In this document: positions 1 to 64,000 of the stretch, one piece after another | Numbering within the stretch: position 1 is the first letter of the stretch | Layout of the letters: every line of letters starts with the position of its first letter | From: a phage | Sequence record: PZ496581.1 | Length of the DNA: 64,000 nt | Direction: 5' to 3' (one strand) | The notes under the pieces: model-generated | What the model was told of the DNA's origin: nothing | The model's input: only the letters and a program-made list of their open reading frames with translations | The model's database searches: none | Position numbers and translations under genes: made by a program

Positions 1-231
1 CCAGTTACTAATATATCCACGGTCTAATAGATAAATCTTAGTAGGGTCTAAATAATTCAACATCGTTTCGAAACAGCCAACTTCATTTCGAGACTTAACA
101 TCGAAACGTCCATCAACTGTTCGTTTAGGGAAATCAATCTTTACATATCTTTCACTAATTTCCATTATGTCATTAATGAAAGTTGTTTTACCAGCATTAT
201 CCGGGCCATCTACTAAAATAATTTTAGCCAT
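1..231 (-). CDS. P-loop kinase-like protein, N-terminal 77 aa only (gene runs past window start)
   Basis: ATG at 229-231 (minus); translation MAKIILVDGPDNAGKTT has a Walker A motif; start overlaps stop of upstream gene. Confidence 0.55.
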   Translation of the reverse strand, partial: MAKIILVDGPDNAGKTTFINDIMEISERYVKIDFPKRTVDGRFDVKSRNEVGCFETMLNYLDPTKIYLLDRGYISNW

Positions 232-232
232 T

Positions 233-1132
233 TTATTCCTCGATTACGACATCTTCGTATTTAGGTATATTATACGGTGAAGAAATTAAAGCATTAAAGT
301 AGATGAACTCACCAAGACCTGGATGGAATACTTCTTCAGGATTTTCGAAATATTGAATCTTCGGACGTCCTTTAAGAATTTGATAGTACTCAGTTTTAGT
401 TGGTTTAAAAATTCGAATCAACGCTTCTTCAGGATACTTATTTCTGTCGAAGCTATTATTTGGATCGGTTATATAAAGCGGTTGACCTAATTGAATTGCA
501 CATTCAACCACTTGTTCAAAACGATAGCACGGGTCACTAATTCGAAATGGATGAAAAATACCATCTAGATGAATAGGAGCCAAATCACCTACAAGACGCT
601 GCATGATGGAAGGACGTATAACTTTCTGGGTTATGATAATCTTATTACCATCGGCACCAGCGTTAACCAGCACTTCTTTTTGACGTTCATTCAACACAGT
701 AGTTTGAAGTGAACGATTAACCGACAACATATCGGTTTTTAAGAATTCGTCAATATAAAAACGTGGTTTATTAGGGTCTGCAGTGATATTGAAATTGAAT
801 TCCACATCAAAAGCGCCGTCATATCCGGTGATATCTGTGATTAGAAAATCACAATCATAATAAGCAATTAATGAATCAACCACAAATTCATTTTCAGACC
901 AGAAATATTTACGAGTGTTATACGCGTTATCTTTATACCATAATGGAACAAACTTAAATTCTGGAAAAAGACGTTCGCATTCTTTAATATCAGATGCATT
1001 ACGTGGATATGTAATCACATCACCCGGATTAGCACGGTGCAAATGAAGTTGGAAGTTGCCATCCTTAAGGATAGCATACTGTCCAGTTTCATAAGACCGC
1101 ATACTCAAAATAGGTACGCGGAAAATAGCCAT
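233..1132 (-). CDS. hypothetical enzyme, 299 aa; candidate sugar transferase of the modification cassette
   Basis: ORF with ATG at 1132 overlapping stop of the gene 42-like ORF; no motif recognised. Confidence 0.55.
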   Translation of the reverse strand: MAIFRVPILSMRSYETGQYAILKDGNFQLHLHRANPGDVITYPRNASDIKECERLFPEFKFVPLWYKDNAYNTRKYFWSENEFVVDSLIAYYDCDFLITDITGYDGAFDVEFNFNITADPNKPRFYIDEFLKTDMLSVNRSLQTTVLNERQKEVLVNAGADGNKIIITQKVIRPSIMQRLVGDLAPIHLDGIFHPFRISDPCYRFEQVVECAIQLGQPLYITDPNNSFDRNKYPEEALIRIFKPTKTEYYQILKGRPKIQYFENPEEVFHPGLGEFIYFNALISSPYNIPKYEDVVIEE

Positions 1133-1848
1133 TAGTCAAGGAATCCTTTAACATAATCAAAATCACGTTCAAACACATGGGCACTTACCATGGTATGAGT
1201 ATAATCACCAACTTCTACACCACATTCGTTAGCGATATAATGAAGTAATTTTCCTTGGAGATAAAAATCCAACTGCATAACAACAGCACAGTTCTGAGAA
1301 CGCATATGACAGTGGGTATAAAGCTTACCATCACGAATATAATAAGTCACTGAGTCAGTACATGGATATTCAAGCGTTTCGTCTGAATCAAGCAAAGCCT
1401 GATCAGAACTTTCTAGAATTTGGAACACAACTCTTCGAGAGTTAGGCTTCTCTTTAAGTTCTTTTAGAAGAGCTGGTAATTGGGCCGCAATGCGAGGACC
1501 ATAGAAAGTGTTGAAGTTCGCCGGCAAAACATCTGATTTTGGTTTAGAAATAAATTTAGCGACATTAGGATATGCCTTAAACGCTTCTTCTGCGTTGGTA
1601 CCACCAGAAATCATAAACTTCCAGAAGTCTTCGGCATATTCATAAGAGATGCGGTTAATACGTGGGTCGGTCATTTTGAATGATGATGGAGTGTCAACAA
1701 CTACTGTCATAGACCCAATTTCATTACAACGTCCAATACGAGAATCAGTTACGAATTCCGGGTTTTCTAAAATTTCACGATTGACTGCTTTAAATGCGGT
1801 TTGAAAATCTGCGGCTTTGATATATTTCATTGTGTTATGTTTTCCCAT
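1132..1848 (-). CDS. 42: dCMP hydroxymethylase-like (thymidylate synthase fold), 238 aa
   Basis: ATG at 1848 with GAGG SD; PCTDSVTYYIRD...MRSQNCAVV resembles the T4 gp42/TS active-site region (recalled). Confidence 0.75.
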   Translation of the reverse strand: MGKHNTMKYIKAADFQTAFKAVNREILENPEFVTDSRIGRCNEIGSMTVVVDTPSSFKMTDPRINRISYEYAEDFWKFMISGGTNAEEAFKAYPNVAKFISKPKSDVLPANFNTFYGPRIAAQLPALLKELKEKPNSRRVVFQILESSDQALLDSDETLEYPCTDSVTYYIRDGKLYTHCHMRSQNCAVVMQLDFYLQGKLLHYIANECGVEVGDYTHTMVSAHVFERDFDYVKGFLD

Positions 1849-1890
1849 GTTTACCTCAATACAATTTATTATATACTCAATTCGTAAAGC

Positions 1891-2130
1891 TTATTTGAAT
1901 TTCTTGACAATGTTGATATAACGTAAAGCTTCAGCATCGATACTTCCAAGAACACTATGAAGAAATGCATCAGCGTAGTATTCCAATTGAACAGGTTCTT
2001 TAATCACTTTAGCCGCTTTAGTTTCAAACAGGCCCATCAGGGCCTGTTTAAGAATTTGTTCATTAGTGTTCAGTTTCATAGTCAAAATCTCTTCATTAAG
2101 TTGGTGGTTAAAAGTTTTTCTAGAAATCAT
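1891..2130 (-). CDS. hypothetical protein, 79 aa
   Basis: ORF track; start overlaps stop of upstream gene. Confidence 0.45.
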   Translation of the reverse strand: MISRKTFNHQLNEEILTMKLNTNEQILKQALMGLFETKAAKVIKEPVQLEYYADAFLHSVLGSIDAEALRYINIVKKFK

Positions 2131-3287
2131 TCCGGGTACCTCAAAGCGTCATCAGAGTTAGTTATATCAATAATAGATATAGAGTTTTCTGCTAACCCGT
2201 TTTTAGATAATTGACGTTTATAATATCTTTCACAATATGTACACGTCGTCCCGCAGATTTCATTAGCACAATCGAAATCTGGATGTCTGAACCACCTTTT
2301 TTCTAAAAAGCCATCTAACAAAGAGGTTTCAATATTTACTGTATGTGAAAACTCAGTTTCGTTTTCAAGAGTGAAAATAGTCTCTAAAGGCTTCCACAGT
2401 TCTAACAAATTACCTTCAAACTTTTCAGAAGCGTATGCTTCAAGAACTTTCAAAATGTAGTCTGTGCTACCTGTACGTCCTGAAACTTTGAATTGAGTGA
2501 TACCAATATCATTATAAAGTTTCAAATCTTGAGGACGAACAAAACGAGTTCTCAACCAGTTAAATGGGTCTGTATCACGAGCTTTAATACAGTGCTGCAT
2601 AGGATATCCGTTTAAGGATTTAGCATCATCAGCTGTAACATCAGTACTATGGAAAATATAGCAAGAGTCACGATAGCTACAATGTGTTGTATACCCTTTA
2701 CCAGCATTAGAACAGAACTCATTTACAAGAACTTCAAATATTATATTGTTCTTATTGCAAAACTCTGCTGCACGCTTCAGGAAAGAAACTGAACGGTTCT
2801 TATGAATTCCACAGCAGACCTTTTTGATATTATATTGGTCATGCAAGTATTTGATTTGAGTTACAGCATCGACATGTAGAATTGTTGAAACTTCAATCTC
2901 AATGTCTTTATTGACTTCACGAACAATTTCCATAACAACAGGGTTAGCGATAGTAATACGCCATACGCCTATTGACCAAAGATACTGAACATAATCCTGA
3001 ATAGCTTTCTTCTTCCACTCAACTAGTTCTCTTTTTGAACCAGGATTTATCGTGTTGAGTGTATAGTTAAAGCAAATACCTAATTCGTTACAACGTTTAA
3101 CGTAATCTTCTAACATCTTTTTGTCAACGTCAGGAAGCCTAAAATCAGGTCTGGCTGCTACAAAAGCCATTTCTCTTGTAGAGCCGTATACTTCATTTAT
3201 CAAGCTATTAGGATAAGTTTTATTGAGCTCTACGATTTTATCAAGAAGAGCTAAATCAAAATTCGTTCCGATTTTAAAAGTATTCAT
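2127..3287 (-). CDS. Cys-rich enzyme of unknown function, 386 aa (C-terminal CX4CX3CX2C cluster)
   Basis: ATG at 3287; long ORF inside the sugar cassette; metal-binding-like Cys cluster CANEICGTTCTYC. Confidence 0.6.
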   Translation of the reverse strand: MNTFKIGTNFDLALLDKIVELNKTYPNSLINEVYGSTREMAFVAARPDFRLPDVDKKMLEDYVKRCNELGICFNYTLNTINPGSKRELVEWKKKAIQDYVQYLWSIGVWRITIANPVVMEIVREVNKDIEIEVSTILHVDAVTQIKYLHDQYNIKKVCCGIHKNRSVSFLKRAAEFCNKNNIIFEVLVNEFCSNAGKGYTTHCSYRDSCYIFHSTDVTADDAKSLNGYPMQHCIKARDTDPFNWLRTRFVRPQDLKLYNDIGITQFKVSGRTGSTDYILKVLEAYASEKFEGNLLELWKPLETIFTLENETEFSHTVNIETSLLDGFLEKRWFRHPDFDCANEICGTTCTYCERYYKRQLSKNGLAENSISIIDITNSDDALRYPE

Positions 3288-3347
3288 TTTTTTTGCATCT
3301 CGCGTTAATTGATGTGATGGTTTTTTTTGCAGGTCTTACTTAAATTA

Positions 3348-3734
3348 TTATAGATTCGGTTTATATGATTTAAATGTTTCGAATTCGCCTTTATTCATAA
3401 GAGCTTTGAATTCGTCAGGACGCATAGCTTTGTCGTCGATAATCCAATCATATACTGGTTTATGTGTTAGCAAATTATGGTACTTCAAACCAATGTTTTC
3501 CAAGTTCTGAATCAGACTTGGGAGAATGTCAATTGCTATACGACCAGGACCTACTGACTTCATACCACGAGCAGTGTAAAGCGTTATGGTATGCCCTGCA
3601 TCATACAGGGCATTAATGGCAGACACCATTTCGACGTCTGGTTTGAAGTTCACGTAATCACGATTGTTATTCCATTCCGTGATGCAATCATCGACATCAA
3701 AACAAAGATTAAGCATGTTTTCTACACGGTGCAT
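3348..3734 (-). CDS. HAD-superfamily phosphatase, about 128 aa
   Basis: FDVDDC (motif I), TLYTARG (II), HKP (III), WIIDDK (IV); ATG at 3734 overlaps upstream stop (TAATG). Confidence 0.7.
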   Translation of the reverse strand: MHRVENMLNLCFDVDDCITEWNNNRDYVNFKPDVEMVSAINALYDAGHTITLYTARGMKSVGPGRIAIDILPSLIQNLENIGLKYHNLLTHKPVYDWIIDDKAMRPDEFKALMNKGEFETFKSYKPNL

Positions 3735-5419
3735 TAGATTCGTTCCCATTGATGAGTGATATCGCCACCGATTGGACGATAGGAAACACCAGTTTCTTTA
3801 TCAGTTAGTACCCATTTACCAGGATTTTTTGTAATCAGAGTAGCCGTTACAGGTTCTGCTACGTCATAACTAATAGAGCCGTCCTGAAGTACACGGCCCA
3901 TGTTACGTAATTGCTTAGTCAGAAGTTCCATACCTTTATAATATGCGGCTACCGCTTTAAGTGGATTATTCTTGAAATAACCACCTAATGCAATCCAGAT
4001 AATTGCCACTGCCAAATGATGATACTCGTTAAACGAACTCATCTTTCCATATTTGTAAACTAATGGATTGATGTTAATAGTCACATTACAAGTTGTTTCA
4101 TCAATAGTAAACTGTCCCCAGGTCGGATTAGCATTGAATTCATCATAACCTGAAACAGCATAAAGCACTTTAGCTTCATCATACAATTTTGGCCCGTAAA
4201 TCTTGGTTTCGCCAAAATATCCACGAGGGTCGATAAACTTGACTTCGCCGTTATCAGTAATCATAGTATTACTGAAGTTCGGGTCACCATGAATAACAGA
4301 GTACTGTCCCTGAGAACGGTTATGATAACGAATAAGATGTTCTAAAGCTTGTTTCAACATTGGCTTCAGACGTCCAATCTTAGTGTAGTTCACATGTGTG
4401 ATTTTACCAAATGAATCAATCAATGGTTGAATGCTTTCACAACGATCAATAACTTTCGTATAGAATTCTTTAGTGAAATCACGACGAACAGTTTCAGGAC
4501 TTACAAAATAAGTGTCTGTGCTGAATTTCAGTGCATCTAAAATTGCATCAACAATTTGTGGACGAGCAAGACTTGATTTGGATTTAATATATTCAAATGC
4601 TGGCTTACCTTTAATGCGTTCCATTTCAAAGTTATTTTCATTAACAGAAACTAACTGAGGAACTGAATCTGATTTCACTTTAAGATACCACGAAATCTCA
4701 TCTTTCTGAAGAGCTCGTCCCTGTTCGGTTAATGCGAATTTAGTTACAGTTTCTTCACCAATTTCAACTGCATTAAAACTACGATTAAGTTCACGAACTT
4801 CATGAGCTTTTTCAAGTTTAGGCATATCACCTAAATCAATTAGATTCATAAGCTCTGATTTATTGAATGCGCTGGCGTAAAGGAATTCTACGAAATCACG
4901 TCCTTTGCAGTATTCATGAATTTCTTCATCAGTAGAACCCATATAGAATTCCCAGTCTTTGAACTGATAAATTCCTACAACATTACCACCTGTTGAACCT
5001 ACGTTAGTGATATTTTCACCGTCGAAATTATATCGACATTCGTCACCCTTAACATAGATTGCGTTAACATTCCAAGACCATGAACCAAAATCAGGAATAA
5101 TATCACACCAGTTAACAATTACATTATGGCCGTCTAAATCTTTGTGTAATTTAGCAAGAGCATAAGCAGAACCATACGCTTCATCAACTGTACGAATAGT
5201 CACATTGAACCCTTCTTGCTCACAATAAGCTCGAACAGTTTCAGCAAATTTTGAATGAACTACTACAATAATTTCATCTGCGCCAAGGTCAGAATAAATT
5301 GTATACAAATTGCTCAGAATAGTGTCTTGTTTATAATTCACAAGAACTTTTGGAATATGATGCGTTATTGGATACAAACGAGTTGCCAGTCCAGCACCAA
5401 GAATAACAGCTTTTTTCAT
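3734..5419 (-). CDS. bifunctional sugar-1-phosphate nucleotidyltransferase (N-term) / APH-type sugar kinase (C-term), 561 aa
   Basis: N-term ILGAGLATRLYPIT matches the RmlA/GlmU-type GxGTRL motif; C-term IHGDPNFSN...FIDPRG matches the Brenner kinase motif; ATG 5419 with GAGGA SD. Confidence 0.85.
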   Translation of the reverse strand: MKKAVILGAGLATRLYPITHHIPKVLVNYKQDTILSNLYTIYSDLGADEIIVVVHSKFAETVRAYCEQEGFNVTIRTVDEAYGSAYALAKLHKDLDGHNVIVNWCDIIPDFGSWSWNVNAIYVKGDECRYNFDGENITNVGSTGGNVVGIYQFKDWEFYMGSTDEEIHEYCKGRDFVEFLYASAFNKSELMNLIDLGDMPKLEKAHEVRELNRSFNAVEIGEETVTKFALTEQGRALQKDEISWYLKVKSDSVPQLVSVNENNFEMERIKGKPAFEYIKSKSSLARPQIVDAILDALKFSTDTYFVSPETVRRDFTKEFYTKVIDRCESIQPLIDSFGKITHVNYTKIGRLKPMLKQALEHLIRYHNRSQGQYSVIHGDPNFSNTMITDNGEVKFIDPRGYFGETKIYGPKLYDEAKVLYAVSGYDEFNANPTWGQFTIDETTCNVTININPLVYKYGKMSSFNEYHHLAVAIIWIALGGYFKNNPLKAVAAYYKGMELLTKQLRNMGRVLQDGSISYDVAEPVTATLITKNPGKWVLTDKETGVSYRPIGGDITHQWERI

Positions 5420-5460
5420 GTTGAAGTCCTCATTGGTAAGTAGGAGTATTGTACACTATT

Positions 5461-5604
5461 CTAGTTAAAGCATTCATACTTTGCTTGTAGTCCAATCATA
5501 ATCCATCCAATTACAAGTGTTGGAATCATTACCGGAGCCGTTAAGCTCCAGTAGATAGTCATGACAAGCATCAATAGTAAAAGTCCTATTGTTATTGCTT
5601 TCAT
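5461..5604 (-). CDS. small hydrophobic membrane protein, 46 aa (below ORF-track cutoff)
   Basis: Own translation MKAITIGLLLLMLVMTIYWSLTAPVMIPTLVIGWIMIGLQAKYECFN; ATGA overlap with SIS gene stop. Confidence 0.4.
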   Translation of the reverse strand: MKAITIGLLLLMLVMTIYWSLTAPVMIPTLVIGWIMIGLQAKYECFN

Positions 5605-6236
5605 TGTTCGCCTCGTAACATGGCACCTAGTGCACCGCCTGGATGGAACTTAAGGAAATCATTAGAGGTAAATCCACGTTCAGACGAAAGGTTGATAGCA
5701 AACGTATCGATAAGTGCTAACAACAATGTAGTGGACATCGTCGGAGCTAAAGAGTTCTCGTCAACTTCTACCGCGATACCGGTGCAGAACGTATAATCAA
5801 AAAGAGCTTCGTATTCTTGTGGAATGTCAGGGTTACAATGTAACAGAATCTGTTTAACCTGAGGACGAATCATACGAAGATGTTTAGCAACACCTATCAT
5901 TTCTTCAGTCTTACCAGAACGACTGATGTGAACTAATACATCATTAGGTGCAATAAATCCTGCGTCACCATGAGAATAATGCCCGGTGTTCAAATACATG
6001 CTAGGAATACCTAGTGAAGCAAAAGTCTCGGAAGCTTTAGTTGCGATATTAGCATTCTTACCAACACCTGTAATAATTACCCGGCTTTCATAATTACTAA
6101 GTCCAGGGCGTCGAAGAGTTTCTAGAATAGCATTATAACGAGCAGGGTTTTGACTAATTACTTTAGCCATAGTGGCAAGAGATGAAGCTTGTTTTACGAT
6201 TGCGTCAATAGCGATAGTAATAGGAGTAGTTTTCAT
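5601..6236 (-). CDS. SIS-domain sugar-phosphate isomerase (KdsD/GutQ-like arabinose-5-phosphate isomerase candidate), 211 aa
   Basis: ITGVGKNANIATKASETFASLGIPS...HGD...ISRSGKTEE matches the SIS phosphosugar-binding pattern. Confidence 0.8.
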   Translation of the reverse strand: MKTTPITIAIDAIVKQASSLATMAKVISQNPARYNAILETLRRPGLSNYESRVIITGVGKNANIATKASETFASLGIPSMYLNTGHYSHGDAGFIAPNDVLVHISRSGKTEEMIGVAKHLRMIRPQVKQILLHCNPDIPQEYEALFDYTFCTGIAVEVDENSLAPTMSTTLLLALIDTFAINLSSERGFTSNDFLKFHPGGALGAMLRGEQ

Positions 6237-6276
6237 ATTTCTCTCATTTAATTAGTTGGCCGTCCTTGGCATTATA

Positions 6277-8988
6277 TCAAAAATCAAACATATCGAACAG
6301 AGATGCTTTCTTCTCGTAATCGAGTTTAGCTGCTGATGTGAATCCTTCAAGTGGTTTAATAAATGTCTTCTCAAGGAGAACAGTGTAGTCCATCCAATGA
6401 AGTACATCGTCTTTAATTAAATCTGTGATTTCAGTACCAGAAGGCCATGCGATACATTTATCACCGAATGGGTTTCCTTCACGTAAAGGCAGAACATATA
6501 CTTTTTCACCTTCTACAACTTGCGGTGCATCGATATTACCTTTGATAGCCCGGTTATACGTCAGAATTCCACGAATATGGAACGGGCATTTGGGACCAGG
6601 GAATCCACCGACGTCATATTTAGCAATGTTATTCGCAGAAGATACCGACGCGATGCTAATATAATTCAACTGACGGAATTCTTTTTCAAACTCTTTAAAA
6701 TATTCTTGTAATGATTCTTCACCTTCCTGAAGCATACGACGAATACATTCCTTAAGAGCTTTCTGTACTGCTTTAGGAGTCGAAGATTTCTGTGTTTCGA
6801 GACCCATGATTTTAAGCTTAGGTTCAGCGTATCTGGTTCCTTCCATATCCCATACATTCAAGGCATAACGTTTCTTACCTGTCCAAAATCCGCCAATACC
6901 TTTAGAACCAAGCGGAGGCCCAGCGATAGCTTCTCGGTCCATGAACATTAAGTGTTGTTTATTGTTCATGTATTCACACATTTCACGGAAACCTCTATCA
7001 ATAGCTGGTTCCATACGTTCACGTGCAAACTTATCTAAGAAGTCTACCCAATGGTTGGTATCACGGAATTTAGATTCACCAACCTTATCGATAATTTTAT
7101 CGGCAGATACGTAAATAGAGTCTGTATCACCATAAAGAACGAAAGCTTCACCTTCTGTACCACAAACTTCATTCAGATATTCATTAACTTTACGTTCAAT
7201 CCACTGTAAAGCCATTTGTCCGAATGTTGTGATTGCAGTAGCATTACGCAAATCATAATAACGGAACCAAACGTTTCCAAGTGCACCATAAAGTGAGTTG
7301 ATGAGCAATTTACGGTTAATTTGTGCAGTCATACCTGCAACTTCAGTACGTTGAGCTCTAAACAACATTTCATTAAGAGATTTAGCAGACAACTTTTTAA
7401 TCTTTTCTTTAATCTCATCGCTGAAGTCGAAACGATAATCAACATCTAATGGTTCGTCAACAGAAAGATTAGGATTATGCAATGCCTCTTTAATTATTTC
7501 ACCATTACGTTGAGCTGCAAGCATGTAACCTTTATGTTCTTTACGTTGATTAAAGACCTTAGTGATTTCAGTTGGAACTACACCATCACGGTCTTTATAA
7601 TACATCATGCCGTTAGGAGAACAACTGTACACATCTGAAGGACGTTCAGCGATTGCGTTAATATAATCATGCAATGGAGCTACTTTAAACGTTCCTGCTA
7701 TTGTTTCCGGGCTAATATTCACTTGGCGAATAATACTTGGATACAGAGATGTAAGGTCGAAACTCATTACATATTTGTATCGATTTGGAATAGGTTCCTT
7801 AACAAAAGCGCCAGGATAAGGTTGAACCGGGTGAGAACGACCTTGTGGAATCACCTTGTTCTGTTCTTTAAGGCTATTAAAAATAATAGCATCCCATGTT
7901 TTAATTGGGCCAAACACAGATTGAATCTGTATCTTAGCATAATAACCCATGTCCAAACTCAAGTTGATGAACTGACGCTTAGCATCAATTTGCAATACAC
8001 GATACACATCGATAATGTTATAAGAAATATATCGTTGGTGATTGCTTTCACGAAGTTTAGAAATAGGGCCGTCATATTTCAGTTTACCAACGTTCAATTC
8101 AAATTCTGAAATGTAATCCAGAGAATACGATGGTTGATTGGTAAAAGAGAATTTTTTGTAAAGGTCAATGTAATCAAGAACAGAGATACCGAACAATGTA
8201 ATGATTTCACGAGAACCATACATGTTTTCGATAACTTTAACACGAGTTTTACGATGTGGTGATAAACGTTTCGCAGTAGATTCGCCAAAAATATTCTTGA
8301 TTCGGTTATACACATATGGAATATCGAATGACTCAACGTTCCATCCAGTCAAAATGACAGGAGTTTTCTGTTGCCAGAAGTTGAGATATTCCATCAACAA
8401 TTCTTTTTCGTTATCGAACGGTATATAAATGATTTTATCGATAATTTCGGATGGAACTTCATCACCACCTTGTTCTTGAAGCTTAGCCGCAATTTCGATA
8501 GACCATTCTTCTACATTACCATACGGAGAATTCAATAGATCAAATACGTAGAACCTGTCGTCAATTGAGTCATAATGGGTGATAGCATCAATCGGATGTT
8601 TTGCTTGTGATGGCTCAGGGAACCCATCCGGAGATGTTACTTCGATGTCGAAGTTAGCCACACGAATTTTTGTATGGTCGTATTTGATTTCATAGTTATA
8701 AGTGTCAGACAAATACGCCAATTTGAAATCGTCCATACCAAGTGCTTCAAGTCCGATATCTTCCATGCGTTTAATCCATTGGGAGGCATCACGCATATTA
8801 GCGAACAACTTACGAGTACACGGCTTACCGTAGATATCGAAATATTTCGTAGCCTGACTTTCTGGACAATGAGCAAACAGTGATGGTTTATATTCTACTT
8901 CACGAGTACGTTCACGGCCATTAGAATCGATGTAACGTTCAAAAATTGAATCACCAATCTGTTCAACCGTTAAGTAAAATTCTTTCAT
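6277..8988 (-). CDS. 43: DNA polymerase gp43 (family B), 903 aa
   Basis: Near-identity to T4/RB69 gp43 as recalled; exo motifs FDIE, NIIDV; YGDTDS polymerase motif. Confidence 0.97.
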   Translation of the reverse strand: MKEFYLTVEQIGDSIFERYIDSNGRERTREVEYKPSLFAHCPESQATKYFDIYGKPCTRKLFANMRDASQWIKRMEDIGLEALGMDDFKLAYLSDTYNYEIKYDHTKIRVANFDIEVTSPDGFPEPSQAKHPIDAITHYDSIDDRFYVFDLLNSPYGNVEEWSIEIAAKLQEQGGDEVPSEIIDKIIYIPFDNEKELLMEYLNFWQQKTPVILTGWNVESFDIPYVYNRIKNIFGESTAKRLSPHRKTRVKVIENMYGSREIITLFGISVLDYIDLYKKFSFTNQPSYSLDYISEFELNVGKLKYDGPISKLRESNHQRYISYNIIDVYRVLQIDAKRQFINLSLDMGYYAKIQIQSVFGPIKTWDAIIFNSLKEQNKVIPQGRSHPVQPYPGAFVKEPIPNRYKYVMSFDLTSLYPSIIRQVNISPETIAGTFKVAPLHDYINAIAERPSDVYSCSPNGMMYYKDRDGVVPTEITKVFNQRKEHKGYMLAAQRNGEIIKEALHNPNLSVDEPLDVDYRFDFSDEIKEKIKKLSAKSLNEMLFRAQRTEVAGMTAQINRKLLINSLYGALGNVWFRYYDLRNATAITTFGQMALQWIERKVNEYLNEVCGTEGEAFVLYGDTDSIYVSADKIIDKVGESKFRDTNHWVDFLDKFARERMEPAIDRGFREMCEYMNNKQHLMFMDREAIAGPPLGSKGIGGFWTGKKRYALNVWDMEGTRYAEPKLKIMGLETQKSSTPKAVQKALKECIRRMLQEGEESLQEYFKEFEKEFRQLNYISIASVSSANNIAKYDVGGFPGPKCPFHIRGILTYNRAIKGNIDAPQVVEGEKVYVLPLREGNPFGDKCIAWPSGTEITDLIKDDVLHWMDYTVLLEKTFIKPLEGFTSAAKLDYEKKASLFDMFDF

Positions 8989-9016
8989 TTAATTTCCTTT
9001 AGACGAGTTATTGTCT
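8989..9016 (-). promoter_or_regulatory. candidate gene 43 translational operator (hairpin AGAC-8 nt loop-GTCT plus SD AAAGGA)
   Basis: Hairpin and SD directly 5' of gene 43 ATG; T4-family gp43 autoregulates through such an operator. Confidence 0.4.
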
Positions 9017-9035
9017 TTTGTTTGTTGATGAACTT

Positions 9036-9063
9036 ATTATACTCCAAATGGGACCGAAGTCCC
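9036..9063 (-). promoter_or_regulatory. -10 TATAAT plus GGGAC-UUCG-GUCCC hairpin between regA and gene 43
   Basis: Minus-strand TATAAT at 9036-9041; tetraloop hairpin 9050-9063. Confidence 0.4.
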
Positions 9064-9069
9064 ATTGCT

Positions 9070-9438
9070 TTAATTACCAATTGTATATTTTGCTTTCAAA
9101 GTCCAGTCATCTTTCTGTTTAAAAGAGATAACACGGAAGTTATTAGTCAGGCCAAACAGATCTTCACGAGCAGAGTCTTCAATAACAATCAAGCCCCAGT
9201 CTTCAAGCAACTGAGCAATCGAATCACGTCGCTGATAGTCTTCACCATCAATATCAACCTGACGTCCGTCCATACGCAGCATTTCTTTAAAGTGGACGAT
9301 GTAATATTTACCTTGCTTTTGGAGGATATGACAGGACTGATAAAGAACTTTATCCTTGTTATTAGCGATGCCCATACGGGTCAGAGTCTCTTTGACTTTC
9401 AGAAAATCTTCGGGGTTCTTCAATTTAATTTCGATCAT
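9070..9438 (-). CDS. regA: translational repressor RegA, 122 aa
   Basis: MIEIKLKNPEDFLKVKETLTRMGIANNKDKVLYQSCHILQK matches T4 RegA as recalled; start trimmed to MIEI. Confidence 0.9.
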   Translation of the reverse strand: MIEIKLKNPEDFLKVKETLTRMGIANNKDKVLYQSCHILQKQGKYYIVHFKEMLRMDGRQVDIDGEDYQRRDSIAQLLEDWGLIVIEDSAREDLFGLTNNFRVISFKQKDDWTLKAKYTIGN

Positions 9439-9440
9439 TT

Positions 9441-10004
9441 TTACCATTCCAATGCTAATTTTTTAAATTGTTTTTGTTCTTTCACATTTTTTGTAACTTC
9501 TTTGAGAAACTCATCAGTGACCATGGCCTTCAGTTCTTTAAGGACTATTGGCAACTTGTTATTTTTTTCAAGGAGCCGCTTATACTCGGTAGCATCATTC
9601 ATGTTGATTGTGTAATGTTTCATCAACAGTTTGATAACTAGTAACTCTGAAGTGTCTTCGACTAGTTTAGCCCATTTAGAGAATCGTCGGCCACGTGGAA
9701 TTGCCGCCATCATATAGTTGAAGTGCGCTTCATCACTTAATTCAGAACCGACTAAGTTCATCATGTAAACGGCTGGCATACATTCTGGGAACTGGGATAA
9801 TGAGTTCTCAACCATAAATTTTGAGTAGTCGACCTGAGCAATTGACATAGATTTCTTTTCATTAATAGCATTAATGATTTTAAAGAATTCATTCTCAGGT
9901 TTTTCTTTAAACATGTCAGCACATTTTTGAATCGCATCAGCGTCGTTAGACTTCCATGCAATTTGGTGCTCGTTAAGTTGGACGTCATCATCAAATAAGT
10001 TCAT
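9441..10004 (-). CDS. 62: clamp loader small subunit gp62
   Basis: 187 aa; position between regA and 44. Confidence 0.85.
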
Positions 10005-10005
10005 A

Positions 10006-10968
10006 TTATTTCCAAGTCAGTTCGCAGGTCAGTTGAAGAAGCATATACATAACATGTAATTCAATATTACTTGCTAATCCATGAAACTTATTATTTTCGC
10101 CTGCAATTTCATAAAGCGAAATAATACTTTTACCTGGTGCAACTTTGTCATAACACTCAGAAACTAATTTATCGATGAACCATGAATAATCAGCGGCATA
10201 TTTTGGAGCTAACGCACGAAGCTGTTTGATATCTTTATTTTTCATTGCTTCTATGACATCATCTACCGTGCCACGATCATTGGTTACAATCGACAAAATA
10301 CCTGCATCAAGAACACCTTTAGACGAGTACTGGTCTAATTGACCAATTGTACGTCGAAAGTCCGGGAAGTTCTTTTTAACCAGAGCTGCAACAACTTTCA
10401 TATCAGCGATTTCGATATTTTCATTCTTACAGATTTCAACCATACGATGAATCATTTTCTTCATCATTGAGATTTTATCTTCTTCGGTTGGACGTCCGAA
10501 TTCGATAACTCGACAACGACTACGTAATGGTTCAATAATTCCATCGATGTTGTTGGCAGTAATAATAATAGAACAGTTACTAGAGAATTCTTCCATGAAT
10601 GTACGAAGGTGACGTTGTGATTCGGCGAGGCCACTACGGTCAAATTCATCAATAACAATAACTTTAGGTTTGCCTTCCATTGAGACTGAACGAGCGAATG
10701 CAGTTAACGGACCACGCACAAAATCAATCTTACAATCAGAACCGTTGACGAACATCATTTCGGCATTGATATCATTACATAATGCTTTTGCTACGGTTGT
10801 TTTACCTGTACCAGGAGAAGGAGAGTGCAAAATAATATGAGGAAGTTTTCCTTTAGATACTAAAGACTTGAATGTTTCATGGTCATACGCGGGCAGAATA
10901 CATTCGTCAATGGAAGAAGGACGATATTTCTGTTCTAGAATGTGTTCTTTGGAATTGATAGTAATCAT
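10006..10968 (-). CDS. 44: clamp loader large subunit gp44 (AAA+)
   Basis: Walker [11 protein letters not shown]; Walker B VIVIDEFD; 320 aa. Confidence 0.92.
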
Positions 10969-11043
10969 GTAATTTTCCTCATTATCATTAAACTGGAGGA
11001 TTTCTCCTCCATAATCGTATCACAATAAACGTAAAGCTTTGAC

Positions 11044-11730
11044 TTAGAAGTCGTGAGTAGAATCGGCTTCCATCGCAATAACATAACTTACTTGAGAGCT
11101 TTCAAACTTGGCTGCAACTTTATCACCAGCTCCCCACAACATTACTTTATAGTTACCTGGCTGGATTTTCATATTAGCCATATTGATTACGAAGTTAAAG
11201 TTGTTAGAACCATCATAATCGGTAAGAGTTAAAGAATACTTAGGACGAGTTAGTCCAGAATCTTCAACTTTATTATAGCCATTGATAACAATTTTACCAT
11301 CTTTATTTGTAATAGCAATTGTATCAATCTGAAGACCACGTGAAACTCGAAGCAATTGTTGAAGGTCTTCAACTTTAATTTCAGTAATCACAGAAGCCAC
11401 TGGGAATTGAATTGGCTTATTAGGAAAAACAATGGTGCTCTTGTCGGCAGCAGGCCAATAAACTGTGGAACGTGTATCTGCAATTTTAATATTGCCATCA
11501 GTGTGCATTGAAATTTCAGCATCATCAGACACTAGACTCAAAATGCTTAAGAAGCTATTCAAATCATAAAGTGCTACGTCAAAATCAATTTCATCAGAGA
11601 TATTTGCTTCCGCATAAGTGGTGCCATTAACTGCACGAGTCATAATAAATTTACCTTGACTCAGCAGAATGCCAGAGTTAATAGAGGCAAAGTTTTTCAG
11701 AATAGCGATAGTATCTTTAGACAGTTTCAT
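11044..11730 (-). CDS. 45: sliding clamp gp45
   Basis: MKLSKDTIAILKNFASINSGI matches T4 gp45 N-terminus; start trimmed to MKLSKD. Confidence 0.9.
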   Translation of the reverse strand: MKLSKDTIAILKNFASINSGILLSQGKFIMTRAVNGTTYAEANISDEIDFDVALYDLNSFLSILSLVSDDAEISMHTDGNIKIADTRSTVYWPAADKSTIVFPNKPIQFPVASVITEIKVEDLQQLLRVSRGLQIDTIAITNKDGKIVINGYNKVEDSGLTRPKYSLTLTDYDGSNNFNFVINMANMKIQPGNYKVMLWGAGDKVAAKFESSQVSYVIAMEADSTHDF

Positions 11731-11772
11731 TTTATTTCCTTTCAAGACAATTCAAAGTTTATAACAAATTTA

Positions 11773-12189
11773 TTATGCAGCAACCATCTGCTTTTTAATA
11801 GCTTCAGGCAGTGATTCAATATATTCTGGAATTTTAGAAGCAACAATTTCGCCAGCTGCAATTAGTTGTTCGTCGGCATCAACACAGTAGAAATCTTCTA
11901 GACGCTCAGAACCATCTTTATCAAGAACGATTTTTCCGCCGGCTTCAATAGAATCTTTATAGTGCTTACGCATCAGATGAATCCACATATCAGATACATC
12001 GTTATCAATAAAACCATAAATCATAAAACGAGTTTCTTGTGGCAAAGATTGGAGTTTTTTAGCACTTGCGTCATCACAATGCAGGACCCATGCTTTACGA
12101 ACACGATTATGGTTATGTGGGTTAGCGTCAGTACGGATAGAAGTAACTTTCAGATCAGCAGCAGTGAAACCTTTAGCAGTAGTAAACAT
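11773..12189 (-). CDS. rpbA: RNA polymerase binding protein RpbA-like, 138 aa
   Basis: Size and position immediately upstream of gene 45. Confidence 0.6.
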   Translation of the reverse strand: MFTTAKGFTAADLKVTSIRTDANPHNHNRVRKAWVLHCDDASAKKLQSLPQETRFMIYGFIDNDVSDMWIHLMRKHYKDSIEAGGKIVLDKDGSERLEDFYCVDADEQLIAAGEIVASKIPEYIESLPEAIKKQMVAA

Positions 12190-12201
12190 ATTATTTCTCT
12201 C

Positions 12202-12402
12202 TTATTCGTAGAAGTCGGTAACTGTCCATGCAGAATTGCGATTAGACGTTATTTTATTATACTCATCTTTAAAAGCAGATTTGAGCATTTGTTCAGTAAC
12301 AATATGTTCTTCACCTGAAAACGTATTGGTCAAAACATATTTTTTAATTTCAGGGGCAACTAGAAGATGTTGTCCGGTTGAATACTCCATGTTGTTCTCC
12401 AT
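12202..12402 (-). CDS. hypothetical protein, 66 aa
   Basis: ORF track; position of T4 45.2. Confidence 0.45.
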   Translation of the reverse strand: MENNMEYSTGQHLLVAPEIKKYVLTNTFSGEEHIVTEQMLKSAFKDEYNKITSNRNSAWTVTDFYE

Positions 12403-12444
12403 TTAATTTGATGTGGTCATTATAACCACATCGTGTTAAAGCGT

Positions 12445-14133
12445 TTATGAAACAGTCATTACCGTAAATCGTCCAACTTTGCTCATTTGAAGATGTTGTC
12501 CATAACGTTGAGGGTCATGGTCTCGATGAGAGATAATGAACACGTTAGTATTTTGTAAACTTCCAAGAATAGTATCTATAGCCTTAACAGCTTCAGAATC
12601 TACAGCGCCGTCAAAAACCTCATCAAGAATCAACGTGTTGATTTTAACACCAGAGACCTTTTCAGCAATATCTCGCCATGTAAACAACAATGCGATATCG
12701 ATACGCGCTTTTTCGCCTTGACTAAATGAAGCATAACTAAAATCTTCACGGCCACGTGATTTTATAGATTCATTGAATTCTTCGTCAATAGAAAACACGT
12801 AATCAGCTTCCATGATTTTAAGATAATGGTTAATCTGCTTGTTGAACAGAGGCACATATTTTTTAATGATAGCACCTTTAATACCAGAATCTTTTAACAT
12901 ATCTGTGATAATACCACGATGGTATTTTTCAAGAACGATATCTGATTTTGTTTTAATGATTTTATCAAGTTCTTTTTGAAGCAAAGCTATCTCATCGGCA
13001 TGGTCGATAAATTCAGCCGAGGCTTGTTCTATTGCAGCTTTAACTTTCTTAGCTTTATCAATAGTGGCAATCATTGCTTGTTTCTTGGTACGAATATCAG
13101 ATGCAAGGTCCTGTTTAGTCTTAACATTAGCTCTATATTCGTCCACTAGGACACTCAGATTATCTCTGTGACATGTAAGTTGCTCGAATGAGTGATTACA
13201 TTCGTGAAGCTTATCGGTAATCTTAGAGACAATAGGATCACCCTGGTGCAACTGTGATGCACAAGTAGGACATGTACCACCATCATGATACATCTTAATA
13301 ACTTTGTTATATGAGTCAATTTTAGATTTAATCAAGAATGCTTCTTGTCCGATCTTGTTGAACGCCTCAGTAGGGTCTTCGTCAAGAACGATATTAAGTA
13401 GACGCTCGTTAGCTTCTTCAATTTCTGCTTTTAATGAACGAGCTTCTTTGGCTAGGTCGTCATACATATTCTGTAGACGCGCTACATTATCACCAGATAA
13501 TTTCTTTTGACGTTCGATATTCTCGTTATAAATCTTAATTTGTTGGATAACACCATCTTTCTTGGCATCGAGAACTTGTCCCTGGGAATTAAGTTCTCGA
13601 ACTTGAGACTTATTGATTTTATCCATTTCAGCGAGTGTGCCGACTTCTAAAAGGTCTTCGACAAGTTTTCTACGAGCAGGGGTGCTAAGAGCCATGAAAG
13701 GGGTATACCCTGCCGTCCCAAGCACAACGATTTGTTTAAAAGACGCGTATGACATTCCGATGCTACGTTCAAATTCTTCTTGGAAGTCACGACTGCTGGC
13801 AGATTCATCAAGACGAACACCGTCAACGGAGATTTCGAAAATATTGGGCTTTTGGCCACGTCTAATGAAGTATTTTTTATCATCGAATTCCATCCAAAGC
13901 TCAACTAAGAGCTCTTTCTTGTTCGTGCTATTAATGATTTGTCCTTTCTTAACATCACGAAATGGTTTACCGAAAAGTCCGAAAGTAATGGCTTCTAACA
14001 TCGTAGATTTACCACCGCCATTTTTACCAGTGATTAATGTCTTTTGGACTTTATCTAATTGGATATCAATAGGATTCCCACCTACCGACATGATGTTTTG
14101 ATAACGAACACGATTTAATTTAAATGATTTCAT
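12445..14133 (-). CDS. 46: recombination endonuclease subunit gp46 (Rad50/SbcC-like ATPase)
   Basis: Walker A GKNGGGKST; coiled-coil middle; 562 aa. Confidence 0.93.
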   Translation of the reverse strand: MKSFKLNRVRYQNIMSVGGNPIDIQLDKVQKTLITGKNGGGKSTMLEAITFGLFGKPFRDVKKGQIINSTNKKELLVELWMEFDDKKYFIRRGQKPNIFEISVDGVRLDESASSRDFQEEFERSIGMSYASFKQIVVLGTAGYTPFMALSTPARRKLVEDLLEVGTLAEMDKINKSQVRELNSQGQVLDAKKDGVIQQIKIYNENIERQKKLSGDNVARLQNMYDDLAKEARSLKAEIEEANERLLNIVLDEDPTEAFNKIGQEAFLIKSKIDSYNKVIKMYHDGGTCPTCASQLHQGDPIVSKITDKLHECNHSFEQLTCHRDNLSVLVDEYRANVKTKQDLASDIRTKKQAMIATIDKAKKVKAAIEQASAEFIDHADEIALLQKELDKIIKTKSDIVLEKYHRGIITDMLKDSGIKGAIIKKYVPLFNKQINHYLKIMEADYVFSIDEEFNESIKSRGREDFSYASFSQGEKARIDIALLFTWRDIAEKVSGVKINTLILDEVFDGAVDSEAVKAIDTILGSLQNTNVFIISHRDHDPQRYGQHLQMSKVGRFTVMTVS

Positions 14134-14384
14134 ATGTATTCTCTTCGAATGAAGTCCTCTACATATTTTAACATGTCATCTCTATCAGCAAAATATTCAT
14201 CTAGTTCCGCATACATAACAACACCTGGTGCATACTCACAGGTAACATACATTGTTCCAAAGAAACGAGGAGTTGATTCCTCGTAATTCTCAGTCCATTC
14301 AACGATACCAATATAACCGTCACCAATACTAAATTCATGACGATGGATTTCATAATCAGTCTTCGTCATTATACGCATCCTCAA
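14130..14384 (-). CDS. hypothetical protein, 84 aa
   Basis: ORF track; between 46 and 47. Confidence 0.5.
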   Translation of the reverse strand: MRMRIMTKTDYEIHRHEFSIGDGYIGIVEWTENYEESTPRFFGTMYVTCEYAPGVVMYAELDEYFADRDDMLKYVEDFIRREYI

Positions 14385-14613
14385 TACACGCTTCAGCCAT
14401 TTTAAGAATAGAGCCGGGAGTATCGTTGTCCATTATATTAAAGCTAAATTCAATAGCCCAGTCGGTGCAGACATGAACTGCTTTAACTTCATTGCCTTCA
14501 ACGCGTAATGGCTCAATCCAATACTTGATGGTGTTCTCGAATCCATCATCATCTTTAACGTCTATTTCAACTTCAAGCCCGAGCCCAGCATTGTTAAATT
14601 CATCTAAAGTCAT
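14356..14613 (-). CDS. hypothetical protein, 85 aa
   Basis: ORF track; between 46 and 47. Confidence 0.5.
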   Translation of the reverse strand: MTLDEFNNAGLGLEVEIDVKDDDGFENTIKYWIEPLRVEGNEVKAVHVCTDWAIEFSFNIMDNDTPGSILKMAEACIEDAYNDED

Positions 14614-15629
14614 TGTGTTGCCTCAATATAAAGTTCGTTGGAATATTTGACCAGCGCTTCTCTGTCTTCGTCTGAGATATCTGGAATCGCGTCAATATAT
14701 TCTTTAATGATATCTTGAAGTGATTTAATCTCGATTTCCTGGTCATCATCAGATTCAACACTGTTATCAACTTTAGAAACCATACGAAGAGAGTGAACTA
14801 CTTTTTCAAGTTCAGATTCAAACTTAGTCAACTCTGAATCAATTTCTGATACTATAACACGTACGGCTAGATTAGTATAATCAGAATAATTAATTTTGCC
14901 TTTAAACGGATAAGTGATTCGTCGATGCCATGTTGTTTCATTAGGAATAAATTCCATACGTTCAACATCAGTGTCAAATACCCAGAATCCGCGTGGGTCG
15001 TTCTCATCGCCTGCAGTAAGGGTCCATGGTGTCCCAATATATTTGACGTTAGCAGCTTCAGAGATTGTGTGGAAGTGGCCGGACCAGACTTGTTTATAGG
15101 TCTTTAAGAAATCAGGTTCAAGCCCATGAGACTTCATTCCTTTATAGAAATAGAAGCCATTTAATTCCCAGTGACCAACACAATATGCGGCAGAAGAAGT
15201 CTTGATGTGCTCTAAGATTTCACCTGTATTTTCTTCACACATCCATGGAATGATATCAATCAGACATCCGTCAAAATCTACAGTAGTTGGATGTTCGTAA
15301 ATAGTAAAGTTTTCAAATTGAGTTAACAATTCAGAAACAGTGTTAGGTGTTATTGTATTCTTAAACGCCATGTCATGGTTTCCTATCGTGACATGAACGT
15401 GAATGCCTGCTTTAGAAATCATATCAACGATTTCACGATTGAATTCCATTGTACGATGTGTTATTGCTTTACGGACGTCAAACCAATCGCCGTACTGAAT
15501 CCAAGTTTTAATCCCGTGTTTCTTAGAGTATTCAATTGCTTGACGAATACCATCACGTTGAATATCTTGAATCCATGGGTCGTCTTGTTTGACTCCGATA
15601 TGGAAGTCGCCTAAGTGCAAAATTTTCAT
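14610..15629 (-). CDS. 47: recombination endonuclease subunit gp47 (Mre11/SbcD-like)
   Basis: MKILHLGDFHIG phosphoesterase motif I, GNHD motif; 339 aa. Confidence 0.93.
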   Translation of the reverse strand: MKILHLGDFHIGVKQDDPWIQDIQRDGIRQAIEYSKKHGIKTWIQYGDWFDVRKAITHRTMEFNREIVDMISKAGIHVHVTIGNHDMAFKNTITPNTVSELLTQFENFTIYEHPTTVDFDGCLIDIIPWMCEENTGEILEHIKTSSAAYCVGHWELNGFYFYKGMKSHGLEPDFLKTYKQVWSGHFHTISEAANVKYIGTPWTLTAGDENDPRGFWVFDTDVERMEFIPNETTWHRRITYPFKGKINYSDYTNLAVRVIVSEIDSELTKFESELEKVVHSLRMVSKVDNSVESDDDQEIEIKSLQDIIKEYIDAIPDISDEDREALVKYSNELYIEATQ

Positions 15630-15673
15630 ATTATTTCCTCATTAGTTAATTCATTCTATCATCCGTTTATAAA

Positions 15674-15700
15674 GCAAAAAAGGAACTCCGAAGAGTTCCT
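15674..15700 (-). terminator. rho-independent terminator (AGGAACUC-UUCG-GAGUUCCU plus U-tract)
   Basis: Hairpin 15681-15700 followed on minus strand by TTTTTTGC. Confidence 0.6.
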
Positions 15701-15911
15701 ATCCACATAGTACACCGTACAGAGGCTCATTTGAACTTTTAAATCGAATGGGCTTGTACGTAATAGTTCCTTCGGCTTTAGCTTTATCATAAGACTCTTT
15801 AAAACGTCTCATTCTTTCTGCTTTGCCTTTACGGATTTTATCGAAATTTTCAGAAGTCGGGATGTTCGTCATGCATAAGCACCTCTCAGAAAATGCCTAA
15901 ATCAATTTCTC

Positions 15912-16118
15912 TCATCGTTTCCACCATTTCTTAACTTGAAATGAATCGACCCACACGAGTTGTTTTGGGTCTGCCTTTACAATAGGCGGACAAATTTCTG
16001 TAATAGAACCGTCGTGATATTCCTTTTCAGAAATTTTAACACAAAGAGGACCTCCCAATTTAAGGGTGAACCCTGCGTTCAGCTTCAGACGTTTAAACTT
16101 TGTTTGAACTAGCGCCAT
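15912..16118 (-). CDS. hypothetical protein
   Basis: ORF track, start trimmed to ATG 16118. Confidence 0.4.
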   Translation of the reverse strand: MALVQTKFKRLKLNAGFTLKLGGPLCVKISEKEYHDGSITEICPPIVKADPKQLVWVDSFQVKKWWKR

Positions 16119-16416
16119 TAATGATGTCCTCAATAGCCTGACGAGTAGTAACCCACTGGATTTTAATTAACTTGTCATTATATGGTTGTCGTAGAATATC
16201 CCGAGATTTCTTAATAGCATATTCGTAAGCTTCGAAGTTGTTTTGAATTGCTGCTTCTTGAGCATGAGCATAAAGACGGTTTAGTTCAAAACGATTCTTT
16301 TTAAGAATCTTTTCGGATTTTTTACGTGCTTCAGCTTCATTTTTCTTTTGGATTTCTTGTAGCATTTTAGCTACTGCATCTTCTGCTTCTTTATTTTCAA
16401 TAATCTCGGTAGTCAT
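16093..16416 (-). CDS. hypothetical protein, 107 aa
   Basis: ORF track. Confidence 0.5.
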   Translation of the reverse strand: MTTEIIENKEAEDAVAKMLQEIQKKNEAEARKKSEKILKKNRFELNRLYAHAQEAAIQNNFEAYEYAIKKSRDILRQPYNDKLIKIQWVTTRQAIEDIINGASSNKV

Positions 16417-16417
16417 A

Positions 16418-16633
16418 TTATCTCATTAAATTAAAATAAAAACGTCCATCCTCTTCAATACAGAACTCGTACTCAACCGGAGTCCCATTTATCGAAAATG
16501 ACACGTCATGTGGGTTCAAAGGGTCGATGTCAAAATTAATTTTAAATTCTCGACCCAACAGTTTTACCAAATAAGGGATTGCTTCGTCAAAAGGTTCTTC
16601 TAAGTAGTTAGAGATGTCAATTGTCATCCTCAT
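16418..16633 (-). CDS. hypothetical protein
   Basis: ORF track, start trimmed to avoid overlap with gene 55. Confidence 0.45.
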
Positions 16634-17192
16634 ATAAAAAATCCAAACTAGGCGAATCGCTAACAACTTCCTTCTTTTCAGCCCCAGGAGCTTTATAAGC
16701 GGATTCTTCATAATGCGTCATTTTATCGTAGATGTCTTGAATAAACGTTTCATCTACCAACGCTACCATATCATCGTCATGACTGTCGTAGACATTATGA
16801 ACGAAGTAACTATATTTCTTTGCAACTTCCTTACGTTCTTTTTTGATACGTTGGACAAAAGCATTAAAACAAGCTCGAGTTATGTATGCATGTGGGTTAT
16901 TGTACTTAGTTTCGTCGAAATTATGAAGTCCCTTAATAGAGGCTTCAATCCCATCTGCAATCATCTCCTGTTTCCAAGACTGGGTATATCCTGAAAAGTT
17001 GAAACGTTTGGACAGGCCTTCGGCGATAAGCATAATTGCTAAACCGATGGTATCATTCTGACGAATAATTTTGTTTGGGTCTTTATTATTTAAGAGCTCC
17101 TTTTTCCACTCGATTATAGCGGCGAGAAGCTCTTTATTATTCACATAGTTATTTTTAGGTTTTTGTTCAGTCATAAGTACCTCTTGGCTCAA
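16617..17192 (-). CDS. 55: late-transcription sigma factor gp55
   Basis: [20 protein letters not shown]...[23 protein letters not shown] matches T4 gp55 as recalled. Confidence 0.93.
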
Positions 17193-17246
17193 TTCATAGG
17201 TCTATTATATCATAATATTTAGAGACCTATCTTAAAGCACGAGATA

Positions 17247-17516
17247 CTATCGGAGCAAACAATAAGCCTGAAACACTTTTTCCATTAAACGTTTGAACTC
17301 ATGGATATCGATATAAAGCTCAGTAAGACCGGCATTATAAAGAAAATCTAAAAAGTTCTCATGTGTTTCGTTATAGTCGCCTTCGTTTAATTGAGATACA
17401 TGAGTTTCCCAAAAACCAACACCTTTAACGAATGGAAAATACGTGACTTTCATGTATTCGTCAACATAAAATTCGCCCAGCTTTTCTTCAGTTATACTGA
17501 TTCGAGTTAATTTCAT
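17247..17516 (-). CDS. hypothetical protein, 89 aa
   Basis: ORF track. Confidence 0.5.
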   Translation of the reverse strand: MKLTRISITEEKLGEFYVDEYMKVTYFPFVKGVGFWETHVSQLNEGDYNETHENFLDFLYNAGLTELYIDIHEFKRLMEKVFQAYCLLR

Positions 17517-17740
17517 TCTAGTTCCTTTGCTGCTTCAAGAGCAGCATCCAGCGAATCAAATTGGTCAACGAAATCAATATTCAACGCATCGTCAACCGTA
17601 GCATATAACCACCATTGTTTGAATTCGTATTCTAGAATAAATCCAGGACCTTCAATCTGAGGAAGACCTAGACTATTTGTACCAACTTCGTAACCAGCTA
17701 GACGCAGGTCATTAATCAAAGTTTCTGTTAATACGCTCAT
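17513..17740 (-). CDS. hypothetical protein, 75 aa
   Basis: ORF track. Confidence 0.5.
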   Translation of the reverse strand: MSVLTETLINDLRLAGYEVGTNSLGLPQIEGPGFILEYEFKQWWLYATVDDALNIDFVDQFDSLDAALEAAKELE

Positions 17741-18117
17741 TTTACCGCCTTAACAATTTTCAGGTCAACGAATTTTTTCTTACGTTGATTTTTCATACGA
17801 CGGATAGTCTTTTCAGAGATTTCATGTTTCTGATAAGCTTTAGATTCAACACCAAATGCAGCAACGTCAAATTCAGAAAGAATATATTGTACTAGAATTT
17901 CACGAATAGAATTACGTCCAATTTTCTGGTCGTGTTTTTGCATGATTTCATAAAGACGGAATTCCCACGCGTCAAGAACTTGAGGAGTAACAATATTGCC
18001 GGATTCCAGAAGAGCAACAACTTTATCGAAAGCGAAAGAATTAACTACGTTTTTGATTTTAGTAGACATATTATTTTCCTCGGTTATTTTATTATCCAAC
18101 GAGAGAATTATACTCAT
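17737..18117 (-). CDS. hypothetical protein, 126 aa
   Basis: ORF track. Confidence 0.5.
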   Translation of the reverse strand: MSIILSLDNKITEENNMSTKIKNVVNSFAFDKVVALLESGNIVTPQVLDAWEFRLYEIMQKHDQKIGRNSIREILVQYILSEFDVAAFGVESKAYQKHEISEKTIRRMKNQRKKKFVDLKIVKAVK

Positions 18118-18135
18118 CTCTCAAGAGTTTGTATA

Positions 18136-18375
18136 CTATTTTTTAAGCATGAAAAGTAAGTAATTTGTATCACGTGGAGTAATATCAACACCCATATCAA
18201 AGATGCCTTTATAGATTGGGTATTTGTTTTCGGTTGTATCGAAGCTGAAACTATTTCCATCACAACTAACAGTAATAGCATCTGTTAAAATGTCATACTC
18301 AATCCTAACAATTGAATCCCCAATTTTAACGTCGAGGTGTTTTTTGAATTTGATAAAATCTAATTCTTGGGCCAC
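18136..18375 (-). CDS. hypothetical protein, 79 aa
   Basis: ORF track. Confidence 0.5.
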   Translation of the reverse strand: MAQELDFIKFKKHLDVKIGDSIVRIEYDILTDAITVSCDGNSFSFDTTENKYPIYKGIFDMGVDITPRDTNYLLFMLKK

Positions 18376-18438
18376 GATATTTTCCTCATTTTAAGACGAT
18401 AGGAAGATAATAACATGTCTTCCTATCGTTGTACATTA

Positions 18439-18639
18439 TTAACCGAACTTTTTAGCGCCTTTCCAGCCTTCGTACATAACTGCACAAGTCAGTAGTACAG
18501 CGTGCTGGCATTCTTTGTATTTGTAAATCCAGAACCAGCGTAAGAAGTCTTCGTCCTCAACACCGTTGAGTTTCATGTTGGCGAAGAATTCAGCTCGTTC
18601 TTCGCGAAGTTTTTGAGATAACATAGATTCAGGATTCAT
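18439..18639 (-). CDS. hypothetical protein, 66 aa
   Basis: ORF track. Confidence 0.45.
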   Translation of the reverse strand: MNPESMLSQKLREERAEFFANMKLNGVEDEDFLRWFWIYKYKECQHAVLLTCAVMYEGWKGAKKFG

Positions 18640-18770
18640 TTTATATTCCAGACCCCATTTTCATCGATGAACTTAATCCAGTCATTTACAGACCATTTAG
18701 TTGTATCACCCTTTGGATTAACATTTAAAGTATATAATCCCTGCTTAAAAAGCATTCGTTTGATATTCAT
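18636..18770 (-). CDS. hypothetical small protein, 44 aa
   Basis: Trimmed to ATG 18770 with GAGG SD. Confidence 0.35.
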   Translation of the reverse strand: MNIKRMLFKQGLYTLNVNPKGDTTKWSVNDWIKFIDENGVWNIK

Positions 18771-18777
18771 AATTTCC

Positions 18778-19071
18778 TCAACTGTAACGATAACATTCGT
18801 TAGCTTTACGTTTGGCTTCAGTATGAGAAGTATTATAATCATAATCTTCTTTACTGTAAACATCTTTTTTCAACTTACGAACTTCTTTGCGGAGTTGTCG
18901 ATTCATTTCATTCTTGACTTCAGAATCAACGCCTTTCATACGTTTCCATTTATCTGAGCGGAAAATGTTTTCAACCATGTCTTTGTGGCTAACACCGTCA
19001 GGAGCTTTACGTTTACCAAAATAGTCATAATCGCGAACTTTCAAATCTTTACGACGATACGTTTTACCCAT
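18778..19071 (-). CDS. hypothetical basic protein, 97 aa
   Basis: Trimmed to ATG 19071 with GAGG SD. Confidence 0.45.
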   Translation of the reverse strand: MGKTYRRKDLKVRDYDYFGKRKAPDGVSHKDMVENIFRSDKWKRMKGVDSEVKNEMNRQLRKEVRKLKKDVYSKEDYDYNTSHTEAKRKANECYRYS

Positions 19072-19122
19072 AAGTACCTCAGAGGTTGATTGATACAACG
19101 CGTTTGATAAAATTCACTTCAC

Positions 19123-19329
19123 TTACTGAAAGGTCTCTTTAAGACCGATTGATTCTAAACGCTGAATAAAAGTCAACATTGGGATATAGTCCCAATGTGT
19201 TTTAGACGTTTGATAAGTACGGACGCCATTAGCAATTTCAACGTTCAAATCGGAAATGGTAATGAATATCGGACGTTCGTTATTTACATTAAGAGATAGA
19301 ACAACTTTCTTCGAATTCAGACTAATCAT
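19123..19329 (-). CDS. hypothetical protein
   Basis: Trimmed to ATG 19329 with GAGGA SD. Confidence 0.4.
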   Translation of the reverse strand: MISLNSKKVVLSLNVNNERPIFITISDLNVEIANGVRTYQTSKTHWDYIPMLTFIQRLESIGLKETFQ

Positions 19330-19494
19330 TTTATTTTCCTCTATAGTAGATGGTTTAATCTTAACACGTCTATTGAGGATGTAAACTGTTTTATGAAAAT
19401 ATTTTCGATTTGAGAGGGGCACAAGGAGATAGTGAAGTGAAGATTCCAATGGATTATATTAGAAATGGGATAAAGAAGACCAGGCGGCACCTGG

Positions 19495-19803
19495 TCAATC
19501 TTCTATGATATCAGAGTCATATCCTAATGAAATCAAGGACTTTTTAAACTCTGCAATATTCTTTTGTTTCTTATCATTTAAAAATATGACAGGATAACGA
19601 ATATTAAGTGAAGTGAATCCTGCACGTTTAGCAAGAGATACGATTAAAGGACGGTCATATTCAATCTTACCATTATTAGTGAGGACTTTATAAAATGTAT
19701 AAGGAGCATTGAGCTCCTTTAAAAGTTTTGTAACAGTATAACATCCTGGACAACGTCCTACTTCTTCAGGGATGCCATAAATTTCAATCTTGTTGTGTTC
19801 CAC
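19495..19803 (-). CDS. nrdH: glutaredoxin/NrdH-like redoxin (CPGC motif), 102 aa
   Basis: CxxC motif RCPGCYT near N-terminus; position upstream of nrdG; apparent GTG start. Confidence 0.55.
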   Translation of the reverse strand: MEHNKIEIYGIPEEVGRCPGCYTVTKLLKELNAPYTFYKVLTNNGKIEYDRPLIVSLAKRAGFTSLNIRYPVIFLNDKKQKNIAEFKKSLISLGYDSDIIED

Positions 19804-20127
19804 AATTATTCCTTGCCAAGAACAGAATTCAGTTTATTAGTAATTTTGTCCAAACGTTCATTGAATTCGCTGGAGGATAAACCCTTTTCCGGAGAAATTA
19901 AACTAATCACGAAAAATACAACAGTAAAAGGAATAAGAAAATAGCTCCAACTGCCATAAACAAAAAGAATGTTACAGTTGTAAGAAAATCAGCTAAACCT
20001 TTACGAAATTTATACATATTTACCCTTAATTAACTAAGCATTGATAAGCACTAAACTATATTGGGAATAAAATTCTGGACCAAAATGAAAAATCATATCA
20101 TTTATAGTATCCATAATATAATTCAAT

Positions 20128-20598
20128 TTAATCATGTTTCCACACCCCATCGGTATTTGTCCAAAGTCGCTGATTATCTGATCCTCGCCACAGCTTTTTA
20201 GTCGGAAGATTTTTCTCATACTTCCCATCAATAATAACATCAACATATTTAAGCATTTCTAGCTGTTTAATATCTTCAAACTTATATCCTGTCCACAACC
20301 AAATGCTTTTATTTGGATAAAGATTTTTTACTGTTTGAGCAATGCAATGAATAACATCTCGATTATCAGGATAGAGAGGGTCACCTCCGGTTATAGTCAA
20401 TCCTTCTATATAATCATTATTCAAACATTCAATTAATTGTTCTAGTGTCTCTCCGGTGAATGGAATACCATTTCTAGCATTCCATGTTGATTTATTATAA
20501 CACCCTTCGCATTTATGCAAACAACCTGTAACGAAAAGAACGACCCTGCAACCAGGGCCATTCACAAAATCGCAAGGATAAAATCTATCATAATTCAT
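20128..20598 (-). CDS. nrdG: anaerobic ribonucleotide reductase activating protein NrdG (radical SAM)
   Basis: Cys cluster CRVVLFVTGCLHKCEGC; 156 aa; directly downstream of nrdD. Confidence 0.88.
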   Translation of the reverse strand: MNYDRFYPCDFVNGPGCRVVLFVTGCLHKCEGCYNKSTWNARNGIPFTGETLEQLIECLNNDYIEGLTITGGDPLYPDNRDVIHCIAQTVKNLYPNKSIWLWTGYKFEDIKQLEMLKYVDVIIDGKYEKNLPTKKLWRGSDNQRLWTNTDGVWKHD

Positions 20599-22412
20599 TG
20601 GTGTTTAACCCTATGCATGATTTCTTTATTTTTACCGAGATTAAATCCGCGTTCGTTAGGATTTCCCAAATAACCGCATGTTCTTCTTATGGTGTTCATC
20701 TTTTTAGGATCAGTTTCTCCACAAACTGAACAAACAAATCCGTTTTCAGTAGGAGTCATTTCATGGGTACTTCCGCATGTAAAACATTTATCTACTGGCA
20801 TATTAACACCAAAATAATCTAAATGTTGTGCAGCATAATCCCATACGGCCTCAAGACCTTTTAAGTTATTTTTCATATCAGGAAGTTCAACATAAGAAAT
20901 GTGACCACCTGTCGCAATGAAATGATATGGCGCTTCATGAGAAATCTTTTCAAACGGAGTAATATTTTCTTCTACTGAAACATGGAAACTATTAGTGTAC
21001 CAGCCTTTATCAGTGACATCCTTTACACTTCCATATTTTTCTGTATCAAGTTTACAGAAGCGATAACAAAGGTTTTCAGCAGGAGTAGAATACAAACTAA
21101 AAGCAAACCCAGTTCTTTCAGTCCACTGTTTAAGATGAGCATTCATTTTAGTTAAAATTTCTTGCCCAATATCACGACCGACAAGAATATTCAATTCGTG
21201 AATACCAATGTATCCTAGGGACACTGAACTTCTACCGTTTTTAAATAACTCAATTATATCGTCATCAGGTTTAAGACGAACCCCGAATGCACCTTCTTGG
21301 TAAAGAATAGGAGCAACAGTCGCTTTAACTCCTTTTAAGGAACTAATTCTACACATCAAAGCTTCAAAACATAAATCCATTCGTTCATTGAATAATTCAA
21401 CAAATTTCTGTTCGTTAAATTGCGTTCCAATATAAGAATCTAACGCGATGCGAGGAAGATTCAATGTTACAACACCAAGATTATTGCGACCATCAAGAAT
21501 TTCATTACCGGTTGAATCTTTCCATACACTCAAGAAACTACGGCAACCCATTGGAGAAACAGGAACTGAAGAACCGGTAATAGCTTTATTATTCTTAACC
21601 GAAATAATGTCAGGATACATTCTTTTGCTTGCACATTCTAACGCAAGTTGTTTAATATCATAGTTTGGATCATCTTTATAAAGATTAACACCTTCTTCAA
21701 CAAACATAACAAGCTTAGGGAAAATAGGAGTTATCCCATCACGACCAAGACCTTTAATACGATTTTTCAGAATTGCTTTCTGAATCATTCGTTCAGTCCA
21801 GTCAGTTCCCGTACCAAATGTAATTGTTACAAAAGGAGTTTGTCCGTTTGAACTAAAGAGAGTATTTACTTCATACTCATAAGCTTGAAATGCGTCATAG
21901 ACATCTTTTTCTGTTTTGGATTGAGCATAATTCAACGCATCAGCGATTTGCCATTTTTCTGCATCCTCAATATGTTTTGCATAGGTGCGTTTAACATAAG
22001 GAGAAAGTACTTTATCTACATTCGCAAATGTAGTTCCGCCATACTGGTGTGAAGCAACCTGTGCGGTAATTTGTGCCATAATTGCAGTAGCAACGCCAAT
22101 TGATTTAGGAGTTTCAATCTGTGCATTACCTAGCTTAAATCCATTCTCAAGCATCCCCTTTAAATCGACTAAACAGCAATTGGTAAACGGAAGAGCAGGA
22201 GAATAATCAATATCATGCATGTGAATGATTCCGCTTTCATGCGCATTCATAATAAAAGACGGGACCATATTTTTGGCAATGTGCTTAGACACAATACCAG
22301 CCATAAGGTCCCGTTGAGTTGGAAAAACACGAGAATCTTTATTAGCATTCTCGTTCAAAAGATCTTTATTAGTTTTATAAATTAATCCTTCAATTTCTTT
22401 TTCAATTTTCAT
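20595..22412 (-). CDS. nrdD: anaerobic ribonucleoside-triphosphate reductase NrdD
   Basis: 605 aa; C-terminal glycyl-radical motif RTCGYLG and Zn-ribbon CFTCGS...CSVCG; ORF is continuous (no intron). Confidence 0.95.
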   Translation of the reverse strand: MKIEKEIEGLIYKTNKDLLNENANKDSRVFPTQRDLMAGIVSKHIAKNMVPSFIMNAHESGIIHMHDIDYSPALPFTNCCLVDLKGMLENGFKLGNAQIETPKSIGVATAIMAQITAQVASHQYGGTTFANVDKVLSPYVKRTYAKHIEDAEKWQIADALNYAQSKTEKDVYDAFQAYEYEVNTLFSSNGQTPFVTITFGTGTDWTERMIQKAILKNRIKGLGRDGITPIFPKLVMFVEEGVNLYKDDPNYDIKQLALECASKRMYPDIISVKNNKAITGSSVPVSPMGCRSFLSVWKDSTGNEILDGRNNLGVVTLNLPRIALDSYIGTQFNEQKFVELFNERMDLCFEALMCRISSLKGVKATVAPILYQEGAFGVRLKPDDDIIELFKNGRSSVSLGYIGIHELNILVGRDIGQEILTKMNAHLKQWTERTGFAFSLYSTPAENLCYRFCKLDTEKYGSVKDVTDKGWYTNSFHVSVEENITPFEKISHEAPYHFIATGGHISYVELPDMKNNLKGLEAVWDYAAQHLDYFGVNMPVDKCFTCGSTHEMTPTENGFVCSVCGETDPKKMNTIRRTCGYLGNPNERGFNLGKNKEIMHRVKHQ

Positions 22413-22882
22413 TTTAAACTCTTTCTAAGTTGCTTCTTAAATGAAGCTATTAACTGTGTTTTGGTGTCAGATTCATTATATTCAAATCCTCTTTGAAGCA
22501 TCTCAGCCATCATTTCCTCTTTACCTAGTCTTGAGAACTCTTTAGTTTTGTCTGGAACAAAATTAGGATGGATATTATTATCAGAATAATCTTGTTTCAA
22601 ATAAGCAAGAAGAGCTTCAAGCCATTCGAGGTAGTCGACATCACGTCCTTTAAGACCGGAACGGTTGAACTTATGCTTCATTTGACCTTCTGCTGCGTTG
22701 CACAGATTACAGAGTAATCCACGAACTCTACCGGCTTTTGGCCCGTTTAATTCGTGGTCGTGGTCAAGATGGTTACCTTGAACATCAGGGTCTAATTCAC
22801 GGTGGCAAATAGGACACTTACCGTTCTGTGCATCATAAAATTTTTGTTTTTCTTCTTTATATTTTGCGCCTGATAATAACAT
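22409..22882 (-). CDS. 49: endonuclease VII (Holliday junction resolvase) gp49
   Basis: 157 aa; CPICHRELDP...HLDHDHEL...LLCNLCN matches T4 EndoVII motifs as recalled. Confidence 0.88.
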   Translation of the reverse strand: MLLSGAKYKEEKQKFYDAQNGKCPICHRELDPDVQGNHLDHDHELNGPKAGRVRGLLCNLCNAAEGQMKHKFNRSGLKGRDVDYLEWLEALLAYLKQDYSDNNIHPNFVPDKTKEFSRLGKEEMMAEMLQRGFEYNESDTKTQLIASFKKQLRKSLK

Positions 22883-22917
22883 GATAAACCCTTACCTTAA
22901 ATAGATAAGGGTATTTA

Positions 22918-23343
22918 TTAACTTAAACGTCTTTCTAAATATTCAATGTATTCTGCGGCTGCTTGCATCAGGTTACCTTCATAGCCGTCGTTATTTTCTT
23001 GTCCGGCTAATTTAGCTAATGCATAAGAAATTCGTTCACCTTCGAATTCACCAAGTTTACTACCTAGCACATCCGCAATATCAGCCGAATCAATTTCTTC
23101 GAGTTCATCTATTGAATGTGATTCCCAGAAGCACCAAAGAGAAGTATCACGGTCATAGATGCAAAGTTTCTCACCTGTGTTCAACATCACTTCGATAATG
23201 CCATGGTCGCCATAACCATCTTCGGTCGTAGTACCAATTACCTTGATGATCGTATCTTTCTTTAATTCAGGAAACTTGACTTGTAGTTCTTCATCTTCTT
23301 TAACAATCTTGAACCACTTACCACGTGTGTCAGAAATATTCAT
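22918..23343 (-). CDS. hypothetical acidic protein, 141 aa
   Basis: ORF track. Confidence 0.5.
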   Translation of the reverse strand: MNISDTRGKWFKIVKEDEELQVKFPELKKDTIIKVIGTTTEDGYGDHGIIEVMLNTGEKLCIYDRDTSLWCFWESHSIDELEEIDSADIADVLGSKLGEFEGERISYALAKLAGQENNDGYEGNLMQAAAEYIEYLERRLS

Positions 23344-23344
23344 A

Positions 23345-23542
23345 TCAATATCCTCTATAAAAGTTGCGATGCGTGCGTTTCGCTTTGCGAAGCTGACGTT
23401 TAGTTGGTCGAACCGTAAATGGTCGTCCGGAGAAAAAATTTGGTTCAGTTTTAATCAACACATACCAATCGTGTTCGCCACTTTTTAATAAACGGTATAA
23501 CAATTTAACTTGCATAATAATCTCTTCCCATTTCCAAATCAA
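23345..23542 (-). CDS. hypothetical protein, 65 aa
   Basis: ORF track. Confidence 0.4.
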   Translation of the reverse strand: MIWKWEEIIMQVKLLYRLLKSGEHDWYVLIKTEPNFFSGRPFTVRPTKRQLRKAKRTHRNFYRGY

Positions 23543-23643
23543 TCATATCGTTTACTGTAGGTTCATCATAACACGTTTCTTCGTCGTTGTAAACTGTTTC
23601 GACGTCTGGCTCGACAGTTTCCCATCGAGCCGAATACCATGGT

Positions 23644-23853
23644 TTAACCCCGGAGTTTATTGAGCTCTTCATAATCAATCCAGGATTCTAGTCCGGACGG
23701 CAAAGCTGATTCAATTTCCCAAAGAAGCTCTTCAATTTTCTGAAGACGATCTAATTCTTCAACAGGAATAGTAACCATTGATGGAGCTCTTGCTGCACTA
23801 ATATCGTAAATCATATTTACCCCAGTTTGACCATGCAATCGCCATATTTCCAT
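23644..23853 (-). CDS. hypothetical protein, 69 aa
   Basis: ORF track. Confidence 0.45.
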   Translation of the reverse strand: MEIWRLHGQTGVNMIYDISAARAPSMVTIPVEELDRLQKIEELLWEIESALPSGLESWIDYEELNKLRG

Positions 23854-24032
23854 TTAGAAATAGACTTTTCGCCATTAGAATAATAAACTTCGAGTTTAGC
23901 ACGATTATTTTTAATTTGAATAACCTTGGCTGTCATCAAAGTTCCATACCCATAGTAAACTGCAACTTCATCACCTACATATACCGCGTTTCCACGGTAG
24001 TCATGGATATAATCAGTTCCTTCAAGCATCAT
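23817..24032 (-). CDS. hypothetical protein, 71 aa
   Basis: ORF track. Confidence 0.45.
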   Translation of the reverse strand: MMLEGTDYIHDYRGNAVYVGDEVAVYYGYGTLMTAKVIQIKNNRAKLEVYYSNGEKSISKWKYGDCMVKLG

Positions 24033-24292
24033 TTAAAATATTCTCGCAGTTGATCAAATCCACCAATGTGACTTCCGTCAGGAGCAAACACTTGAGGCAT
24101 AGTCAATCCGACTTGTGATTCACGTCCAAGCTTAACCAGAAGCTCAGCAATTTTCTCATCATCAAAAACACCTTTTTCTGGCATAACATTAATGAATTCG
24201 AATGGCTGTTTCTTAACAGTCAGCAATCGTTTCGCGTTATCACAGAAAACGCAACGGTGAATAGTAGAGTCATACCCGTACACTTTAAACAT
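24029..24292 (-). CDS. nrdC: thioredoxin/glutaredoxin NrdC, 87 aa
   Basis: MFKVYGYDSTIHRCVFCDNAKRLL matches T4 NrdC as recalled; start trimmed to MFKV. Confidence 0.85.
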   Translation of the reverse strand: MFKVYGYDSTIHRCVFCDNAKRLLTVKKQPFEFINVMPEKGVFDDEKIAELLVKLGRESQVGLTMPQVFAPDGSHIGGFDQLREYFK

Positions 24293-24698
24293 TATTTTTC
24301 CTTTCATCGATTAAATATGCAACACCAAATACAATACATGTAATAAAACCTGTGATACAGATAGAAACCAACAACACTGTACCAAAGAACCAAATCAGGT
24401 TATCTTTAGTAGTTTGTTTGATATCCATCTCACGAATTTCTATAGCTATCGTATCACCTTTATTCAGAAGCGTATAAAACGACGGTGATACACGCCTGTC
24501 AAAAACTCGTCCTTGCTCATCTTTATAGACTGCAATAAATTCTAATTTAGAATATTTTCCTGTAGATTGACCTGAAATTAATTCCACTACCTCCACAGGA
24601 ATTACTTTAGTTTCCATGTAAGTATTCTGGCTGTTCCAAATGAATGGAATGATGGCAAAAACTAAAGCTGCAATAAAACAACGAAGGCTATATCTCAT
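24285..24698 (-). CDS. membrane protein, 137 aa
   Basis: Hydrophobic N- and C-terminal segments. Confidence 0.5.
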   Translation of the reverse strand: MRYSLRCFIAALVFAIIPFIWNSQNTYMETKVIPVEVVELISGQSTGKYSKLEFIAVYKDEQGRVFDRRVSPSFYTLLNKGDTIAIEIREMDIKQTTKDNLIWFFGTVLLVSICITGFITCIVFGVAYLIDERKNNV

Positions 24699-25003
24699 TA
24701 TAATGTTCTCTCAAATTTGTGGAAGCATTTACGGCATTTCAATTTCAAGTTATCAGTGGTCCAGTTAACCAGTTGGACTTGGATAGTTCCACATTCTGGG
24801 CATGGATGTTTTGCTGCCGATTTGGCAGCATTTTCACGTCGTTCAACCATTTTCATTATTTCGTTCCATGCTGGAGGAACGAACTCTTCTTCACTATGAA
24901 TTTTATCTCGCTGAACAAATTCAATCTTTGAACTATCATCAATAAACTTAACTAAGCCATGATTAGTGTTCATATCAATATCCTCTAAAAGACGTAGTTT
25001 CAT
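24698..25003 (-). CDS. zinc-ribbon protein, 101 aa
   Basis: CPECG...CRKC pair of CxxC motifs. Confidence 0.5.
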   Translation of the reverse strand: MKLRLLEDIDMNTNHGLVKFIDDSSKIEFVQRDKIHSEEEFVPPAWNEIMKMVERRENAAKSAAKHPCPECGTIQVQLVNWTTDNLKLKCRKCFHKFERTL

Positions 25004-25953
25004 TATAAAACCTCAATGGCATTTCGTAAACCATCCGCTTTTGCATTAAGAGCTTTTAATGATTTAGTTTGTTCTGCAATCTGGGCTTCGACTTCTTTCA
25101 GACGAGATTTGAGATATTCGCGTTCTTCTCTTAAGTTATCAACTTTTTCTACTTTAGGTTCTTTAATAGGCTTAGGTTTATACGTATTAGGGTTCTTCAG
25201 CTTAATTTGAATACGAGAACTGAATAACATTGAACCGTTATCTTCGGTTTCACTATGCATTTCTACCACGTCCATGATTCTTAACATCATGCGAAGTTTA
25301 TAAGACAGCGAACGAATGGTTTTATTGTGCTTCTTAATTTCTTCAGCTTTCATGGTGCCGAGATTACGTGAGTAGTAATAAGGAACCTGAATATCAATTG
25401 ATAATGATGCGGTACCATTACCAGTTGGTTTGAATACTGCAGTAACCCAATCTTTAACATGAACTTTATTTGTACGATCATCGCCACCTGTGAATAATTT
25501 ACAAGAATGTTTAAAAAGCATATTCACTTGGTTATTGAATTCACAAGCAAATTTATCAGCAAATTTAGTTTCAGGAATGGTAGTTAACCAATCAGCCAAA
25601 TGAGTCTTTTTAACATCATTAACAATAGTGAATTCAACCAAATCGGTTTTAGATGTCACAGATTTAATAAAGCTCGGCTTCATAAAGTTTTTAATGTTAT
25701 CGCGAGCTACAGTAGAAGATAATAAACGAGAACGTTTGAACCATTGAAGCAACGTCCCTAACGAATGAGAATACGCATTTTGAGTATCTTTACAGATATG
25801 ATTTTCTTGGCCTATGTATGTACCAAAATCGCGAAGAATACCACTTACTACATCTCGGTGTGGAACATCAAATCCTAATGAACCAGAAGCACGTTGGGCA
25901 TGAACGTTAGCGATAAGACCTGCAAAGTATTCAATGTAATGTGAACGTGTCAT
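25003..25953 (-). CDS. hypothetical protein with C-terminal coiled coil, 316 aa
   Basis: ORF track; early promoter module immediately upstream. Confidence 0.6.
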   Translation of the reverse strand: MTRSHYIEYFAGLIANVHAQRASGSLGFDVPHRDVVSGILRDFGTYIGQENHICKDTQNAYSHSLGTLLQWFKRSRLLSSTVARDNIKNFMKPSFIKSVTSKTDLVEFTIVNDVKKTHLADWLTTIPETKFADKFACEFNNQVNMLFKHSCKLFTGGDDRTNKVHVKDWVTAVFKPTGNGTASLSIDIQVPYYYSRNLGTMKAEEIKKHNKTIRSLSYKLRMMLRIMDVVEMHSETEDNGSMLFSSRIQIKLKNPNTYKPKPIKEPKVEKVDNLREEREYLKSRLKEVEAQIAEQTKSLKALNAKADGLRNAIEVL

Positions 25954-25982
25954 AATATTTTCCTCTCGTTAAGATAAATTCA

Positions 25983-26011
25983 TTATACTCCAACCATCCT
26001 TGGTTGTAAAC
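25983..26011 (-). promoter_or_regulatory. early-type promoter (-35 GTTTAC, -10 TATAAT)
   Basis: Minus strand reads GTTTACaaccaaggatggttggagTATAAT. Confidence 0.55.
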
Positions 26012-26015
26012 TATT

Positions 26016-26975
26016 TTATGATTTTAATGCATTCATTGCGTTAAAAAGTTTAGAATACTGCAACTGGAGATTCGTTACAACACTTTGAGCATCACGAAGC
26101 TTAGCTTGTGCTTTGTCAAGTTCAACGGATAGTTGGTCTACAGTGGCCTTGATTTGATTGTAATGGTAATCTTCGGCCGGAAGAAGGTCATTAGAAACAT
26201 TTAGTTTTACTGCAGACAGTTTGCACACATTTGGCAAACCTTTAAACATTGATTTACCCGAAGTAGAATATGCACCTAGAACTTCAGCATTGCCAGTTGG
26301 GGTTGCAGTAATTGACGCTTCGAACGTTGCATTTTCCTTTTTAAGATTTTGATAGTATTCAGAGTCTTTGTGCCACCATGACGCAGGAACCTTTTTACCA
26401 ATAGATACACGAGCCTGGATAGCGATATGGCCCTTATTCTTGATAGGGTCGATAATATTAAGCTCACGAGAATAAATTGCTTTAATCTGGTGGATATTAT
26501 CACCTAAAACTTCCAACGCTTGGTGGAATACACGAGCAACGTTATCATTCTTAGGTTTATACGTAAGAGTGAACTCGTTCTCACTGATAACCATGATTTC
26601 CAACTTATCGTAAGTATATTTCAAATGTTTCATGTTAATTGCTTGAGGACGAATACGAGAAGCAATGGCCATCAGATTGTTAAGGTTATTCCGGAACTGC
26701 TTAGCGAAATATTGTCCTTCACCGCCAATACAAAAATTACGAAGTTTCTGTTTGGCTAATAAACGGCTGAACTCACCATTTTTAATGAACTCTTTAACGG
26801 GTGTGTTAGTAACGCATTCAAATTGAGTAAACTTACGAGAATTAATCCCATAATATGAACAGATTTCCTCAATCTCTTCAGGAGTCTTTACAGGCATACG
26901 GATAGGATTAGGACCTGGGGTATATGCGTTCGAGGTAAATTCTTTGATAAGTTCTCTACGTGTAATAGAAGCCAT
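26016..26975 (-). CDS. hypothetical protein with C-terminal coiled coil, 319 aa
   Basis: ORF track; near-identical promoter module upstream. Confidence 0.6.
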   Translation of the reverse strand: MASITRRELIKEFTSNAYTPGPNPIRMPVKTPEEIEEICSYYGINSRKFTQFECVTNTPVKEFIKNGEFSRLLAKQKLRNFCIGGEGQYFAKQFRNNLNNLMAIASRIRPQAINMKHLKYTYDKLEIMVISENEFTLTYKPKNDNVARVFHQALEVLGDNIHQIKAIYSRELNIIDPIKNKGHIAIQARVSIGKKVPASWWHKDSEYYQNLKKENATFEASITATPTGNAEVLGAYSTSGKSMFKGLPNVCKLSAVKLNVSNDLLPAEDYHYNQIKATVDQLSVELDKAQAKLRDAQSVVTNLQLQYSKLFNAMNALKS

Positions 26976-27002
26976 TTTGTGTTCCTCATGTTGAAAAATT
27001 TA

Positions 27003-27031
27003 TTATACTCCAACCATCCTTGGTTGTACAT
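27003..27031 (-). promoter_or_regulatory. early-type promoter, duplicate of the 25983 module
   Basis: Minus strand reads GTACAaccaaggatggttggagTATAAT; spacer identical to copy at 25983-26011. Confidence 0.5.
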
Positions 27032-27101
27032 CATTCCTTAAGAAGTTTTACTACTTGAATAAGATTAGCTCGTTCTGTTTTATTTTTACCATTTAAGCCT
27101 G

Positions 27102-27395
27102 CTAATCGTGAGATTTCATCGTCAGAACGTTAAGTTTATTCAGCGCGCTGAAGATTCCATCAGCCATTGATTTTCCATAACCTTTACACGCTTTAATAAG
27201 TGCTCGCGGCAGATTAGTATAGATTTCAGACGGCATATGAAAATCAAATTTACTAGTCAGTAATTGATGAACTTGGATAGCAATTTGCTCATAATTAAGT
27301 GCTCTGCGATCGTTATGGTCTTTAAACCACACTTTAATCTGTGAAGCACATAAACCGTTAATTTCATGTTTTACCGCATCAGATGTAATGCTCAT
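27102..27395 (-). CDS. hypothetical protein, 97 aa
   Basis: ORF track. Confidence 0.5.
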   Translation of the reverse strand: MSITSDAVKHEINGLCASQIKVWFKDHNDRRALNYEQIAIQVHQLLTSKFDFHMPSEIYTNLPRALIKACKGYGKSMADGIFSALNKLNVLTMKSHD

Positions 27396-27457
27396 AACTA
27401 TTTCCTCAGATTGAATTGGAACTCAAAACCATTATAACCCGTCCTTGGGTAAAGCGT

Positions 27458-27985
27458 TTATGCGTGAACCGTCTTTAAACGTTCTTCAAATTTCCGAAGA
27501 GTACTAATACGTTCTGCTTTCTGTTTTGTATAGTTTGCAATACGTTCTGAAGTGAGAGCGTATCGTTCGTTTACTGTTTCTTTCATGAAGTCAGGGATTT
27601 CACGAGAAGCTTTAATTTCATCAAACTTATCGAGTACTGCCTGGTCTTCAGCAATTAAATTTTCGTACATCTCGATATCTTTCTTGATGAAGTCGATATC
27701 TTCCTGGGTTACTTTGGATAAACGAGATGCTTTATCCTTTTTGTACTGCTCGTTAGTTTCACGAGACCAGAATAATGTACGTTTTTTGTTAGTGTTTTTG
27801 TAGACTTCCACAATTCCAACTGAATCGATGATAACAATCCAATTCCAGCGAGATTTGAAAATCTGACCTCCGTCCACGATAATCTCATTACCATAAGCAA
27901 TGTCATTAAAGAACTTACTTTGTGCTTCAGATTTAAATTTACCGTCGTTATAATTTACCAGGTTGAAAATATCTTTAGCGTTCAT
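27458..27985 (-). CDS. hypothetical protein, 175 aa
   Basis: ORF track. Confidence 0.55.
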   Translation of the reverse strand: MNAKDIFNLVNYNDGKFKSEAQSKFFNDIAYGNEIIVDGGQIFKSRWNWIVIIDSVGIVEVYKNTNKKRTLFWSRETNEQYKKDKASRLSKVTQEDIDFIKKDIEMYENLIAEDQAVLDKFDEIKASREIPDFMKETVNERYALTSERIANYTKQKAERISTLRKFEERLKTVHA

Positions 27986-28011
27986 GTTTTACCTCCAGTA
28001 GTTGATAGGTC

Positions 28012-28040
28012 TATAATAACATAACCATAGACCTTGTAAA
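28012..28040 (-). promoter_or_regulatory. early-type promoter with inverted repeat flanking the -10
   Basis: Minus strand GTTTACaaggtctatggttaTGTTATTATagacct. Confidence 0.5.
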
Positions 28041-28043
28041 CAG

Positions 28044-28331
28044 CTAAAAGAAACTTTTTTCGGTATTTTTTCCACTGAACCAAACAGACTTCGGTATTTT
28101 CTGTAATTTTTCAGATTTAAGTTTCTCTTCCTTCTCTTTCTTATATACATCCTTGTCGTACTGGAGCATCTCTATGGCATTCTTTTGCAAACGATCTAAG
28201 GTAATTAAGGCTTTAGTTTTTCCTTTCAAGGAAGAGTCCTGGCGAACCTCCTCGCTATATTGCATTGTAGAACTAACCATACGATGAGCATAGAGTTCGA
28301 CTGCGGCTTTAATTTTTTGCATAAAATCCAT
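28044..28331 (-). CDS. hypothetical protein, 95 aa
   Basis: ORF track. Confidence 0.45.
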   Translation of the reverse strand: MDFMQKIKAAVELYAHRMVSSTMQYSEEVRQDSSLKGKTKALITLDRLQKNAIEMLQYDKDVYKKEKEEKLKSEKLQKIPKSVWFSGKNTEKSFF

Positions 28332-28469
28332 AACATATCCTCTTTGATTTGTACATCATTATTTTTAAATATTTCTATGCCCTCAGTAGGTTCCTGGTGT
28401 CCTTCTTTGAGGTAAGCCATATGATTATTCATCTTTATAGCTTTTGTTACCTCAGAACTTCCTATAAGC

Positions 28470-29471
28470 TTATTTCAGTAAAGTTACTTCAGAGATTTCC
28501 TCCCAACCATCTTTATCAGTTGAAATAAAATCTGCTACATAAAGAGCCGTACGTAATGATACATTGCGAAGACGAGATACGTTAGCCTTCATCCAGGACA
28601 ATGCTTTATACGTTTCTGCATCCGTCAGACCACGTTTCTGCATCATGTCAGTAGATAATATTACATCTTCAACTCGAACCATAATCTCTTCATTAGAGTG
28701 TACTCCAAGGTCGAGATACACTGAACGAGATACTAAAGCTTGAAGGTGTGGAGCAAGTTTCGAACCCCGTTCTAACTCTTTATCGATATCAACGTTTGTA
28801 ATGAAAACGATAGTACCTTCAAACACAAATTCTTTATCAATACCCTTATCATCGAGATAAGATGACGCAGTGCTCCAACAAACTTTGCGTTTATCTCCGG
28901 TATCTAATGCTGCTTTAAGAAGGTTCAAGATATCCATATCCGAGAATACGTCAACGTCATCGATTAAGAGAACGCTGTCTGCATCACGGTTGAGCCAAAG
29001 TTGTTCGTAAAGGCCAATACCAGAGATTTTACCATTAATGCTTTTGTATTTGATGAAACCATTATCATTAGCATTATTAAGTGCTTTATCCAGAGAATAC
29101 GTCTTACCAATACCAGCTGCACCTGAAATAATGAGTGAACGAATTTTGCCATCGATAATGCCATTCGTCATCATGTTCATTACTTTAAAGCGTTTGTTGA
29201 TACGAGTTTTCATATCTTCAGTGCTTTCAACAACTGCAACTGGTGATGTCTCAACTCCTTCCATTACGATGTCTGATTTGAAGACCCATACTCCACGTTC
29301 AGAACCATCAATCATAACGAAAATTTTACCATCACCTAAGTGGGAACATTCAGGATTAAGCTTTGCTGGGAACCAGGTCTTTGTGGCAACATAAGAACCA
29401 GAGATTTCGTTATTACGATAGATACCTTTTTTGATTTGAACGTTGAACATTTTATTCTCCAATTTACTCAT
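28470..29471 (-). CDS. P-loop AAA-type ATPase, 333 aa
   Basis: Walker A GAAGIGKT; Walker B LLIDDVD. Confidence 0.7.
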   Translation of the reverse strand: MSKLENKMFNVQIKKGIYRNNEISGSYVATKTWFPAKLNPECSHLGDGKIFVMIDGSERGVWVFKSDIVMEGVETSPVAVVESTEDMKTRINKRFKVMNMMTNGIIDGKIRSLIISGAAGIGKTYSLDKALNNANDNGFIKYKSINGKISGIGLYEQLWLNRDADSVLLIDDVDVFSDMDILNLLKAALDTGDKRKVCWSTASSYLDDKGIDKEFVFEGTIVFITNVDIDKELERGSKLAPHLQALVSRSVYLDLGVHSNEEIMVRVEDVILSTDMMQKRGLTDAETYKALSWMKANVSRLRNVSLRTALYVADFISTDKDGWEEISEVTLLK

Positions 29472-29487
29472 TTCGTTTCGATAGGTC

Positions 29488-29516
29488 TATAATAACATAT
29501 CCTAAAAGCATGTACA
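29488..29516 (-). promoter_or_regulatory. early-type promoter
   Basis: Minus strand TGTACA...TGTTATTAT about 20 nt upstream of the ATPase ATG. Confidence 0.45.
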
Positions 29517-29547
29517 CTACTTTTTAAAAATATTTTAACCCCCTAAA

Positions 29548-29564
29548 GGGACCCGAAGGTCCCC
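29548..29564 (-). terminator. GGGACC-UUCG-GGUCCC hairpin (terminator-like)
   Basis: Stable tetraloop hairpin downstream of ORF 29625..29834. Confidence 0.4.
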
Positions 29565-29624
29565 ACATTTACTTATCGCACTTAGCAACATAATTAGGCA
29601 TATCACAGAATACAGAGCGAGTAA

Positions 29625-29834
29625 CTACTCGGCCCTTTGACCATGCTTCAGTTGCTTGTCCGGCCGTGCTATTAATATAGCTTGATTTAAGTTCTCAATA
29701 CCCTGAGAATGTGATGCATTTACCGAACCATTGGAAGGCCCAGAAGACTGGTTACCACCAGCTCCTGCACCTGTGGTAGCACCAACAGAGAATGCCATCA
29801 TTACTGCGAATAAACCAATTACTAATTTTTTCAT
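29625..29834 (-). CDS. small secreted/lipoprotein-like protein, 69 aa
   Basis: N-terminal signal-peptide-like MKKLVIGLFAVMMAFSVGA then Gly/Ser/Asn-rich tail. Confidence 0.45.
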   Translation of the reverse strand: MKKLVIGLFAVMMAFSVGATTGAGAGGNQSSGPSNGSVNASHSQGIENLNQAILIARPDKQLKHGQRAE

Positions 29835-29865
29835 ATTTACCTCAAGTTAAGGGTTATTTATCTAT

Positions 29866-30852
29866 TTATTTATAGTAAGAATTATGATTTTCGAGATAGA
29901 CTTGCTCAAGGAAATCATCCCAGAAACTCATATCTACTTTTTGTTGCATACCGTTCTTAGCGGCTTGTTCTGACGCATGTTCAACTTGGTCAACGATATC
30001 TTCTAGGAATTCTTGTACAGTTTTAAACGTATGTTTACCAAGCTTAACATCGAGAATAAATGGAGCATCCTGAAGTGGGTAAACCAGGTCGCCGGTTTTG
30101 TAAATTTCCAATAATTGAAGTCCACCACGACATGCATGACTCAATGCTTTCCAGTCAATACCTTCGTTGGCTTCCGCCTTACGAGCACGTTCACCGTAGT
30201 TCTCTTCCAGTTTAACCAGGATGGCATTGAACTCTTTATTGGTTAACGTATCTTGGAATTTACGATCTAACAGATTATAGAATGTTTGCTTACCTGTTTT
30301 CTCGTTTTCGGTTTCAACCCACGAAGCAAATTCACCTACAGGCAGAACATTCTTCATATGTGATAAACGAATTACTGCACCGTTATCAAAGTATTGTCCC
30401 CATTCATTAGAACGTTTAAGGGCTTGACGAAGAACAGCCAGTCGAGAACCCTTGACGCCGTATTTAGAAGCTTGCTTACGGACATACCCTAAATAAGATT
30501 TCATGTTAGTGGTATAGAAACGAGACCTGTTATCTTGAATATACTTCCATACATCAGGCAAATCAGATTTAACTACTAGACTTTGTGGAGTGTGAAGCAT
30601 ATCTAATGCGACGGTTTCACCATCCGCGGCTAGTTTAAAGAAATATTTGAGACTATACAACTCATGGTCCACGTCGTCTTTTGTGTTCTTAGAAGATGTG
30701 TTATTCGTGTTCTTGCTCATGTGTTCTTTAACGTTACCGGTCAAGATATCACGAGCATGAGGGACATAAATTTCTTTAAAATCGACGTCAGATTCAGGAG
30801 TAGACGTTCCATAAAGGTGGCTACCAAAGTAAGCCTTAACAATAGTTTTCAT
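29866..30852 (-). CDS. Pol-beta-superfamily nucleotidyltransferase, 328 aa, unknown substrate
   Basis: GSHLYGTSTPESDVD (GS...DxD) with a third acidic residue in ALDMLH; C-terminal helical region. Confidence 0.65.
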   Translation of the reverse strand: MKTIVKAYFGSHLYGTSTPESDVDFKEIYVPHARDILTGNVKEHMSKNTNNTSSKNTKDDVDHELYSLKYFFKLAADGETVALDMLHTPQSLVVKSDLPDVWKYIQDNRSRFYTTNMKSYLGYVRKQASKYGVKGSRLAVLRQALKRSNEWGQYFDNGAVIRLSHMKNVLPVGEFASWVETENEKTGKQTFYNLLDRKFQDTLTNKEFNAILVKLEENYGERARKAEANEGIDWKALSHACRGGLQLLEIYKTGDLVYPLQDAPFILDVKLGKHTFKTVQEFLEDIVDQVEHASEQAAKNGMQQKVDMSFWDDFLEQVYLENHNSYYK

Positions 30853-31618
30853 TATTCACTTTCCTTTCATAATCTTCAATGAACTGTAATATTAAGCGTT
30901 GGTAATTTGATTTAGGATAACCCATTTTACTAATATGGGTTCCGAAAGCCCCACGCTTAGGTCGATTCAATTTAATCCAAAGTTCGTAAAGCATATCATA
31001 ATCTTCCCAGTGTTTACCAGTTCGTTGTCTAGCTTTAGACGCTTCAGACTGTCTCTTTTTAGTTTCTGGATTATCTAGGGCCTTTTTAACAGCTCTTGAA
31101 TGCCGTTCTTTAACATCATCTCTCTTAAAGGCCTCTTTGATAGCAGTAGATATTTTTGCTTTAACTTCAGGTCTATTCTGTGCCTCTATTTGAGAATCTG
31201 ACATTTTAGCCTTTATCTCAGGGAGGCTCATGGTCGCTGAACGCTTATCACGATATTCTTGTGATTCCCATATATCTTTCATTCTATTAGAGTGAATTTC
31301 TGAAAACTTTTCCCTTACGTCTTTATAGCCTCTTGAGGTTAATTTAAGATTTCGTCCTAAAGCATCTTCGCCTAAATTATAGAACGCCCAGTAAGCGTAA
31401 ATCAATCCGTCGGAGTTTGGGTGAATTTTTGATAATAACCAATGAGCGATAAAATGTTCCCTGGCAGTCAATAAAACTTTATTACTCGGGTCATCACTCC
31501 CTCCAATACATGAAGGGATTATGTGATGGGATTCAGTATAATAATTCAACTCAGACTTATCACTGCCTCTAAGTTTTCCTCGTTGAATTATTGCATCATA
31601 ACATTTGATATAATTCAT
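30836..31618 (-). CDS. HNH homing endonuclease (MobD-like) with NUMOD-type repeats, 260 aa
   Basis: ESHHIIPSCIGGSDDPSNKVLLTAREHFIAHW HNH motif; repeated basic helix motifs in C-terminal half. Confidence 0.75.
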   Translation of the reverse strand: MNYIKCYDAIIQRGKLRGSDKSELNYYTESHHIIPSCIGGSDDPSNKVLLTAREHFIAHWLLSKIHPNSDGLIYAYWAFYNLGEDALGRNLKLTSRGYKDVREKFSEIHSNRMKDIWESQEYRDKRSATMSLPEIKAKMSDSQIEAQNRPEVKAKISTAIKEAFKRDDVKERHSRAVKKALDNPETKKRQSEASKARQRTGKHWEDYDMLYELWIKLNRPKRGAFGTHISKMGYPKSNYQRLILQFIEDYERKVNNENYC

Positions 31619-32091
31619 TTGCCTGACTTGTATTCAAGAGTAGGACACACTTTAGCTTTACGAGCTTTTAAAAATTCAACGATAATCGATTTCTTGGGTT
31701 GAATAGGCGCAAGTCCATTTTTAATTCGTTCTTGGTTTTGTGCAATGAGCTCAATTTCTTTATAATATTTTCTGTCGTTATATTTGTCTAACAACCAAGA
31801 CGGACCAATTACCAACCCGGTAGCAATAAAAGCCATGACTGCTACAATTAAAATGCCTACACCAATTGAGGCTGGAACTAATGTCCATAGACTGCTAAAA
31901 ACAAAGAATTTAGTTAAAATTTCCTGGCCAATGATTGTGACTGCTGCTAAAATCGCAAATCCAATAATTGAAGCAGCCAATACCGGGATTAGCGTTTTCC
32001 AAAAATAAGCACACAACGTTTTCGGACGATTCCATGTACTATTAAACGCGGCATAAATTTTAAAGTGCCAAGAGTTTTCATTGATAATCAT
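31615..32091 (-). CDS. membrane protein, 158 aa
   Basis: Several hydrophobic helices. Confidence 0.5.
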   Translation of the reverse strand: MIINENSWHFKIYAAFNSTWNRPKTLCAYFWKTLIPVLAASIIGFAILAAVTIIGQEILTKFFVFSSLWTLVPASIGVGILIVAVMAFIATGLVIGPSWLLDKYNDRKYYKEIELIAQNQERIKNGLAPIQPKKSIIVEFLKARKAKVCPTLEYKSGK

Positions 32092-32100
32092 AATAATTCC

Positions 32101-32631
32101 TTATTTCAAAGTTGGGATAATAGAATCGAGATAAGCTTTAAGAGCAACTGCCTCATCTTTGTCTAATGTAATGATATGTTGACGAAGGTCATCAATTTGG
32201 CGAATAACTACGACATCACCATCTTCATAAGAAGGATTAACGCCTAGGACTGTTGTATAGTCAGGGCGGTCCTGATTTGTAATAAAAGCATTACGGCATT
32301 TAGCCCATTGAAGTTTGGCCTTTTTGGCTGTTTCAGATTCCATTAATTCTTTCACCTTAGTGACGAATGTTTTCCAATTATTAATAGAAAAACATTCGTC
32401 TTCAGTTTCGATATTGGCCGCGTTGTAAAGACCAGGATAAAAACGAACTTGGAGGTCTTCACCAATGTTAATTACCTCTCGACGACGTCCAGACGGATTG
32501 AGTTTCAAAATCTTGTCCAGTTCCATAGGAAGAATAGCAGCATCATCTTCTTGTGTCAGAACATACACATAACCACGTTTTTCGATACATAAATCACCGA
32601 ACAACTCGGTTGTTTCAATTACAGTTTTCAT
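32101..32631 (-). CDS. hypothetical protein, about 176 aa
   Basis: Trimmed to ATG 32631. Confidence 0.5.
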   Translation of the reverse strand: MKTVIETTELFGDLCIEKRGYVYVLTQEDDAAILPMELDKILKLNPSGRRREVINIGEDLQVRFYPGLYNAANIETEDECFSINNWKTFVTKVKELMESETAKKAKLQWAKCRNAFITNQDRPDYTTVLGVNPSYEDGDVVVIRQIDDLRQHIITLDKDEAVALKAYLDSIIPTLK

Positions 32632-32632
32632 A

Positions 32633-32812
32633 TTATTCACCAATTAAAGTTTCAACAAAATTCACCAAAGCATTCTGGCAAGCGTCAACCTGATTTTCAT
32701 AAAAATCTCCGTTATCATTTACCGCATGATAAGCTACATCATTCAAATCTGAATCAGCTTCACGTAAGTCACGGATAAGGTCCATCAATTTATTAGCTTG
32801 TTCACGGGTCAT
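32633..32812 (-). CDS. small hypothetical protein, about 59 aa (below ORF-track cutoff)
   Basis: Own translation MTREQANKLMDLIRDLREADSDLN...; stop overlaps next start (TAAtATG). Confidence 0.35.
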   Translation of the reverse strand: MTREQANKLMDLIRDLREADSDLNDVAYHAVNDNGDFYENQVDACQNALVNFVETLIGE

Positions 32813-32947
32813 TTTACCATACTCGTTTCAATAAGATTCACTATGCCGTTTACCATGTTATAAGTAAACATCGGATAATTGTATTGTACTACAACATAAG
32901 CGATAAGCAAAAGTTTCATTTTGTTCTCCGTTTGTTTTGATAGGACT

Positions 32948-32977
32948 ACTATAACATAGTCCTACCAAGATGTAAAC
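32948..32977 (-). promoter_or_regulatory. early-type promoter with TAGGACTA/TAGTCCTA inverted repeat around the -10
   Basis: Minus strand GTTTACatcttggtaggactaTGTTATAGTagtccta. Confidence 0.5.
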
Positions 32978-33210
32978 TACCGATTGTGTTTTAAATGTTG
33001 ATAAAGTTCTTCAACTTGTTTAGGGTCCAAAACAATTAAGTCATTTTCTTGACGAAGATAAATCCATCCCTTATCCCCAGGGCCATTTTTACAAAACATC
33101 ACCACCATATCATCATCTTCAGCGCTTTCAGGTAAAAGTTCAAGTACACCGTCTTCAGATTTTCCAGTATAATCGTAAAGCATAATATCCTCACATAATC
33201 TCGTTAACAT
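32977..33210 (-). CDS. hypothetical protein, 77 aa
   Basis: ORF track. Confidence 0.45.
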   Translation of the reverse strand: MLTRLCEDIMLYDYTGKSEDGVLELLPESAEDDDMVVMFCKNGPGDKGWIYLRQENDLIVLDPKQVEELYQHLKHNR

Positions 33211-33369
33211 ACATTTGCAATTCGGTGTGGGCTTCGGCCATCTTTTTCATAGCTCTGTTAATGTCGATGTCTCCATCTTCGCAACCATGAGCATTTTCCC
33301 AATCAGATACCGCATTAGCGTACTCTTCAATCAAAAACATTAACTTAGAAATTTTTTCTTTACGTGACA
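33191..33369 (-). CDS. hypothetical protein, about 59 aa
   Basis: Trimmed to ATG 33369 downstream of promoter. Confidence 0.4.
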
Positions 33370-33396
33370 TAACGTTCTCCTCTAGTAAGTAAGGAC

Positions 33397-33426
33397 TACT
33401 ATAACACAACCTGAGGAGAAGTAAAC
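33397..33426 (-). promoter_or_regulatory. early-type promoter; spacer TTCTCCTC complementary to downstream SD GAGGAGAA
   Basis: Minus strand GTTTACttctcctcaggttgTGTTATAGT. Confidence 0.5.
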
Positions 33427-33435
33427 TGATAGATG

Positions 33436-33464
33436 CCAAAAAGCCCCAACCTTTCGGAAGGGGC
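33436..33464 (-). terminator. rho-independent terminator (GCCCC...GGGGC plus U-tract)
   Basis: 29-nt sequence identical to 43941-43969. Confidence 0.65.
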
Positions 33465-33471
33465 TAGTAAA

Positions 33472-33774
33472 TTAGATAGATGTAGGCTCTAATTTTATTT
33501 TCATGAACTCGGCAAATTGTCTGGCAGTTTTTATGCCTTGTTCATGACATTCAAATGCATCATCACAGGGGCTATTTTTGTAATGCTTTGCCATATACTT
33601 ATAGAATTTTTCAGAATTCTCGACATTTTGAATTTCAAACAAAGTATATACGTTTTTAATCCCTGATTCCATAAAGTTACCAAAATATGGGTCGATATAT
33701 GCAGTACCAACGATAGGAGTTGTTGCTGCAAAAAACCCCAGCATCGCCATGACAGCTATCGCTCTTAAGGACAT
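33472..33774 (-). CDS. small exported protein, 100 aa
   Basis: Signal-peptide-like N-terminus [23 protein letters not shown]. Confidence 0.5.
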
Positions 33775-33998
33775 ATAGGCCTCCTGTTAATTTTGGCCAG
33801 TATTATTTTTCGCCTTTGGACGGCCTTAACATCTGCGAGGTATTTTTCCAGCTTGCGCTTGCGTGTATAATCAGCTTTAGAACCAGTTTGACGGATATCC
33901 TCGTTTAAATGAGAAATAGAATGTCCTAATTCTCTTCGGATTTCATCCAATTGGGTTACAGTAAGATTACGAAGTTGTCTTTCGTTTAATTGCTGCAT
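33765..33998 (-). CDS. hypothetical protein, 77 aa
   Basis: ORF track. Confidence 0.45.
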
Positions 33999-34025
33999 AT
34001 ATACCTCTTGGTTAGATATTAGTAT

Positions 34026-34607
34026 TTATAACAACCCTGTCAAATCGTTCCAATGCTTCCGGCATAATGACACATATCTATCGGTATCACCAATTTCAAT
34101 TTGACTGCCATCTGTAATTGGAAGTCCGTCTTCCGTGACTCTAGCTACCATTGTGGCCTTTTTACCACAATGACAGACACCTTTAAGTTCAACAAGCTTA
34201 TCGGCAATAGCCATTAATGCTTGAGAACCTTCAAATAGATTACCTTTAAAATCTGTTCGTAGTCCATATGCCATTACCGGCACATTGTATACGTCAACAA
34301 TACGACTAAGTTGATACACCTTTTCAGTAGTTAAGAACTGAGCTTCGTCAACAAATACACAGTGAATATCCTTTTGTGCTGCAGCCCATTTATAGAATTC
34401 AAAGATATCCATGTCTTTTGTAATTATATTGGCATCCTGACGAATACCAATACGAGAGACTATTTCACCTTTTGAATCGCGAGTATCAATAGCCGGTTTA
34501 AGAACTAATACACCCATGCCACGTTCTTTATAGTTATGTGCGGCAGTAAGTAATGAAGCAGACTTACCAGCGTTAATAGCGGCATAGGTAAAAATTAAAC
34601 TAGCCAT
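34026..34607 (-). CDS. tk: thymidine kinase, 193 aa
   Basis: P-loop AINAGKS, VDEAQF, C-terminal Zn motif CHCG...CRKH. Confidence 0.92.
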   Translation of the reverse strand: MASLIFTYAAINAGKSASLLTAAHNYKERGMGVLVLKPAIDTRDSKGEIVSRIGIRQDANIITKDMDIFEFYKWAAAQKDIHCVFVDEAQFLTTEKVYQLSRIVDVYNVPVMAYGLRTDFKGNLFEGSQALMAIADKLVELKGVCHCGKKATMVARVTEDGLPITDGSQIEIGDTDRYVSLCRKHWNDLTGLL

Positions 34608-34616
34608 AAGAGTCCC

Positions 34617-34799
34617 TTATAGTGAATTCACGTAGTCAATGAGTTCTTGTTCTTTCCTGTCAAATGATTCCAACAATGCTTGATATCCTTCGTCCGTCAA
34701 AGGAGCATATTCATCATACGCATTGGTGGCTGCTTGCTCATCCAATAGGTCATGGATAAGTTCGAACAGTTTAGTTTTCTCTTCTTTAGTCAATTTCAT
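34617..34799 (-). CDS. hypothetical protein, 60 aa
   Basis: ORF track. Confidence 0.4.
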   Translation of the reverse strand: MKLTKEEKTKLFELIHDLLDEQAATNAYDEYAPLTDEGYQALLESFDRKEQELIDYVNSL

Positions 34800-35023
34800 T
34801 TAGGTTCACCTTCTTTAACGAAATCTGGGTAAGGGTAAAATCCTGAGTAAAACCCTTCACCTTTATGATTGCTACAACCTTTGTTCGAACAGTAACACCA
34901 ATAATCAAAATCACAAGCCATTTCGTCATTGCATAAAGCAAAAACTACAGGCCATTCGCATTTTTCGCATTTAGCACCTGTAAGAATTTTTGTTTGACTC
35001 ATAGCCATGTCACCTTTAAGCAA
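34796..35023 (-). CDS. Cys-rich small protein, 75 aa
   Basis: ORF track. Confidence 0.45.
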   Translation of the reverse strand: MLKGDMAMSQTKILTGAKCEKCEWPVVFALCNDEMACDFDYWCYCSNKGCSNHKGEGFYSGFYPYPDFVKEGEPK

Positions 35024-35226
35024 TATTCTTCTACATGTTGTTTACGGCCTTTCTTATCAATAAAGGTATATTCAACGAATGTTCCGATGTAGTCTTTATC
35101 TACATCATGTGGACTATTAATTGGACATTTGGTACGACAAATGCGTTCCCATTGACGAATAATTACTGCCTTATTCTTTGGGTCATATGGATGTGGATAA
35201 TGTATATTCATAATAACGGTTCCCAA
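34999..35226 (-). CDS. hypothetical protein, 75 aa
   Basis: ORF track. Confidence 0.45.
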   Translation of the reverse strand: MGTVIMNIHYPHPYDPKNKAVIIRQWERICRTKCPINSPHDVDKDYIGTFVEYTFIDKKGRKQHVEEYCLKVTWL

Positions 35227-35705
35227 TCAACAATCACAATTTCTAGTTTAGTGGAATACGTATCTAAAATCTCTTCGATGACATCCCAGTTTCCACCACC
35301 AATACCTGCACCAATTCTTGGCATATAAATTACAGGCTTTGTTATCTTATTCTTTCCGAATTCATTTAATTCTATTATACAATTCATTAAAGCAGAGTAC
35401 TCAAAATTAGGTCCAGGCTCAAACTGTGTATAAAGATTAAAGCAATAAGCTTTATGGGTCTTAAAATATTTTTCATAAACCGAATAAGTCCCGAGTTTAG
35501 ACTCGTCTCCGAATTCTGTTTGAAGTTTATCGGCTTCCAGAATTTTTGGATAAGCCTTTGCTAATTGTCCTGCCACACCAGCGCCCATTGTATGAAAACA
35601 ATTACATCCATGAGCAATATTATTACCTTTAGAAAACAGGGCGACAATATCGCCCTTGATATAGTTTTTAATCACTTGCTGCAAGTCCTCTAGTATAAGA
35701 GTCAA
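35208..35705 (-). CDS. macro-domain protein (ADP-ribose binding/hydrolase candidate), 165 aa
   Basis: AHGCNCFHTMGAGVAGQ and PRIGAGIGGGNW resemble the two macro-domain glycine-rich loops. Confidence 0.6.
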   Translation of the reverse strand: MTLILEDLQQVIKNYIKGDIVALFSKGNNIAHGCNCFHTMGAGVAGQLAKAYPKILEADKLQTEFGDESKLGTYSVYEKYFKTHKAYCFNLYTQFEPGPNFEYSALMNCIIELNEFGKNKITKPVIYMPRIGAGIGGGNWDVIEEILDTYSTKLEIVIVDWEPLL

Positions 35706-36015
35706 CTAGACGGTCCACCATAGAATTGCATGCTGCCTTATCTTTAGGTTCCGCCACCGAGCATTCTAATATTTGCCATTTTTTATAGTATCTTTTAATT
35801 AAGGTAGACGCCTTGAACCTACTAGACGCCCCATCTTTTTCTCCGTCTTTATACGCATATAACAATTTTTGTGAAAAATCTACTTTACACTCTTGACTTT
35901 TACCACAGTAATCAGACGCCGTTCTGTTTGTATACTCCGTTACATCAGTATATGTAGTATTAGCAAGAGCGTTAAATGAAACCAAGCCAACTATTAAAGC
36001 CAACATTTTGGTCAT
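35668..36015 (-). CDS. exported Cys-containing protein, 115 aa
   Basis: Signal-peptide-like MTKMLALIVGLVSFNALA; 4 Cys in mature part. Confidence 0.5.
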   Translation of the reverse strand: MTKMLALIVGLVSFNALANTTYTDVTEYTNRTASDYCGKSQECKVDFSQKLLYAYKDGEKDGASSRFKASTLIKRYYKKWQILECSVAEPKDKAACNSMVDRLVDSYTRGLAASD

Positions 36016-36554
36016 TCTTTTATTTCCAGTAGTTTATTTGATTTAAGGTAATTAGCCTTTTCTAGGACTTCAGAAGCATATTTACTTCCAGCACTTGTCT
36101 TCCATCCCGCATTATATGAGGATATAGCTTTTCTTATATCCCCATTATGTATATTTAACCAATAAGAAAATTCGATATAAGCCCATCTGGCTGAATTAGA
36201 CCGCTTAGATAGCATTTTCTTAATTTGGGCATCAGTCATATTATAACCAAGCTGGTTAATTCTTGCCCTCATTGTTGGTAGATAGTTTTGGAACATTCCA
36301 TACGCATGGTGACCTTTCTTATCTTTAAGATTAATACCGGCAGATGATTCTTGCCATAGTATTGCGGCCATTATGTATCCAAGTCCTTTCTTATGCATAT
36401 TTTCATGCGTTTTAAATTTTCCGTCCTTAGAAAACTGTTCCCCAAACTGATAAGCATAATTCAAGTTATCGAGTTGGACATTACTAAAAGTATGCTCGGA
36501 GCTATGTGCTGATAATGAAAGAGCAAATAGACCAGCGAGTAGTGCTTTTCTCAT
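36012..36554 (-). CDS. periplasmic lytic-transglycosylase-like (SLT-domain) protein, 180 aa
   Basis: Signal peptide MRKALLAGLFALSLSAHS; WQESS and YGMFQ motifs. Confidence 0.55.
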   Translation of the reverse strand: MRKALLAGLFALSLSAHSSEHTFSNVQLDNLNYAYQFGEQFSKDGKFKTHENMHKKGLGYIMAAILWQESSAGINLKDKKGHHAYGMFQNYLPTMRARINQLGYNMTDAQIKKMLSKRSNSARWAYIEFSYWLNIHNGDIRKAISSYNAGWKTSAGSKYASEVLEKANYLKSNKLLEIKE

Positions 36555-36562
36555 GTTTACCT

Positions 36563-37021
36563 CTAGATTTTAATCACTGCTTTAGAAGCTTTTCCCGGTA
36601 GTCGTTTACTGTTAATAATAGCCATTCTACATTGAAGAGTCTTCATTTTGAATGCCGGATTTTCGCGACAAACTGTAAGTCCTAACCAAAGATTTCCATC
36701 AGTTATTTCTAAACGGCCTGGGCGATATTCGACACCTTCGACAAAATCTTCATCAACATCTGGACGTGCCGGCATTGATAAAAATTCTGCAACTTCTTTA
36801 ACATGATTTTTTACTTTACGAAATAATTCAAAAACGTAATTCTCATCTATTTCTCTCTGGATGGCACGATCTAAGAGATGTTGAGAATACTTGATATGAA
36901 AGCCTGGTAGTCCAAGAGACTTTGCAGCATCTTTTATACTGGCATTTATTTTGCGGAACTCCGTTTCAAAGATTCGACGGAGTTTATTACGGCGGATAAA
37001 AACGTCTGAATTGATAGTCAT
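36563..37021 (-). CDS. regB: endoribonuclease RegB
   Basis: MTINSDVFIRRNKLRR...YSQHLLDRAIQREIDE...GRLEITDGNLWLG matches T4 RegB as recalled. Confidence 0.9.
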   Translation of the reverse strand: MTINSDVFIRRNKLRRIFETEFRKINASIKDAAKSLGLPGFHIKYSQHLLDRAIQREIDENYVFELFRKVKNHVKEVAEFLSMPARPDVDEDFVEGVEYRPGRLEITDGNLWLGLTVCRENPAFKMKTLQCRMAIINSKRLPGKASKAVIKI

Positions 37022-37049
37022 TTTGATTTCTCCTCTAGTTGACAGATCT

Positions 37050-37078
37050 ATAGTAACACAACTAGAGGAGAAGTAAAC
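37050..37078 (-). promoter_or_regulatory. early-type promoter of regB; spacer is a 14-nt inverted repeat of the regB RBS region
   Basis: Minus strand GTTTACttctcctctagttgTGTTACTATagatctgtcaactagaggagaaatcaaaATG. Confidence 0.55.
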
Positions 37079-37297
37079 TACTTTATTGATAAAATGGAGT
37101 TAAAGCCCAAGATTCTTTAGATACCATATTGGCGAAATGCCTCATCTCTTCGATTTGGCGACGACGCTGGTCAGCATAGTCTTCTTCGCCTTCTTCCTTA
37201 CAATCTTAAAGGTCTTCTTCAAGATACTTTAAGTATTCACTACAAATTTTGTTGACCTTTTCTTGGAAGTCCAATAACCCAGTAATAGTAGAAGCCA

Positions 37298-37543
37298 TTA
37301 GTATTTTTCCTCAGGCTGAAATACTGCGCGGCAAGCCCACATACTAGCTTCCTTTAGACGCTCTTTAGCACAGTTAAGTTGGGACAAAGCCGTCAGAGCT
37401 TCAGGAGTATTTGCTGATAATGCTTCTTCTGCCAGGGCGTCCAGAATAAGTCCTAAACGAACTTCAGCATCTTTGATAGCATTCACTTTGCCGATTTTGT
37501 CATCGGTGTGTGGTTTGTAACCTTTAATATCTTCAATCGACAT
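37298..37543 (-). CDS. hypothetical protein, about 81 aa
   Basis: Trimmed to internal Met MSIEDIKG. Confidence 0.4.
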   Translation of the reverse strand: MSIEDIKGYKPHTDDKIGKVNAIKDAEVRLGLILDALAEEALSANTPEALTALSQLNCAKERLKEASMWACRAVFQPEEKY

Positions 37544-37757
37544 AAGGAATTTCCTCATCGGTGGCAAGGTCATATTCGACCAATTGGATAGGCTCATTAA
37601 TACCATATCCACGTACAGTGATATCAGTTGTCGGATAGTTTCCAGTAATATCACCCATTCTAAATGATTCAATGAATGATTGCTCGCCTGAGCAACTAAA
37701 CCAGGCGGCAAAACATTTTAAAACATCTTCAGACCCTTCTATAATCAATTTAGCCAT
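37533..37757 (-). CDS. hypothetical protein, 74 aa
   Basis: ATG at 37757. Confidence 0.45.
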   Translation of the reverse strand: MAKLIIEGSEDVLKCFAAWFSCSGEQSFIESFRMGDITGNYPTTDITVRGYGINEPIQLVEYDLATDEEIPYVD

Positions 37758-38120
37758 TATAGACTCTCAGTAAAGGTACGAGCGATAACGTCGCGCTGCT
37801 GTTCTGGAGTCAGAGAGTTAAAGCGAACTGCATAACCGGATACACGGATGGTCAGCTGCGGATATTTTTCCGGATGCTTAACTGCATCTTCCAGAGTTTC
37901 GCGACGCAGAACGTTAACGTTCAGGTGTTGACCACCTTCAATTTTAACTTTAGGTTGATGTTCAATTTCAATTTCACGGGCATGCAAACCGTAGAAAATT
38001 TCCGGGTCTACAATAGCGTCCTTCTTTAAAAGTCTTAGAGACAATAATCCGGGCTTGAGTACCGTCTTCAAAATAAATAGTGCCTTTATGTGCACCTTCA
38101 AGAATTTGATATGCTTTCAT
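37757..38120 (-). CDS. GrcA/YfiD-like autonomous glycyl-radical cofactor, interrupted by an apparent +1 frameshift near 38020
   Basis: ATG 38120 with GAGG SD opens a 42-codon frame; GrcA-like C-terminus ([14 protein letters not shown]...[12 protein letters not shown]) continues in the +1 frame. Confidence 0.55.
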
Positions 38121-38126
38121 ATAACC

Positions 38127-38408
38127 TCAATTAGAAAATAAATTTATCCAAGATTTTTCTTTAATCAAAAATGGGTCGGAATTAAACGCCATTAAACTTT
38201 GAGTGATTAATCCCTTAAATGGCCCATCAATAAATTCCATTTTGAAATGCGGAATACTAGTCATCAACCGTGCATTAGGAGCAGTACAAAGAACCTGCTG
38301 CCCTGCGAACGGGCCTTTAGTCAAACGGTATCGTTTAGGTTTAAAATGGTAAATCTCGTAATTTTCTACAAGGGCCCTTTTATTGCATACTGGGCTGTTA
38401 TAACACAA
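38127..38408 (-). CDS. hypothetical protein, 93 aa (TTG start in ORF track)
   Basis: ORF track. Confidence 0.4.
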   Translation of the reverse strand: MCYNSPVCNKRALVENYEIYHFKPKRYRLTKGPFAGQQVLCTAPNARLMTSIPHFKMEFIDGPFKGLITQSLMAFNSDPFLIKEKSWINLFSN

Positions 38409-38433
38409 TATTCAAAAACTTCAATAGTGGTCA

Positions 38434-38973
38434 TCATTGCATTCCAATCACAAAAAATTGAGGACGAGCATTACCACCGATGCAATATTTGCTTTTGCAG
38501 CAGTGCTGTAATGTTTTAATGTGGACATTGTAAATCTTATCCATATCAGGAGCTTTAATAGGCTCGTCAATTATATACAGAATACGAGAAAGCGTTAATC
38601 CACGGAATTTAGAACCTTCATTGCCAATAAAACTACGAACAGAATCAGTAAATAAACGGAATCGAATATCATCGCTAGAATAACGAGAAAATTCTTTTTC
38701 AATGTTGCCAGCAGAAATTTTAGCATAAGCTGAAGTATTAGAAAGAACAATAACTGTTCCGCCATCATACAGCCAATTAGCAGCAAAGTTAGTCACAGCA
38801 ATTGATTTACCTGATTGTCGGCCACCGTCTAAACGAAGTGTACAGTACTGCTTGAGTACGTCTTCAAATGGTGGGACATAACCGTTCTTACAAATTTCTT
38901 CTACTCTAGCATCAGAATGGTGTGTAAAAGCATTCATCAGGGATAGATAAGGACCAGTTAAAAATGTTCTCAT
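38434..38973 (-). CDS. P-loop-like protein, 179 aa
   Basis: GGRQSGKS Walker-A-like motif. Confidence 0.5.
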   Translation of the reverse strand: MRTFLTGPYLSLMNAFTHHSDARVEEICKNGYVPPFEDVLKQYCTLRLDGGRQSGKSIAVTNFAANWLYDGGTVIVLSNTSAYAKISAGNIEKEFSRYSSDDIRFRLFTDSVRSFIGNEGSKFRGLTLSRILYIIDEPIKAPDMDKIYNVHIKTLQHCCKSKYCIGGNARPQFFVIGMQ

Positions 38974-39145
38974 TTAGTTTCTCTTTTAGGTTGGGCCATT
39001 CCGTGGCACATGTTAGGTCCTTCGACTCGCTATGTAAACCCATTACCGCATTGCGCTCGACCTTATTACAGGTTGGAAAAGGTACATCACTCAGAGGACT
39101 CGACGTTCATAAGGAGAGGTTGCGTTTCCCTTTATTAGGCAAGAA

Positions 39146-39475
39146 TTATACTCTAGGCTTTTGAGCTTGTTTGGTATTGGATTCCCATGCGGCTTTGGTA
39201 ATTTTGTTAGCGGCATAACCAAAGGCATTAGATAGAACACCTTTAGAGTTGAATACATCCAATCCAATAAGTACACCGGCTGTGTTAAATTTAGGAGCAA
39301 AGTACGCATTAGTTTTAGAAAGAGCTTTTTTCAATTCAGGGTCTTGAACCAAGCCATCAAAAACGCCTTTACTATTTACTTTATATGTTACTTTGGGATT
39401 TTTACCTTCTTCGATAGCAGCTTTCTGTTCCGCAGATAATGTAACTTCAGTGATAAACTCCTGATATGTTTTCAA
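39146..39475 (-). CDS. internal-protein-like (capsid targeting sequence MKTYQEFITE), 109 aa
   Basis: N-terminal CTS-like decapeptide ending in Glu; apparent TTG start. Confidence 0.55.
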   Translation of the reverse strand: MKTYQEFITEVTLSAEQKAAIEEGKNPKVTYKVNSKGVFDGLVQDPELKKALSKTNAYFAPKFNTAGVLIGLDVFNSKGVLSNAFGYAANKITKAAWESNTKQAQKPRV

Positions 39476-39500
39476 TTTGTTCCTATTGTTTTAATTTATG

Positions 39501-39815
39501 TTATTCTTTAGGGAAGTTTTTAGAGTATGCATCATAAAGTTTATTACCAATACGACGGAAGACTTTAGCTGCAAAACGGTTTTCAGGGTTTTTAATCATG
39601 ATTTGCATCATGTAAGTTCCTGCATCCGAAAGAGCTTCTTCATAATACCCATTAATTTCTTTAAGAGTCCTACGTTTACCACCAGGACCATCAACAGTAA
39701 TTTTCCATTTACCTGTAGAAGTGCGGCTCGGTGGCTCAACTTGTTCAATCCAAATATAACCACCTTCAACGCGTTGGTTGGCGGATTCTGCAATAAATTC
39801 TTTATACGTTTTCAT
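39501..39815 (-). CDS. internal-protein-like (CTS MKTYKEFIAE), 104 aa
   Basis: ATG start; CTS-like N-terminus. Confidence 0.6.
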   Translation of the reverse strand: MKTYKEFIAESANQRVEGGYIWIEQVEPPSRTSTGKWKITVDGPGGKRRTLKEINGYYEEALSDAGTYMMQIMIKNPENRFAAKVFRRIGNKLYDAYSKNFPKE

Positions 39816-39878
39816 TTTTGTTTCCTTGTTTGTTTTGATAGAGTAATTATACCATATTAATACTTAAGCGTAAACCGT

Positions 39879-40139
39879 TTAAGCTTTACCGCCAGAAATA
39901 ATTCCGAAGTTGTTAAAATCATATCCAATATCGTCAACATCTACTTTAGGACTTGCTACAACATAAGCAATTTCACTACGTTTTGCATAGGTGTTGATTT
40001 CTTTACCATTGCCACCTAAGAAAGAATACCCATTACGTTTTAATGAGCCAAAGTCTTCCGCATCACCAATGAAAGCTTTAACTTTAAATTTAGGGTCTTT
40101 GGTATCTGCTTCAACGATAAATTCTTGATACATTTTCAT
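39879..40139 (-). CDS. internal-protein-like (CTS MKMYQEFIVE), 86 aa
   Basis: ATG start; CTS-like N-terminus. Confidence 0.6.
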   Translation of the reverse strand: MKMYQEFIVEADTKDPKFKVKAFIGDAEDFGSLKRNGYSFLGGNGKEINTYAKRSEIAYVVASPKVDVDDIGYDFNNFGIISGGKA

Positions 40140-40145
40140 TTTTCC

Positions 40146-40559
40146 TTAGTAAATTGATTTACCATAGTATTTGTACCAAGTCGGACGTTGAGCAATTTTT
40201 TCATCTAAGCGTGCTTGACTTATCGCAATGGACGCTTCGGGCGGGACATAATTATTACGAAATTCGGCAGGGATGTCGGAAATATCCTGGACTGTCGTGT
40301 CCTTGATTTTGAAACCACGTTTCAAACATTCAGCGATTAGCTCGATTTGACGTAAACGTAAAAATTCGAGTTTGTCGTAAAAGAATGTTACGTGACCTGT
40401 GCCTAAGATAAATGTTGGAGAGATTTTAAAATCCTTTACACGTTTACCGTTTTGAACATGTTTACGGACTGCACCAAATACGCGTGGTAATTCACGATAC
40501 TCAGCCATAAGATGTTGGTCGGTCAGTTCAGAAACAAGTGTTAAATTGATACGGGTCAT
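40146..40559 (-). CDS. denV: endonuclease V (pyrimidine-dimer DNA glycosylase) DenV
   Basis: [12 protein letters not shown]...[16 protein letters not shown] matches T4 DenV as recalled; start trimmed to MTRINL. Confidence 0.9.
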
Positions 40560-40582
40560 AATTTCCTCCAAGTAGTTGATGA

Positions 40583-40616
40583 ATGTATAGTATCAAAGTC
40601 CTTGGAGGAAGTAAAC
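40583..40616 (-). promoter_or_regulatory. early-type promoter of denV; spacer TTCCTCCAAG is the inverse complement of the RBS region CTTGGAGGAA
   Basis: Minus strand GTTTACttcctccaaggactttgatacTATACATtcatcaactacttggaggaaattATG. Confidence 0.55.
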
Positions 40617-40617
40617 A

Positions 40618-40899
40618 CTATTTTTCTGAAGCGCCTGAAATATATTTTTCAAGACGTTGTTTCATCAGCGAGCCGTTCTTAGCGATTTCTTCCGGTTTAT
40701 CGCACATACGTAACAAGGCTTCAAGCTTAGCGATATCGCTGGTACGTTCAAATTTGCGAGTATCTATCTTACTAGCAAGTTCAGAAATACGTGCTAGTAG
40801 ACTTTCGGCTTCAACCAAAGCTGCACCTAGCTTAGTTGCAAATGTGTCAGTAGCTTCGTTAAGAATAGATTCTGATAAAAATTCACTATATGTTTTCAT
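40618..40899 (-). CDS. internal-protein-like ([13 protein letters not shown]), about 94 aa
   Basis: Start trimmed to MKTYSEF. Confidence 0.55.
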
Positions 40900-41384
40900 A
40901 TATACGCTTTCCAAGTTCCTGTTTTAAATGTTGAGATTACGCGTTTCGCGCGATTAGGTGTCTGACGATACCATTTAGATTGGGCTAGATTTACTGCCGC
41001 TTCATCCCAACGTTTCTGTTGAAGCATACGAAGAGAATTAGTAAAACCAGCGACGCCTGCTACACCCATTTGGAAGACCATATTGACCAATGCACATCGA
41101 CGAACCGCATCTAAAGAATCATATACCGGTTTAAGTTTAGCATTACCCAAGATTCCGCGAACGGCTTTATCGACGTCTTCATTAAATAGCTTTTCAGCCT
41201 CATCAAGGGTAATTGTACCGTTGCATTTACGTCCGATCATTCTGTCAAGTTCAGCTTTAGCTACGGCTAAAGACGGGTTCTTTGTTACTAAATGGCCTAT
41301 GCCAATCGTCCAAAAGCCTTCAGTGTCTTTGTATAAAGTCAGTCTAAGACCTTCGTCATTACGAAGCATTTCAAATATATTCAT
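40896..41384 (-). CDS. e: lysozyme e (endolysin), 162 aa
   Basis: [15 protein letters not shown]...TIGIGHL matches T4 lysozyme as recalled; start trimmed to MNIFEML. Confidence 0.93.
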
Positions 41385-41412
41385 AATACCTCCCACGTTT
41401 ATAGGAGGTATT
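41385..41412 (-). promoter_or_regulatory. RBS-sequestering inverted repeat upstream of lysozyme e (AUACCUCC...GGAGGUAU)
   Basis: 8-bp inverted repeat with the SD in the 3' arm, directly 5' of the ATG. Confidence 0.5.
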
Positions 41413-41418
41413 TATTAC

Positions 41419-41877
41419 TTATAGGAGGGTAGTGAGCACCTTATATAATGATTTGCCCATTACATATTCCCATTGAGAAGGTTTAATTAAAGCGAATGCA
41501 TCAAATTCAGGAATCTGTCGTCCGTCTGGGAATGTATGATAGGAATTACAAACACTGTTTCTGAATTGCTCGTGCTCTACAGGGATGGTATATAGGAACA
41601 GATGAATATTCTTATTGTCTGAGTAATGATGTTCACCTAGGTCTTTCAGGAAGGCAGGGTCATATTGTGTAAACCCAGTTTCTTCTTCGCATTCACGAAT
41701 AGCGGCTTCAATAGGAGATTCACCCGGCTCGACACGTCCTTTAGGAATATCCCACCGATGAGCTAAAGAACCTTTAGGACGAGAACCAGTTACACGCCCC
41801 ATGAATAATTCTTTATCTTCGGTAAGGAAAATAATACCGGCTGATAGTTCTTTCACTTTATTTTTCTTACTCATCAT
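41419..41877 (-). CDS. nudE: Nudix hydrolase NudE
   Basis: Nudix box GRVEPGESPIEAAIRECEEETG. Confidence 0.85.
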   Translation of the reverse strand: MMSKKNKVKELSAGIIFLTEDKELFMGRVTGSRPKGSLAHRWDIPKGRVEPGESPIEAAIRECEEETGFTQYDPAFLKDLGEHHYSDNKNIHLFLYTIPVEHEQFRNSVCNSYHTFPDGRQIPEFDAFALIKPSQWEYVMGKSLYKVLTTLL

Positions 41878-42118
41878 CTCGGTCCCATGATTTGGCCATT
41901 AATTCGGACATAAATTCTTCAATGCGCGTTTCTTTAGATGGACTTTCACTATTAGAGACCGCAAGTTTGTAATCTGCAATAGGACAGAACATATCAAGGT
42001 CCATATTAAGGTCGTCTTTGATTTTTTCTTCTGACACATCTTTATCGTATGTGTACAGATAACTATCACATGATTCTGATTTAATGTAAATTGCTATACT
42101 CATCTCAAATTCCTGCAT
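41867..42118 (-). CDS. hypothetical protein, 83 aa
   Basis: ORF track. Confidence 0.45.
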   Translation of the reverse strand: MQEFEMSIAIYIKSESCDSYLYTYDKDVSEEKIKDDLNMDLDMFCPIADYKLAVSNSESPSKETRIEEFMSELMAKSWDRDDE

Positions 42119-42591
42119 TCGGTAATAAAACGTTCAACTTCATTATTCTTGGCTTTTATCTTGTCTTTATGTTCTTGTAAACTACTTTTAATAAGATTAA
42201 TAATGATGGCGACAGTGCCGCCGCCAATGATGCCACCAATAATACTTACGATAGTAGATGCTAATAAGATAGCAATAATATCAACAAAACCGAAAGAACT
42301 CACCTTAGTACTAAAAAACCATACCGATGGTACAAATATAATCCATCCTGCTATCCATTGGCACTTATTGAAAAACTTTTCAAGATCAGCTTGAGTTGTT
42401 CGTATTACTTCATCGATAGGTTGATAACCGTTAATGTATCTGTTCACGATAATACCTGCTGGCTGGTCGATTTTAAATTCTTGGCAAATACGTTTAACTA
42501 AGTAGGATGGACATCCTGTCCAATCTACTGAATAGTATGAAATACCTTTATTGCCGTCGTCTATATTAGACCAATATGTTTTGTTAATCAT
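42100..42591 (-). CDS. membrane protein, 163 aa
   Basis: Hydrophobic segments, Gly-rich helix IIGGIIGGG. Confidence 0.5.
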   Translation of the reverse strand: MINKTYWSNIDDGNKGISYYSVDWTGCPSYLVKRICQEFKIDQPAGIIVNRYINGYQPIDEVIRTTQADLEKFFNKCQWIAGWIIFVPSVWFFSTKVSSFGFVDIIAILLASTIVSIIGGIIGGGTVAIIINLIKSSLQEHKDKIKAKNNEVERFITECRNLR

Positions 42592-43160
42592 TACCAGCCT
42601 TCCATAGGGAATTCCAGATAAACTTGAGCGTTGACACGAATTTCATTGGTAATCTTTTTAACTCGGTCTGTATTACGAGATACACGTCCGAACCAACGCC
42701 ATCCATTACTAATTGCACGAGAACCAGTGTGCCATGTTTGCCAATCAAACTGAAGAAGAGTACGGTCCGGAGCTTCCCATTTCTCTAGTTCACCTTTTTC
42801 AATTTTTTCGAGGACTTCTTTGTGCCACTGACGATAGATAAGTTCGCCATCAGAAGTTTTAACATCTACAACCCAATCGCCATCTTTCTCTTCAACCTGT
42901 GGTTTATCCCAAGAAATACTAATATATGATTCACTGTCAATAGAAGTCGCCGGGTTTTTCTTTACTGTAAGACCTTCACTTTCCAGCCATTCAATAGTAT
43001 TTGCGCATAACTCAGAAGAACACCTCATCGGAAACCGGCAAGATTTTTCACCTTTAGCTGCGGTGTTATACATCTTTTCTAAAATACGCTTTTGCACGTT
43101 TTTAAAAATAGTTTCAGCCGATTCTTCAGATTTTTTATTCAGTTCAGTATAAAGACTCAT
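42591..43160 (-). CDS. hypothetical protein, 189 aa
   Basis: ATG with AGAGGAAAA SD; early promoter at about 43185-43217 upstream. Confidence 0.55.
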   Translation of the reverse strand: MSLYTELNKKSEESAETIFKNVQKRILEKMYNTAAKGEKSCRFPMRCSSELCANTIEWLESEGLTVKKNPATSIDSESYISISWDKPQVEEKDGDWVVDVKTSDGELIYRQWHKEVLEKIEKGELEKWEAPDRTLLQFDWQTWHTGSRAISNGWRWFGRVSRNTDRVKKITNEIRVNAQVYLEFPMEGW

Positions 43161-43184
43161 AACATTTTCCTCTGTAGTTGATAA

Positions 43185-43217
43185 GTCTATAGTATCACAT
43201 CTAGGGAAGAAGTAAAC
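43185..43217 (-). promoter_or_regulatory. early-type promoter
   Basis: Minus strand GTTTACttcttccctagatgtgatacTATAGAC. Confidence 0.5.
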
Positions 43218-43269
43218 AACTTTTTTAGTAAGTTATAGACCCCCTAATGGGGACCGAAGTCCCCATTCT

Positions 43270-43896
43270 TTACTTACGAGTTTTTGCATACTGAGCAGCG
43301 TCAGCAGCCAAACGACCTGCTTGTCGAAGTTTTTCTTTAATCTCATCATGAAGTGGTTGAGTATACTTCAAACCTTCGATAGTCAAATAAAGACGATAAA
43401 GGTCTGGGGTATCAAGGTTGTTGATATGTTGGCCATTACGAAGAATATTGAATTCACGAACGAGTGAAGATGTATCAGATTCAATATCACGAACAAGCGA
43501 AGATAGTTGTTTATATTTTTTTTCCAGGCTAGAAGTATCAAACTTAAGAGCAGGAGCTTTAGGAGTTGCTTTTACTTCCGGCTTAGGCTCAGGTTTTGCT
43601 ATTGCTTTAGGGGACGCAGGTTTAGGAATGGTAGGAGCAGGTTTTACTTTAGGCGAACCCGATTTAGCAGAAACACCACCACTAACAATATCTTTGAATG
43701 CTTTAGAAGCTCTGTAATATTCTTTTTGGCTGGAAGTGTCGATACCGTACATGGCTTGAACGTTTTTGAAAAACTCTGTACTAGTTTTTGTACCAGAAAT
43801 AGCATCGTAAGCAGCTTGCCATTTCTCTTTTGTCATACGTACACCGGCTTCGGTGATTACTTCCGTTTCGGCTAAAAATTCATTAAAAGTATACAT
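43270..43896 (-). CDS. internal-protein-like (CTS-like MYTFNEFLAE), 208 aa, Pro/Lys/Ala-rich middle
   Basis: ATG start; CTS-like N-terminus; late promoter TATAAATA upstream. Confidence 0.55.
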   Translation of the reverse strand: MYTFNEFLAETEVITEAGVRMTKEKWQAAYDAISGTKTSTEFFKNVQAMYGIDTSSQKEYYRASKAFKDIVSGGVSAKSGSPKVKPAPTIPKPASPKAIAKPEPKPEVKATPKAPALKFDTSSLEKKYKQLSSLVRDIESDTSSLVREFNILRNGQHINNLDTPDLYRLYLTIEGLKYTQPLHDEIKEKLRQAGRLAADAAQYAKTRK

Positions 43897-43931
43897 TGAT
43901 GGTCCTTAGAAAGTAGGTTTATTGTTTACTA

Positions 43932-43939
43932 TATTTATA
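43932..43939 (-). promoter_or_regulatory. late promoter TATAAATA
   Basis: Minus-strand TATAAATA about 35 nt upstream of the 43896 ATG. Confidence 0.55.
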
Positions 43940-43940
43940 C

Positions 43941-43969
43941 AAAAAAGCCCCAACCTTTCGGAAGGGGCT
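43941..43969 (-). terminator. rho-independent terminator, second copy of the 33436-33464 element
   Basis: GCCCC...GGGGC hairpin plus U-tract; ends the tRNA/small-RNA transcript. Confidence 0.65.
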
Positions 43970-44011
43970 ATATACCTTGTCGGGTTCCCACCTGCTAAGG
44001 CAAGTGTTTGT

Positions 44012-44103
44012 ACGAAACGCCGGGATTCGAACCCGGTTATTAAGCAGTTGACGCTACTCAATATTTTTAAAAGGCCATATCTCGACCATATCCGAACGTT
44101 CCG
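44012..44103 (-). ncRNA. tRNA-like small RNA (canonical T-arm, paired acceptor ends; no clean cloverleaf)
   Basis: Minus strand has CCGGG-TTCGAAT-CCCGG and complementary 7-nt ends CGGAACG/CGTTTCG; about 92 nt. Confidence 0.3.
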
Positions 44104-44635
44104 TCAAAAACGCTACTCGGCTTACGGCAAAGATATTTCCTCGAATCGATAATTCTGTGCGCCGTTTCTGCTGTGATGTAAGGGGATATTAACGAATCAT
44201 AAAGATTTATTAAGACCAGTCCTTACTCAGGGAACATCAGTCCGACGACTTGCCGGTAGCGACCCGGCTTCTTATTTTGGCATATCATCAATTTGCTCTC
44301 GACGCCGACGCCATAGATTAATCGCTTCATAAACACATTCAGCATTTGGTATATGACGACAATAGTATAGTGATTCGCGTTTCTGGAACCGATGTTGTAA
44401 TGGAATTTCGTTTAAAAGGTCTTTACGGTCAAAGTATTCAAAACTAGTTAACCCTGAACGGTTTTTAAGAAACTTCCAATGTCCGAATTCATTTTGAAAA
44501 TAGACATAATCAGCATGCTGATACAGCGAATTAATTAACCTATCGGAAATAACTGTTTCACGTTCGTTAAAATAAAACGTTAAGTCATGAACTACCAGAT
44601 AAATATTGCCCTTTCATATTTTCCTCACTTGAAGT

Positions 44636-44711
44636 TGGTGCCTCTAGAAAGATTTGAACTCTCACCATTAACCTTAGAATGATTATATGCTATCCATTAC
44701 ACTATAGAGGC
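44636..44711 (-). tRNA. tRNA-Arg (anticodon TCT)
   Basis: Hand-folded cloverleaf: acceptor GCCTCTA/TAGAGGC, anticodon loop ATTCTAA, T-loop TTCAAAT, encoded CCA; 76 nt. Confidence 0.8.
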
Positions 44712-45362
44712 AATTAAATTATTTACAATATCTTCTTTATAAACTTCAGCATAATGAAGTTCATATATTTCCCATCCTAATGATTTTATAATATCATGGC
44801 GTTCTTTATAATAAGGGGCCAAAATCTTTTTCTTAGGATTGGAGTAATGTTGATTTCCATTAACTTCAATAATAATCTTTTTATCTATTAAAGCGATATC
44901 CGTGCAATACGCTCGGTTTTTAACCGGTTGGTATTCTTCAATAAATGAAATTCCGTTTTCTATTAATTTAGATTTCAAAAATTCACAAGGCACAGATTTA
45001 AATTTTGTATTTTTCTTCCAAGGATGTTTATCGGGGTTTTCATTCAACCATTTTTTCCGAGCATTAGATATTTTTATTCTAGATTCCTCAGAGTGTTCTC
45101 TACCTAATGAAGCGGCTGACAATTTTTGTCTAGTCTCTTCCGAAATTACTACAGGAACACCAGTCTTTTTAGATACAACATACTGGTTTAAATTACCTGA
45201 AGCTATACGTGCTTTATTCATTGCTGCAATGGCTGATTTAGAACTTTCTTTATACAATTCCAATTTAGGGTTGGATTTACACCATCTAGTGTGGTTAGCC
45301 ATCCATCCTTTAGGTTTATTAGAAATATCAAATTCCATATTACAATGTTTACAAATGCTCAT
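44697..45362 (-). CDS. freestanding endonuclease-like protein (N-terminal Zn finger, NUMOD-like repeats, C-terminal DUF559/Vsr-like nuclease motif), about 221 aa
   Basis: CKHC...HTRWC; IALIDKKIIIEVNGNQHY motif; lies inside the tRNA cluster; stop overlaps tRNA-Arg 3' end. Confidence 0.55.
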   Translation of the reverse strand: MSICKHCNMEFDISNKPKGWMANHTRWCKSNPKLELYKESSKSAIAAMNKARIASGNLNQYVVSKKTGVPVVISEETRQKLSAASLGREHSEESRIKISNARKKWLNENPDKHPWKKNTKFKSVPCEFLKSKLIENGISFIEEYQPVKNRAYCTDIALIDKKIIIEVNGNQHYSNPKKKILAPYYKERHDIIKSLGWEIYELHYAEVYKEDIVNNLIASIV

Positions 45363-45372
45363 TACCAATTAT

Positions 45373-45390
45373 CTCCTATAAATATAGGAG
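45373..45390 (-). promoter_or_regulatory. perfect 8-bp palindrome CTCCTATA-aa-TATAGGAG over the endonuclease RBS
   Basis: Hairpin would sequester the AGGAG SD of the 45362 ATG. Confidence 0.45.
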
Positions 45391-45435
45391 TATTTATTAT
45401 TTGGATAGAGCACTTAATTTACTTCGTTTAAATTA

Positions 45436-45507
45436 CTGGCGCACTTGGACTCGAACCAAGATAAAGGAGTTAACAGCTCCCCGTAATAACCTTTATACGA
45501 TGCACCA
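45436..45507 (-). tRNA. tRNA-Asn (anticodon GTT), no encoded CCA
   Basis: Hand-folded: acceptor TGGTGCA/TGCGCCA, anticodon loop CTGTTAA, T-arm CTTGG-TTCGAGT-CCAAG; 72 nt. Confidence 0.6.
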
Positions 45508-45513
45508 TTTGTT

Positions 45514-45588
45514 TGGTGACCCTGGCTGGTTTCGATCCAGCTACCTATCAGTTATGAGCTGACAGCTCTCCCATTGAGCTACAGGGCC
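45514..45588 (-). tRNA. tRNA with CAT anticodon (elongator Met or Ile2), encoded CCA
   Basis: Hand-folded: acceptor GGCCCTG/CAGGGTC, D-arm GCTC-AATGGGA-GAGC, anticodon loop CTCATAA; 75 nt. Confidence 0.8.
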
Positions 45589-45667
45589 TAAATAACTTTC
45601 TATTATGAAAGGCACTTTAGAGCACCTTTGGTAATAGAGGGTACGAATTAATAATAACACATAATTC

Positions 45668-46183
45668 TTAAAGCAAATCAATCATTTTAACAGTTGGCAA
45701 AACGATTTCTTCTTCAATATAAGCAAATTCAACACATTCAACTACACGCAAGAAATCATAATCATAATATTCAGAAGCATGGCCAAGAATATCAATGAGA
45801 CCTTCTGATACCAAATATCCATTCTCACGGAACAGGTCGAATACACGCGATTCGTCTTCTTCAGATTTATTACCAAGGTCGACTTCAATATCAAAGACCT
45901 TTTTAATGAATTCTGGATAAAGCTGGTCTGAGAACAGTCCTTCAACCAAGTATTCATAGATTAAAAGCGAGCAATCACTGAATGGTGTATTACCACAGTA
46001 ACGTTCAGCTTTAGTGCTAGAATGACGACTCTTAAATTTCTTCAAGAGATATTTAAACTGTTGGAGCTCATGCTCTTCCACACCAAATAATGTTTTGGTT
46101 TTATAGTTGTCGCCGTCATTTTCCGAAGTAGTGACATCAATTACGTAACCCTTAGGAATTGTACTGCCTAAACAAATATTCAT
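45668..46183 (-). CDS. hypothetical protein, 171 aa
   Basis: ORF track. Confidence 0.55.
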   Translation of the reverse strand: MNICLGSTIPKGYVIDVTTSENDGDNYKTKTLFGVEEHELQQFKYLLKKFKSRHSSTKAERYCGNTPFSDCSLLIYEYLVEGLFSDQLYPEFIKKVFDIEVDLGNKSEEDESRVFDLFRENGYLVSEGLIDILGHASEYYDYDFLRVVECVEFAYIEEEIVLPTVKMIDLL

Positions 46184-46187
46184 TTAC

Positions 46188-46478
46188 TCACCGTACCATA
46201 TTAATGTAATTATATTCAATGCAACGTAATTTCAAAGGATTCTTGAAAATATCATATTCAAGAGGGCCTTTTTCTGTTTCAATAAAGAAATCAAAGTTAA
46301 CTGTGTTAAATTTATCATCTTCACAGAGTAATTTAACCTGTGAAGATGAACGGTCGATATAAACCTTTTCAACCTCAAAGTTAGTCAGAATACCGTAGTC
46401 ATCGACTAGTGCTTTAGCTGCACGTTGATCGCTTTCATATCCATTCTCAATGGACGATACTTTAGCATAAAGAATCAT
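46188..46478 (-). CDS. hypothetical protein, 96 aa
   Basis: ORF track. Confidence 0.5.
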   Translation of the reverse strand: MILYAKVSSIENGYESDQRAAKALVDDYGILTNFEVEKVYIDRSSSQVKLLCEDDKFNTVNFDFFIETEKGPLEYDIFKNPLKLRCIEYNYINMVR

Positions 46479-46855
46479 GAATGTTCCACCATTTCAAAGG
46501 TATGAGCATCAACAATATGATACCAGTCAAAATTTTCTTCTGCGTTTTTATAAATTTCGCGAAGAGCCTCAACAGTTTTTCCTGTAGCAACAAGGTCGTC
46601 AATACCACCAAGAGGATAACAGTCATAACCAGCAAACAGAAGGAAATTAATAGTTTCTGTAGGTTCTGGATGCAGAACACCGTTATCGTCTACCACTTCA
46701 AAGAAAGTGTAAGAAGGAGTACAAGTTTTAATCCAAGCCCATGCTTGAGCTGCTGAATCAAATGGTCTGCGTATCAAACGACAATCAGGGTCTTTAGAAG
46801 GATTTGCTTCAAAATCCGCATATACGTGATATTTCATTTTACTCACCTTTTGCAA
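46475..46855 (-). CDS. hypothetical protein, 126 aa
   Basis: ORF track. Confidence 0.5.
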   Translation of the reverse strand: MQKVSKMKYHVYADFEANPSKDPDCRLIRRPFDSAAQAWAWIKTCTPSYTFFEVVDDNGVLHPEPTETINFLLFAGYDCYPLGGIDDLVATGKTVEALREIYKNAEENFDWYHIVDAHTFEMVEHS

Positions 46856-47045
46856 TTTTATCCATAACGATAGCGATTAAGCCGATTAGAAATGCTACTA
46901 CCAATGAGATAGAGTTTTCAGTTGTTGTCAGTAGTCCACAAATGAATCCTACAAACATCGAAAAACTAAAAGCCATTGAAGCAATTACTACAGCAACATT
47001 ACGAATCAGTTCAGCGCGTTTCATTTTATTTCTCCATTTACTCAT
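46839..47045 (-). CDS. small membrane protein
   Basis: Hydrophobic core; true start may be ATG 47024. Confidence 0.45.
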   Translation of the reverse strand: MSKWRNKMKRAELIRNVAVVIASMAFSFSMFVGFICGLLTTTENSISLVVAFLIGLIAIVMDKIAKGE

Positions 47046-47059
47046 TTGTTTTGATAGGA

Positions 47060-47091
47060 CTACTATAACATAGTCCTATCAGCATGTAAAC
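47060..47091 (-). promoter_or_regulatory. early-type promoter with GATAGGACTA/TAGTCCTATC inverted repeat around the -10
   Basis: Minus strand GTTTACatgctgataggactaTGTTATAGTagtcctatc. Confidence 0.5.
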
Positions 47092-47094
47092 TAC

Positions 47095-47382
47095 TTACAG
47101 AAGAGTTTTTGCAATAATTTTAAGCTGAGCTACAGAAATATGCTTAGCTTTAAACAGTGCAGTCTCTTCAGCCGGAGAGATAACAATAGTAGCGCCATCT
47201 TTCTTGGCAGACCATCCATCCCCTAAGTAAACAGTACCTTTTACTTCTTCGCCGTCAACCAGACTAATCATTGGTTTACCCTCACGTCCTTTATTTGCTT
47301 TAATAACTTCGGAAGTAAGGGTTGCTTCGGTCAGAGTAGAAACGTTAGCAACAGGTGATATAAATTCTTGATAGGTTTTCAT
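47095..47382 (-). CDS. internal protein I-like (CTS MKTYQEFISP), 95 aa
   Basis: ATG start; CTS-like N-terminus; T4 ipI position next to 57B. Confidence 0.6.
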   Translation of the reverse strand: MKTYQEFISPVANVSTLTEATLTSEVIKANKGREGKPMISLVDGEEVKGTVYLGDGWSAKKDGATIVISPAEETALFKAKHISVAQLKIIAKTLL

Positions 47383-47416
47383 TTTATTTCCTTGAGGTTG
47401 TTTATTTGATAGGATG

Positions 47417-47446
47417 ATAGTAACACACCATCATCCTTATGTAAAC
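47417..47446 (-). promoter_or_regulatory. early-type promoter with AGGATGAT/ATCATCCT inverted repeat
   Basis: Minus strand GTTTACataaggatgatggtgTGTTACTATcatcct. Confidence 0.5.
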
Positions 47447-47459
47447 TGGTTTGTGAAAA

Positions 47460-48145
<686 letters not shown>

Positions 48146-48149
48146 TTTA

Positions 48150-48884
48150 TTACCTTAAGATTGTTTCAATTTTAGAATAAAGCTCTTCTAAAGAGCCGTC
48201 GTTTGTAATAACTAAATCGCCTTCTTCAATAGGCAACCCAGCTTCTGTAATATGTTTATCAGTGGATTCCGTACCAGAGCGAACCACATGAATAACTGTA
48301 GCACCCATCGCTCTAGCGGTTTCCATTTCATGGACTTGGCGTGTATCGGTTACAACATAGTAATCGAAATCACTTCCAATATAATCCATATAATTTAATG
48401 CAAAAAGTTTAACCCAATACATACGGTCAAATAAATTAACGACAACATCCGTACCGAGGGCTTGCATAAGACGGCGGATTGACCATGTGTCGTTGATATT
48501 ATTTATAGCTTCACGCAGGGCTTCATACGGTTTAATATCTAGATATGAATACCCACCTTCTAATGATGATAATACTTTAACATTATTAATTGGTAAATAT
48601 TGACTTTGTAAATAAATTAGCGCTTCTTCCATTAATTCAATAACATCCAACTTATTGATATTTAATGGTGTTTCACGGTCGTATCCAACACCTTCAAAGT
48701 ATTCATATTTCAACTCTGTGAATACATCAGGATCTTCAGCATGTTTACGACCCCAGGCTATTGCTAGAGCGTCTTTAATCGGATATGCCAATTGGTATTT
48801 TACGGATTTAAAGTTTGAATTGATGTAATCAGCAGTAGTGTCTTTACCACTACGTTTGATGCCACTTAAAAAGATTAGCTCCAT
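48150..48884 (-). CDS. 1: deoxynucleoside monophosphate kinase gp1
   Basis: MELIFLSGIKRSGKDTTAD...MQALGTD...VIHVVR matches T4 gp1 as recalled. Confidence 0.92.
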   Translation of the reverse strand: MELIFLSGIKRSGKDTTADYINSNFKSVKYQLAYPIKDALAIAWGRKHAEDPDVFTELKYEYFEGVGYDRETPLNINKLDVIELMEEALIYLQSQYLPINNVKVLSSLEGGYSYLDIKPYEALREAINNINDTWSIRRLMQALGTDVVVNLFDRMYWVKLFALNYMDYIGSDFDYYVVTDTRQVHEMETARAMGATVIHVVRSGTESTDKHITEAGLPIEEGDLVITNDGSLEELYSKIETILR

Positions 48885-48937
48885 AGGTTTTCCTCATATA
48901 ATTTATGAGTGATTATAACATACGGAGCTAGAAGCGA

Positions 48938-49522
48938 TTAACGCAAGGAAGGGTGTCTAGAAATGGATTTAGATTCGACCGCTTGACGCGGTTGTTGAGA
49001 TACAATGACTTCACCATCCTTTTCTATCGTCATATACGCATAGTGAATAGTTGCTACGCACGTAACGGCAGGGTCAGAATCTTCAGTGTAACTAAATTCA
49101 ATTTCGCTCAGATCGGAAATCCATGGTTTATAGAAATTTGCCGTCAAAACTACTTCAGTCTTATTGTTGTTTAAAATGTGCAAAGTAACAAACTCAGGAC
49201 CATCGGAGTGGGCCGTATTATGTCCGGTTATATAGTTATTAGTGCTGAGCATCCATTTATACATGTTCATCCAGGACGTCATGTCTTCATCAACTATAAA
49301 TCGTACAACAAAAGGGTCATATTCAAATGTGGTGCCTGCACGCATTGCACGTCCTAACCCCATTGTGCCTGTCACAGTTTCAACAACAGGAATTCTCACA
49401 CCTGGCAATGGAGCCGTTTGGGCATTGAGCACAAAACCTGAAGTTCGTGTACTATCCGGGATATCCACAACAAAGTTTGTTATATTTGTTTGGTTAAAAA
49501 TCTGTCTCGTTGGACGAGTCAT
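48938..49522 (-). CDS. 3: tail completion / sheath stabiliser gp3
   Basis: Position between genes 1 and 2; start trimmed to ATG 49522 with GAGG SD. Confidence 0.7.
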   Translation of the reverse strand: MTRPTRQIFNQTNITNFVVDIPDSTRTSGFVLNAQTAPLPGVRIPVVETVTGTMGLGRAMRAGTTFEYDPFVVRFIVDEDMTSWMNMYKWMLSTNNYITGHNTAHSDGPEFVTLHILNNNKTEVVLTANFYKPWISDLSEIEFSYTEDSDPAVTCVATIHYAYMTIEKDGEVIVSQQPRQAVESKSISRHPSLR

Positions 49523-49624
49523 AAGCACCTCAAAAACGCTTTAATAAAAATGCAGTATAATGGTTTTAGGTCTCTTCCATTAATCTGGTTCAACAGAATA
49601 TCAGAAGAACGGAAGAGAATAGAA

Positions 49625-50446
49625 TTAAGATTTCCAAACAGTATTCGCAGAGAAACGTTTTCCTTTTGACATAAACTGCTGAGTAGGTAACATGATTATG
49701 TTAGCCCAGTCTTTAGGAGCTATTTCTGTTATTGTTCCTCTAATGTGGCCTGGCAGGTATGCTTTAATCATTTTGTCCGCACCTTGAAATCCTTTCACCT
49801 TGCTCCAGTCTATCTTCAACTTTGTGTTATTAGTAATAGTAGTTGTGCTAGCATATTGCTTCAGCAATTCTTCAAGAAACTGTTGACGTGCTTTAGGTGG
49901 GATATAGTGCAAGTTTAACCCGTACATCAAATTATGTTTACCTAATCCTAAATAAATAATCAAAGGATATCGGTCCCAATACGGCAGAGTATCTTTATGT
50001 TTAGCATCATACACGTAAGTATAAATTTTGCCTGGCGTAGGCTTGACTACTTTATGACCTTTTACACTTTTCTTAATTGTTTCAACAAACCACTTAGATG
50101 ATTTGTTGTTTACTGCTGCGCCTTCATTTCTAATCTTTTCTCGTATTGAACTGCGAAACGAGTTTATCATCAGAAGTTGACGTTCTTGCTTATTGAGTTT
50201 ATTTTTAGGTTTAGATTCAAGCATTTCAATTTTCTGTGCAGTCTTAATAGATGATGCATATCTAGACATTGCAGATGTAAACGACGAGTATTTTATTCCT
50301 TTTGATTCTGCAAATGCTTTTGCAGTGATTCCTTTCTCTTTAGCTTTCTTGTATTCTAATCCTATCTCAATCCATTTTCTTTCATTCATAGACTGAGCAA
50401 TCTTAGGGGCTTGTACGCCTTCAGATATAATTTGGAATATGCTCAT
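49625..50446 (-). CDS. 2: DNA end protector gp2
   Basis: 273 aa basic protein; position between 3 and 4. Confidence 0.8.
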
Positions 50447-50448
50447 AA

Positions 50449-50898
50449 TTACCCCTTGTATCCGAGTTTTCTAAGACCATCTTCGGTTAGAACTCGAAAT
50501 TTTATATTTCTCTTTTCAGCAACAGCTGAGGCAGCTTTCCATTTGTCACAGTTCACAGACCACGTGTAGATTTCATTCATATAACGTTTCTTAGCCGCAG
50601 TTGTAAGATTCACCGGTTTAATAGGTGGCTGAGTTTCTTTTTTTGGTTTTATTTCTACAAAGAACTCTTGACCTGATGCATCTTTCATCCATATGTCCAT
50701 ATAGTATCGACGTTTCTTACCTTCAGCATTACAAAAATATGGAATTACTGCCGTTTCACTACCCCATGCAATAATTTCTGGATTTTTATCCAACCATTCG
50801 AAAAAGAATTTTTCCCAGTTTGAACGATACGTTATTTTGGTATGGTCTCCACGGTATTTTTTTAAATTTTTTGGGACCCATTTACCAGAGTAGGCCAT
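50449..50898 (-). CDS. 4: head completion protein gp4, 150 aa
   Basis: Start trimmed to [14 protein letters not shown]; size matches T4 gp4. Confidence 0.8.
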
Positions 50899-50909
50899 GT
50901 TGTCCTCCT

Positions 50910-50932
50910 TATAAATAGTATTATTATTTATA
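50910..50932. promoter_or_regulatory. divergent late promoters (plus TATAAATA 50910-50917 for gene 53; minus TATAAATA 50925-50932 for gene 4)
   Basis: Two TATAAATA elements back to back in the 61-bp gap between divergent late genes. Confidence 0.65.
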
Positions 50933-50959
50933 CCAATTTCATATTGGAAGGAGACTATC

Positions 50960-51535
50960 TTGTTATTTACATTCTTCGACCCGATAGGATATAGTGCTAA
51001 AACAGTTAATAAGAACGCACCTACTATTCCTATGACGGACATATTTCGTAATTATAAAGAGTACTTTAAGCGTGTGGCTGCCAATTATAGATTACGTTCT
51101 TATTACATTAAAGGCTCTCCACGTCCTGAAGAACTAGCAAACATAATTTATGGCAACCCTCAATTATACTGGGTCCTTTTGATGTGTAATGACAACTATG
51201 ATCCGTATTATGGTTGGATTACATCTCAGGAAGCAGCGTATCAAGCTTCTATTCAGAAATATGCAAATGCCGGCGGAGACCAAATTCTTTATCATATTAA
51301 CGAGAACCGTGAGAAATTTTACAATTTGGTTTCATATCCAGACGAGCCTTTAGTGTGGTACGATAAAGGTGATGAAGCTCGTAAGTATCCACAATATAAA
51401 GGACCTTTAGCTGCAGTAGATACTTATGAAGCGGCAGTATTAGATAATGAAAAACTTCGTAAAATAAAAATTGTTGCAAAAGAAGATATAAACTCGTTTA
51501 TTACTGATTTGATTCGTGAGATGGAGATTGCATAA
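50960..51535 (+). CDS. 53: baseplate wedge protein gp53
   Basis: MLFTFFDPIGYSAKTVNKNAPTIP as recalled for T4 gp53; apparent TTG start with GGAG SD. Confidence 0.85.
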   Translation: MLFTFFDPIGYSAKTVNKNAPTIPMTDIFRNYKEYFKRVAANYRLRSYYIKGSPRPEELANIIYGNPQLYWVLLMCNDNYDPYYGWITSQEAAYQASIQKYANAGGDQILYHINENREKFYNLVSYPDEPLVWYDKGDEARKYPQYKGPLAAVDTYEAAVLDNEKLRKIKIVAKEDINSFITDLIREMEIA

Positions 51536-53268
51536 TGGAAATGATTAGCAGTAGCCTTAATTGGTTCGTGGGTGTTGTCGAGGACAGAATGGACCCATTA
51601 AAACAAGGGCGAGTTCGAGTTCGAGTCGTTGGTCTTCATCCAGCGCAGAGAGCACAAGGTGACGTACAAGGTATTCCTACAGAAAAACTTCCATGGATGA
51701 CTGTTATTCAACCTATTACGTCTGCATCAATGTCAGGTATTGGCGGTTCTGTTACAGGTCCTGTTGAAGGAACTCGAGTATATGGTCATTTCTTAGACAA
51801 ATGGAAAACAAACGGGATTGTACTTGGTACATACGGCGGAATAGTACGTGAAAAGCCTAATAGACTTGAAGGTTTTTCAGACCCGACAGGCCAGTATCCG
51901 CGACGTTTAGGTAATGATACGAACGTATTAAACCAAGGTGGTGAAGCTGGTTATTATTCGAACTCTAACGTAATTCAAGATAACAACTTGGATTATGGTA
52001 TAAACCCAGATGATACAGATTTAGCAAATATTCCAGAAGATGATGACCCTAATTTTACAATAACAGAAATGTTACGTCGTGACGAAGGTCTTCGTGATAA
52101 AGTGTATTGGGACCATCTCGGATATCCTACAGTAGGTATTGGACACCTTATCGTAATGGAAAAAACCCGAGATATGTCTCGAATTAATAAATTGTTATCT
52201 GATCAAGTAGGGCGTGAAGTAACAGGAAATCCGGGAACTATTACATTAGAAGAAGCAACAGCGTTATTTGAGAAGGACCTTGCTAAGATGCAGAAAGACA
52301 TTCGTTCTAATTCTAAAGTAGGTCCTGTTTATGCTAAAATGAACAGGTCTCGCCAAATGGCATTAGAAAACATGTGCTTCCAGATGGGCGTTGGCGGTGT
52401 AGCAAAATTCAATACTATGCTTAAAGCAATGGCCGAAGGTGATTGGAAAACTGCATACAAATCTGGGCGCGATTCATTATGGTTTCAACAGACTAAAGGA
52501 CGCGCTTCACGTGTAACAACAATTATTTTAACCGGTAACATGGAATCATATGGTGTTCCTGTTAAAACACCACCTTCACCAGGAGTTGGTGCTGATTTAG
52601 TTACTAGAAATACCGATCCAGAAGACCCAGCTGGTCCTCCTGTTCCATTAGATTCACGCATCCTTTTTAAAGAACCAGAATCAAGTTATCGTGGTGAGTA
52701 CCCATATGTTCATGCTATGGAAACAGAAAGTGGACATATCCAAGAATTTGACGATACTCCAGGTAATGAACGTTATCGCTTAGTTCATCCAACAGGGTCA
52801 TATGAGGAAGTTTCTCCGTCTGGGCGTCGTACTCGTAAAACTGTAGAAGACCTTTTTGACATCACTAATGGTGATGGGAACTTCTTGATTTCTGGCGATA
52901 AACTTGTTAACGTTGGTGCTAATGAAATATATTATAACATGGCAGACCGCCTCCATCAAATAGACGGCAATGACACAATCTTTATTCGTGGTAACCAATC
53001 TAAAACTGTTGAAGGCGATGGAACTCTATACGTTAAGGGTAATATCAAAATAGTTGTTGACGGAAATGCAGATATTCTTGTTAAAGGTGATGCCAAAACT
53101 CAGGTCGAAGGGAATCATGATTACACCGTCAACGGAAACGTTAAATGGACTGTTAATGGTAATGTTGATATGACTGTTGCCGGTGATTGGGCAGAAACAA
53201 TGTCTACAATGAGCTCAGTAGCTTCAGGACAATACACCGTTGACGGATCTCGTATTGATATTGGGTAA
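51535..53268 (+). CDS. 5: baseplate hub + tail lysozyme gp5
   Basis: 577 aa; lysozyme domain ITEMLRRDEGLRDKVYWDHLGYPTVGIGHL; C-terminal VxGxxxx beta-helix repeats. Confidence 0.93.
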   Translation: MEMISSSLNWFVGVVEDRMDPLKQGRVRVRVVGLHPAQRAQGDVQGIPTEKLPWMTVIQPITSASMSGIGGSVTGPVEGTRVYGHFLDKWKTNGIVLGTYGGIVREKPNRLEGFSDPTGQYPRRLGNDTNVLNQGGEAGYYSNSNVIQDNNLDYGINPDDTDLANIPEDDDPNFTITEMLRRDEGLRDKVYWDHLGYPTVGIGHLIVMEKTRDMSRINKLLSDQVGREVTGNPGTITLEEATALFEKDLAKMQKDIRSNSKVGPVYAKMNRSRQMALENMCFQMGVGGVAKFNTMLKAMAEGDWKTAYKSGRDSLWFQQTKGRASRVTTIILTGNMESYGVPVKTPPSPGVGADLVTRNTDPEDPAGPPVPLDSRILFKEPESSYRGEYPYVHAMETESGHIQEFDDTPGNERYRLVHPTGSYEEVSPSGRRTRKTVEDLFDITNGDGNFLISGDKLVNVGANEIYYNMADRLHQIDGNDTIFIRGNQSKTVEGDGTLYVKGNIKIVVDGNADILVKGDAKTQVEGNHDYTVNGNVKWTVNGNVDMTVAGDWAETMSTMSSVASGQYTVDGSRIDIG

Positions 53269-53272
53269 TATA

Positions 53273-53788
53273 ATGGCACAAATACTTCCTTTAAATACCG
53301 ACTTAGGAGAAGACATGGAAGGGGCGTCTATTGACGTCCTTTTTACTCCACAGTTAGAAACAACCGAAACTTTAGTGTCAATAAATATAACAGATTATGA
53401 ACCGACACAAGGCATTACGGTAGATGGTAATCGTTTATATGGAACATATGAAAGTGTGTTTAGCTTTTCTTCGGACGCATTGAAATACCGATTAAATGAT
53501 GATTTTGAAACCGCATCTTCATGGGATGATTTACCAAAAGATGAGTCCACACAGTTATATTTGTGGAGAGCTCCTCAGAATCTTCGTAAAGTGTTTAGTT
53601 ATACGGTTGAAATGATTTATAACTACCAAGAAGAAAGTTCATCAGGCGGTTCTAGAAGTGACTCTGGTACAGAACCTCCACCGGCTCCAGTACAAAAAAC
53701 TCTTACTAAGGTTTATACAAAAACTATAGTAGGAAATTGGAGCAAATGGGCTCATCAATTACGAAACTATGTTTATGTGAGGCCGTGA
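53273..53788 (+). CDS. gp5.1-like protein
   Basis: ATG 53273 right after gp5 stop. Confidence 0.6.
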
Positions 53789-53790
53789 AA

Positions 53791-54084
53791 ATGTCTGGCT
53801 TAAGTTACGACAAGTGCGTTACAACAGGTCATGAAGCATGGCCTCCTACTGTAATAAATGCTTCCCAATCTAAAGTGTTCACTGGCGGTATTCCTGTTCT
53901 TGTGGCGGGAGACCAAATAACACCTCATACAGAAATTAAAAAACCATACGAGACTCATGGAGGTGTTACTGAACCTCGTACATCTAAAGTATACGTCACC
54001 GGTAAAAAGGCCGTTCAAATGGCTGACCCAATTTCATGCGGGGATACTGTTTCTCAGGCCTCGTCAAAAGTCTTTATAAAATAG
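53791..54084 (+). CDS. 5.4: gp5.4 PAAR-like spike tip protein, 97 aa
   Basis: Start trimmed to MSGLSYDKC; size matches T4 gp5.4. Confidence 0.7.
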
Positions 54085-54092
54085 GAATTAAA

Positions 54093-56066
54093 ATGGCAAA
54101 CACTCCTGTAAATTATCAATTAACCCGAACAGCGAATGCTATTCCCGAGATTTTTATCGGGGGCACATTTGCCGAAATCAAACAAAACATTATCGAATGG
54201 CTCAATGGACAGAATGAATTTCTTGATTATGATTTTGAAGGTTCACGCTTAAACGTATTATGCGACCTTTTAGCATATAACACTCTTTACATCCAACAGT
54301 TTAGTAATAGCGCTGTGTATGAAAGTTTTATGCGTACTGCAAACTTGCGTAGTTCTGTTGTACAAGCGGCTCAAGATAACGGATATCTGCCTTCATCTAA
54401 ATCAGCAGCACAAACAGAAATTATGCTCACATGTACGGATGCATTAAATAGAAACTATATCACCATTCCACGTGGCACTCGTTTCTTAGCATACGCTAAA
54501 GATACTTCTGTTAACCCGTATAACTTTGTTTCTACTGAAGATGTCATTGTAGTTAAAGACAAAAATAACCAATATTTTCCACGTCTTCGATTAGCTCAAG
54601 GACGTATTGTTCGCACTGAATTAACATTTGATAAATTAAAACCTATCATTATTCGTGATAAGAATATTGACCGTAATTTGGTTAAGTTGTATGTTGACGG
54701 AGCAGAATGGATTAACTGGACTCGTAAGTCGATGGTTCACGCTGGTTCTACGTCAACAATCTATTATATGCGTGAAACAGTTGACGGGAACACCGAATTT
54801 TATTTTGGTGAAGGCGAAATCTCTATTAACACGTCAGAAGGTGCGTTAACGTCTAACTATATTGGTGGCCTTAAACCTGTTCAGGGTTCTAAAATCGTAA
54901 TTGAGTATATTTCTACTAATGGCGCAGATGCTAACGGTGCTGTAGGATTTTCTTATGCTGATACATTAGCTAATATCACTGTAATCGGTATTAACGAGAA
55001 CCCTAGCAATAACCCAGACTTTGTTGGGGCCGATGGTGGTGGTGACCCTGAAGATATTGAACGTATCCGCGAATTAGGCACAATTAAACGCGAAACTCAA
55101 CAACGTTGTGTAACCGCTTCCGACTATGACACATTCGTCTCTGAGCGGTTTGGTTCTATTATTCAAGCGGTTCAAACATTCACAGATTCATCTAAACCAG
55201 GGTACGCATATATTGCTGCTAAGCCTAAATCTGGATTGTATTTGACTTCTGTTCAACGTGATGATATCAAAAACTATTTGAATGATTATAACTTAGGGAC
55301 TATTACACCTGTTGTTATTTCACCTGATTATTTGTTTATCAAAATGAATATCAAAGTTACGTACGCGTTGAATAAACTCCAAGAATCAGAACAATATCTT
55401 GAAGGGCAAATTATTAATAAAATTGACCGATATTATATTGAAGATGTAGAAATTTTTAACTCATCGTTTGCAAAATCTAAAATGCTAACTTATGTCGATG
55501 ATGCAGATATTTCTATTATTGGTTCTTCAGCTACTATTCAAATGGTTCGCGAAGTACAAAACTTCTATAAAACGCCTGAGGCCGGTATTAAATACAATAA
55601 TCAGATTAAAGATAGATCGTTGGAATCTAATATATTCTCGTTTGATTCGCACAGACCTAATCCAGAAAATGCAAACGAAACTATTAAATATGGTGTTCGC
55701 ATAGTATCTTCTGACCGTAATGACCGTGGCATAGGTCAAGTTATTATTGGTCCATTTGCCGACGGCGATGTTGTTGAAAACGAAAATATACAACCTTATA
55801 CAGGTAATGATTTTAATAAACTTACTGTTACTGACGGACGAAACAAATACTATTCAATTGGTGAAGTGAATTATCCTGCCGATTCGATTTATTGGAACAT
55901 TGCTAAAATTGACCTCACTTCAGACCGTTTTGAAGTTCAAACAATTGAACTTTATTCCGACCCTGCAGATGATATTATTTTTACAAAGGATGGTTCTTTA
56001 ATCGTATTCGAAAACGACTTACGTCCTCAGTACTTAACTATAGATTTGGAGCCTATTTCACAATGA
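54093..56066 (+). CDS. 6: baseplate wedge protein gp6
   Basis: Start trimmed to ATG 54093 (MANTPVNYQL) with AGGAA SD; about 657 aa. Confidence 0.9.
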   Translation: MANTPVNYQLTRTANAIPEIFIGGTFAEIKQNIIEWLNGQNEFLDYDFEGSRLNVLCDLLAYNTLYIQQFSNSAVYESFMRTANLRSSVVQAAQDNGYLPSSKSAAQTEIMLTCTDALNRNYITIPRGTRFLAYAKDTSVNPYNFVSTEDVIVVKDKNNQYFPRLRLAQGRIVRTELTFDKLKPIIIRDKNIDRNLVKLYVDGAEWINWTRKSMVHAGSTSTIYYMRETVDGNTEFYFGEGEISINTSEGALTSNYIGGLKPVQGSKIVIEYISTNGADANGAVGFSYADTLANITVIGINENPSNNPDFVGADGGGDPEDIERIRELGTIKRETQQRCVTASDYDTFVSERFGSIIQAVQTFTDSSKPGYAYIAAKPKSGLYLTSVQRDDIKNYLNDYNLGTITPVVISPDYLFIKMNIKVTYALNKLQESEQYLEGQIINKIDRYYIEDVEIFNSSFAKSKMLTYVDDADISIIGSSATIQMVREVQNFYKTPEAGIKYNNQIKDRSLESNIFSFDSHRPNPENANETIKYGVRIVSSDRNDRGIGQVIIGPFADGDVVENENIQPYTGNDFNKLTVTDGRNKYYSIGEVNYPADSIYWNIAKIDLTSDRFEVQTIELYSDPADDIIFTKDGSLIVFENDLRPQYLTIDLEPISQ

Positions 56067-59000
56067 CAGTAAAAGCGCCAGCAGTCACAAGTCTCAGAAT
56101 ATCCAAGTTGTCCGCTAACCAAGTTCAAATACGCTGGGATGACGTTGGTGCTAATTTCTACTATTTTGTAGAAATCGCTGAGACTAAAACGGCAGACGGG
56201 GGAATAATTCCCCCTGCCAGCTACAGATGGATAAATTTAGGATATACTCCTAATAGCAACTGGTTCGAAAGTAGCTTAGACCCATTAACTTCTTATATTA
56301 TTCGTGTATCAACTGCCGCCGAAGGCTTCGAGAGATCTGATTGGGTATATACCGAAATATTTGAATCATTTCAGACTAACGCGTATACATTTCAACATAT
56401 GATTGAAATGCAATTGGCTAACACTTTTATTAGAGAAAAATTTACAAATAACAACATGGCTTATGTCGATTTTAATAACGACACTATAATGGCAGCTCTA
56501 ATGAATGAATCGTTCCAATTTAGCCCTGCTTATGCAGATATTTCATCTATTAAAAATTTCATTATTGGCGAAAATGAGTATCATGAAATTCAAGGTTCGA
56601 TTCAACAGGTGTGTCATGATATAAACCGTGTTTATTTGATGGAATCCGAAGGAATTCTTTATTTGTTTGAACGGTATCAGCCTGTGGTTAAAGTCTCTAA
56701 TGATAAGGGACAAACCTGGAAATTGGTTAAATTGTTTAATGACCGTGTAGGGTACCCTGTATCAAGAACAGTGTATTACCAGTCAGATTACACCACGTAT
56801 GTTCTTGGGTATGATAAATTATTTTACGGCCGTAAATCAACTGACGTTCGTTGGTCTGCTGATGATGTGAGATTTAGTTCTCAAGATATAACATTTGCTA
56901 AAGTTGGTGACCAGTTAAATTTAGGATTTGATGTAGAAATATTTGGTAACTATGCATCATTACCTGCTAACGTATCACGTATTGCAGAAGCTATCGTTTG
57001 CAATGACGATTATGTATACGTTGCTGCTCGAGATAAAGTTCGTTTTATTAAAACTAGTAATGCCCCTATTGATTCAGACCCGTTATCTCCGACATATTCC
57101 GAACGTTTGTTTGAACAAGAAACATTTAACATCACAGGTAACCCTAAGGCAGTTTGCTATAAAATGGATTCTGTCGGTGGTAAAATATTTGCACTGATTA
57201 TCGGTGAAGTTGTTAATCTTAATGACGACCCGAGGACCACTCCTATTGTTGATTCTGCTGATAAGGGTGTTTACGTTCTAGACCATGATGCTGGCACATT
57301 TAAACGTGTGTTTGGTAATACTGAAGAACGCCGTCGTATTGAACCTGGGTACACCAGTATGTCTACTGATGGTGTTGAGTTATCTATTTCATCCAGTAAT
57401 TTTAAATTTTTAGAATCGGATATTGTTGATGACCCAAAAACACAAATCAAGTACGGTTTAATCGGTGCTGTTAAATATGAGTATCCTCGCGAATGGTTGG
57501 CTGATAAACATTATCATATGATGGCATTTATTTCAACTGAAGACTCTCAATGGGAATCGTTCACTCCTCAACCGATGGAATACTATGCCGAGCCATTCTT
57601 TAGTTATTCTAGAAAGTCTGGTACCCGATGTTGGATTAATAACTCAGACAAGGCCGTTGTAATTTATTCTGATTTACTTTACACTAAGGTTATTGAGAAT
57701 CATCCACTTAGTTCTTCAAACCGTGAAGTTCATGAATATTGGAAGGATGGTGACTGTACAATAGTGATGCCTAACGTAGATTTCACCGGATTTAAAAAAT
57801 ATGCATCCGGCATGATTTTCTATAAATCATCGGGTGAGATTATTTCTTATTATGATTTTAGTTATCGTGTTAGAGATAATGTTTCTATAATTTGGAAGCC
57901 TACTAATATATTCTTAACAGCATCGTTACAAAACCAAGAAAAAGATACCACATGGACTCCTGTAGAAGAGAACGGTATTGCAGACCCAGATTTACGACCA
58001 TTGCTCACTACAATGATGCCAGAGTCTTATCTTTTAGACAATACAAACTTCGAAGCATTCTGCGAGGCTTATATTCAGTATCTTTCTGACGGTTATGGGA
58101 CTCATTATAACAACCTTTTAAATCTTATTAAAAATCAATATCCGCGCGAAGAACATGCGTGGGAATACTTATGGTCTGAGATTTATAAACGAAACATTTA
58201 CTTAAACGCCGAAAAACGCGATTTAGTGTCTCGTTTCTTTGAATCAAGAAGTTATGACTTCTATTCAACTAAAGGAACTGAAGCATCATATAAATTCTTG
58301 TTTAAAGTGCTCTATAACGAAGATGTTGAAATTGAAATTGAATCTAGTTCCGGGACCGAATATGATATCATCATTGAATCTGATTCGTTGACAGAAGATT
58401 TGGTCGGACAAACCATATACACTGCTACAGGACGTTGTAATGTGACGTATATCGAGAGAAGTTACTCTAAAGGTAAATTACAATGGACTGTAACAATTCA
58501 CAACCTCTTAGGACGTTTAATCCAAGGACAGGAAGTTAAAGCTGAAAGACTCCCTGGTTTTGAAGGTGAAATTGTTCGTGGTATTAAAGGTAAAGAGCTT
58601 TCTCAGAACAACATCGATTACATAAATCGTGGTAGAGCATACTACGTAATGAAGATTAAATCTAAACTTCCATCATCTCGTTGGAAATCAGACGTATTAC
58701 GTTTTGTTCATCCGGTTGGATTTGGATTTATCGCAATTACCCTTCTCACAATGTTTATTAACACCGGATTAACACTTAAACATGTTGAAACCATTATTAA
58801 TAAATACAAAAACTATAAGTGGGATTCTGGATTACCGACTAAATATGCAGACCGAGTGGCTAAATTAGACCCACAAGGAAATGTTGAGTTTAACCCTATT
58901 ACAGGTGAAGCGATATATGAAATAGGCCCTATGGCTGGACAAGATTATCCATTGCCTGAAGATTATAACGCTGAAAACAATAACTCCATATTTCAAGGTC

Positions 59001-59158
59001 AACTTCCATCGGAACGACGTAAACTGATGAGCCCATTATTTGATGCGTCCGGAACAACATTCTCTAGATTTAGAGATTTGGTTGAACAACGGTTAATCGA
59101 TAATGTAGGAAATCCAAGAGACCCCGTGAATCCACCACAGGTTAAATTAGATGAATGA
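56063..59158 (+). CDS. 7: baseplate wedge protein gp7
   Basis: 1031 aa; ATGA overlap with gp6 stop. Confidence 0.9.
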   Translation: MTVKAPAVTSLRISKLSANQVQIRWDDVGANFYYFVEIAETKTADGGIIPPASYRWINLGYTPNSNWFESSLDPLTSYIIRVSTAAEGFERSDWVYTEIFESFQTNAYTFQHMIEMQLANTFIREKFTNNNMAYVDFNNDTIMAALMNESFQFSPAYADISSIKNFIIGENEYHEIQGSIQQVCHDINRVYLMESEGILYLFERYQPVVKVSNDKGQTWKLVKLFNDRVGYPVSRTVYYQSDYTTYVLGYDKLFYGRKSTDVRWSADDVRFSSQDITFAKVGDQLNLGFDVEIFGNYASLPANVSRIAEAIVCNDDYVYVAARDKVRFIKTSNAPIDSDPLSPTYSERLFEQETFNITGNPKAVCYKMDSVGGKIFALIIGEVVNLNDDPRTTPIVDSADKGVYVLDHDAGTFKRVFGNTEERRRIEPGYTSMSTDGVELSISSSNFKFLESDIVDDPKTQIKYGLIGAVKYEYPREWLADKHYHMMAFISTEDSQWESFTPQPMEYYAEPFFSYSRKSGTRCWINNSDKAVVIYSDLLYTKVIENHPLSSSNREVHEYWKDGDCTIVMPNVDFTGFKKYASGMIFYKSSGEIISYYDFSYRVRDNVSIIWKPTNIFLTASLQNQEKDTTWTPVEENGIADPDLRPLLTTMMPESYLLDNTNFEAFCEAYIQYLSDGYGTHYNNLLNLIKNQYPREEHAWEYLWSEIYKRNIYLNAEKRDLVSRFFESRSYDFYSTKGTEASYKFLFKVLYNEDVEIEIESSSGTEYDIIIESDSLTEDLVGQTIYTATGRCNVTYIERSYSKGKLQWTVTIHNLLGRLIQGQEVKAERLPGFEGEIVRGIKGKELSQNNIDYINRGRAYYVMKIKSKLPSSRWKSDVLRFVHPVGFGFIAITLLTMFINTGLTLKHVETIINKYKNYKWDSGLPTKYADRVAKLDPQGNVEFNPITGEAIYEIGPMAGQDYPLPEDYNAENNNSIFQGQLPSERRKLMSPLFDASGTTFSRFRDLVEQRLIDNVGNPRDPVNPPQVKLDE

Positions 59159-60155
59159 TTCAAGTGTTATCTATCGTGCAATAGTTACATCAAAATTTAG
59201 AACAGAGAAAATGCTGAATTTTTACAATTCAGTTGGGGATGGAGACGATAAGAACTCCATTTATATTACATTTGGGCGTTCAGAGCCTTGGGCGTCAAAT
59301 GAAAATGAGGTGGGCTTCGCCCCACCTTATCCTACAGATTCTGTTCTTGGTGTTACTGATATGTGGACCCATATGATGGGCACCGTTAAAGTTTTACCTT
59401 CAATGTTAGATTCTGTTATTCCTAGACGTGATTGGGGAGATGTGCGATATCCAGACCCTTACACGTTTAGAATTAACGATATAGTCGCATGTAATACTGC
59501 TCCGTACAACGCGACAGAAGTTGGAGCCGGTTGGTTAATTTACCGTTGTTTAGATGTCCCTGACGTAGGGCTCTGTTCAATAGAATCTTTAGATAATAAA
59601 GATGAATGTCTTAAATTAGGTGGTAAATGGACTCCGTCTGTTCGTTCTATGTCTCCTCCTGAAGGCAGAGGCGATGCTAATGGGGTTATCGAAACCGGTG
59701 ATGGATATATTTGGGAATATCTTTATGAGATTCCTGCCGATGTGTCAATTAACCGTTGCACTAATGAATATCTTGTAGTTCCATGGCCGGAAGAAATTAA
59801 AGAAGACCCCACCCGTTGGGGATATGAAAATAACTTAACTTGGCAACAAGATGACTACGGCTTGATTTACCGTGTTAAAGCCAATACGATGCGGTTTAAA
59901 GCATATTTTGATTCTGTTTATTTCCCTGAGGCAGCTTTGCCTGGTAACAAGGGTTTTAGACAGATATCAATTATCGCAAACCCGTTAGAAGCTAAGAAAA
60001 ATCCAAATGACCCTAATGTTAAAGCAGAAAAGGATTATTACGACCCTAGAGACCTGCAGCGTCATTCTGGTGAAATGATTTATATGGAAAACCGACCACC
60101 TGTTATTATGGCAATGGACCAAACAGAAGAAATTAACATTTTGTTTATGTTTTAA
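59151..60155 (+). CDS. 8: baseplate wedge protein gp8
   Basis: 334 aa, matches T4 gp8 length and position. Confidence 0.9.
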   Translation: MNDSSVIYRAIVTSKFRTEKMLNFYNSVGDGDDKNSIYITFGRSEPWASNENEVGFAPPYPTDSVLGVTDMWTHMMGTVKVLPSMLDSVIPRRDWGDVRYPDPYTFRINDIVACNTAPYNATEVGAGWLIYRCLDVPDVGLCSIESLDNKDECLKLGGKWTPSVRSMSPPEGRGDANGVIETGDGYIWEYLYEIPADVSINRCTNEYLVVPWPEEIKEDPTRWGYENNLTWQQDDYGLIYRVKANTMRFKAYFDSVYFPEAALPGNKGFRQISIIANPLEAKKNPNDPNVKAEKDYYDPRDLQRHSGEMIYMENRPPVIMAMDQTEEINILFMF

Positions 60156-60158
60156 TTA

Positions 60159-60182
60159 GGGAGCCTTCGGGCTCCCATTTTT
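60159..60182 (+). terminator. rho-independent terminator after gene 8 (GGGAGCC-UUCG-GGCUCCC plus AUUUUUG)
   Basis: Hairpin with U-tract directly after gp8 stop. Confidence 0.7.
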
Positions 60183-60187
60183 GTATC

Positions 60188-60195
60188 TATAAATA
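60188..60195 (+). promoter_or_regulatory. late promoter TATAAATA for gene 9
   Basis: TATAAATA 33 nt upstream of gp9 ATG. Confidence 0.65.
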
Positions 60196-60227
60196 GAATA
60201 TAATATCGGACAACAAAAGGCAGAATT

Positions 60228-61100
60228 ATGGCATTTTTTAAGCAAACTCCTAAACAATTAATCGATACCGGCGAAATTGGTAATGCCTCAACAGGTGATA
60301 TCTTATTCGACGGTGGTAATAAAATAAATGACGATATCAACGCTATTTACAATGCATTTGGCGATCAACGTAAAATGGCCGTAGCAGATGGAACCGGACC
60401 TACAGGTCAAACTATTCATGCCACAGGTTATTATCAAAAAGGAAAGGCGGTCGATTATCAAACTCCTATTAAACCAGGCACTATGCATGATATTGATGCT
60501 TCTGATGGCGGTGTGATTGTTATTATTGACCGTCCTGAATTAGGTGACTCTGTAGAATTCATAAACTCTAATGGGTCTATTTCTGTTAACAATCCTTTAA
60601 GTATCCAACTAACCGATGGTTCAATTAAAGGTGTTCTTAATAATCTTGTTATTTCCATCCCTTATACCCATGTTGTTCTTCGTTGTGTTGAACTTAATGG
60701 GACAACTTCAGTATGGAATTATTCTACTGATAGCATGTTTGGGCAGAAAGAATCTCCTGTCGATGGTACTTGGAGTCTTACAGGAAACACAGTTTCTATT
60801 CCTCTGTTTTATCGCACAGATTATAACACGGCTAAATTGCTTGTTACATGCCAATCCGCTGACGGTAGAAAAATAAAAACATGCGAAATAAATATTCTAA
60901 TAGATACAATTAACTCAGAAGTTCTTTCTACCGAATTTGCAGTAATGCGAGTTGGTAATGTAGATGAAACCGACGAGATTGCTAATATTAGCTTTAGTAT
61001 TATTAACAACTTTGCTACTATGACGATTACATCCGATATTATTGGATTACGTTCAGCAGTTAAAATTATCTCAACTCAGAAAATTGGGGTCGCTCAATAA
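60228..61100 (+). CDS. 9: baseplate wedge / long-tail-fiber socket protein gp9
   Basis: 290 aa; position and size. Confidence 0.88.
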   Translation: MAFFKQTPKQLIDTGEIGNASTGDILFDGGNKINDDINAIYNAFGDQRKMAVADGTGPTGQTIHATGYYQKGKAVDYQTPIKPGTMHDIDASDGGVIVIIDRPELGDSVEFINSNGSISVNNPLSIQLTDGSIKGVLNNLVISIPYTHVVLRCVELNGTTSVWNYSTDSMFGQKESPVDGTWSLTGNTVSIPLFYRTDYNTAKLLVTCQSADGRKIKTCEINILIDTINSEVLSTEFAVMRVGNVDETDEIANISFSIINNFATMTITSDIIGLRSAVKIISTQKIGVAQ

Positions 61101-62905
61101 TGAAACAAAATATTAAAATTGGTAACGTCGTTGATGACGGACAAGGCGATTACCTTCGTCGAGGTGGTGAAAAAATAAATGAGAACTTTGACGAAATCTA
61201 TTATGAATTAGGTGATGGTGAAGTTCCTTATGCCGCTGGCGCATGGAAGACTTATGATGCGGCTGATGGTCTTAATCTTAAGGCTGCTTGGGGTAAATCT
61301 TATGCAATTAATACTACTTCTGGGCGAGTTTCGGTAAATCTTCCTAAAGGGACAATTGCAGACTATAATAAAGTTATTCGTGCTCGTGACGTATTTGCAA
61401 CTTGGAACATTAACCCTGTTACTTTAATTCCGGCAAACGGAGACACGATTAAAGGTTCTTCATCTCCGGTAGAAATTAACGTTCAGTTCTCTGATTTAGA
61501 ATTAGTTTATTGTGCTCCTGGACGTTGGGAATACATCAAGAACAAACAAATTGACAAAATAGTTAGCTCTGACATTAGTAATGTTGCTCGTAGAGAATAT
61601 CTGGTTGAAACCCAAGGTCAGACTGATTTCATGGATGTTTTTAACGGGACCTCTTATAACGTTAACAACATTCGCGTAAAACATCGTGGCAACGAATTGT
61701 ATTATGGTGATGTATTCAGTGATAATAGTGATTTTGGTTCTCCAGGCGCTAATCCTGGTGAACTGGTTGCACTTGATGGATTTAATATTAGATTACGCCA
61801 ACCATGTAATGTTGGAGACACTGTACAAATTGAGACATTCTTAGATGGTGTTTCTCAGTGGCGTAGTTCATATACTCGTCGCCAAGTTCGCATTTTAGAT
61901 AGTAAATTGACTGCTAAAAAGTCTATTGACGGAAGTATTTACGTCACTGATTTGAGTACATTCAGGTCTATTCCATTTACAGCATTTGGTATTAATCCTA
62001 CGGAACCACCTAACCCGAATTCTTTAGAAGTTCGCTTCAATGGTATTCTCCAAGAATTAGCTGGTACTGTTGGAACTCCTATTTTCCGTTGTGAAGGCGT
62101 GGATGCTGATTCTGAAGAGTCATGCGCTAATCTCGGTGGGACATGGACTCAATCGTATACAGATTACGCGATTGAATATACTGATAATATCCCTAGCGCA
62201 ATTCTGTTTGACCGTCAATTTGAAGACCAAGACATTATTACCATCACATGGTTTAATAACGATTTAGGAACTCTTCTTGAAATGGAAGAAATCCTTGATG
62301 TCGCTGACGAGAAATATGTTTCTCAAGGGTCTAACATTGAAATTACTGGTGACGTTGCATTAACCGATTTCGATAAAATTGGATGGCCTAATGTAGAACC
62401 TGTTCCTAAGTATGAACGTGAATTCTCGACTATCTCAGCAATATTTGATACAATTTATCCTGTCGGGACTATTTACGAAAATGCGGTTAACCCTAATAAT
62501 CCGGCCACTTATTTAGGTTTTGGTTCGTGGAAAATTTGGGGACAAGGCAAAGTATTAGCAGGTTGGAATGACGACGCGTCGGATCCTAATTTTGCATTAA
62601 ATAATAATGACCTTGACGTCAATGGTAACCCTACTCATACCGCAGGTGGTACCGTTGGTGTAACAACCATCACATTAGAAAATGCTGATTTACCAGCTAC
62701 ACAAACCGATGAAAAGATTCTTATTTCTGATGATAATGGTACAGTAATTATAGGCGGTTGCCAATATGACCCGGATGCAGAAGGTCCTATTTACACTAAA
62801 TATCGTGAAGACCATGCAAAGACTAATGGATCTCATGTTCCAGCGCGTTCTATAACTAATATTCAGCCATCTATAACTGTATACCGTTGGGTAAGGATTG
62901 CATAA
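61100..62905 (+). CDS. 10: baseplate wedge protein gp10
   Basis: 601 aa; TAATG overlap with gp9. Confidence 0.9.
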
Positions 62906-63564
62906 TGACTGTACTTAATACAAAGGCGGGAGTTATTTCCCGTCATGCTGATTTTTTGAATTACAGAAAAAATCCAGCTCAAATTGATGTTTTAAACAAC
63001 CAAGCTGTAGGTTCCGTGACTATTTCTCAGTTAGCTCGCGGTTTTTATGATGCTAACGTAGAATCTGCAATAAATGATGTCCATAATATGGCACGAGCTG
63101 ATATTGGTACTGTTGTCACAAACACTTCAGGCGTATCGCCTGAAGGTACAGCACAAGTTGATTATTGGACTTTTTCTGGTGATGTTCTCGACGATACTTT
63201 GGCCCCTGGAACGCCAGTCGTTATTAACGTATTTGGACTTGCTGTTAAAGCAACAATTGGTATGACTGATAACGAATTAACTGCGCAAGTTCGTATAGCT
63301 TTACAAGAAGCCATTGCTAATCAAATCGCTATTTCTTCTTATAAAGACCATCCGTCTGAAGGTAATAAACTTCAGGTGACATATTTAGATAACCAACGTC
63401 ATGTGTTGCCAACATATGCTTCGTTTGGTGTAACAATTTCGCAAGAAATTTTGTCTGAAGCAAAATCCGGATACGGAACATGGAATTTATTGGGTGCCCA
63501 AACGGTTACTCTTGATAACCATAGTACTCCTACCGTTTTCTACCACTTTGTGAGAGCCTCATGA
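62905..63564 (+). CDS. 11: baseplate wedge / short-tail-fiber attachment protein gp11
   Basis: Start trimmed to [13 protein letters not shown]; about 219 aa. Confidence 0.88.
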
Positions 63565-64000
63565 GTAATAACAATACATACCAACACGTTTCAAACGAAT
63601 CCATTTACGTTGAATTCGACCCTACGGGGTCGAATTTTCCAGACACGGTCACTAATGTCCAAGCCGCATTAGCTGCTATTTCTCCTTCAGGTGTTAATGG
63701 TGTACCGGAAGCAACAACTACTACACCTGGAATTATTCAAATAGCTACTCCACAGGAAGTTATTGATGGATTAGATAATAGTAAAGCTGTTACTCCGGCA
63801 ACACTGAATGCTCGTCTACAATATCCTAATGCAACCGAAACTCAATATGGCTTAACTCGTTATGCTACTGAAGCCGAAGCAGTAACCGGAGTAATTGACG
63901 ATGCATCAATTACTCCGCTTAAATTGAATCAAAAAATAGACAATGTATTTCAGACAAAAGTGTCAACAGAAGCAACAAATGGTGTAATTAAAATTTCAAC
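63561..64000 (+). CDS. 12: short tail fiber gp12, N-terminal part (runs past window end)
   Basis: ATG 63561 overlapping gp11 stop; [27 protein letters not shown] as recalled for T4 gp12. Confidence 0.85.

Follow-up and report, generated by a model that had tools for sequence, protein, structure and literature searches.

Defence against phages by DarT-mediated ADP-ribosylation of DNA is widespread, and T-even phages counter it in several layers, with AdfA, AdfN, and Tk.4/AdfM. When a T4 transposon library was screened by HIDEN-SEQ on E. coli that expresses DarTG2, no gene other than tk.4 scored significantly, and T4 from which tk.4 had been cleanly deleted was sensitive to DarTG2 (bioRxiv preprint, November 2025, 10.1101/2025.11.20.689424). 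This hit fits the residual resistance of T4 without both adfA and adfN, which stays DarTG2-resistant (PMC11825919). The authors of the preprint described structural similarity of the product to the macrodomain of M. tuberculosis DarG and renamed tk.4 adfM, for anti-DarT factor macrodomain; they graded enzymatic removal of ADP-ribose from DNA only as one that 'seems likely', and found tk.4 to be dispensable for T4 on plain E. coli K-12 (10.1101/2025.11.20.689424).

A survey from 2022 reported macrodomains in 41% of myoviruses (PMC9503650). The name AdfM has also been given to gp104, a macrodomain of PhiKZ-like jumbo phages that strips ADP-ribose from thymidine-modified oligonucleotides in vitro and counters DarTG2 (PMC13309987). 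Among bacterial proteins, SCO6735 of Streptomyces coelicolor takes thymidine-linked ADP-ribose off DNA, probably via an activated water held near Val25. It does so without the DarG/TARG1 residues: Gln85 occupies the position of the lysine, and the Q85A variant is inactive (PMC9411070).

The locus described here lies in a window of 64,000 nucleotides (the whole stretch of DNA that was analysed; PZ496581.1) from a T4-like phage (Tevenvirinae), which is about 99% identical to phages APCEc01 and JK45. The gene is the syntenic ortholog of T4 tk.4 (adfM), and its product, 155 residues long, is a stand-alone macrodomain that falls into the TARG1/DarG/SCO6735 (ALC1-like) class. The gene is thus already known: it is annotated in related phages, and its T4 ortholog has been characterised functionally. 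The original prediction had not recognised it as tk.4.

The tk.4 ortholog and its genomic context

Over the 3.1 kb surrounding the open reading frame, identity is 99% to Escherichia phage APCEc01 and Shigella phage JK45 and reaches 95% or more in about 150 further Tevenvirinae records. The product goes by different names in these records, appearing as 'macro domain protein', as 'phosphatase', or as 'hypothetical protein', and GenBank records of ~99% identity already carry the first of these labels. The protein shares 85% identity with T4 Tk.4 (NP_049723.1) over 155/155 residues without gaps, and both are 155 amino acids long and encoded at the same place, between vs and tk.3. Gene order in T4 is tk, tk.1, tk.2, tk.3, tk.4, vs, vs.1, regB, and that of the window is identical, with tk at 34026-34607, vs at 35668-36015, and regB at 36563-37021; the arrangement tk...tk.3, tk.4, vs, vs.1, regB is common to T4, JK45, JS98, and the window. 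All family-invariant residues are common to T4 Tk.4 and the window protein. The two differ at 24 of the 155 positions, including residue 127 in the second glycine-rich loop, which is glycine in the window protein and lysine in T4.

The original prediction had assigned the macrodomain to positions 35208-35705, and these coordinates agree with the maximal open reading frame on the minus strand, which runs from a TTG at 35705 to the TGA stop at 35208 and comprises 165 amino acids. The reading frame and its stop stand; the start had to be replaced. Judging from the sequence comparisons, the likely start is the GTG at 35675-35673, giving a coding sequence of 155 codons at 35208-35675 (minus strand; stop codon TGA at 35210-35208). 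The TTG was dropped on three grounds. T4 has an in-frame TAG directly 5' of the tk.4 ATG. The N-termini are conserved: tblastn matches in phages of less than about 90% identity start at residue 11 of the maximal frame, and nearly all homologue N-termini among those listed coincide with the GTG position or lie a few residues from it at most, the majority reading M-I. Finally, near-identical phages are annotated accordingly, as in JK45 (~99% identical), where the coding sequence is given as 468 nt. The first 10 codons of the maximal frame (35676-35705, minus strand), located inside the 3' end of vs, are therefore probably not translated. All residue numbers below refer to the 155-residue protein from the GTG start.

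A putative Shine-Dalgarno-like GAGGA, read from the sequence, is located 10 nt upstream of the GTG (35686-35690, minus strand). The GTG start overlaps the vs stop codon by 8 nt (GTGATTAA), whereas T4 uses an ATG with an overlap of 4 nt, and at the other end the gene overlaps tk.3, its TGA sharing nucleotides with the tk.3 ATG (ATGA). A promoter and terminator scan of 33900-37400 yielded sites no more numerous than in shuffled sequence, and no dedicated promoter could be assigned. Within the gene, codons 7-13 contain an 8-bp GC-rich hairpin, AGGGCGAT-ATT-GTCGCCCT (about -13 kcal/mol; 35638-35656, minus strand), followed by the U-rich run GTTTTCT; this arrangement resembles a terminator, situated 20 nt inside the coding sequence. 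T4 has the identical stem, as do Dhakavirus JS98 and UGJNEcP4, the latter two encoding proteins of only about 57% identity. In Karamvirus, Jiaodavirus, and Roskildevirus, which encode different amino acids at this point, the stem is not retained, and there is no covariation; conservation of the hairpin may merely reflect the conserved KGDIVAL codons.

Several annotations in this region merit attention. In vB_Eco_NicPhage (OY726582.1; locus L001, 4209-4589) the same gene is annotated as a 126-residue coding sequence from the internal Met30, losing the H-G-C-N-C motif, and its product name, with the ending 'cyanophages only', suggests an annotation artefact. The JK45 record labels the vs.1 homologue 'endoribonuclease RegB', the real regB being the next gene. 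In the window, the vs.1 homologue (36012-36554, minus strand; 180 amino acids) has an N-terminal segment resembling a signal peptide (MRKALLAGLFALSLSAHS) and no Pfam match at E <= 0.001; in a number of related phages it is annotated as an SLT transglycosylase. Of the two small genes immediately 3' of the macrodomain gene, the tk.3 homologue (34999-35211, minus strand) matches DUF7202 with 131 bits, and the cysteine-rich tk.2 homologue (34796-35008, minus strand) matches the 'Phage zinc binding domain' PF23895 with 101 bits; both Pfam families were created recently.

Fold and predicted active site

Sequence and fold both bear out the macro-domain call of the original prediction. The protein matches Pfam Macro (PF01661) over profile positions 2-117 of 118, and its score of 28.1 bits exceeds the gathering cut-off of 22; PHROG 335 is matched with an E value of 7e-67. 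Searching the PDB with the single sequence returned BT1257, Poa1p, SCO6735, TARG1, and DarG, and a family profile built from 55 sequences recovered the same proteins with E values of 4e-17 for BT1257, 2e-16 for TARG1 (full length), 2e-14 for SCO6735, 1e-13 for M. tuberculosis DarG, and 5e-13 for Poa1p. AlphaFold2, run on the 55-sequence alignment with the T4 row left out, produced a model with a mean pLDDT of 96.0 and a pTM of 0.91. The predicted structure is a three-layer alpha/beta/alpha sandwich with a central mixed sheet, as in macrodomains, and Foldseek placed TARG1 first among PDB entries (E 2.6e-10), followed by Poa1p, DarG, BT1257, and SCO6735. The nearest neighbours in sequence and structure thus belong to the ALC1-like/TARG1-DarG-SCO6735 class, rather than to MacroD, PARG, or viral Mac1.

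Both glycine-rich loops on which the prediction had been based are present exactly as quoted, and they align with the corresponding loops of TARG1, BT1257, and SCO6735. Loop 1, HTMGAGVAGQ (residues 28-37; 35565-35594, minus strand), corresponds to the diphosphate-binding loop of macrodomains and aligns with CRMGAGIAVL of TARG1 and with the Pfam Macro profile. Loop 2, PRIGAGIGGGNW (residues 119-130; 35286-35321, minus strand), aligns with PRIGCGLDRLQW of TARG1 and PRIGCGLAGGTW of SCO6735. Two further motifs complete the putative active site: H22-G-C-N25-C26 (35598-35612, minus strand), and N80-L-Y-T-Q84 (35424-35438, minus strand).

Conservation is concentrated in these elements. Invariant among 55 phage and metagenome homologues are H22, C26, G33, A35, D49, G62, N80, Y82, Q84, P119, I121, G122, and G124, and at least 90% conservation is seen for G23, C24, N25, K60, L61, T83, and W130. 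In the best 80 of 379 cellular loci, H22, C24, N25, C26, N80, Y82, and Q84 are unchanged in all 80 homologues, of which only the N-x-Y-T-Q conservation is independent, given that the H-G-C-N-C and loop-2 motifs served as search patterns for the cellular scan. As an observation apart from these motifs, the invariant D49 (35529-35531) and the K60 conserved at 90% or more (35496-35498; both minus strand) apparently have no conserved counterparts in the alignments with BT1257 and SCO6735, and could be family-specific catalytic or DNA-binding residues.

The class catalytic lysine (K84 of TARG1, K80 of DarG) is absent. Aligning the family profile with TARG1 places N-L-Y-T-Q84 on Y-L-I-T-K84 and G-A-G-I-G126 on G-C-G-L-D125, so that the Tk.4 family lacks both members of the TARG1 Lys/Asp dyad; in their place stand G126, aligned with the catalytic Asp125, and Q84, the latter invariant in both the 55 and the 80 homologues. 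An hhalign comparison with the M. tuberculosis DarG macrodomain provides a further lead, setting N25 on N22 and Q84 on K80; the N22/K80 numbering of the sequence used agrees with the literature. The equivalence of Q84 and the class lysine also follows independently from the TARG1 alignment together with the residue roles given in PMC9411070.

The same position is a glutamine in SCO6735. We recovered the SCO6735 sequence from a PDB alignment by means of a chimeric query and aligned it to the family profile with hhalign, which set N80-L-Y-T-Q84 on N81-M-I-G-Q85, H22-G23-C-N on H24-V25-C-N, and the second loops on one another. The Tk.4 family accordingly carries the SCO6735-type signature, consisting of N-x-x-x-Q with glutamine at the lysine position and a second loop of the form G-x-G-[LI]-[AG]-G-G-x-W. 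Fragment searches were less informative: 50 residues around the NLYTQ motif gave no PDB match, and a C-terminal fragment aligned loop 2 of SCO6735 only. Given that SCO6735 is an active and accepted member of the class and likewise has no lysine at this site (PMC9411070), the absence of this residue does not exclude the Tk.4 family from the class. By alignment, the family is SCO6735-like at the presumed catalytic position. With both the DarG/TARG1 lysine and the TARG1 aspartate missing, activity would depend on the less understood mechanism of the SCO6735 type, and the chemistry is probably that of Q84 and a bound water, rather than the lysine-using chemistry of DarG and TARG1. The text of the HIDEN-SEQ preprint makes no mention of catalytic residues or of SCO6735 (10.1101/2025.11.20.689424), and the invariant glutamine in place of the catalytic lysine is what our analysis adds to it.

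The missing canonical lysine could also be taken to mean that hydrolysis is dispensable and that the product mainly binds or blocks DarT2 or the modified DNA in a stoichiometric manner, as an antitoxin mimic. There are precedents: the dead Q85A variant of SCO6735 still inhibited DarT in vitro, and did so more than inactive DarG or TARG1 (PMC9411070), and the phage factors AdfA and AdfB work by direct interaction with DarT (PMC11481870; PMC11825919). However, the window protein is without the C-terminal DarT-binding domain of DarG, and its putative active site (N25, Q84, and both glycine-rich loops) is invariant or nearly so in phage and cellular homologues (the cellular set having been searched for with the N25 motif and loop 2, though not with Q84), a pattern that resembles an enzyme and not a toxin-specific binder. 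We therefore consider inhibition by binding to be quite improbable as the main activity.

Proposed role in counter-defence and alternative substrates

Among the roles suggested by the original prediction, an eraser that counteracts DarT-type DNA ADP-ribosylation matches the published genetics of T4 tk.4, to which the window gene is tied by 85% protein identity and the same gene order. With a probability of roughly 0.7, we propose that the ortholog protects phage DNA from DarT2 by binding ADP-ribose and hydrolysing the thymidine-ADP-ribose bond with chemistry of the Q84 type. The product would be made along with the pre-replicative genes of the phage; early expression is suggested by the surrounding genes, which are tightly packed and co-directional and have overlapping stops and starts. 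Once the DarTG2 system of the host is triggered, the DarT2 toxin would place ADP-ribose on thymidines of single-stranded phage DNA and thereby block replication. The macrodomain would grip the ADP-ribose through its two glycine-rich loops and hydrolyse the bond using Q84 and N25, leaving unmodified DNA, and replication would go on despite DarT2. Of this scheme, we infer the de-ADP-ribosylation of DNA, the role of Q84, early expression, and the transfer of the T4 function to the window phage; the anti-DarTG2 phenotype itself is known from T4 only, from one preprint, and is carried over by orthology.

Labels such as 'phosphatase' and 'A1pp' reflect a different view, according to which the product processes small soluble ADP-ribose derivatives instead of DNA adducts, for instance ADP-ribose-1''-phosphate (as does Poa1p), O-acetyl-ADP-ribose, or ADP-ribose-based immune signals. 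These legacy labels stem from domain transfer and not from assays. Moreover, weak phosphatase activity is seen in vitro with many macrodomains whose biological role lies elsewhere. The only known phenotype of the T4 ortholog is sensitivity to a DNA-modifying system, DarTG2 (10.1101/2025.11.20.689424). The H-x-C-N-C motif, common to the Tk.4 family and Poa1p, and the absence of a recurrent neighbour at cellular loci mean that other substrates could come into question, yet we hold small molecules to be an unlikely main target.

T4-like phages encode ADP-ribosyltransferases, and it is conceivable that the product erases ADP-ribose marks from protein or RNA. Such marks could come from RNA-directed host toxins, or from the phage enzymes Alt, ModA, and ModB, in which case the product would serve self-regulation. 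The residue modified by Alt, ModA, and ModB is arginine, and its ADP-ribose linkage is removed by enzymes of the ARH/DraG type and is not known to be cleaved by macrodomains. The suggestion in the original prediction that the macrodomain regulates the phage's own marks finds no support. The transferases of T4-like phages are discussed in PMC9503650, and TARG1 and SCO6735 do act on ADP-ribosylated protein substrates as well (PMC9411070). Still, no such phenotype has been reported for T4 tk.4, which plain E. coli K-12 does not require of the phage (10.1101/2025.11.20.689424), and no transferase gene adjoins the ortholog in the window. We give this reading the least credence and regard it as very improbable. 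Removal of ADP-ribose from DNA, processing of small molecules, inhibition of DarT2, and removal of protein or RNA marks are not mutually exclusive.

Distribution, origin and comparison with known macrodomains

The window contributes one more copy of a gene with many relatives: of the 50,697 deposited phage records searched, 2,801 (about 5%) gave a tblastn match, and these are spread over many genera, including phages of Escherichia, Klebsiella, Salmonella, Pseudomonas, Vibrio, and Acinetobacter, as well as Felixounavirus and rV5-like phages. The glutamine in place of lysine suggests that the macrodomain lineage found in this share of phage genomes uses the less-studied variant of the chemistry. 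In prokaryotes, a scan of one genome per species returned 379 loci. The best 80 encode proteins of 35-45% identity, mostly from stand-alone open reading frames with a median of about 155 amino acids, a minority of maximal frames reaching 269 amino acids.

No recurrent partner gene was found when the 618 open reading frames neighbouring these 80 loci were clustered, the clusters being named by eye and representatives of four scanned with Pfam, without a dedicated DarT profile. Neighbours that do recur are housekeeping or lineage-restricted genes, namely a PLP enzyme, an alpha/beta hydrolase, rpoC/rpsL/fusA, and a gene of the endonuclease/exonuclease/phosphatase family. Descent of the family from a DarTG operon is not supported by this clustering. 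These data suggest that the phage family is probably akin to SCO6735, BT1257, and similar orphan bacterial macrodomains, rather than to a DarTG operon.

As a separate observation, the endonuclease/exonuclease/phosphatase gene (PF03372, 38.3 bits) is located downstream on the same strand in 7 of the 80 loci, including one from Roseovarius (L049, 5469-6668), and in four of the seven it begins 11-25 nt after the macrodomain gene. The pair could constitute a small DNA-repair operon; the seven loci are perhaps not independent observations.

Human TARG1/OARD1 (PDB 4J5R) is the best Foldseek match of the window protein, yet the K84/D125 dyad of TARG1 corresponds to Q84/G126. Bacteroides BT1257 (PDB 2FG1, 2AFC) is matched by both fold and profile. 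In the alignment with yeast Poa1p (PDB 6LFQ), an ADP-ribose-1''-phosphate phosphatase, H22 falls on H23 and T29 on S30, near loop 1, and G126 on F152; the region after the central strand and the C-terminal half are poorly aligned. The only PADLOC and NCBIfam matches are DarG models, with 33.2 bits in PADLOC and 31.9 bits for NF048014, the latter against an equivalog cut-off of 250 and over model positions 4-146 of 338, which correspond to the macrodomain part only. Nevertheless, the protein is not a DarG. The DarG macrodomain of DarTG2 (PDB 5M3E, 5M3I, 7OMU) has K80 where the Tk.4 family has glutamine, and DarG extends into a C-terminal domain that binds DarT, whereas the window protein ends after 155 residues; no DarT is encoded beside the window gene, whose neighbours are vs and tk.3.

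SCO6735 (PDB 5E3B) is likewise a stand-alone single domain. The two differ in that SCO6735 is encoded by a bacterial chromosomal gene under a DNA-damage promoter and the tk.4 ortholog by a phage, and identity between SCO6735 and the Tk.4 family is only about 24%. In SCO6735 the loop after the glutamine is mobile, exceeds its DarG and TARG1 counterparts by five residues, and carries Lys89 and Lys94 (PMC9411070); in Tk.4 this loop is five columns shorter than in SCO6735.

PhiKZ gp104 of the chimalliviruses is, like the window protein, a phage-encoded stand-alone macrodomain that bears the name AdfM and counters DarTG2. It keeps the DarG-type residues N23 and K78 (PMC13309987), whereas the Tk.4 family has glutamine at the lysine site, and the two independently named proteins appear to represent different branches of the class. 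We see about even odds that the Tk.4-type AdfM of T4-like phages and many others goes back to a stand-alone bacterial macrodomain that was recruited separately and has an SCO6735-like mechanism based on glutamine and water, and that it is not a captured DarG macrodomain. If so, the name 'AdfM' would span two mechanistically different enzymes, the lysine type of PhiKZ and the glutamine type of T4-like phages, and the latter, like SCO6735, might act on ADP-ribose adducts of protein or other molecules, offering counter-defence that is broader than DarTG2.

Follow-up and report, generated by a model that had tools for sequence, protein, structure and literature searches.

A private one-base insertion splits the vs.6 (GrcA/Y06I-type) gene of an RB69-group phage: probable consensus error or very recent knock-out

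A gene on the minus strand of the phage DNA analysed here (37757..38120), a 64-kb stretch that we refer to as the window, reads as a glycyl radical cofactor gene of the GrcA/YfiD type that is divided between two reading frames. This raises the question whether the break was introduced when the sequence was determined, is a real mutation of the phage, or is a feature that the phage makes use of. The window comes from a T-even phage of the RB69 group (Mosigvirus) and is 97-98% identical, in stretches of 24-25 kb, to mobillu, moskry, HY126, mar005P1 and similar phages; it has no identical public record.

The gene was identified as vs.6, the phage homologue of GrcA and of T4 Y06I, and is 364 nt long in the window compared to 363 nt (120 aa) in the relatives, so that one extra base breaks the frame. 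As initially annotated, its ATG at 38120 is preceded by a Shine-Dalgarno-like element. This is a GAGG at 38125..38128 (minus strand) with a spacer of 4 nt, which is the same in the relatives and overlaps the TGA stop of vs.7 (38129-38127, minus strand). The ORF that opens at this ATG (37974..38120, minus strand) has 48 codons, and not 42 as first reported, followed by a TGA at 37976-37974. Codons 1-33 (MKAYQ...SKTFKE) encode the native N-terminus of phage Vs.6, whereas codons 34-48 are out of frame. The private +1 insertion lies in the GG at 38020..38021 of the minus strand, where the window reads AAAGAAGGACGC and the relatives read AAAGAAGACGC with a single G; the frame switch had been placed in a GG run at about 38019-38023, which agrees with this position. 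After the shift, the native frame continues with residues 34-120 and a TAA (37757..38020, minus strand). It is contained in a mechanically called ORF of 114 aa (38101-37757) that begins at a TTG without a Shine-Dalgarno sequence.

In the alignment of the window with DCP548, RB69, FL23 and moha exactly one base differs, the extra G in the GG at 38021/38020. Each of these four phages has the gene as one ORF of 363 nt with the annotation 'vs.6 / autonomous glycyl radical cofactor GrcA', and the RB69 annotation of vs.6 adds 'similar to T4 accession AAD42676'. The gene order vs.8-vs.7-vs.6-vs.5-vs.4-regB, within a minus-strand block of early genes, is also the same as in RB69. When one G was deleted in silico, the repaired protein had 120 aa and was 100% identical to the GrcA proteins of AV115 and PhAPEC2; this protein is found on nine contigs. 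It shares 95% identity with the vs.6 product of the T4-like phage RB32. The alignment with E. coli GrcA covers residues 22-120, spans the shift site and has 73% identity (E = 2e-52). The +1-frame ORF matches the Pfam Gly_radical domain (PF01228) with 67.1 bits against a cut-off of 22.2. Together with the single-base difference in the alignment, this confirms the initial view that a GrcA/YfiD-type gene is split by a +1 shift.

The N-terminal frame had also been said to align with GrcA. This holds for the repaired protein, but the 48-aa ORF alone gave no significant BLASTP or family match to GrcA, and the identity of the N-terminus therefore rests on the Vs.6 proteins of phages and not on bacterial GrcA. 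The best-scoring family of repaired Vs.6 is NCBIfam TIGR04365 (spare_glycyl), to which the repaired protein matches with 158.6 bits and the C-terminal ORF with 149.8 bits, although both scores are below the equivalog cut-off of 170. RefSeq names phage Vs.6 proteins GrcA despite scores under 170 bits in this family, the divergent part being the phage N-terminal third. As sequenced, the gene lacks the single uninterrupted ORF, for a small stand-alone protein of about 120-127 aa, of the GrcA/Y06I family; such an ORF is obtained only after deletion of one G. Judged by sequence and synteny, the repaired gene is clearly an orthologue of T4 Y06I: it has the same locus and the same glycyl-radical C-terminus, and differs by the extra G after codon 33, which is absent in all others. 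This family of genes, its occurrence among T-even phages and its function as a spare part for oxygen-damaged pyruvate formate-lyase (PFL) have been known since 2001.

The 3′ part of the gene closely resembles that of the host. The last 60 codons and the stop (37757..37939, minus strand) are identical to E. coli K-12 grcA (YfiD) in 60 of 60 amino acids and in 176 of 180 coding nucleotides; all four differences are synonymous (dS ~0.09). This module includes the GGT codon at 37835..37837 (minus strand) for the glycine in RVSGYAV that probably bears the radical. From the alignment with GrcA, this residue, Gly95 of the repaired protein, corresponds to Gly102 of the E. coli protein. The Pfam Gly_radical domain is common to the phage and E. 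coli proteins. In contrast, the N-terminal third is phage-specific: 64 of 114 nt differ from E. coli grcA in the 38 codons upstream of the module, no DNA similarity is found upstream of codon 48, and the phage protein is seven residues shorter, besides being frameshifted here. The module is nearer to E. coli grcA than are the grcA genes of Citrobacter (166/180) or Salmonella (150/180). On this comparison vs.6 is sharply mosaic, its 3′ module being E. coli-like, and the pattern suggests that the coliphage T-even lineage acquired the module from an Escherichia host, by gene conversion or by transfer. A recent acquisition had been proposed from the closeness of the C-terminus to the host protein. 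The closeness is borne out, but RB69 (176/180) and the T4-like RB32 (174/180) have this module as well; the exchange is therefore older than the phage studied here, and the module is an old trait of the coliphage T-even family. For KP179, GAP161, 44RR and Th1, which are phages of Klebsiella, Cronobacter, Aeromonas and Salmonella, no bacterial grcA stands out among the 81 species sampled, and their true hosts may lie outside this sample.

Oxygen cleaves pyruvate formate-lyase at its radical glycine, and a spare part, activated by PFL activase, supplies a new glycyl-radical loop, as described in PMC8683613. In the same paper, which cites Wagner et al. 2001, E. coli YfiD/GrcA and T4 Y06I are the only two spare parts of PFL that have been validated biochemically, and the only partner given for them with experimental validation is host PFL with its activase. 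The initial annotation had instead paired the protein with the phage's own glycyl radical enzyme NrdD. The window does contain an intact nrdD (20595-22412) and an intact nrdG (20128-20598), both on the minus strand. However, alignment of Vs.6 with the NrdD of the window gave no significant similarity (best E = 6), and we rejected NrdD as a partner. The profile match of Vs.6 is to the C-termini of PFL-type enzymes (TIGR01255, 89.6 bits) and to no NrdD model. By its sequence, the Vs.6 of the window is an ordinary T4 Y06I-type protein, a putative spare part for host pyruvate formate-lyase that oxygen has cleaved.

The insertion was then sought in other sequences. Megablast with a 45-nt query that has the GG at its centre, and that cannot seed on sequences without the extra G, found zero carriers among 50,697 phage records. 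As a control, the same query was run with blastn and returned 244 relatives, all with a gap and with a best match of 44/45. Exact-pattern scans of IMG/VR, of the JGI metagenomes and of the GTDB genomes did not find the insertion either. The flanking pattern retrieved only two relatives in IMG/VR, which makes this collection a weak test; both are without the extra G and read aaagaagacgct. In addition, neither of the split products of 48 and 114 aa was present in an exact look-up among ~15 billion proteins. A tblastn search located homologues in 1,589 phage records, among them T4-like, Klebsiella, Cronobacter, Aeromonas and T5-like phages, and 1,533 of these records gave one single-frame match with a coverage of 80% or more. 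The extra G is confined to the sequence of the window.

To place this insertion among others of its kind, the window was compared with RB69, moskry, mar006P2 and SSE1 over ~60 kb. It holds seven clean private indels per ~60 kb that are not multiples of three, and six of the seven lie in small ORFs. Besides the +1 in vs.6 (G to GG, 38021), these are a -1 at 19940 (A5 to A4) in gp55.8, which splits a 71-aa membrane protein; a -1 at 29691 (AATG to AAG) in a moskry_117-like ORF; a -1 at 33803 at the C-terminal end of rI.1, where the last 5 aa are replaced by 12; a +2 at 38406-38407 (TG to TGTG) at about codon 10 of vs.7; a +1 at 44608 (CC to CCC) in codon 3-4 of an ORF150c-like gene; and an intergenic +1 at 53272 in the spacer of genes 5/5.1. 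Beside these seven clean indels, a +2 at 19134 falls in a more divergent stretch at the 3′ end of an ORF079c-like gene. A candidate '-2' at 19330 was rejected as a private indel, as it is common to other phages. The vs.7 gene (38127..38437, minus strand) adjoins vs.6, and its indel, 385 nt upstream of that in vs.6, splits the gene into ORFs of 23 and 93 aa; the window reads TATTGTGTTAT at this site and all relatives read TATTGTTAT. With the indel reverted, vs.7 encodes a 102-aa protein identical to one on 36 contigs. Reversion in gp55.8, rI.1 and the gene at 44608 likewise gave exact known proteins, which together with vs.7 and vs.6 makes five out of five. A megablast search of the 50,697 phage records with concatenated 45-mers showed that none of the private indels is shared; the matches for 44608 carry a gap.

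The raw counts of private indels that are not multiples of three are seven for the window, 11 for RB69 (NC_004928) and seven for SSE1, with a range of 2-11 per ~60-70 kb in the four relatives. Because of the values for RB69 and SSE1, the raw count does not discriminate between error and mutation, and private frame-breaking indels seem to be common in public T-even records. An example is the GlmU-like gene, which is annotated as one CDS of 1,686 nt in moskry and as two CDSs in RB69. The frameshifted ORFs of these records are the same in kind as those of the window, namely private indels of 1-2 nt that split small conserved ORFs, whereas in private indels per private substitution the window stands at the high end. 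Per private SNP, the window has 0.0205 private indels, compared with 0.0045-0.0128 in the four relatives. A Poisson estimate for this excess gave P ~0.006 with RB69 pooled and ~0.05 without RB69, and we regard the excess as modest. The T4-essential genes 43, 62, 44, 45, 46, 47, 55, 49, 1, 3, 2, 4, 53 and 5-11, which make up ~36% of the window, are all intact. None of the seven private indels is in a T4-essential gene, for which P is ~0.04 under uniformly random errors.

With little better than even confidence, we explain the frameshift in vs.6 as a single-base consensus error made in sequencing or assembly, in which case the phage itself would encode an intact Vs.6 of 120 aa; we infer that the cause lies in the assembly and not in the phage DNA. 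For the repaired 1.2-kb DNA from vs.8 to vs.5, the best match in public records reaches only 98.7% identity, which indicates that the lineage has truly diverged. Since substitutions in the repaired genes are silent or shared with other alleles while the frames are broken, continuing purifying selection is indicated, and the genes that are broken in the window stay intact in hundreds to 1,500 phages. The alternative, a genuine extra G through which vs.6 has very recently lost its function and become a pseudogene in this phage lineage, is a serious possibility, although we put it below an even chance. The gene, which we take from general T4 biology to be a non-essential accessory gene, would then be one of several such genes lost recently, with vs.7, gp55.8, rI.1 and others. 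This might have happened during aerobic propagation in the laboratory, where a PFL spare part would serve no purpose, or in a stock that was mutagenised or had a mutator character. In keeping with such losses, the essential genes are spared, as selection on real mutations would produce, and this counts against a consensus error. The same is true of the raw indel counts given above, in which the window is no extreme outlier. Moreover, the neighbours vs.7 and vs.6 are each affected, and most contexts (G to GG, TG to TGTG, CC to CCC, A5 to A4) are duplications or deletions in short repeats that are typical of replication slippage. Contexts such as G to GG, TG to TGTG and AATG to AAG are not long homopolymers, and the indels are therefore not classic homopolymer errors of 454, Ion Torrent or Nanopore sequencing. 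On the other hand, a series of knock-outs is difficult to reconcile with the exact known proteins obtained from the five reverted genes, which have zero private amino-acid changes despite a divergence of ~1.3% from the nearest public relative. For five or more genes that are conserved in hundreds of phages to have been knocked out simultaneously and extremely recently, the history of the phage would have to be unusual. In addition, the insertion did not occur independently in any collection searched, and the ratio of indels to SNPs is above that of the relatives. Overall, the indel pattern in the window slightly favours consensus errors over real, very recent mutations. For annotation this means regarding the breaks in vs.6 and in at least five other small ORFs as probable consensus errors or knock-outs of very recent date before any label of pseudogene or recoding is given. 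Should the breaks be real, this phage would represent a naturally occurring multiple knock-out of accessory genes (vs.6, vs.7, gp55.8, rI.1 and others), useful for probing what these genes contribute.

Programmed frameshifting had been named as a third cause, beside a sequencing error and a recent inactivating mutation, but only the latter two stay credible. Programmed or tolerated +1 frameshifting would require tRNA-Lys to slip from AAA to AAG in UUU-AAA-GAA-GGA, and the product would be a protein of 120 aa that differs from native Vs.6 by E34K only. The +1 frame is indeed open from codon 2 on, re-pairing from AAA to AAG would be formally possible, and AAGAAGGA is purine-rich and Shine-Dalgarno-like. 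The likeness to +1 frameshifting of the prfB type, however, is one of formal geometry only, an N-terminal ORF followed by a +1 frame. The vs.6 site, UUU AAA GAA GGA CGC, lacks an in-frame stop, and neither of its A-site codons (GAA, then GGA) is rare; a slippery or hungry-codon context is absent. A correctly spaced upstream Shine-Dalgarno sequence as in prfB is missing, and the only purine run of this kind overlaps the site. The shift site is not conserved, as the relatives are without the extra G and nearly all homologues (1,533 of 1,589) are read in a single frame. A stimulatory RNA structure, which is optional for +1 shifts, is not indicated either: the flanking 116 nt have an MFE of -15.8 kcal/mol (z = +1.08), and 175 of 200 shuffled sequences fold at least as well. 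Furthermore, the other private indels in the window have no motif in common with the vs.6 site. We therefore give hardly any credence to the idea that the extra G is real and that +1 slippage yields a near-native Vs.6 (E34K) in small amounts that may depend on conditions; if such slippage by tRNA-Lys did occur, the spare-part gene would be a translationally throttled allele. It is just as improbable that the gene is split and still functional, with the C-terminal frame translated alone from the TTG at 38101 or the GTG at 38095 to give a GrcA with an altered N-terminus. A truncated YfiD(61-127) still restores PFL activity, although with ~4-fold lower activation and weak binding (PMC8683613), and the 114-aa ORF holds the whole structured C-terminal half. 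Yet both of these start codons, the only ones upstream, are without a Shine-Dalgarno sequence and lie 19-25 nt inside the translated upstream ORF, downstream of the shift no start codon is present, and the split arrangement is unique to this sequence. YfiD's N-terminal half, moreover, matters for binding and activation (PMC8683613). Taken together, it is very unlikely that anything functional takes place at the break, and we are highly confident that the extra G is a non-programmed private insertion, be it an error or a mutation.

Some larger differences from the relatives were also seen in the window. At the junction at ~42853-42899, a block of ~5.4 kb of small ORFs of RB69 is absent, which extends from part of RB69ORF132c through e.3-e.6, frd.3 and RB69ORF145c. 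When this block was searched against the window by tblastn, 13 CDSs had no match and ORF132c matched only partially. In the nrdC.6 homologue at ~27116-27129, ~620 nt that are present in RB69 are missing from the window, and what is left consists of two parts that differ in frame; the gene is annotated at its full length of 996 nt in moskry, mar006P2 and SSE1.

Follow-up and report, generated by a model that had tools for sequence, protein, structure and literature searches.

Organization of the internal-protein genes

We analyzed a stretch of 64,000 nt of phage DNA (sequence record PZ496581.1; referred to as the 64-kb window) whose source is an RB69-like Mosigvirus with ~97% identity to vB_Eco_mar005P1, G53 and RB69. 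Within positions 39146-47382 we observed six open reading frames (ORFs) bearing a capsid targeting sequence (CTS), all located on the minus strand, as are all promoters, hairpins and other elements described below; gp21 and gp22 are absent from the window. The assignment of the six ORFs to the T4-type internal-protein (Ip) genes is supported at the sequence level: ipI is a true IPI, and the remaining five genes are, as regards function, putative members of the same class.

The gene ipA (39146-39475) encodes a 109-aa precursor with the CTS MKTYQEFITE/V (slashes mark predicted cleavage sites) and a predicted mature protein of 99 aa (10.7 kDa, pI 9.7). It is the orthologue of RB69 ORF123c and is present in 91 phage records; the 20 matches listed read 'hypothetical', save one apparent mis-annotation, and no named homologue was found. 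Its start codon, a TTG preceded by an SD-like AGGA, is weak and private to the source phage, no other record having TTG at this site. For ipB (39501-39815; 104-aa precursor, CTS MKTYKEFIAE/S) a mature protein of 94 aa (10.8 kDa, pI 9.6) is predicted. This gene is Ip10-like, with 72% identity to 'Ip10' of Shigella phage SP18, and one of the 190 phage records in which it is present reads 'putative internal head protein'. Upstream lies a sigma-70/T4-early-type promoter (39846-39875; TTTACG N17 TATAAT with TG extension, 10/12 matches). The third gene, ipC (39879-40139; 86-aa precursor, CTS MKMYQEFIVE/A; predicted mature protein 76 aa, 8.2 kDa, pI 6.4), is the orthologue of RB69 ORF125c, which is annotated as 'internal head protein'; it matches phrog_2667 'internal head protein' (E = 2.9e-21) and is present in 218 records.

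The Ip5-like gene ipD (40618-40899) encodes a 93-aa precursor, in which the CTS is followed by a second site, SILNE/A, at residue 15. The mechanically derived ORF at 40618 extends to a TTG at 40914; we placed the start at 40899, where an ATG opens the CTS and shares the sequence ATGA with the stop codon of gene e; relatives are annotated with the same start. The protein matches phrog_3499 'internal head protein' (E = 2.1e-46) and shows 89% identity to VR20 'ip5' and 51% to RB51 Ip5, whose annotation connects Ip5 with RB69 ORF127c. An early-promoter-like motif (40587-40616; TTTACT N17 TACTAT) is located between ipD and denV.

The largest precursor (208 aa) is encoded by ipE (43270-43896) and carries a divergent CTS, MYTFNEFLAE/T, and a second, conserved site, VITE/A, at residue 16. 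The mature protein is predicted to have ~21-22 kDa and a pI of 9.6-9.7, with two helical domains separated by a disordered Pro/Lys/Ala-rich linker of 40 residues. We found ipE in 139 phage records from several genera of the Tevenvirinae; the 40 matches listed are labelled 'hypothetical', with no internal-protein annotation among them. A set of 1.84 billion representatives contained only 13 relatives. All full-length relatives inspected have a CTS-like N-terminus, and the family retains the CTS and a second [L/I]xE site where identity is very low; its C-terminal domains are swapped.

A late promoter had been proposed for this gene in the preliminary description, and indeed an exact T4 late-promoter box, TATAAATA, is present at 43932-43939. 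The box lies 35 nt ahead of the start codon, immediately after a terminator-like hairpin with U-tract (43941-43969, deltaG -16.0 kcal/mol); it is the only exact minus-strand box between 34031 and 48499. A further hairpin with a 9 bp stem (43246-43267, deltaG -15.5 kcal/mol) directly follows the stop codon. As judged from this arrangement, ipE is an autonomous late transcription unit consisting of terminator, TATAAATA box, RBS, gene and hairpin. Downstream of it we observed an early-promoter-like motif (43189-43217; TTTACT N16-17 TACTAT) that recurs downstream of ipD (repeat families D11 and D15). The exact late box is restricted to ipE; for the other five genes we recognized promoters of the early type or none at all, and their late-phase supply would be expected from T4 precedent.

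Finally, ipI (47095-47382) encodes a 95-aa precursor composed of the 19-residue propeptide MKTYQEFISPVANVSTLTE/A and the 76-aa mature IPI*. Residues 20-95 correspond to positions 1-76 of the Pfam profile IPI_T4 (169.7 bits), and PDB 2JUB, which is T4 IPI*, is matched with E = 5.7e-42. The mature protein is identical to RB69 IPI* and shares 72/76 residues with T4 IPI*; the comparison with T4 (dN/dS 0.08 at dS 0.86) indicates strong purifying selection. Two PeSL-type elements flank the gene. The upstream one (47408-47446, deltaG -15.4), in which the early promoter TTTACA N17 TACTAT overlaps a 12-bp stem-loop, fits the PST/T4 PeSL consensus of TTTACW N17 TAYWAT with an AGNA-loop-TCNT stem (PMC4122927). 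The downstream one (47053-47091; TTTACA N17 TATAGT with a stem-loop, deltaG -17.7) shows 75% similarity to the promoter region of ipB (repeat family D6), and a 90% identical copy of it sits elsewhere in relatives.

The amino-terminal tag and its predicted cleavage sites

To search for the CTS we used the motif M-x-x-[YF]-x-E-F-[ILVM] at ORF starts, which occurs five times with an ATG start and once with a TTG start in the 64-kb window. The chance expectation is 0.067 (mean of 300 shuffles), or 0.003 if the motif must open an ORF of >=60 aa, and neither the strict nor a looser pattern detected further CTS-like ORF starts in the 64 kb. With six tagged ORFs against 0.067 and one true IPI among them, the proposed T4 internal-protein signature is borne out. 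In T4 IPIII, experiments have assigned capsid targeting to positions 4 and 7 and gp21 processing to positions 8 and 10 (PMC9026906), and the specificity of gp21 is I/LxE (PMC12991175). Both targeting determinants, an aromatic residue 4 and Phe 7, are kept in 6/6 proteins, and the processing determinants, [I/L] at 8 and Glu at 10, in 5/6. The exception is IPI, in which residue 10 is Pro and the Glu-ended cleavage motif LTE/A occupies residues 17-19, the position as in T4. Thus, the six ORFs do start with MKTYQEFIxE-like sequences, as first described, but the Glu-ended decapeptide holds for five of them only.

An independent run of a DNA repeat finder returned the six CTS-coding segments as the top direct-repeat families D1 and D2. 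That these 30-nt segments surface as DNA repeats, and that the CTS together with the upstream RBS/promoter could provide homology for exchange (D3: 69 nt at 72%), would also suit a signal at the level of the nucleic acid in place of a peptide tag, be it a region for translation initiation or a handle for recombination. We regard this as extremely improbable. Pairwise, only 18-25 of the 30 nt are identical (60-83%), the differences are concentrated at synonymous positions, and therefore it is the peptide that is conserved and not the DNA. Furthermore, T4 amber-suppressor substitutions and reporter fusions prove function at the peptide level (PMC9026906). A third argument comes from 106 unrelated IMG/VR ORFs, which were retrieved by their first 8 codons alone: 92 of them have Glu at this position (background frequency 4.8%), including ORFs on cyanophage-like contigs whose core genes are only 27-45% identical to T4. 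This suggests, as independent support, that targeting and processing are coupled.

Behind the tag the proteins differ. The expectation of unrelated bodies was confirmed, the best BLASTP match between any two being no better than E = 1.1. Both ipA and ipB match phrog_3966, and their hhalign alignment is confined to the CTS. For the five non-IPI bodies no informative fold or family match was obtained.

Cassette exchange, selection and apparent allele decay

The Ip genes occupy four polymorphic slots (vs.8-denV, denV-e, e.8-tRNA and tRNA.4-57B), the contents of which vary among T4, RB69, LF82-1, mar005P1, JS98, RB51, WG01 and fGh-Ecl01. PeSL-type elements border the cassettes, and Ip2-, Ip5-, Ip7- and Ip10-like cassettes are common to Tequatrovirus and Mosigvirus. 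In most Mosigvirus comparisons we observed a dN/dS of 0-0.3 for ipA, ipB, ipD, ipE and ipI, and the flanking housekeeping genes are similar to these five in this respect; the value for ipA against RB69 is 0.85 but derives from 4 substitutions, and ipC shows 0.5-0.6.

In RB69, four of these genes have degraded-looking alleles: we observed E10A in ORF123c, a truncation of ORF124c, scrambling of the CTS in ORF127c and a split of ORF149c/148c. Growth on the laboratory host therefore does not require these genes. Such disruptive changes, the private TTG start of ipA and the flux of the neighbourhood (a 5.85-kb deletion and an 877-bp insertion) raise the question of whether cassette shuffling has left some of the six genes as remnants, in decay or not expressed, which keep the tag by descent while the protein is not made or packaged. 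This is very unlikely, as each of the six ORFs is intact and has an SD-like sequence, five of them show the low dN/dS given above, and full-length identical or near-identical alleles are found in 91 to 497 phage records; TTG, moreover, is a legitimate start codon.

Putative function and comparison with known systems

Taken together, the six genes very probably represent the internal-protein complement of an RB69-like Mosigvirus, encoding CTS-targeted, gp21-cleaved and injected precursors that are exchanged as cassettes. Tag, cleavage motifs, gene identities, the cassette structure and purifying selection were observed directly in the sequence, while targeting, cleavage and injection we infer from the T4 experiments. 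During prohead assembly, the first ~10 residues (M-K-T-Y-x-E-F-[I/L]-x-E) would dock the precursor onto the scaffolding core, and the prohead protease gp21 would then cut after the Glu of [L/I]-x-E, which is residue 10 in five of the proteins but residue 19 in IPI, with possible additional cuts after 15 in ipD and after 16 in ipE. The mature proteins of 8-22 kDa would remain in the head with the packaged DNA and be ejected with it into the cell ahead of any phage gene expression, and their genes, bracketed by promoter/stem-loop elements, are swapped between phages.

By analogy with the published proteins, the ipI product IPI* is an inhibitor of the GmrSD type IV nuclease: IPI* inhibits GmrSD, RB69 is reported to be protected from GmrSD by RB69 IPI (PMC6024577), and ours would bind and block the CT596-type enzyme as published for the T4 and RB69 proteins. 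The T4 proteins Ip1, Ip2 and Ip3 inhibit three different GmrSD type IV enzymes, one each (PMC12373910, Silas 2025), IPII and IPIII (Ip2, Ip3) acting on the ECOR21 and ECOR17 GmrSD variants, and IPIII without its CTS remains functional in the cytoplasm (PMC9391042). For the five non-IPI proteins, the most likely role by this analogy would be to counter further defences against incoming DNA that the host already has in place, and an injected anti-restriction repertoire is plausible for their genes. The preliminary description had further matched this repertoire to the DNA modification of the phage, which is not supported and, for the one protein with a known function, is contradicted by our data: IPI* differs at only 4/76 residues between T4, which carries glucosyl-hmC, and the source phage with its RB69-type arabinose modification, and the same IPI and cassettes serve glucosyl- and arabinosyl-modified phages.

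It is possible, though somewhat doubtful, that the five non-IPI proteins, though injected as effectors, do not inhibit type IV restriction and are directed instead against other first-line functions of the host, for example other nucleases, abortive-infection sensors or host transcription/translation, following the model of the packaged Alt ADP-ribosyltransferase. In a published screen of ip4-ip10, none reproducibly inhibited the five additional GmrSD systems that were active; however, the screen was run on glucosyl-hmC phages and not on an arabinose-modified one, and the large GmrSD diversity has been sampled only in part. The bodies are unrelated to Ip1-3 as well as to each other, ipC and ipD are near-neutral compared with the basic Ip1-3, and in other T4-like phages the CTS carries cargoes as large as 610 aa, which points to a general delivery device. 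Against this, 3/3 internal proteins with known targets act on GmrSD-family enzymes.

A mainly structural role of some proteins, as DNA counter-ions or core components aiding packaging or ejection, would suit especially the basic ipA, ipB and ipE (mature pI 9.6-9.7, net charge +5 to +13). In size and pI ipE resembles T4 IPIII* (20.4 kDa, pI 9.65), its disordered linker and its own late promoter fit such a role, and, in contrast to the fast-swapping cassettes, it is conserved in several genera. Nevertheless we consider this unlikely: the equally basic T4 IPII and IPIII proved to be specific GmrSD inhibitors and non-essential, RB69 is viable despite the split allele in the ipE slot, and the domain swaps in the ipE family are typical of effectors.

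A CTS-tagged internal-protein set is an already known kind of finding, correctly recognized here, and the proposal that injected internal proteins form an anti-restriction repertoire is not new (PMC3012670; Repoila 1994; Rao & Black 2010; Silas 2025). The small gains are ipE as a late-transcribed CTS family spanning several genera, and the occurrence of the CTS in at least 39 families of cargo, among them those of cyanophage-like contigs.

In the suggested alignment to T4 IPI, IPII and IPIII, homology of the bodies was limited to IPI. T4 IPI (Ip1; Pfam PF11634) and ipI are orthologues with a 95-aa precursor, a 19-residue propeptide (ending in LTE/A in ipI, with ITE/A given for T4) and the slot between tRNA.4 and 57B in common, and their mature forms differ by I47V, A84V, H86Q and N93T (precursor numbering). 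With T4 IPII and IPIII the present genes share the CTS, the gp21 site at residue 10 and the e-denV neighbourhood, and in size and charge ipA and ipB resemble IPII* and ipE resembles IPIII*, but none of the six has body homology to them (best BLASTP E > 1). The source phage is without Ip2 and Ip3, whereas Mosigvirus LF82-1 has an Ip2 orthologue in the vs.8-denV slot. Among Ip4-Ip13 of T-even and RB phages, named by Repoila et al. 1994 (Ip5, Ip7 and Ip10 are in GenBank), which are polymorphic cassettes with the CTS alone in common, ipD is Ip5-like and ipB Ip10-like, and ipA and ipE have no Ip name among the matches listed; Ip5 occupies the ipI slot in RB51 but lies between e and denV in the source phage. 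The literature likens internal proteins to the propeptide-targeted ejection proteins of the giant phages SPN3US and phiKZ and to those of P22 and T7, which are likewise carried in the head and delivered together with the DNA; the prohead protease of SPN3US also cuts after Glu. According to the same literature, targeting sequences and protein families of all four differ from the CTS proteins, and those of P22 and T7 form a DNA conduit and do not represent cleaved CTS cargo.

A capsid targeting tag on six minus-strand genes

We observed six ORFs on the minus strand of the window that start with the T4 capsid targeting sequence (CTS), an N-terminal tag of about ten residues, as the preliminary description had proposed: ipA (39146-39475, N-terminus MKTYQEFITE), ipB (39501-39815, MKTYKEFIAE), ipC (39879-40139, MKMYQEFIVE), ipD (40618-40899, a CTS-type N-terminus), ipE (43270-43896, MYTFNEFLAE) and ipI (47095-47382, MKTYQEFISPVANVSTLTE/A, the slash marking the cleavage point). 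The pattern M-x-x-[YF]-x-E-F-[ILVM] has six occurrences in the window, five starting with ATG and one with TTG, far above the mean of 0.067 per window obtained from 300 shuffles; requiring an ORF of at least 60 aa after the motif lowers this chance expectation to 0.003. Neither this pattern nor a looser one revealed further CTS-like ORF starts in the 64 kb, and the six CTS-coding segments were the top direct-repeat families returned by a repeat finder that is blind to proteins. Between gene pairs, 18-25 of the 30 nt of the CTS codons are identical, and the differences lie at synonymous positions, which therefore points to selection on the peptide.

For T4 IPIII the first ten residues are enough for head incorporation, and amber-suppressor work assigned positions 4 and 7 to targeting and positions 8 and 10 to processing (PMC9026906). 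Position 4 reads Y, Y, Y, Y, F and Y in ipA-ipE and ipI, and Phe occupies position 7 throughout. The prohead protease gp21 cleaves after the Glu of I/L-x-E (PMC12991175), and such a site is found at positions 8-10 in five of the six genes (ITE, IAE, IVE, LSE and LAE). The earlier reading of decapeptides ending in Glu is accurate for these five but not for IPI, which has Pro at position 10 and a Glu-ended gp21-type site (LTE) at residues 17-19, just as in T4 IPI. Second consensus cleavage sites are present in ipD (SILNE/A at residue 15, LNE 13-15) and in ipE (VITE/A at 16, ITE 14-16). The features of T4-type internal head proteins, namely a CTS with the position 4 and 7 determinants, the [L/I]-x-E motif and a location at the ip loci, were all found, and by these sequence features ipA-ipE and ipI are the normal Mosigvirus complement of this class. 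Docking through the CTS, cleavage by gp21 and co-injection would, with high confidence, take place in the window phage as they do in T4; no virion proteomics or injection assay for a Mosigvirus was found in the literature searched.

The start of the gene at 40618 had to be corrected: the true start is the ATG at 40899, which overlaps the stop codon of e (ATGA), and not the TTG upstream of it. The start codon of ipA (39473-39475) is TTG here and ATG in the Mosigvirus vB_Eco_mar005P1 and in RB69. The stretch 39446-39505 has no 100% identical counterpart in any of 54 phage records, so that the TTG appears to be private to the window phage; reduced expression of ipA is a possible consequence, and a sequencing error a possible cause. 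All six genes show an SD-like AGGA/AAGGA or translational coupling. The late promoter suggested for the 43270 gene could be located as an exact TATAAATA at 43932-43939, 35 nt upstream of the ipE ATG, and ipE forms a self-contained late unit composed of a terminator hairpin (43941-43969, -16.0 kcal/mol), the TATAAATA box, an RBS, the gene, a second hairpin (43246-43267, -15.5 kcal/mol) and an early-type promoter. Upstream of the five other genes we found no exact TATAAATA box, and boxes with one mismatch occur at chance frequency (166 observed vs 174 expected). T4-early-type promoters with TG-extended -10 boxes lie upstream of ipB and ipI and came out at the top of the promoter scan. In addition, ipI has promoter-plus-stem-loop elements on either side that fit the PeSL consensus (TTTACW-N17-TAYWAT with an AGNA/TCNT stem); a role in cassette shuffling of T4-like phages has been reported for PeSL elements.

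Protein bodies behind the tag

The bodies are unrelated to each other, as had been claimed, the best BLASTP match among the six having E = 1.1. Since ipA and ipB both match phrog_3966 we considered them as paralogues, a relation that we rejected: hhalign pairs 14 CTS columns only and nothing after CTS trimming, and the shared match is therefore caused by the CTS alone. The gene ipI is a true IPI, scoring 169.7 bits against Pfam IPI_T4 (PF11634, cut-off 25) with residues 20-95 covering profile positions 1-76, the whole mature domain, and matching PDB 2JUB with E = 5.7e-42. Its mature part, IPI*, is identical to that of RB69 IPI and agrees with T4 IPI* at 72 of 76 residues. Alignment to the three T4 internal proteins, suggested previously, thus links ipI to IPI but shows no body homology to IpII or IpIII: beyond the CTS no BLASTP match of the six bodies to these two was better than E = 1.3, and the ipE profile reached E = 0.26 with IpIII and E = 3.4 with IpII. 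The body of ipD is Ip5-like over its full length, which places it in the Ip5 family (89% identity to VR20 'ip5', E = 6e-48; 51% identity to RB51 Ip5 across 90% of the length, E = 2e-17; phrog_3499 'internal head protein', E = 2.1e-46), and an annotation note of RB51 equates Ip5 with RB69 ORF127c. Likewise, ipB belongs to the Ip10 family (72% identity and 100% coverage with SP18 Ip10, E = 1.9e-44), and ipC is orthologous to RB69 ORF125c, annotated as 'internal head protein'. RB69 ORF123c is matched by ipA, which is present in 91 records, and ipE occurs in 139 records of Mosigvirus, Dhakavirus, Karamvirus and phages of Serratia, Kosakonia and Klebsiella. Among the records listed none annotates ipA or ipE as an internal protein, nearly all being 'hypothetical', and no name for ipA was found in any source searched. 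One database record labels an ipA-like match 'RNA polymerase ADP-ribosylase', probably in error. Public records already name three of the six as internal proteins; ipA and ipE are unlabelled and display the same sequence features.

The predicted mature products are of 10.7 kDa and pI 9.7 for ipA, 10.8 kDa and pI 9.6 for ipB, 8.2 kDa and pI 6.4 for ipC, 8.6-9.2 kDa and pI 6.3-8.1 for ipD, 21.3-22.0 kDa and pI 9.6-9.7 for ipE, and 8.0 kDa and pI 9.0 for IPI*; for comparison, T4 IPII* has 9.8 kDa and pI 9.6, and T4 IPIII* 20.4 kDa and pI 9.65. Only IPI has a solved relative, and PDB sequence searches with ipA-ipE gave nothing better than E = 0.1. Pfam also gave three matches below threshold, which were discarded: ipB to CsgH (E = 0.074), ipE to SIX1_SD (E = 0.098) and the N-terminus of IPI to DUF7412 (17.5 bits, cut-off 27). 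The AlphaFold model of ipB (mean pLDDT 46.8, 3-sequence alignment) was too poor for a fold search.

As modelled by AlphaFold (mean pLDDT 73.6), ipE has a small N-domain of helices at about residues 20-72 and a disordered linker rich in Pro, Lys and Ala at 74-113, while its helical C-domain at 122-206 is modelled with confidence; Foldseek returned no PDB match with E <= 0.001, generic helical hairpins being the best. A profile search against 1.84 billion representatives supplied the remote relatives. All full-length relatives inspected start with a CTS-like peptide, and the second cleavage site is nearly invariant across the family, including relatives reached only by the profile search. In two remote relatives the retained N-domain and linker are joined to a different C-terminal domain. 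RB51 ORF140 and RB69 ORF149c share the architecture of ipE and match its profile weakly, and the relative P0030 connects the ipE family to the RB51 ORF140 type, the occupant of the same slot in Tequatrovirus. The relatives P0028, P0031 and P0030 retain the CTS, the N-domain with its Lys/Pro linker and the second [L/I]xE site; in some of them the C-terminal domain is unrelated. No description of this modular, effector-like architecture was found in the literature searched.

Proposed anti-restriction function and spread of the tag

Internal proteins enter the cell together with the phage DNA, so that they can disarm DNA-destroying nucleases before any phage gene is expressed. IPI* shields T-even DNA from the type IV nuclease GmrSD (PMC3012670), and RB69 IPI was reported to protect RB69 from it (PMC6024577). 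IPIII is required on ECOR17, and an IPIII lacking the CTS works when supplied in the cytoplasm (PMC9391042). Silas et al. (2025) found that Ip1, Ip2 and Ip3 each block a different GmrSD, without cross-protection, giving all three internal proteins of T4 type IV restriction targets; in the one published screen of ip4-ip10, which covered glucosyl-hmC phages only, none of the further GmrSD variants was reproducibly inhibited (PMC12373910). Named functions for Ip5 or Ip10 were not found in the literature searched. The anti-restriction reading of the preliminary description is therefore well founded for the class, and among the six proteins it has published proof only for IPI: with a mature sequence identical to that of RB69 IPI, this protein is predicted to inhibit GmrSD, as published work shows for T4 IPI* and as has been stated of RB69 IPI. 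For ipA-ipE, inhibition of type IV nucleases would be purely an analogy; an anti-defence role of these five proteins is likely by comparison with the class, and type IV restriction need not be involved.

It had further been suggested that the set is matched to the DNA modification, which our data do not support. The window phage carries the arabinose-type modification genes of RB69, a modification described as ara-hmC (PMC6024577) and also as arabinosylated 5-hydroxycytosine (PMC13326640). IPI* is almost the same in T4, with its glucosyl-hmC, and in the arabinose-type window phage, and is under strong constraint (dS = 0.86, dN/dS = 0.08 between the two). Moreover, Ip2-, Ip5-, Ip7- and Ip10-like cassettes are common to Tequatrovirus and Mosigvirus. 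Ip inhibitors appear to match the host nucleases and not the sugar.

Searching IMG/VR with the 23 nt that open the CTS, a pattern that leaves residue 10 unconstrained, we collected at least 120 loci (L009-L128, e.g. L011, L067 and L093). Of the 134 matches listed, 133 have their ATG at the start of a complete ORF of 40 aa or more, and the exact T4 CTS (MKTY[QK]EF[IM]) heads 106 unique proteins of 53-610 aa that fall into about 39 or more unrelated body families, with Glu as residue 10 in 92 of the 106 (background 4.8%). At least 24 environmental loci among these matches also encode T4-like gp14-gp23 (27-45% identity), and the terminase encoded at one of them shares 85% identity with its counterpart in the cyanophage P-SSM2. 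The retained Glu-10 and the T4-like and cyanophage-like loci therefore indicate that tag and cleavage site are conserved far beyond the enterobacterial T-evens. The gp13-gp18 region of P-SSM2 is without a CTS tag, and tblastn of an environmental CTS protein found no match in cultured phages. A spread of the CTS beyond the T-evens was not mentioned in the literature searched, which gives 'at least 10' Ips, although it may already be known.

Tentatively, and with more doubt than confidence, we suggest that ipE may represent an unrecognised multi-genus internal-protein family, defined by the double cleavage site, the conserved N-domain, the Lys/Pro-rich linker and a swappable C-terminal domain and directed at a target that is possibly not GmrSD, and that the T4 CTS may be a portable loading tag on at least 39 unrelated cargo families. 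If the CTS is such a tag, mining of ORFs by the tag could therefore bring to light injected effectors in large numbers, as well as new mechanisms of anti-defence. The six-gene finding itself is already known, and the window reveals no new principle. It offers a clean six-member Ip set in an arabinose-modified phage, with one known target, that of IPI; the five other proteins could reasonably be entered into screens for host range and anti-defence activity, and be considered for host-range engineering in phage therapy, which will not surprise a specialist.

Gene neighbourhood and slot contents in related phages

A database search with 39000-47500 matched 886 phage records, the best being the Mosigviruses vB_Eco_mar005P1, vB_EcoM_G53 and AV111 (about 97% identity, 88-89% query coverage). 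Window positions 1-17638 are colinear with RB69 24365-42000 (97.5% identity), a range that includes the RB69 arabinose-pathway cluster ORF045c-055c. The window begins within this RB69-type modification cluster, whose homologues at 1-6250 (97.5% identity to RB69) include dCMP-hydroxymethylase-like, nucleotidyltransferase-like and arabinose-5-phosphate isomerase genes. The gene order follows the T-even map, with vs.8, three small ORFs, denV, one small ORF, e, nudE and e.2 and, further on, the tRNA genes, tRNA.2-4, ipI, 57B, 57A, 1 and 3. Genes 20-24, which include gp21 and the scaffold core and are core genes of T4-related phages (PMC9026906), fall outside the 64 kb. Compared with vB_Eco_mar005P1 (L001) the window is without 5.85 kb (L001 5357-11209) comprising about 14 small genes, among them e.3-e.6 and frd.3; the junction at about 42847-42853 creates an in-frame chimeric ORF of 189 aa (42591-43160), fused from two unrelated genes, for which a Pfam search gave nothing informative. 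An 877-bp insert between tRNA-Arg and tRNA-Met (44640-45516), absent in mar005P1, LF82-1 and RB69, encodes a 223-aa ORF (44697-45368) that combines a NUMOD3 motif and a DUF559/endonuclease-like domain, and also holds tRNA-Asn (45436-45507); it looks like a homing-endonuclease insertion at the T4 segB position that is not of the GIY-YIG type.

In most comparisons with Mosigvirus relatives dN/dS is 0-0.3 for ipA, ipB, ipD, ipE and ipI, similar to the values of denV, nudE, 57B and gene 1, and the pair of ipA with RB69 gives 0.85 from 4 substitutions only. For ipC dN/dS is higher than for its neighbours (0.5-0.63 vs 0-0.3) from few substitutions (5-6 aa changes in 86 residues), and could reflect diversifying selection on these small counts. 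Several of the ipC changes fall in the first few residues past the predicted cleavage site. Four alleles of these genes look damaged in the RB69 reference (L004 3450-3779, 3848-4120, 4923-5204 and 13429-13991): CTS position 10 of ORF123c is Ala and not Glu, a frameshift alters the C-terminus of ORF124c, the CTS of ORF127c is scrambled to MKTYMNFYQN, and the gene in the ipE slot is split into ORF149c and ORF148c. These may result from laboratory-passage decay or old sequencing errors. In the JS98 reference (L005) the unannotated trna.4-57B gap holds two CTS-bearing ORFs, one of 97 aa (18261-18554, MKTYQEFIKE) and one of 69 aa with a GTG start (18634-18843, MKSYKEFLTE).

The six genes are spread over four slots (vs.8-denV with ipA-ipC, denV-e with ipD, e.8-tRNA and tRNA.4-57B), the contents of which vary between phages, a polymorphism whose first description PMC9026906 and PMC3012670 credit to Repoila et al. 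(1994). Five of the six lie in the classical T-even ip loci around denV/e and between tRNA.4 and 57B; ipE occupies the third slot, on the e.8 side of the tRNA genes, where CTS ORFs are also found in JS98, RB51, RB69 and fGh-Ecl01. T4 has IpIII and IpII between e and denV, plus IpI. RB69 has the same genes as the window in the first and second slots, but an extra Ip7-like gene beside ipI, and its allele in the ipE slot is split and highly diverged. In the Mosigvirus LF82-1 an orthologue of T4 IpII replaces ipA and ipB, and an Ip7-like gene is present as well, while JS98, WG01, RB51 and fGh-Ecl01 show other combinations, drawn from Ip4, Ip5, Ip7, IpIII, a 132-aa protein and others.

Follow-up and report, generated by a model that had tools for sequence, protein, structure and literature searches.

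Maps and annotations of the tRNA region of the T-even phages have existed for decades and cover the two stable RNAs rnaC and rnaD, so that the region is in this sense already known. Knowledge of rnaC, a stable RNA of the phage also referred to as species 1 RNA, goes back to the 1970s. In T4, the map order is Arg-rnaD-rnaC: rnaD (NC_000866.4 71053-71171) abuts tRNA-Arg and lies 7 nt upstream of rnaC (NC_000866.4 70908-71046), which is found at the downstream end of a cluster with eight tRNAs. In the T4 cluster, a homing-endonuclease gene stands free immediately upstream of tRNA-Arg; tRNA content differs between T4 relatives, and a gene for tRNA-Asn, missing from T4, occurs in T2L, RB1 and RB3 (Brok-Volchanskaya et al. 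2008, PMC2330249). RNA-seq found both rnaC and rnaD among the late RNAs of T4, and a Northern blot was probed for rnaC; by these two methods T4 rnaC is reported to accumulate in infected cells as a stable species of ~140 nt (PMC9697503). Their roles are given as unknown (PMC3014915, PMC9697503, PMC12685909), and our literature search found no assigned function for either RNA.

Here, we describe the corresponding region in a 64-kb window, that is, the whole stretch of phage DNA analysed (64,000 nucleotides). Its minus-strand cluster is very probably the tRNA/stable-RNA transcription unit of a T4-like coliphage of the RB69/Mosigvirus type. On the minus strand the order is tRNA-Ile2(CAU), tRNA-Asn, a homing-endonuclease ORF, tRNA-Arg(UCU), an ORF150c-like gene (frameshifted), rnaD, rnaC and a terminator-like hairpin, and map comparison shows the cluster to be syntenic with those of T4, Mizar and JS09. 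An earlier note, made from the letters of this sequence, had recognised a phage tRNA cluster together with a stable non-tRNA species recalling the T4 tRNA region; this holds, the element being the homologue of T4 rnaC/species 1. The identity was right, and what needs correcting is the anatomy, namely the boundaries of the RNA and the pairing partner of its 3' end. As a finding the homologue matters little, since identical rnaC sequences are already public. The comparative fold, which defines the true acceptor stem, a long arm that keeps its length and two loops covarying as a putative kissing pair, makes the question of function experimentally concrete.

ARAGORN and the Rfam covariance models, with which the note had suggested checking its hand-folded tRNAs, both report exactly three tRNAs on the minus strand, compared with the eight in the T4 cluster. 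These are a tRNA with a CAT anticodon and an encoded CCA (45514-45588; 59.4 bits), tRNA-Asn(GTT) (45436-45507; 53.6 bits) and tRNA-Arg(TCT), which has an encoded CCA and reads AGA (44636-44711; 57.6 bits). All three scores exceed the RF00005 gathering score of 29 bits, membership being taken as a cloverleaf above this score plus a 7-nt anticodon loop, and ARAGORN assigns the anticodons cat, gtt and tct, so that the three genes lie exactly where they had been placed by hand. As also described before, tRNA-Asn has no encoded CCA (UAA comes after the discriminator) and is separated from the CAT tRNA by 6 nt (45508-45513). Mosigvirus JS09 lacks tRNA-Asn, and there tRNA-Arg comes 6 nt after the CAT tRNA. 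The choice that had been left between Met and Ile2 for the CAT tRNA resolves towards Ile2: its acceptor stem (GGCCCUG/CAGGGUC) and the 5' part of its D arm match T4 tRNA-Ile, which ARAGORN too calls ‘Met(cat)’, and it has an Ile2-type body with a CAU anticodon and an acceptor strand GGCCC.. forming C4-G69 and C5-G68. With its TilS determinants, this body resembles E. coli ileX, and not metT or fMet. Judged by these sequence features, the gene most likely encodes an AUA-reading tRNA-Ile2 of the lysidine type, orthologous to T4 tRNA-Ile, in which TilS would turn C34 into lysidine and which IleRS would charge.

The free-standing ORF between tRNA-Asn and tRNA-Arg (44697-45362, minus strand) encodes a putative homing endonuclease of 221 aa from its ATG, its last 15 nt overlapping the 5' end of tRNA-Arg. 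By synteny it fills the slot occupied in T4 by segB. In contrast to SegB, the product is not of the GIY-YIG type and has weak Pfam matches to RAP (4.3e-5), DUF559 (2.5e-4) and NUMOD3 (1.5e-3), of which DUF559 just reaches its gathering score (21.3 vs 20.6 bits) and RAP (23.8 vs 24.2 bits) and NUMOD3 (18.9 vs 20.4 bits) fall just below theirs. The ORF also matches phrog_9084 ‘homing endonuclease’ at 1.6e-5, and the note in the Mizar record names NUMOD3 and DUF559; JS09 lacks the ORF at the corresponding site. A stem scan identified a perfect 7-bp hairpin, CUCCUAUA-UUU-AUAGGAG, at 45373-45390 on the minus strand. The GGAG Shine-Dalgarno sequence that precedes the endonuclease ATG (45362) lies within the 3' arm of this hairpin, which suggests a role in translational control.

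The tRNA-shaped RNA at the downstream end of the cluster is rnaC, a 139-nt RNA at 44011-44149 on the minus strand. All 139 nt align to T4 rnaC at 98.6% identity, with only two substitutions, one of which replaces U-A by U.G in the second hairpin. T4 rnaC likewise directly follows rnaD at the cluster's downstream end and has an identical fold. The rnaC query matches 748 phage records, including annotated rnaC in T4, RB33, RB59, Kha5h and others, and a covariance model that we built for this RNA (R1) scores the full-length copy in the window at 160.4 bits with all helices intact. The tRNA-like element seen earlier at 44012-44103 is thus real, yet it is not a 92-nt unit but the 3' two-thirds of rnaC. 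That this element has no canonical cloverleaf is borne out by the covariance models, which reject a tRNA, and by the silence of ARAGORN: RF00005 gives no match to 44012-44103 even at E<=10, and the clan member that comes closest is tRNA-Sec, which reaches 16.6 bits on 44012-44104 where its gathering score is 47. Searches for tmRNA with ARAGORN and Rfam reported none in the region. We therefore dropped tRNA-Sec (sub-threshold), tmRNA and Y-RNA-like identities for rnaC. With canonical tRNA, tRNA-Sec and the tRNA-like domain of tmRNA, rnaC shares an acceptor stem that stacks on a T stem of 5 bp, the T loop UUCGAAU is present in most lineages, and after the acceptor stem the genome has N-C-A-A, which is close to the CCA end of a tRNA. 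Unlike these RNAs, rnaC lacks a D arm, a 7-nt anticodon loop and any mRNA-like part, and it stays below all Rfam thresholds. R1 found a single copy of rnaC per phage in a search for paralogues (26 loci); its other matches were weak, namely the tRNA-Asn genes of the window and of Mizar (19.4 bits) and one unidentified locus (15.5 bits).

The conserved fold of rnaC, as derived from the aligned sequences, is a four-way junction composed of an acceptor stem, a long arm of 64-65 nt, a second hairpin and a T arm, all given here in minus-strand orientation. In the acceptor stem, the 5' strand CGAUUCG (44142-44148) pairs with 44013-44019 (CGUUUCG), leaving a tandem U.U in mid-stem. This stem covaries across about eight T-even-like genera through compensatory A-U/G-C and G-C/A-U changes, and in Tegunavirus the U.U sites become U-A and C-G; the 3' strand of rnaC thus covaries with the true 5' end of the RNA. 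The long arm (44075-44138) is an irregular 64-nt hairpin with a conserved 3-4-nt bulge, in which helices 3 and 4 covary, and its length is 64-65 nt in seven of the seven lineages folded, although the sequences diverge. It is followed by the second hairpin of 9-10 bp (44038-44063), where five pairs of helix 6 show compensatory changes, and by the T arm, CCGGG-UUCGAAU-CCCGG (44020-44036), where helix 7 is 100% paired with two compensatory pairs; the perfect T arm reported before was thus correctly seen. In the consensus structure 95% of cells are paired, compared with 84% in shuffles, and 22 pairs show compensatory changes, a value reached by 0 of 500 shuffles; in slid controls paired cells fell to 36-51%. 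Reading a conserved single strand of rnaC as an anticodon, ‘C-U-NNN-A-A’ with UUU, CUU, UCU, UUG or UAU according to lineage, was rejected: there is no flanking stem, the triplet varies within lineages (UAU/CAU), one sequence is short of a base, and in other genera the linkers are 8-11 nt.

The apical loop of the long arm (UUGACG, 44102-44107) and the loop of the second hairpin (CGUCAA, 44048-44053), both 6 nt, are exact complements of each other. They are complementary in 26 of 26 unique sequences, which represent three haplotypes, and the resulting helix 5 is 100% paired with two compensatory pairs. Remaining complementary through just two independent compensatory changes, the loops imply a kissing interaction. 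Fully paired 6-nt loop-loop complexes such as TAR-TAR* are known, in which every loop base is complementary, as in rnaC; the modelled difference is that both rnaC loops would belong to one tRNA-shaped molecule. An alternative that we consider unlikely, though far from negligible, is that the loops do not kiss within one molecule and instead join rnaC molecules into dimers or multimers, or that one loop binds a target on another RNA. The long arm corresponds to ~25 bp and the second hairpin to ~10 bp, so that an intramolecular contact needs sharp bends, and covariation does not tell cis from trans pairing. On the other hand, the conserved 3-4-nt bulge, an asymmetric internal loop and the constant 64-65-nt arm fit a bent arm reaching a fixed partner, a flexible linker of 8-11 nt would permit closure, and an external target would give no covariation between the two loops of rnaC.

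rnaC occurs in Tequatro-, Mosig-, Kanagawa-, Teguna-, Gelderland-, Karam-, Moon- and Marfavirus, with a length of 138-142 nt and 69-100% identity across these roughly eight genera. In some phages it is located mid-cluster between tRNAs, and in PEi20 and Kosakonia 305 it has no neighbouring tRNAs. Single-stranded blocks of rnaC (GAGGA, GGCCU, AAAAU and UAAC) are invariant, and one Kanagawavirus lineage has the non-canonical T loop UGCAUGC. A loose gapped pattern scan of IMG/VR gave more than 120 loci, mostly by chance, among which a profile search found four more rnaC copies (L021, L034, L084 and the truncated L122), and a tighter pattern applied to metagenomes returned 13 loci that yielded seven more unique variants of T4- and Marfavirus-type sequences. 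In many GenBank records rnaC and rnaD go unannotated or lie under spurious ‘hypothetical protein’ CDSs, and Rfam has no family for either RNA; the coordinates and the rnaC covariance model given here could mend these gaps.

The maintenance of rnaC across about eight genera, whether mid-cluster or without flanking tRNAs, suggests that selection acts on rnaC itself. The RNA is not a decoder; of a tRNA it retains just the half made up of acceptor stem and T arm. RNase P, the CCA-adding enzyme and 3' exonucleases recognise this half, and it is therefore probably a built-in handle for excision and stability. A 64-nt bent arm and a 10-bp hairpin, whose 6-nt loops would pair with each other, stand in place of the D and anticodon arms, and in the proposed model rnaC would mimic a tRNA and so tie up a tRNA-binding protein late in infection. 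Candidate targets might be a tRNA-targeting defence nuclease, a modifying toxin or a processing enzyme. We put forward only tentatively, and with little confidence, the full version of this model, according to which rnaC is a dedicated tRNA mimic, processed and probably CCA-tailed, with a body locked by the 6-bp loop-loop contact, that occupies or misleads a host protein recognising the top half of tRNAs. The Kanagawavirus T loop makes a requirement for strict tRNA mimicry less likely. If the tRNA-mimic reading is true, the 50-year-old species 1 RNA gains a counter-defence or regulatory function.

It is very unlikely that rnaC is instead functionless, be it a decaying pseudo-tRNA, a passive spacer in the tRNA operon or a by-product of its processing. 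T4 mutants with deletions of the tRNA region grow on laboratory hosts, which counts in favour of such a passive element. So do the absence of a 7-nt anticodon loop and the role reported as unknown (PMC3014915, PMC9697503). Against it stand the constant length, the 22 compensatory pairs, the invariant single-stranded blocks, the covariation between the loops and the persistence of rnaC where no tRNA flanks it, as neutral decay would not keep such features.

Upstream of rnaC, the stretch 44104-44635 had been described as ORF-free and as possibly holding further small RNAs. The first statement is correct in that no ORF of at least 60 aa with a start codon is listed there, but the stretch contains, in addition to the 5' 46 nt of rnaC and the whole of rnaD, a disrupted 114-codon gene at 44272-44617. 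The second was right with respect to rnaD (species 2 RNA), whose homologue is found at 44157-44275 on the minus strand with 85% identity to T4 rnaD over 120 nt. In the consensus fold, rnaD consists of a 5' hairpin, CCGG-GUCGCUA-CCGG, and a long hairpin with a conserved base and a hypervariable tip; the 5' hairpin and the closing helix are common to the RNA described here and to T4 rnaD, whereas the central tip has diverged. rnaD lies 7 nt upstream of rnaC, a distance that is always 7-9 nt in T4-type relatives, and an nhmmer search found no rnaD outside the T4-type lineage. In contrast to T4, where rnaD abuts tRNA-Arg, a 345-nt ORF lies between the two here, and 3' processing of tRNA-Arg therefore cannot make the 5' end of rnaD.

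The remainder of the stretch (44276-44617) aligns to a protein gene, the homologue of RB69 ORF150c (phrog_3355; 114 aa in phage Mizar), which T4 lacks. Based on its translations and the Mizar alignment, the minus-strand gene at 44272-44617 is frameshifted: one extra G in the run 44609-44611, just after the ATG, is the sole length difference from the Mizar gene, and this 1-nt insertion puts the ATG out of frame, which is why the homologue appears ORF-free. It is either a pseudogene or the product of a homopolymer sequencing error. Additional small RNAs in 44276-44635 are highly improbable: they would be in keeping with the lack of a listed ORF of at least 60 aa, but the sequence is 97% identical to the annotated Mizar gene and matches phrog_3355 at 2e-50, the match to RB69 ORF150c is supported by the JS09 annotation, and Rfam, ARAGORN and R1 found nothing there.

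The reading of 44012-44103 as an independent tRNA-like RNA of ~92 nt, with an 8-bp acceptor stem formed beside the T arm by its ends ACGGAACG and CGUUUCGU, can hardly be correct: these ends do pair in this sequence, a 106-nt segment folds accordingly (z = -3.4) and Rfam tRNA-Sec aligns weakly (16.6 bits) to exactly the 92-nt span, but T4 annotates a 139-nt RNA starting 46 nt further upstream, the pairing is not conserved across relatives (no compensatory pairs in 15 sequences, three of the eight pairs departing only by breaking) whereas the alternative partner at the true 5' end covaries, full-length rnaC folds better without it (-50.2 kcal/mol, z = -4.6), and ACGGAACG is instead taken up by a covarying stem and the kissing loop.

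With respect to transcription, a terminator-like hairpin, GCCCC..GGGGC followed by UUUUUU, is predicted by folding at 43941-43969 on the minus strand, ~40 nt downstream of rnaC, where the tRNA/stable-RNA transcription unit probably ends; a consensus scan missed the hairpin because of its internal U.U loop. A search with T4 late-promoter motifs (TATAAATA) found no minus-strand promoter for the cluster and a sigma-70 scan returned fewer sites than chance, so that the promoter of the unit was not located. By analogy with T4, host enzymes would cut the tRNAs, and likewise rnaC, from a precursor, with RNase P forming the 5' ends, and tRNA-Asn would be completed by 3' trimming and the CCA-adding enzyme. 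The three tRNAs may top up the decoding of AUA, AGA and AAY, codons much commoner in the AT-rich phage than in E. coli, although this argument is correlative and the tRNAs may equally replace host tRNAs cleaved or depleted in infection. AGA and AUA are used 7.5 and 11.2 times per 1000 codons in the ORFs of the window; the corresponding values for E. coli K-12 are roughly 2 and 4-5.

The window derives from a T4-like coliphage, its 1.75-kb tRNA region being 96-99% identical to Escherichia phages HY126, Mizar and F2, with partial matches to the Mosigvirus phages JS09 and HX01. The tRNA-like element described here in the earlier note (44012-44103) was matched by BLAST in 748 phage records, and the annotated feature under the match is rnaC in T4, RB33, RB59 and Kha5h. 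On the T4 reference map, the order is tRNA-Ile, segB, tRNA-Arg, rnaD (species 2 RNA, 119 nt) and rnaC (species 1 RNA, 139 nt). Because T4 rnaC aligns full-length to window positions 44149-44011 (98.6% identity across all 139 nt), the element is, on this alignment, the 3' two-thirds of rnaC. The rnaC/tRNA cluster is an already known feature. No model accepts 44012-44104 as a tRNA; the best match, to tRNA-Sec, reaches 16.6 bits where the gathering score is 47, and owes these to the T arm and an 8-bp pairing of the ends. The element had thus been rightly recognised as a real feature without a canonical cloverleaf, and its likeness to the stable non-tRNA species of the T4 tRNA region is borne out by the rnaC homology, while its boundaries move to 44011-44149 (minus strand). 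Families for rnaC and rnaD are absent from Rfam 15. In public phage records, rnaC is often unannotated or lies under short 'hypothetical protein' CDSs (e.g. collected loci L018, 1516-1653; L152, 342-515; L153, 362-472; and L154, 504-632; among many others).

For the fold, 26 unique full-length rnaC sequences were assembled from annotated phages, IMG/VR and metagenomes, and copies from five more genera were added afterwards; the set covers Tequatro-, Mosig-, Kanagawa-, Teguna-, Gelderland-, Karam-, Moon- and Marfavirus. A four-way junction is supported by RNAalifold and by explicit counts of pairs in an alignment of 15 sequences: 95% of cells are paired, versus 84% in column shuffles and 36-51% with the partners slid, and compensatory changes occur in 22 pairs, a number reached in none of 500 shuffles. 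In the acceptor stem, the true 5' end (44148-44142) pairs with the 3' end (44019-44013). The stem shows A-U/G-C and G-C/A-U exchanges, and Tegunavirus has U-A and C-G in place of its tandem U.U. The remaining elements are an invariant 3-bp AGG/CCU helix, a long arm, a single-stranded linker of 8-11 nt (7 nt in L013 alone) ending with an invariant AAAAU, a second hairpin of 9-10 bp and the T arm as fourth arm of the junction. The long arm, an irregular hairpin of 64-65 nt, diverges strongly in sequence between lineages, yet its length and 3-4-nt bulge are constant. The 'paired ends' ACGGAACG / CGUUUCGU proposed previously have to be given up as the end stem: they have zero compensatory support, three of the eight pairs depart in divergent lineages only by breaking, and their bases instead form part of an inner stem that covaries, and of its loop. 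The full-length RNA folds more stably without them (-50.2 kcal/mol, z = -4.6), compared with z = -3.4 for the 106-nt segment that adopts this pairing. This covariation-backed structural model is the modest added value of the present analysis.

The long arm has an apical loop, UUGACG (44107-44102), whose exact reverse complement, CGUCAA (44053-44048), forms the loop of the second hairpin. Both loops are invariant save for two joint changes, UUGAUG/CAUCAA in Tegunavirus and UUGGCG/CGCCAA in Marfavirus; the resulting helix (helix 5) is 100% paired in the 15-sequence alignment, and perfect 6-bp complementarity is kept in all 26 unique sequences and the five further genera. This makes a good case for pairing between the loops, short of proof since only two independent covariation events are involved. 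The constant arm length and bulges suit an intramolecular kiss, but pairing between molecules is possible.

In rnaC of the Kanagawavirus IME523 type (L003, 1477-1616, and L016), the T loop reads UGCAUGC, not UUCGAAU, and the base of the long arm is altered (AAAU to ACCC, A-UGG to GCUCG), which may reflect a coupled tertiary contact or relaxed constraint. In the 3' flank of rnaC (window 44008-44010), the base past the acceptor stem's trailing U is A, U or C and is followed by CAA in all lineages; Marfavirus has U-CCA-A, an encoded CCA end, and other lineages have ACA or UCA. This pattern suggests a 3' end nearly templated as a tRNA-like end.

Exactly three tRNA genes were found in the 64-kb window by ARAGORN, all on the minus strand, and the Rfam tRNA model confirms the three tRNAs first read by hand-folding: tRNA-Arg(tct) at 44636-44711 (57.6 bits, CCA encoded), tRNA-Asn(gtt) at 45436-45507 (53.6 bits) and a CAT-anticodon tRNA at 45514-45588 (59.4 bits, CCA encoded), all well above the gathering score of 29 bits. 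Two further details of that reading hold in the sequence, namely the tRNA-Asn without an encoded CCA (UAA follows the gene) and its 6-nt spacing from the CAT tRNA. The latter had been left as Met or Ile2; its acceptor stem and the 5' part of the D arm are those of T4 tRNA-Ile, likewise labelled 'Met(cat)' by ARAGORN, and it is more like E. coli ileX than the Met tRNAs, so that it is most likely the AUA reader. AGA and AUA are used in the window ORFs at 7.5 and 11.2 per thousand codons, several-fold higher than in E. coli, which fits the usual codon-supply role of phage tRNAs.

In JS09 and HX01, the CAT tRNA lies 6 nt from tRNA-Arg, and compared with these the window carries an ~800-bp insertion (44697-45507) comprising tRNA-Asn and a putative homing endonuclease (ORF 44697-45362, minus strand; weak NUMOD3, DUF559 and RAP-like matches, and a phrog_9084 match), the final 15 nt of which overlap the 5' end of tRNA-Arg. 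In T4, by contrast, this slot is filled by the unrelated GIY-YIG gene segB (PMC2330249). At 45373-45390 lies a perfect 7-bp hairpin (plus strand of the palindrome, TATAAATA), whose minus-strand 3' arm includes the endonuclease ORF's ribosome-binding site, GGAG. The arrangement recalls the translational sequestration reported for I-TevI, e, soc and 49 of T4 (PMC3014915).

The stretch 44104-44635, earlier taken to be ORF-free with possible small RNAs, does contain the remaining third of rnaC and all of rnaD (44275-44157, 85% identical to T4 rnaD); the rest (44272-44617, minus strand) is a disrupted gene. Non-coding by nature can be dismissed for the latter, which is 97% identical to a 114-aa gene annotated in Mizar, a homologue of RB69 ORF150c with a phrog_3355 match at 2e-50. 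Its sole length difference is one extra G at 44609-44611 (GGG versus GG in Mizar), three codons past the ATG, so that the reading frame of that ATG is lost after 10 codons; the gene has either recently become a pseudogene or contains a sequencing error in the homopolymer. Seen in T4-type relatives only, rnaD lies 7-9 nt upstream of rnaC in every relative having it, and consists of a conserved 5' hairpin, a closing helix and a hypervariable tip. The long-hairpin tip (columns 50-100 of the rnaD alignment) is swapped wholesale between close relatives, with the 5' hairpin and closing helix invariant. In a 2025 evolution study (PMC12685909), a SNP in rnaD was reported to have arisen convergently in the course of adaptation to the host.

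The best-supported account of the region, by analogy, is the T4 one, in which a minus-strand polycistronic precursor would be cut by host tRNA-processing enzymes into the tRNAs and two stable RNAs. The decoding loop is absent from rnaC, which retains only the tRNA half recognised by these enzymes and could hence be excised and stabilised like a tRNA. In Edwardsiella phage PEi20 and Kosakonia phage 305, rnaC is flanked by protein-coding genes, and the 400 nt on each side contain no annotated tRNA, so that its retention does not depend on the tRNA cluster. At the level of comparative sequence, this survival without neighbouring tRNAs, the cross-genus conservation and the compensatory changes show that selection acts on rnaC itself. 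Its function is stated as not known in reviews and recent omics papers (PMC3014915, PMC9697503); our guess, held with low confidence, is a tRNA mimic occupying a tRNA-binding factor late in infection.

About 40 nt past rnaC lies a terminator-like hairpin with a U-run (43969-43941, minus strand), directly followed by a T4 late-promoter motif (TATAAATA, 43939-43932 on the minus strand) that precedes a 208-aa ORF (43270-43896).
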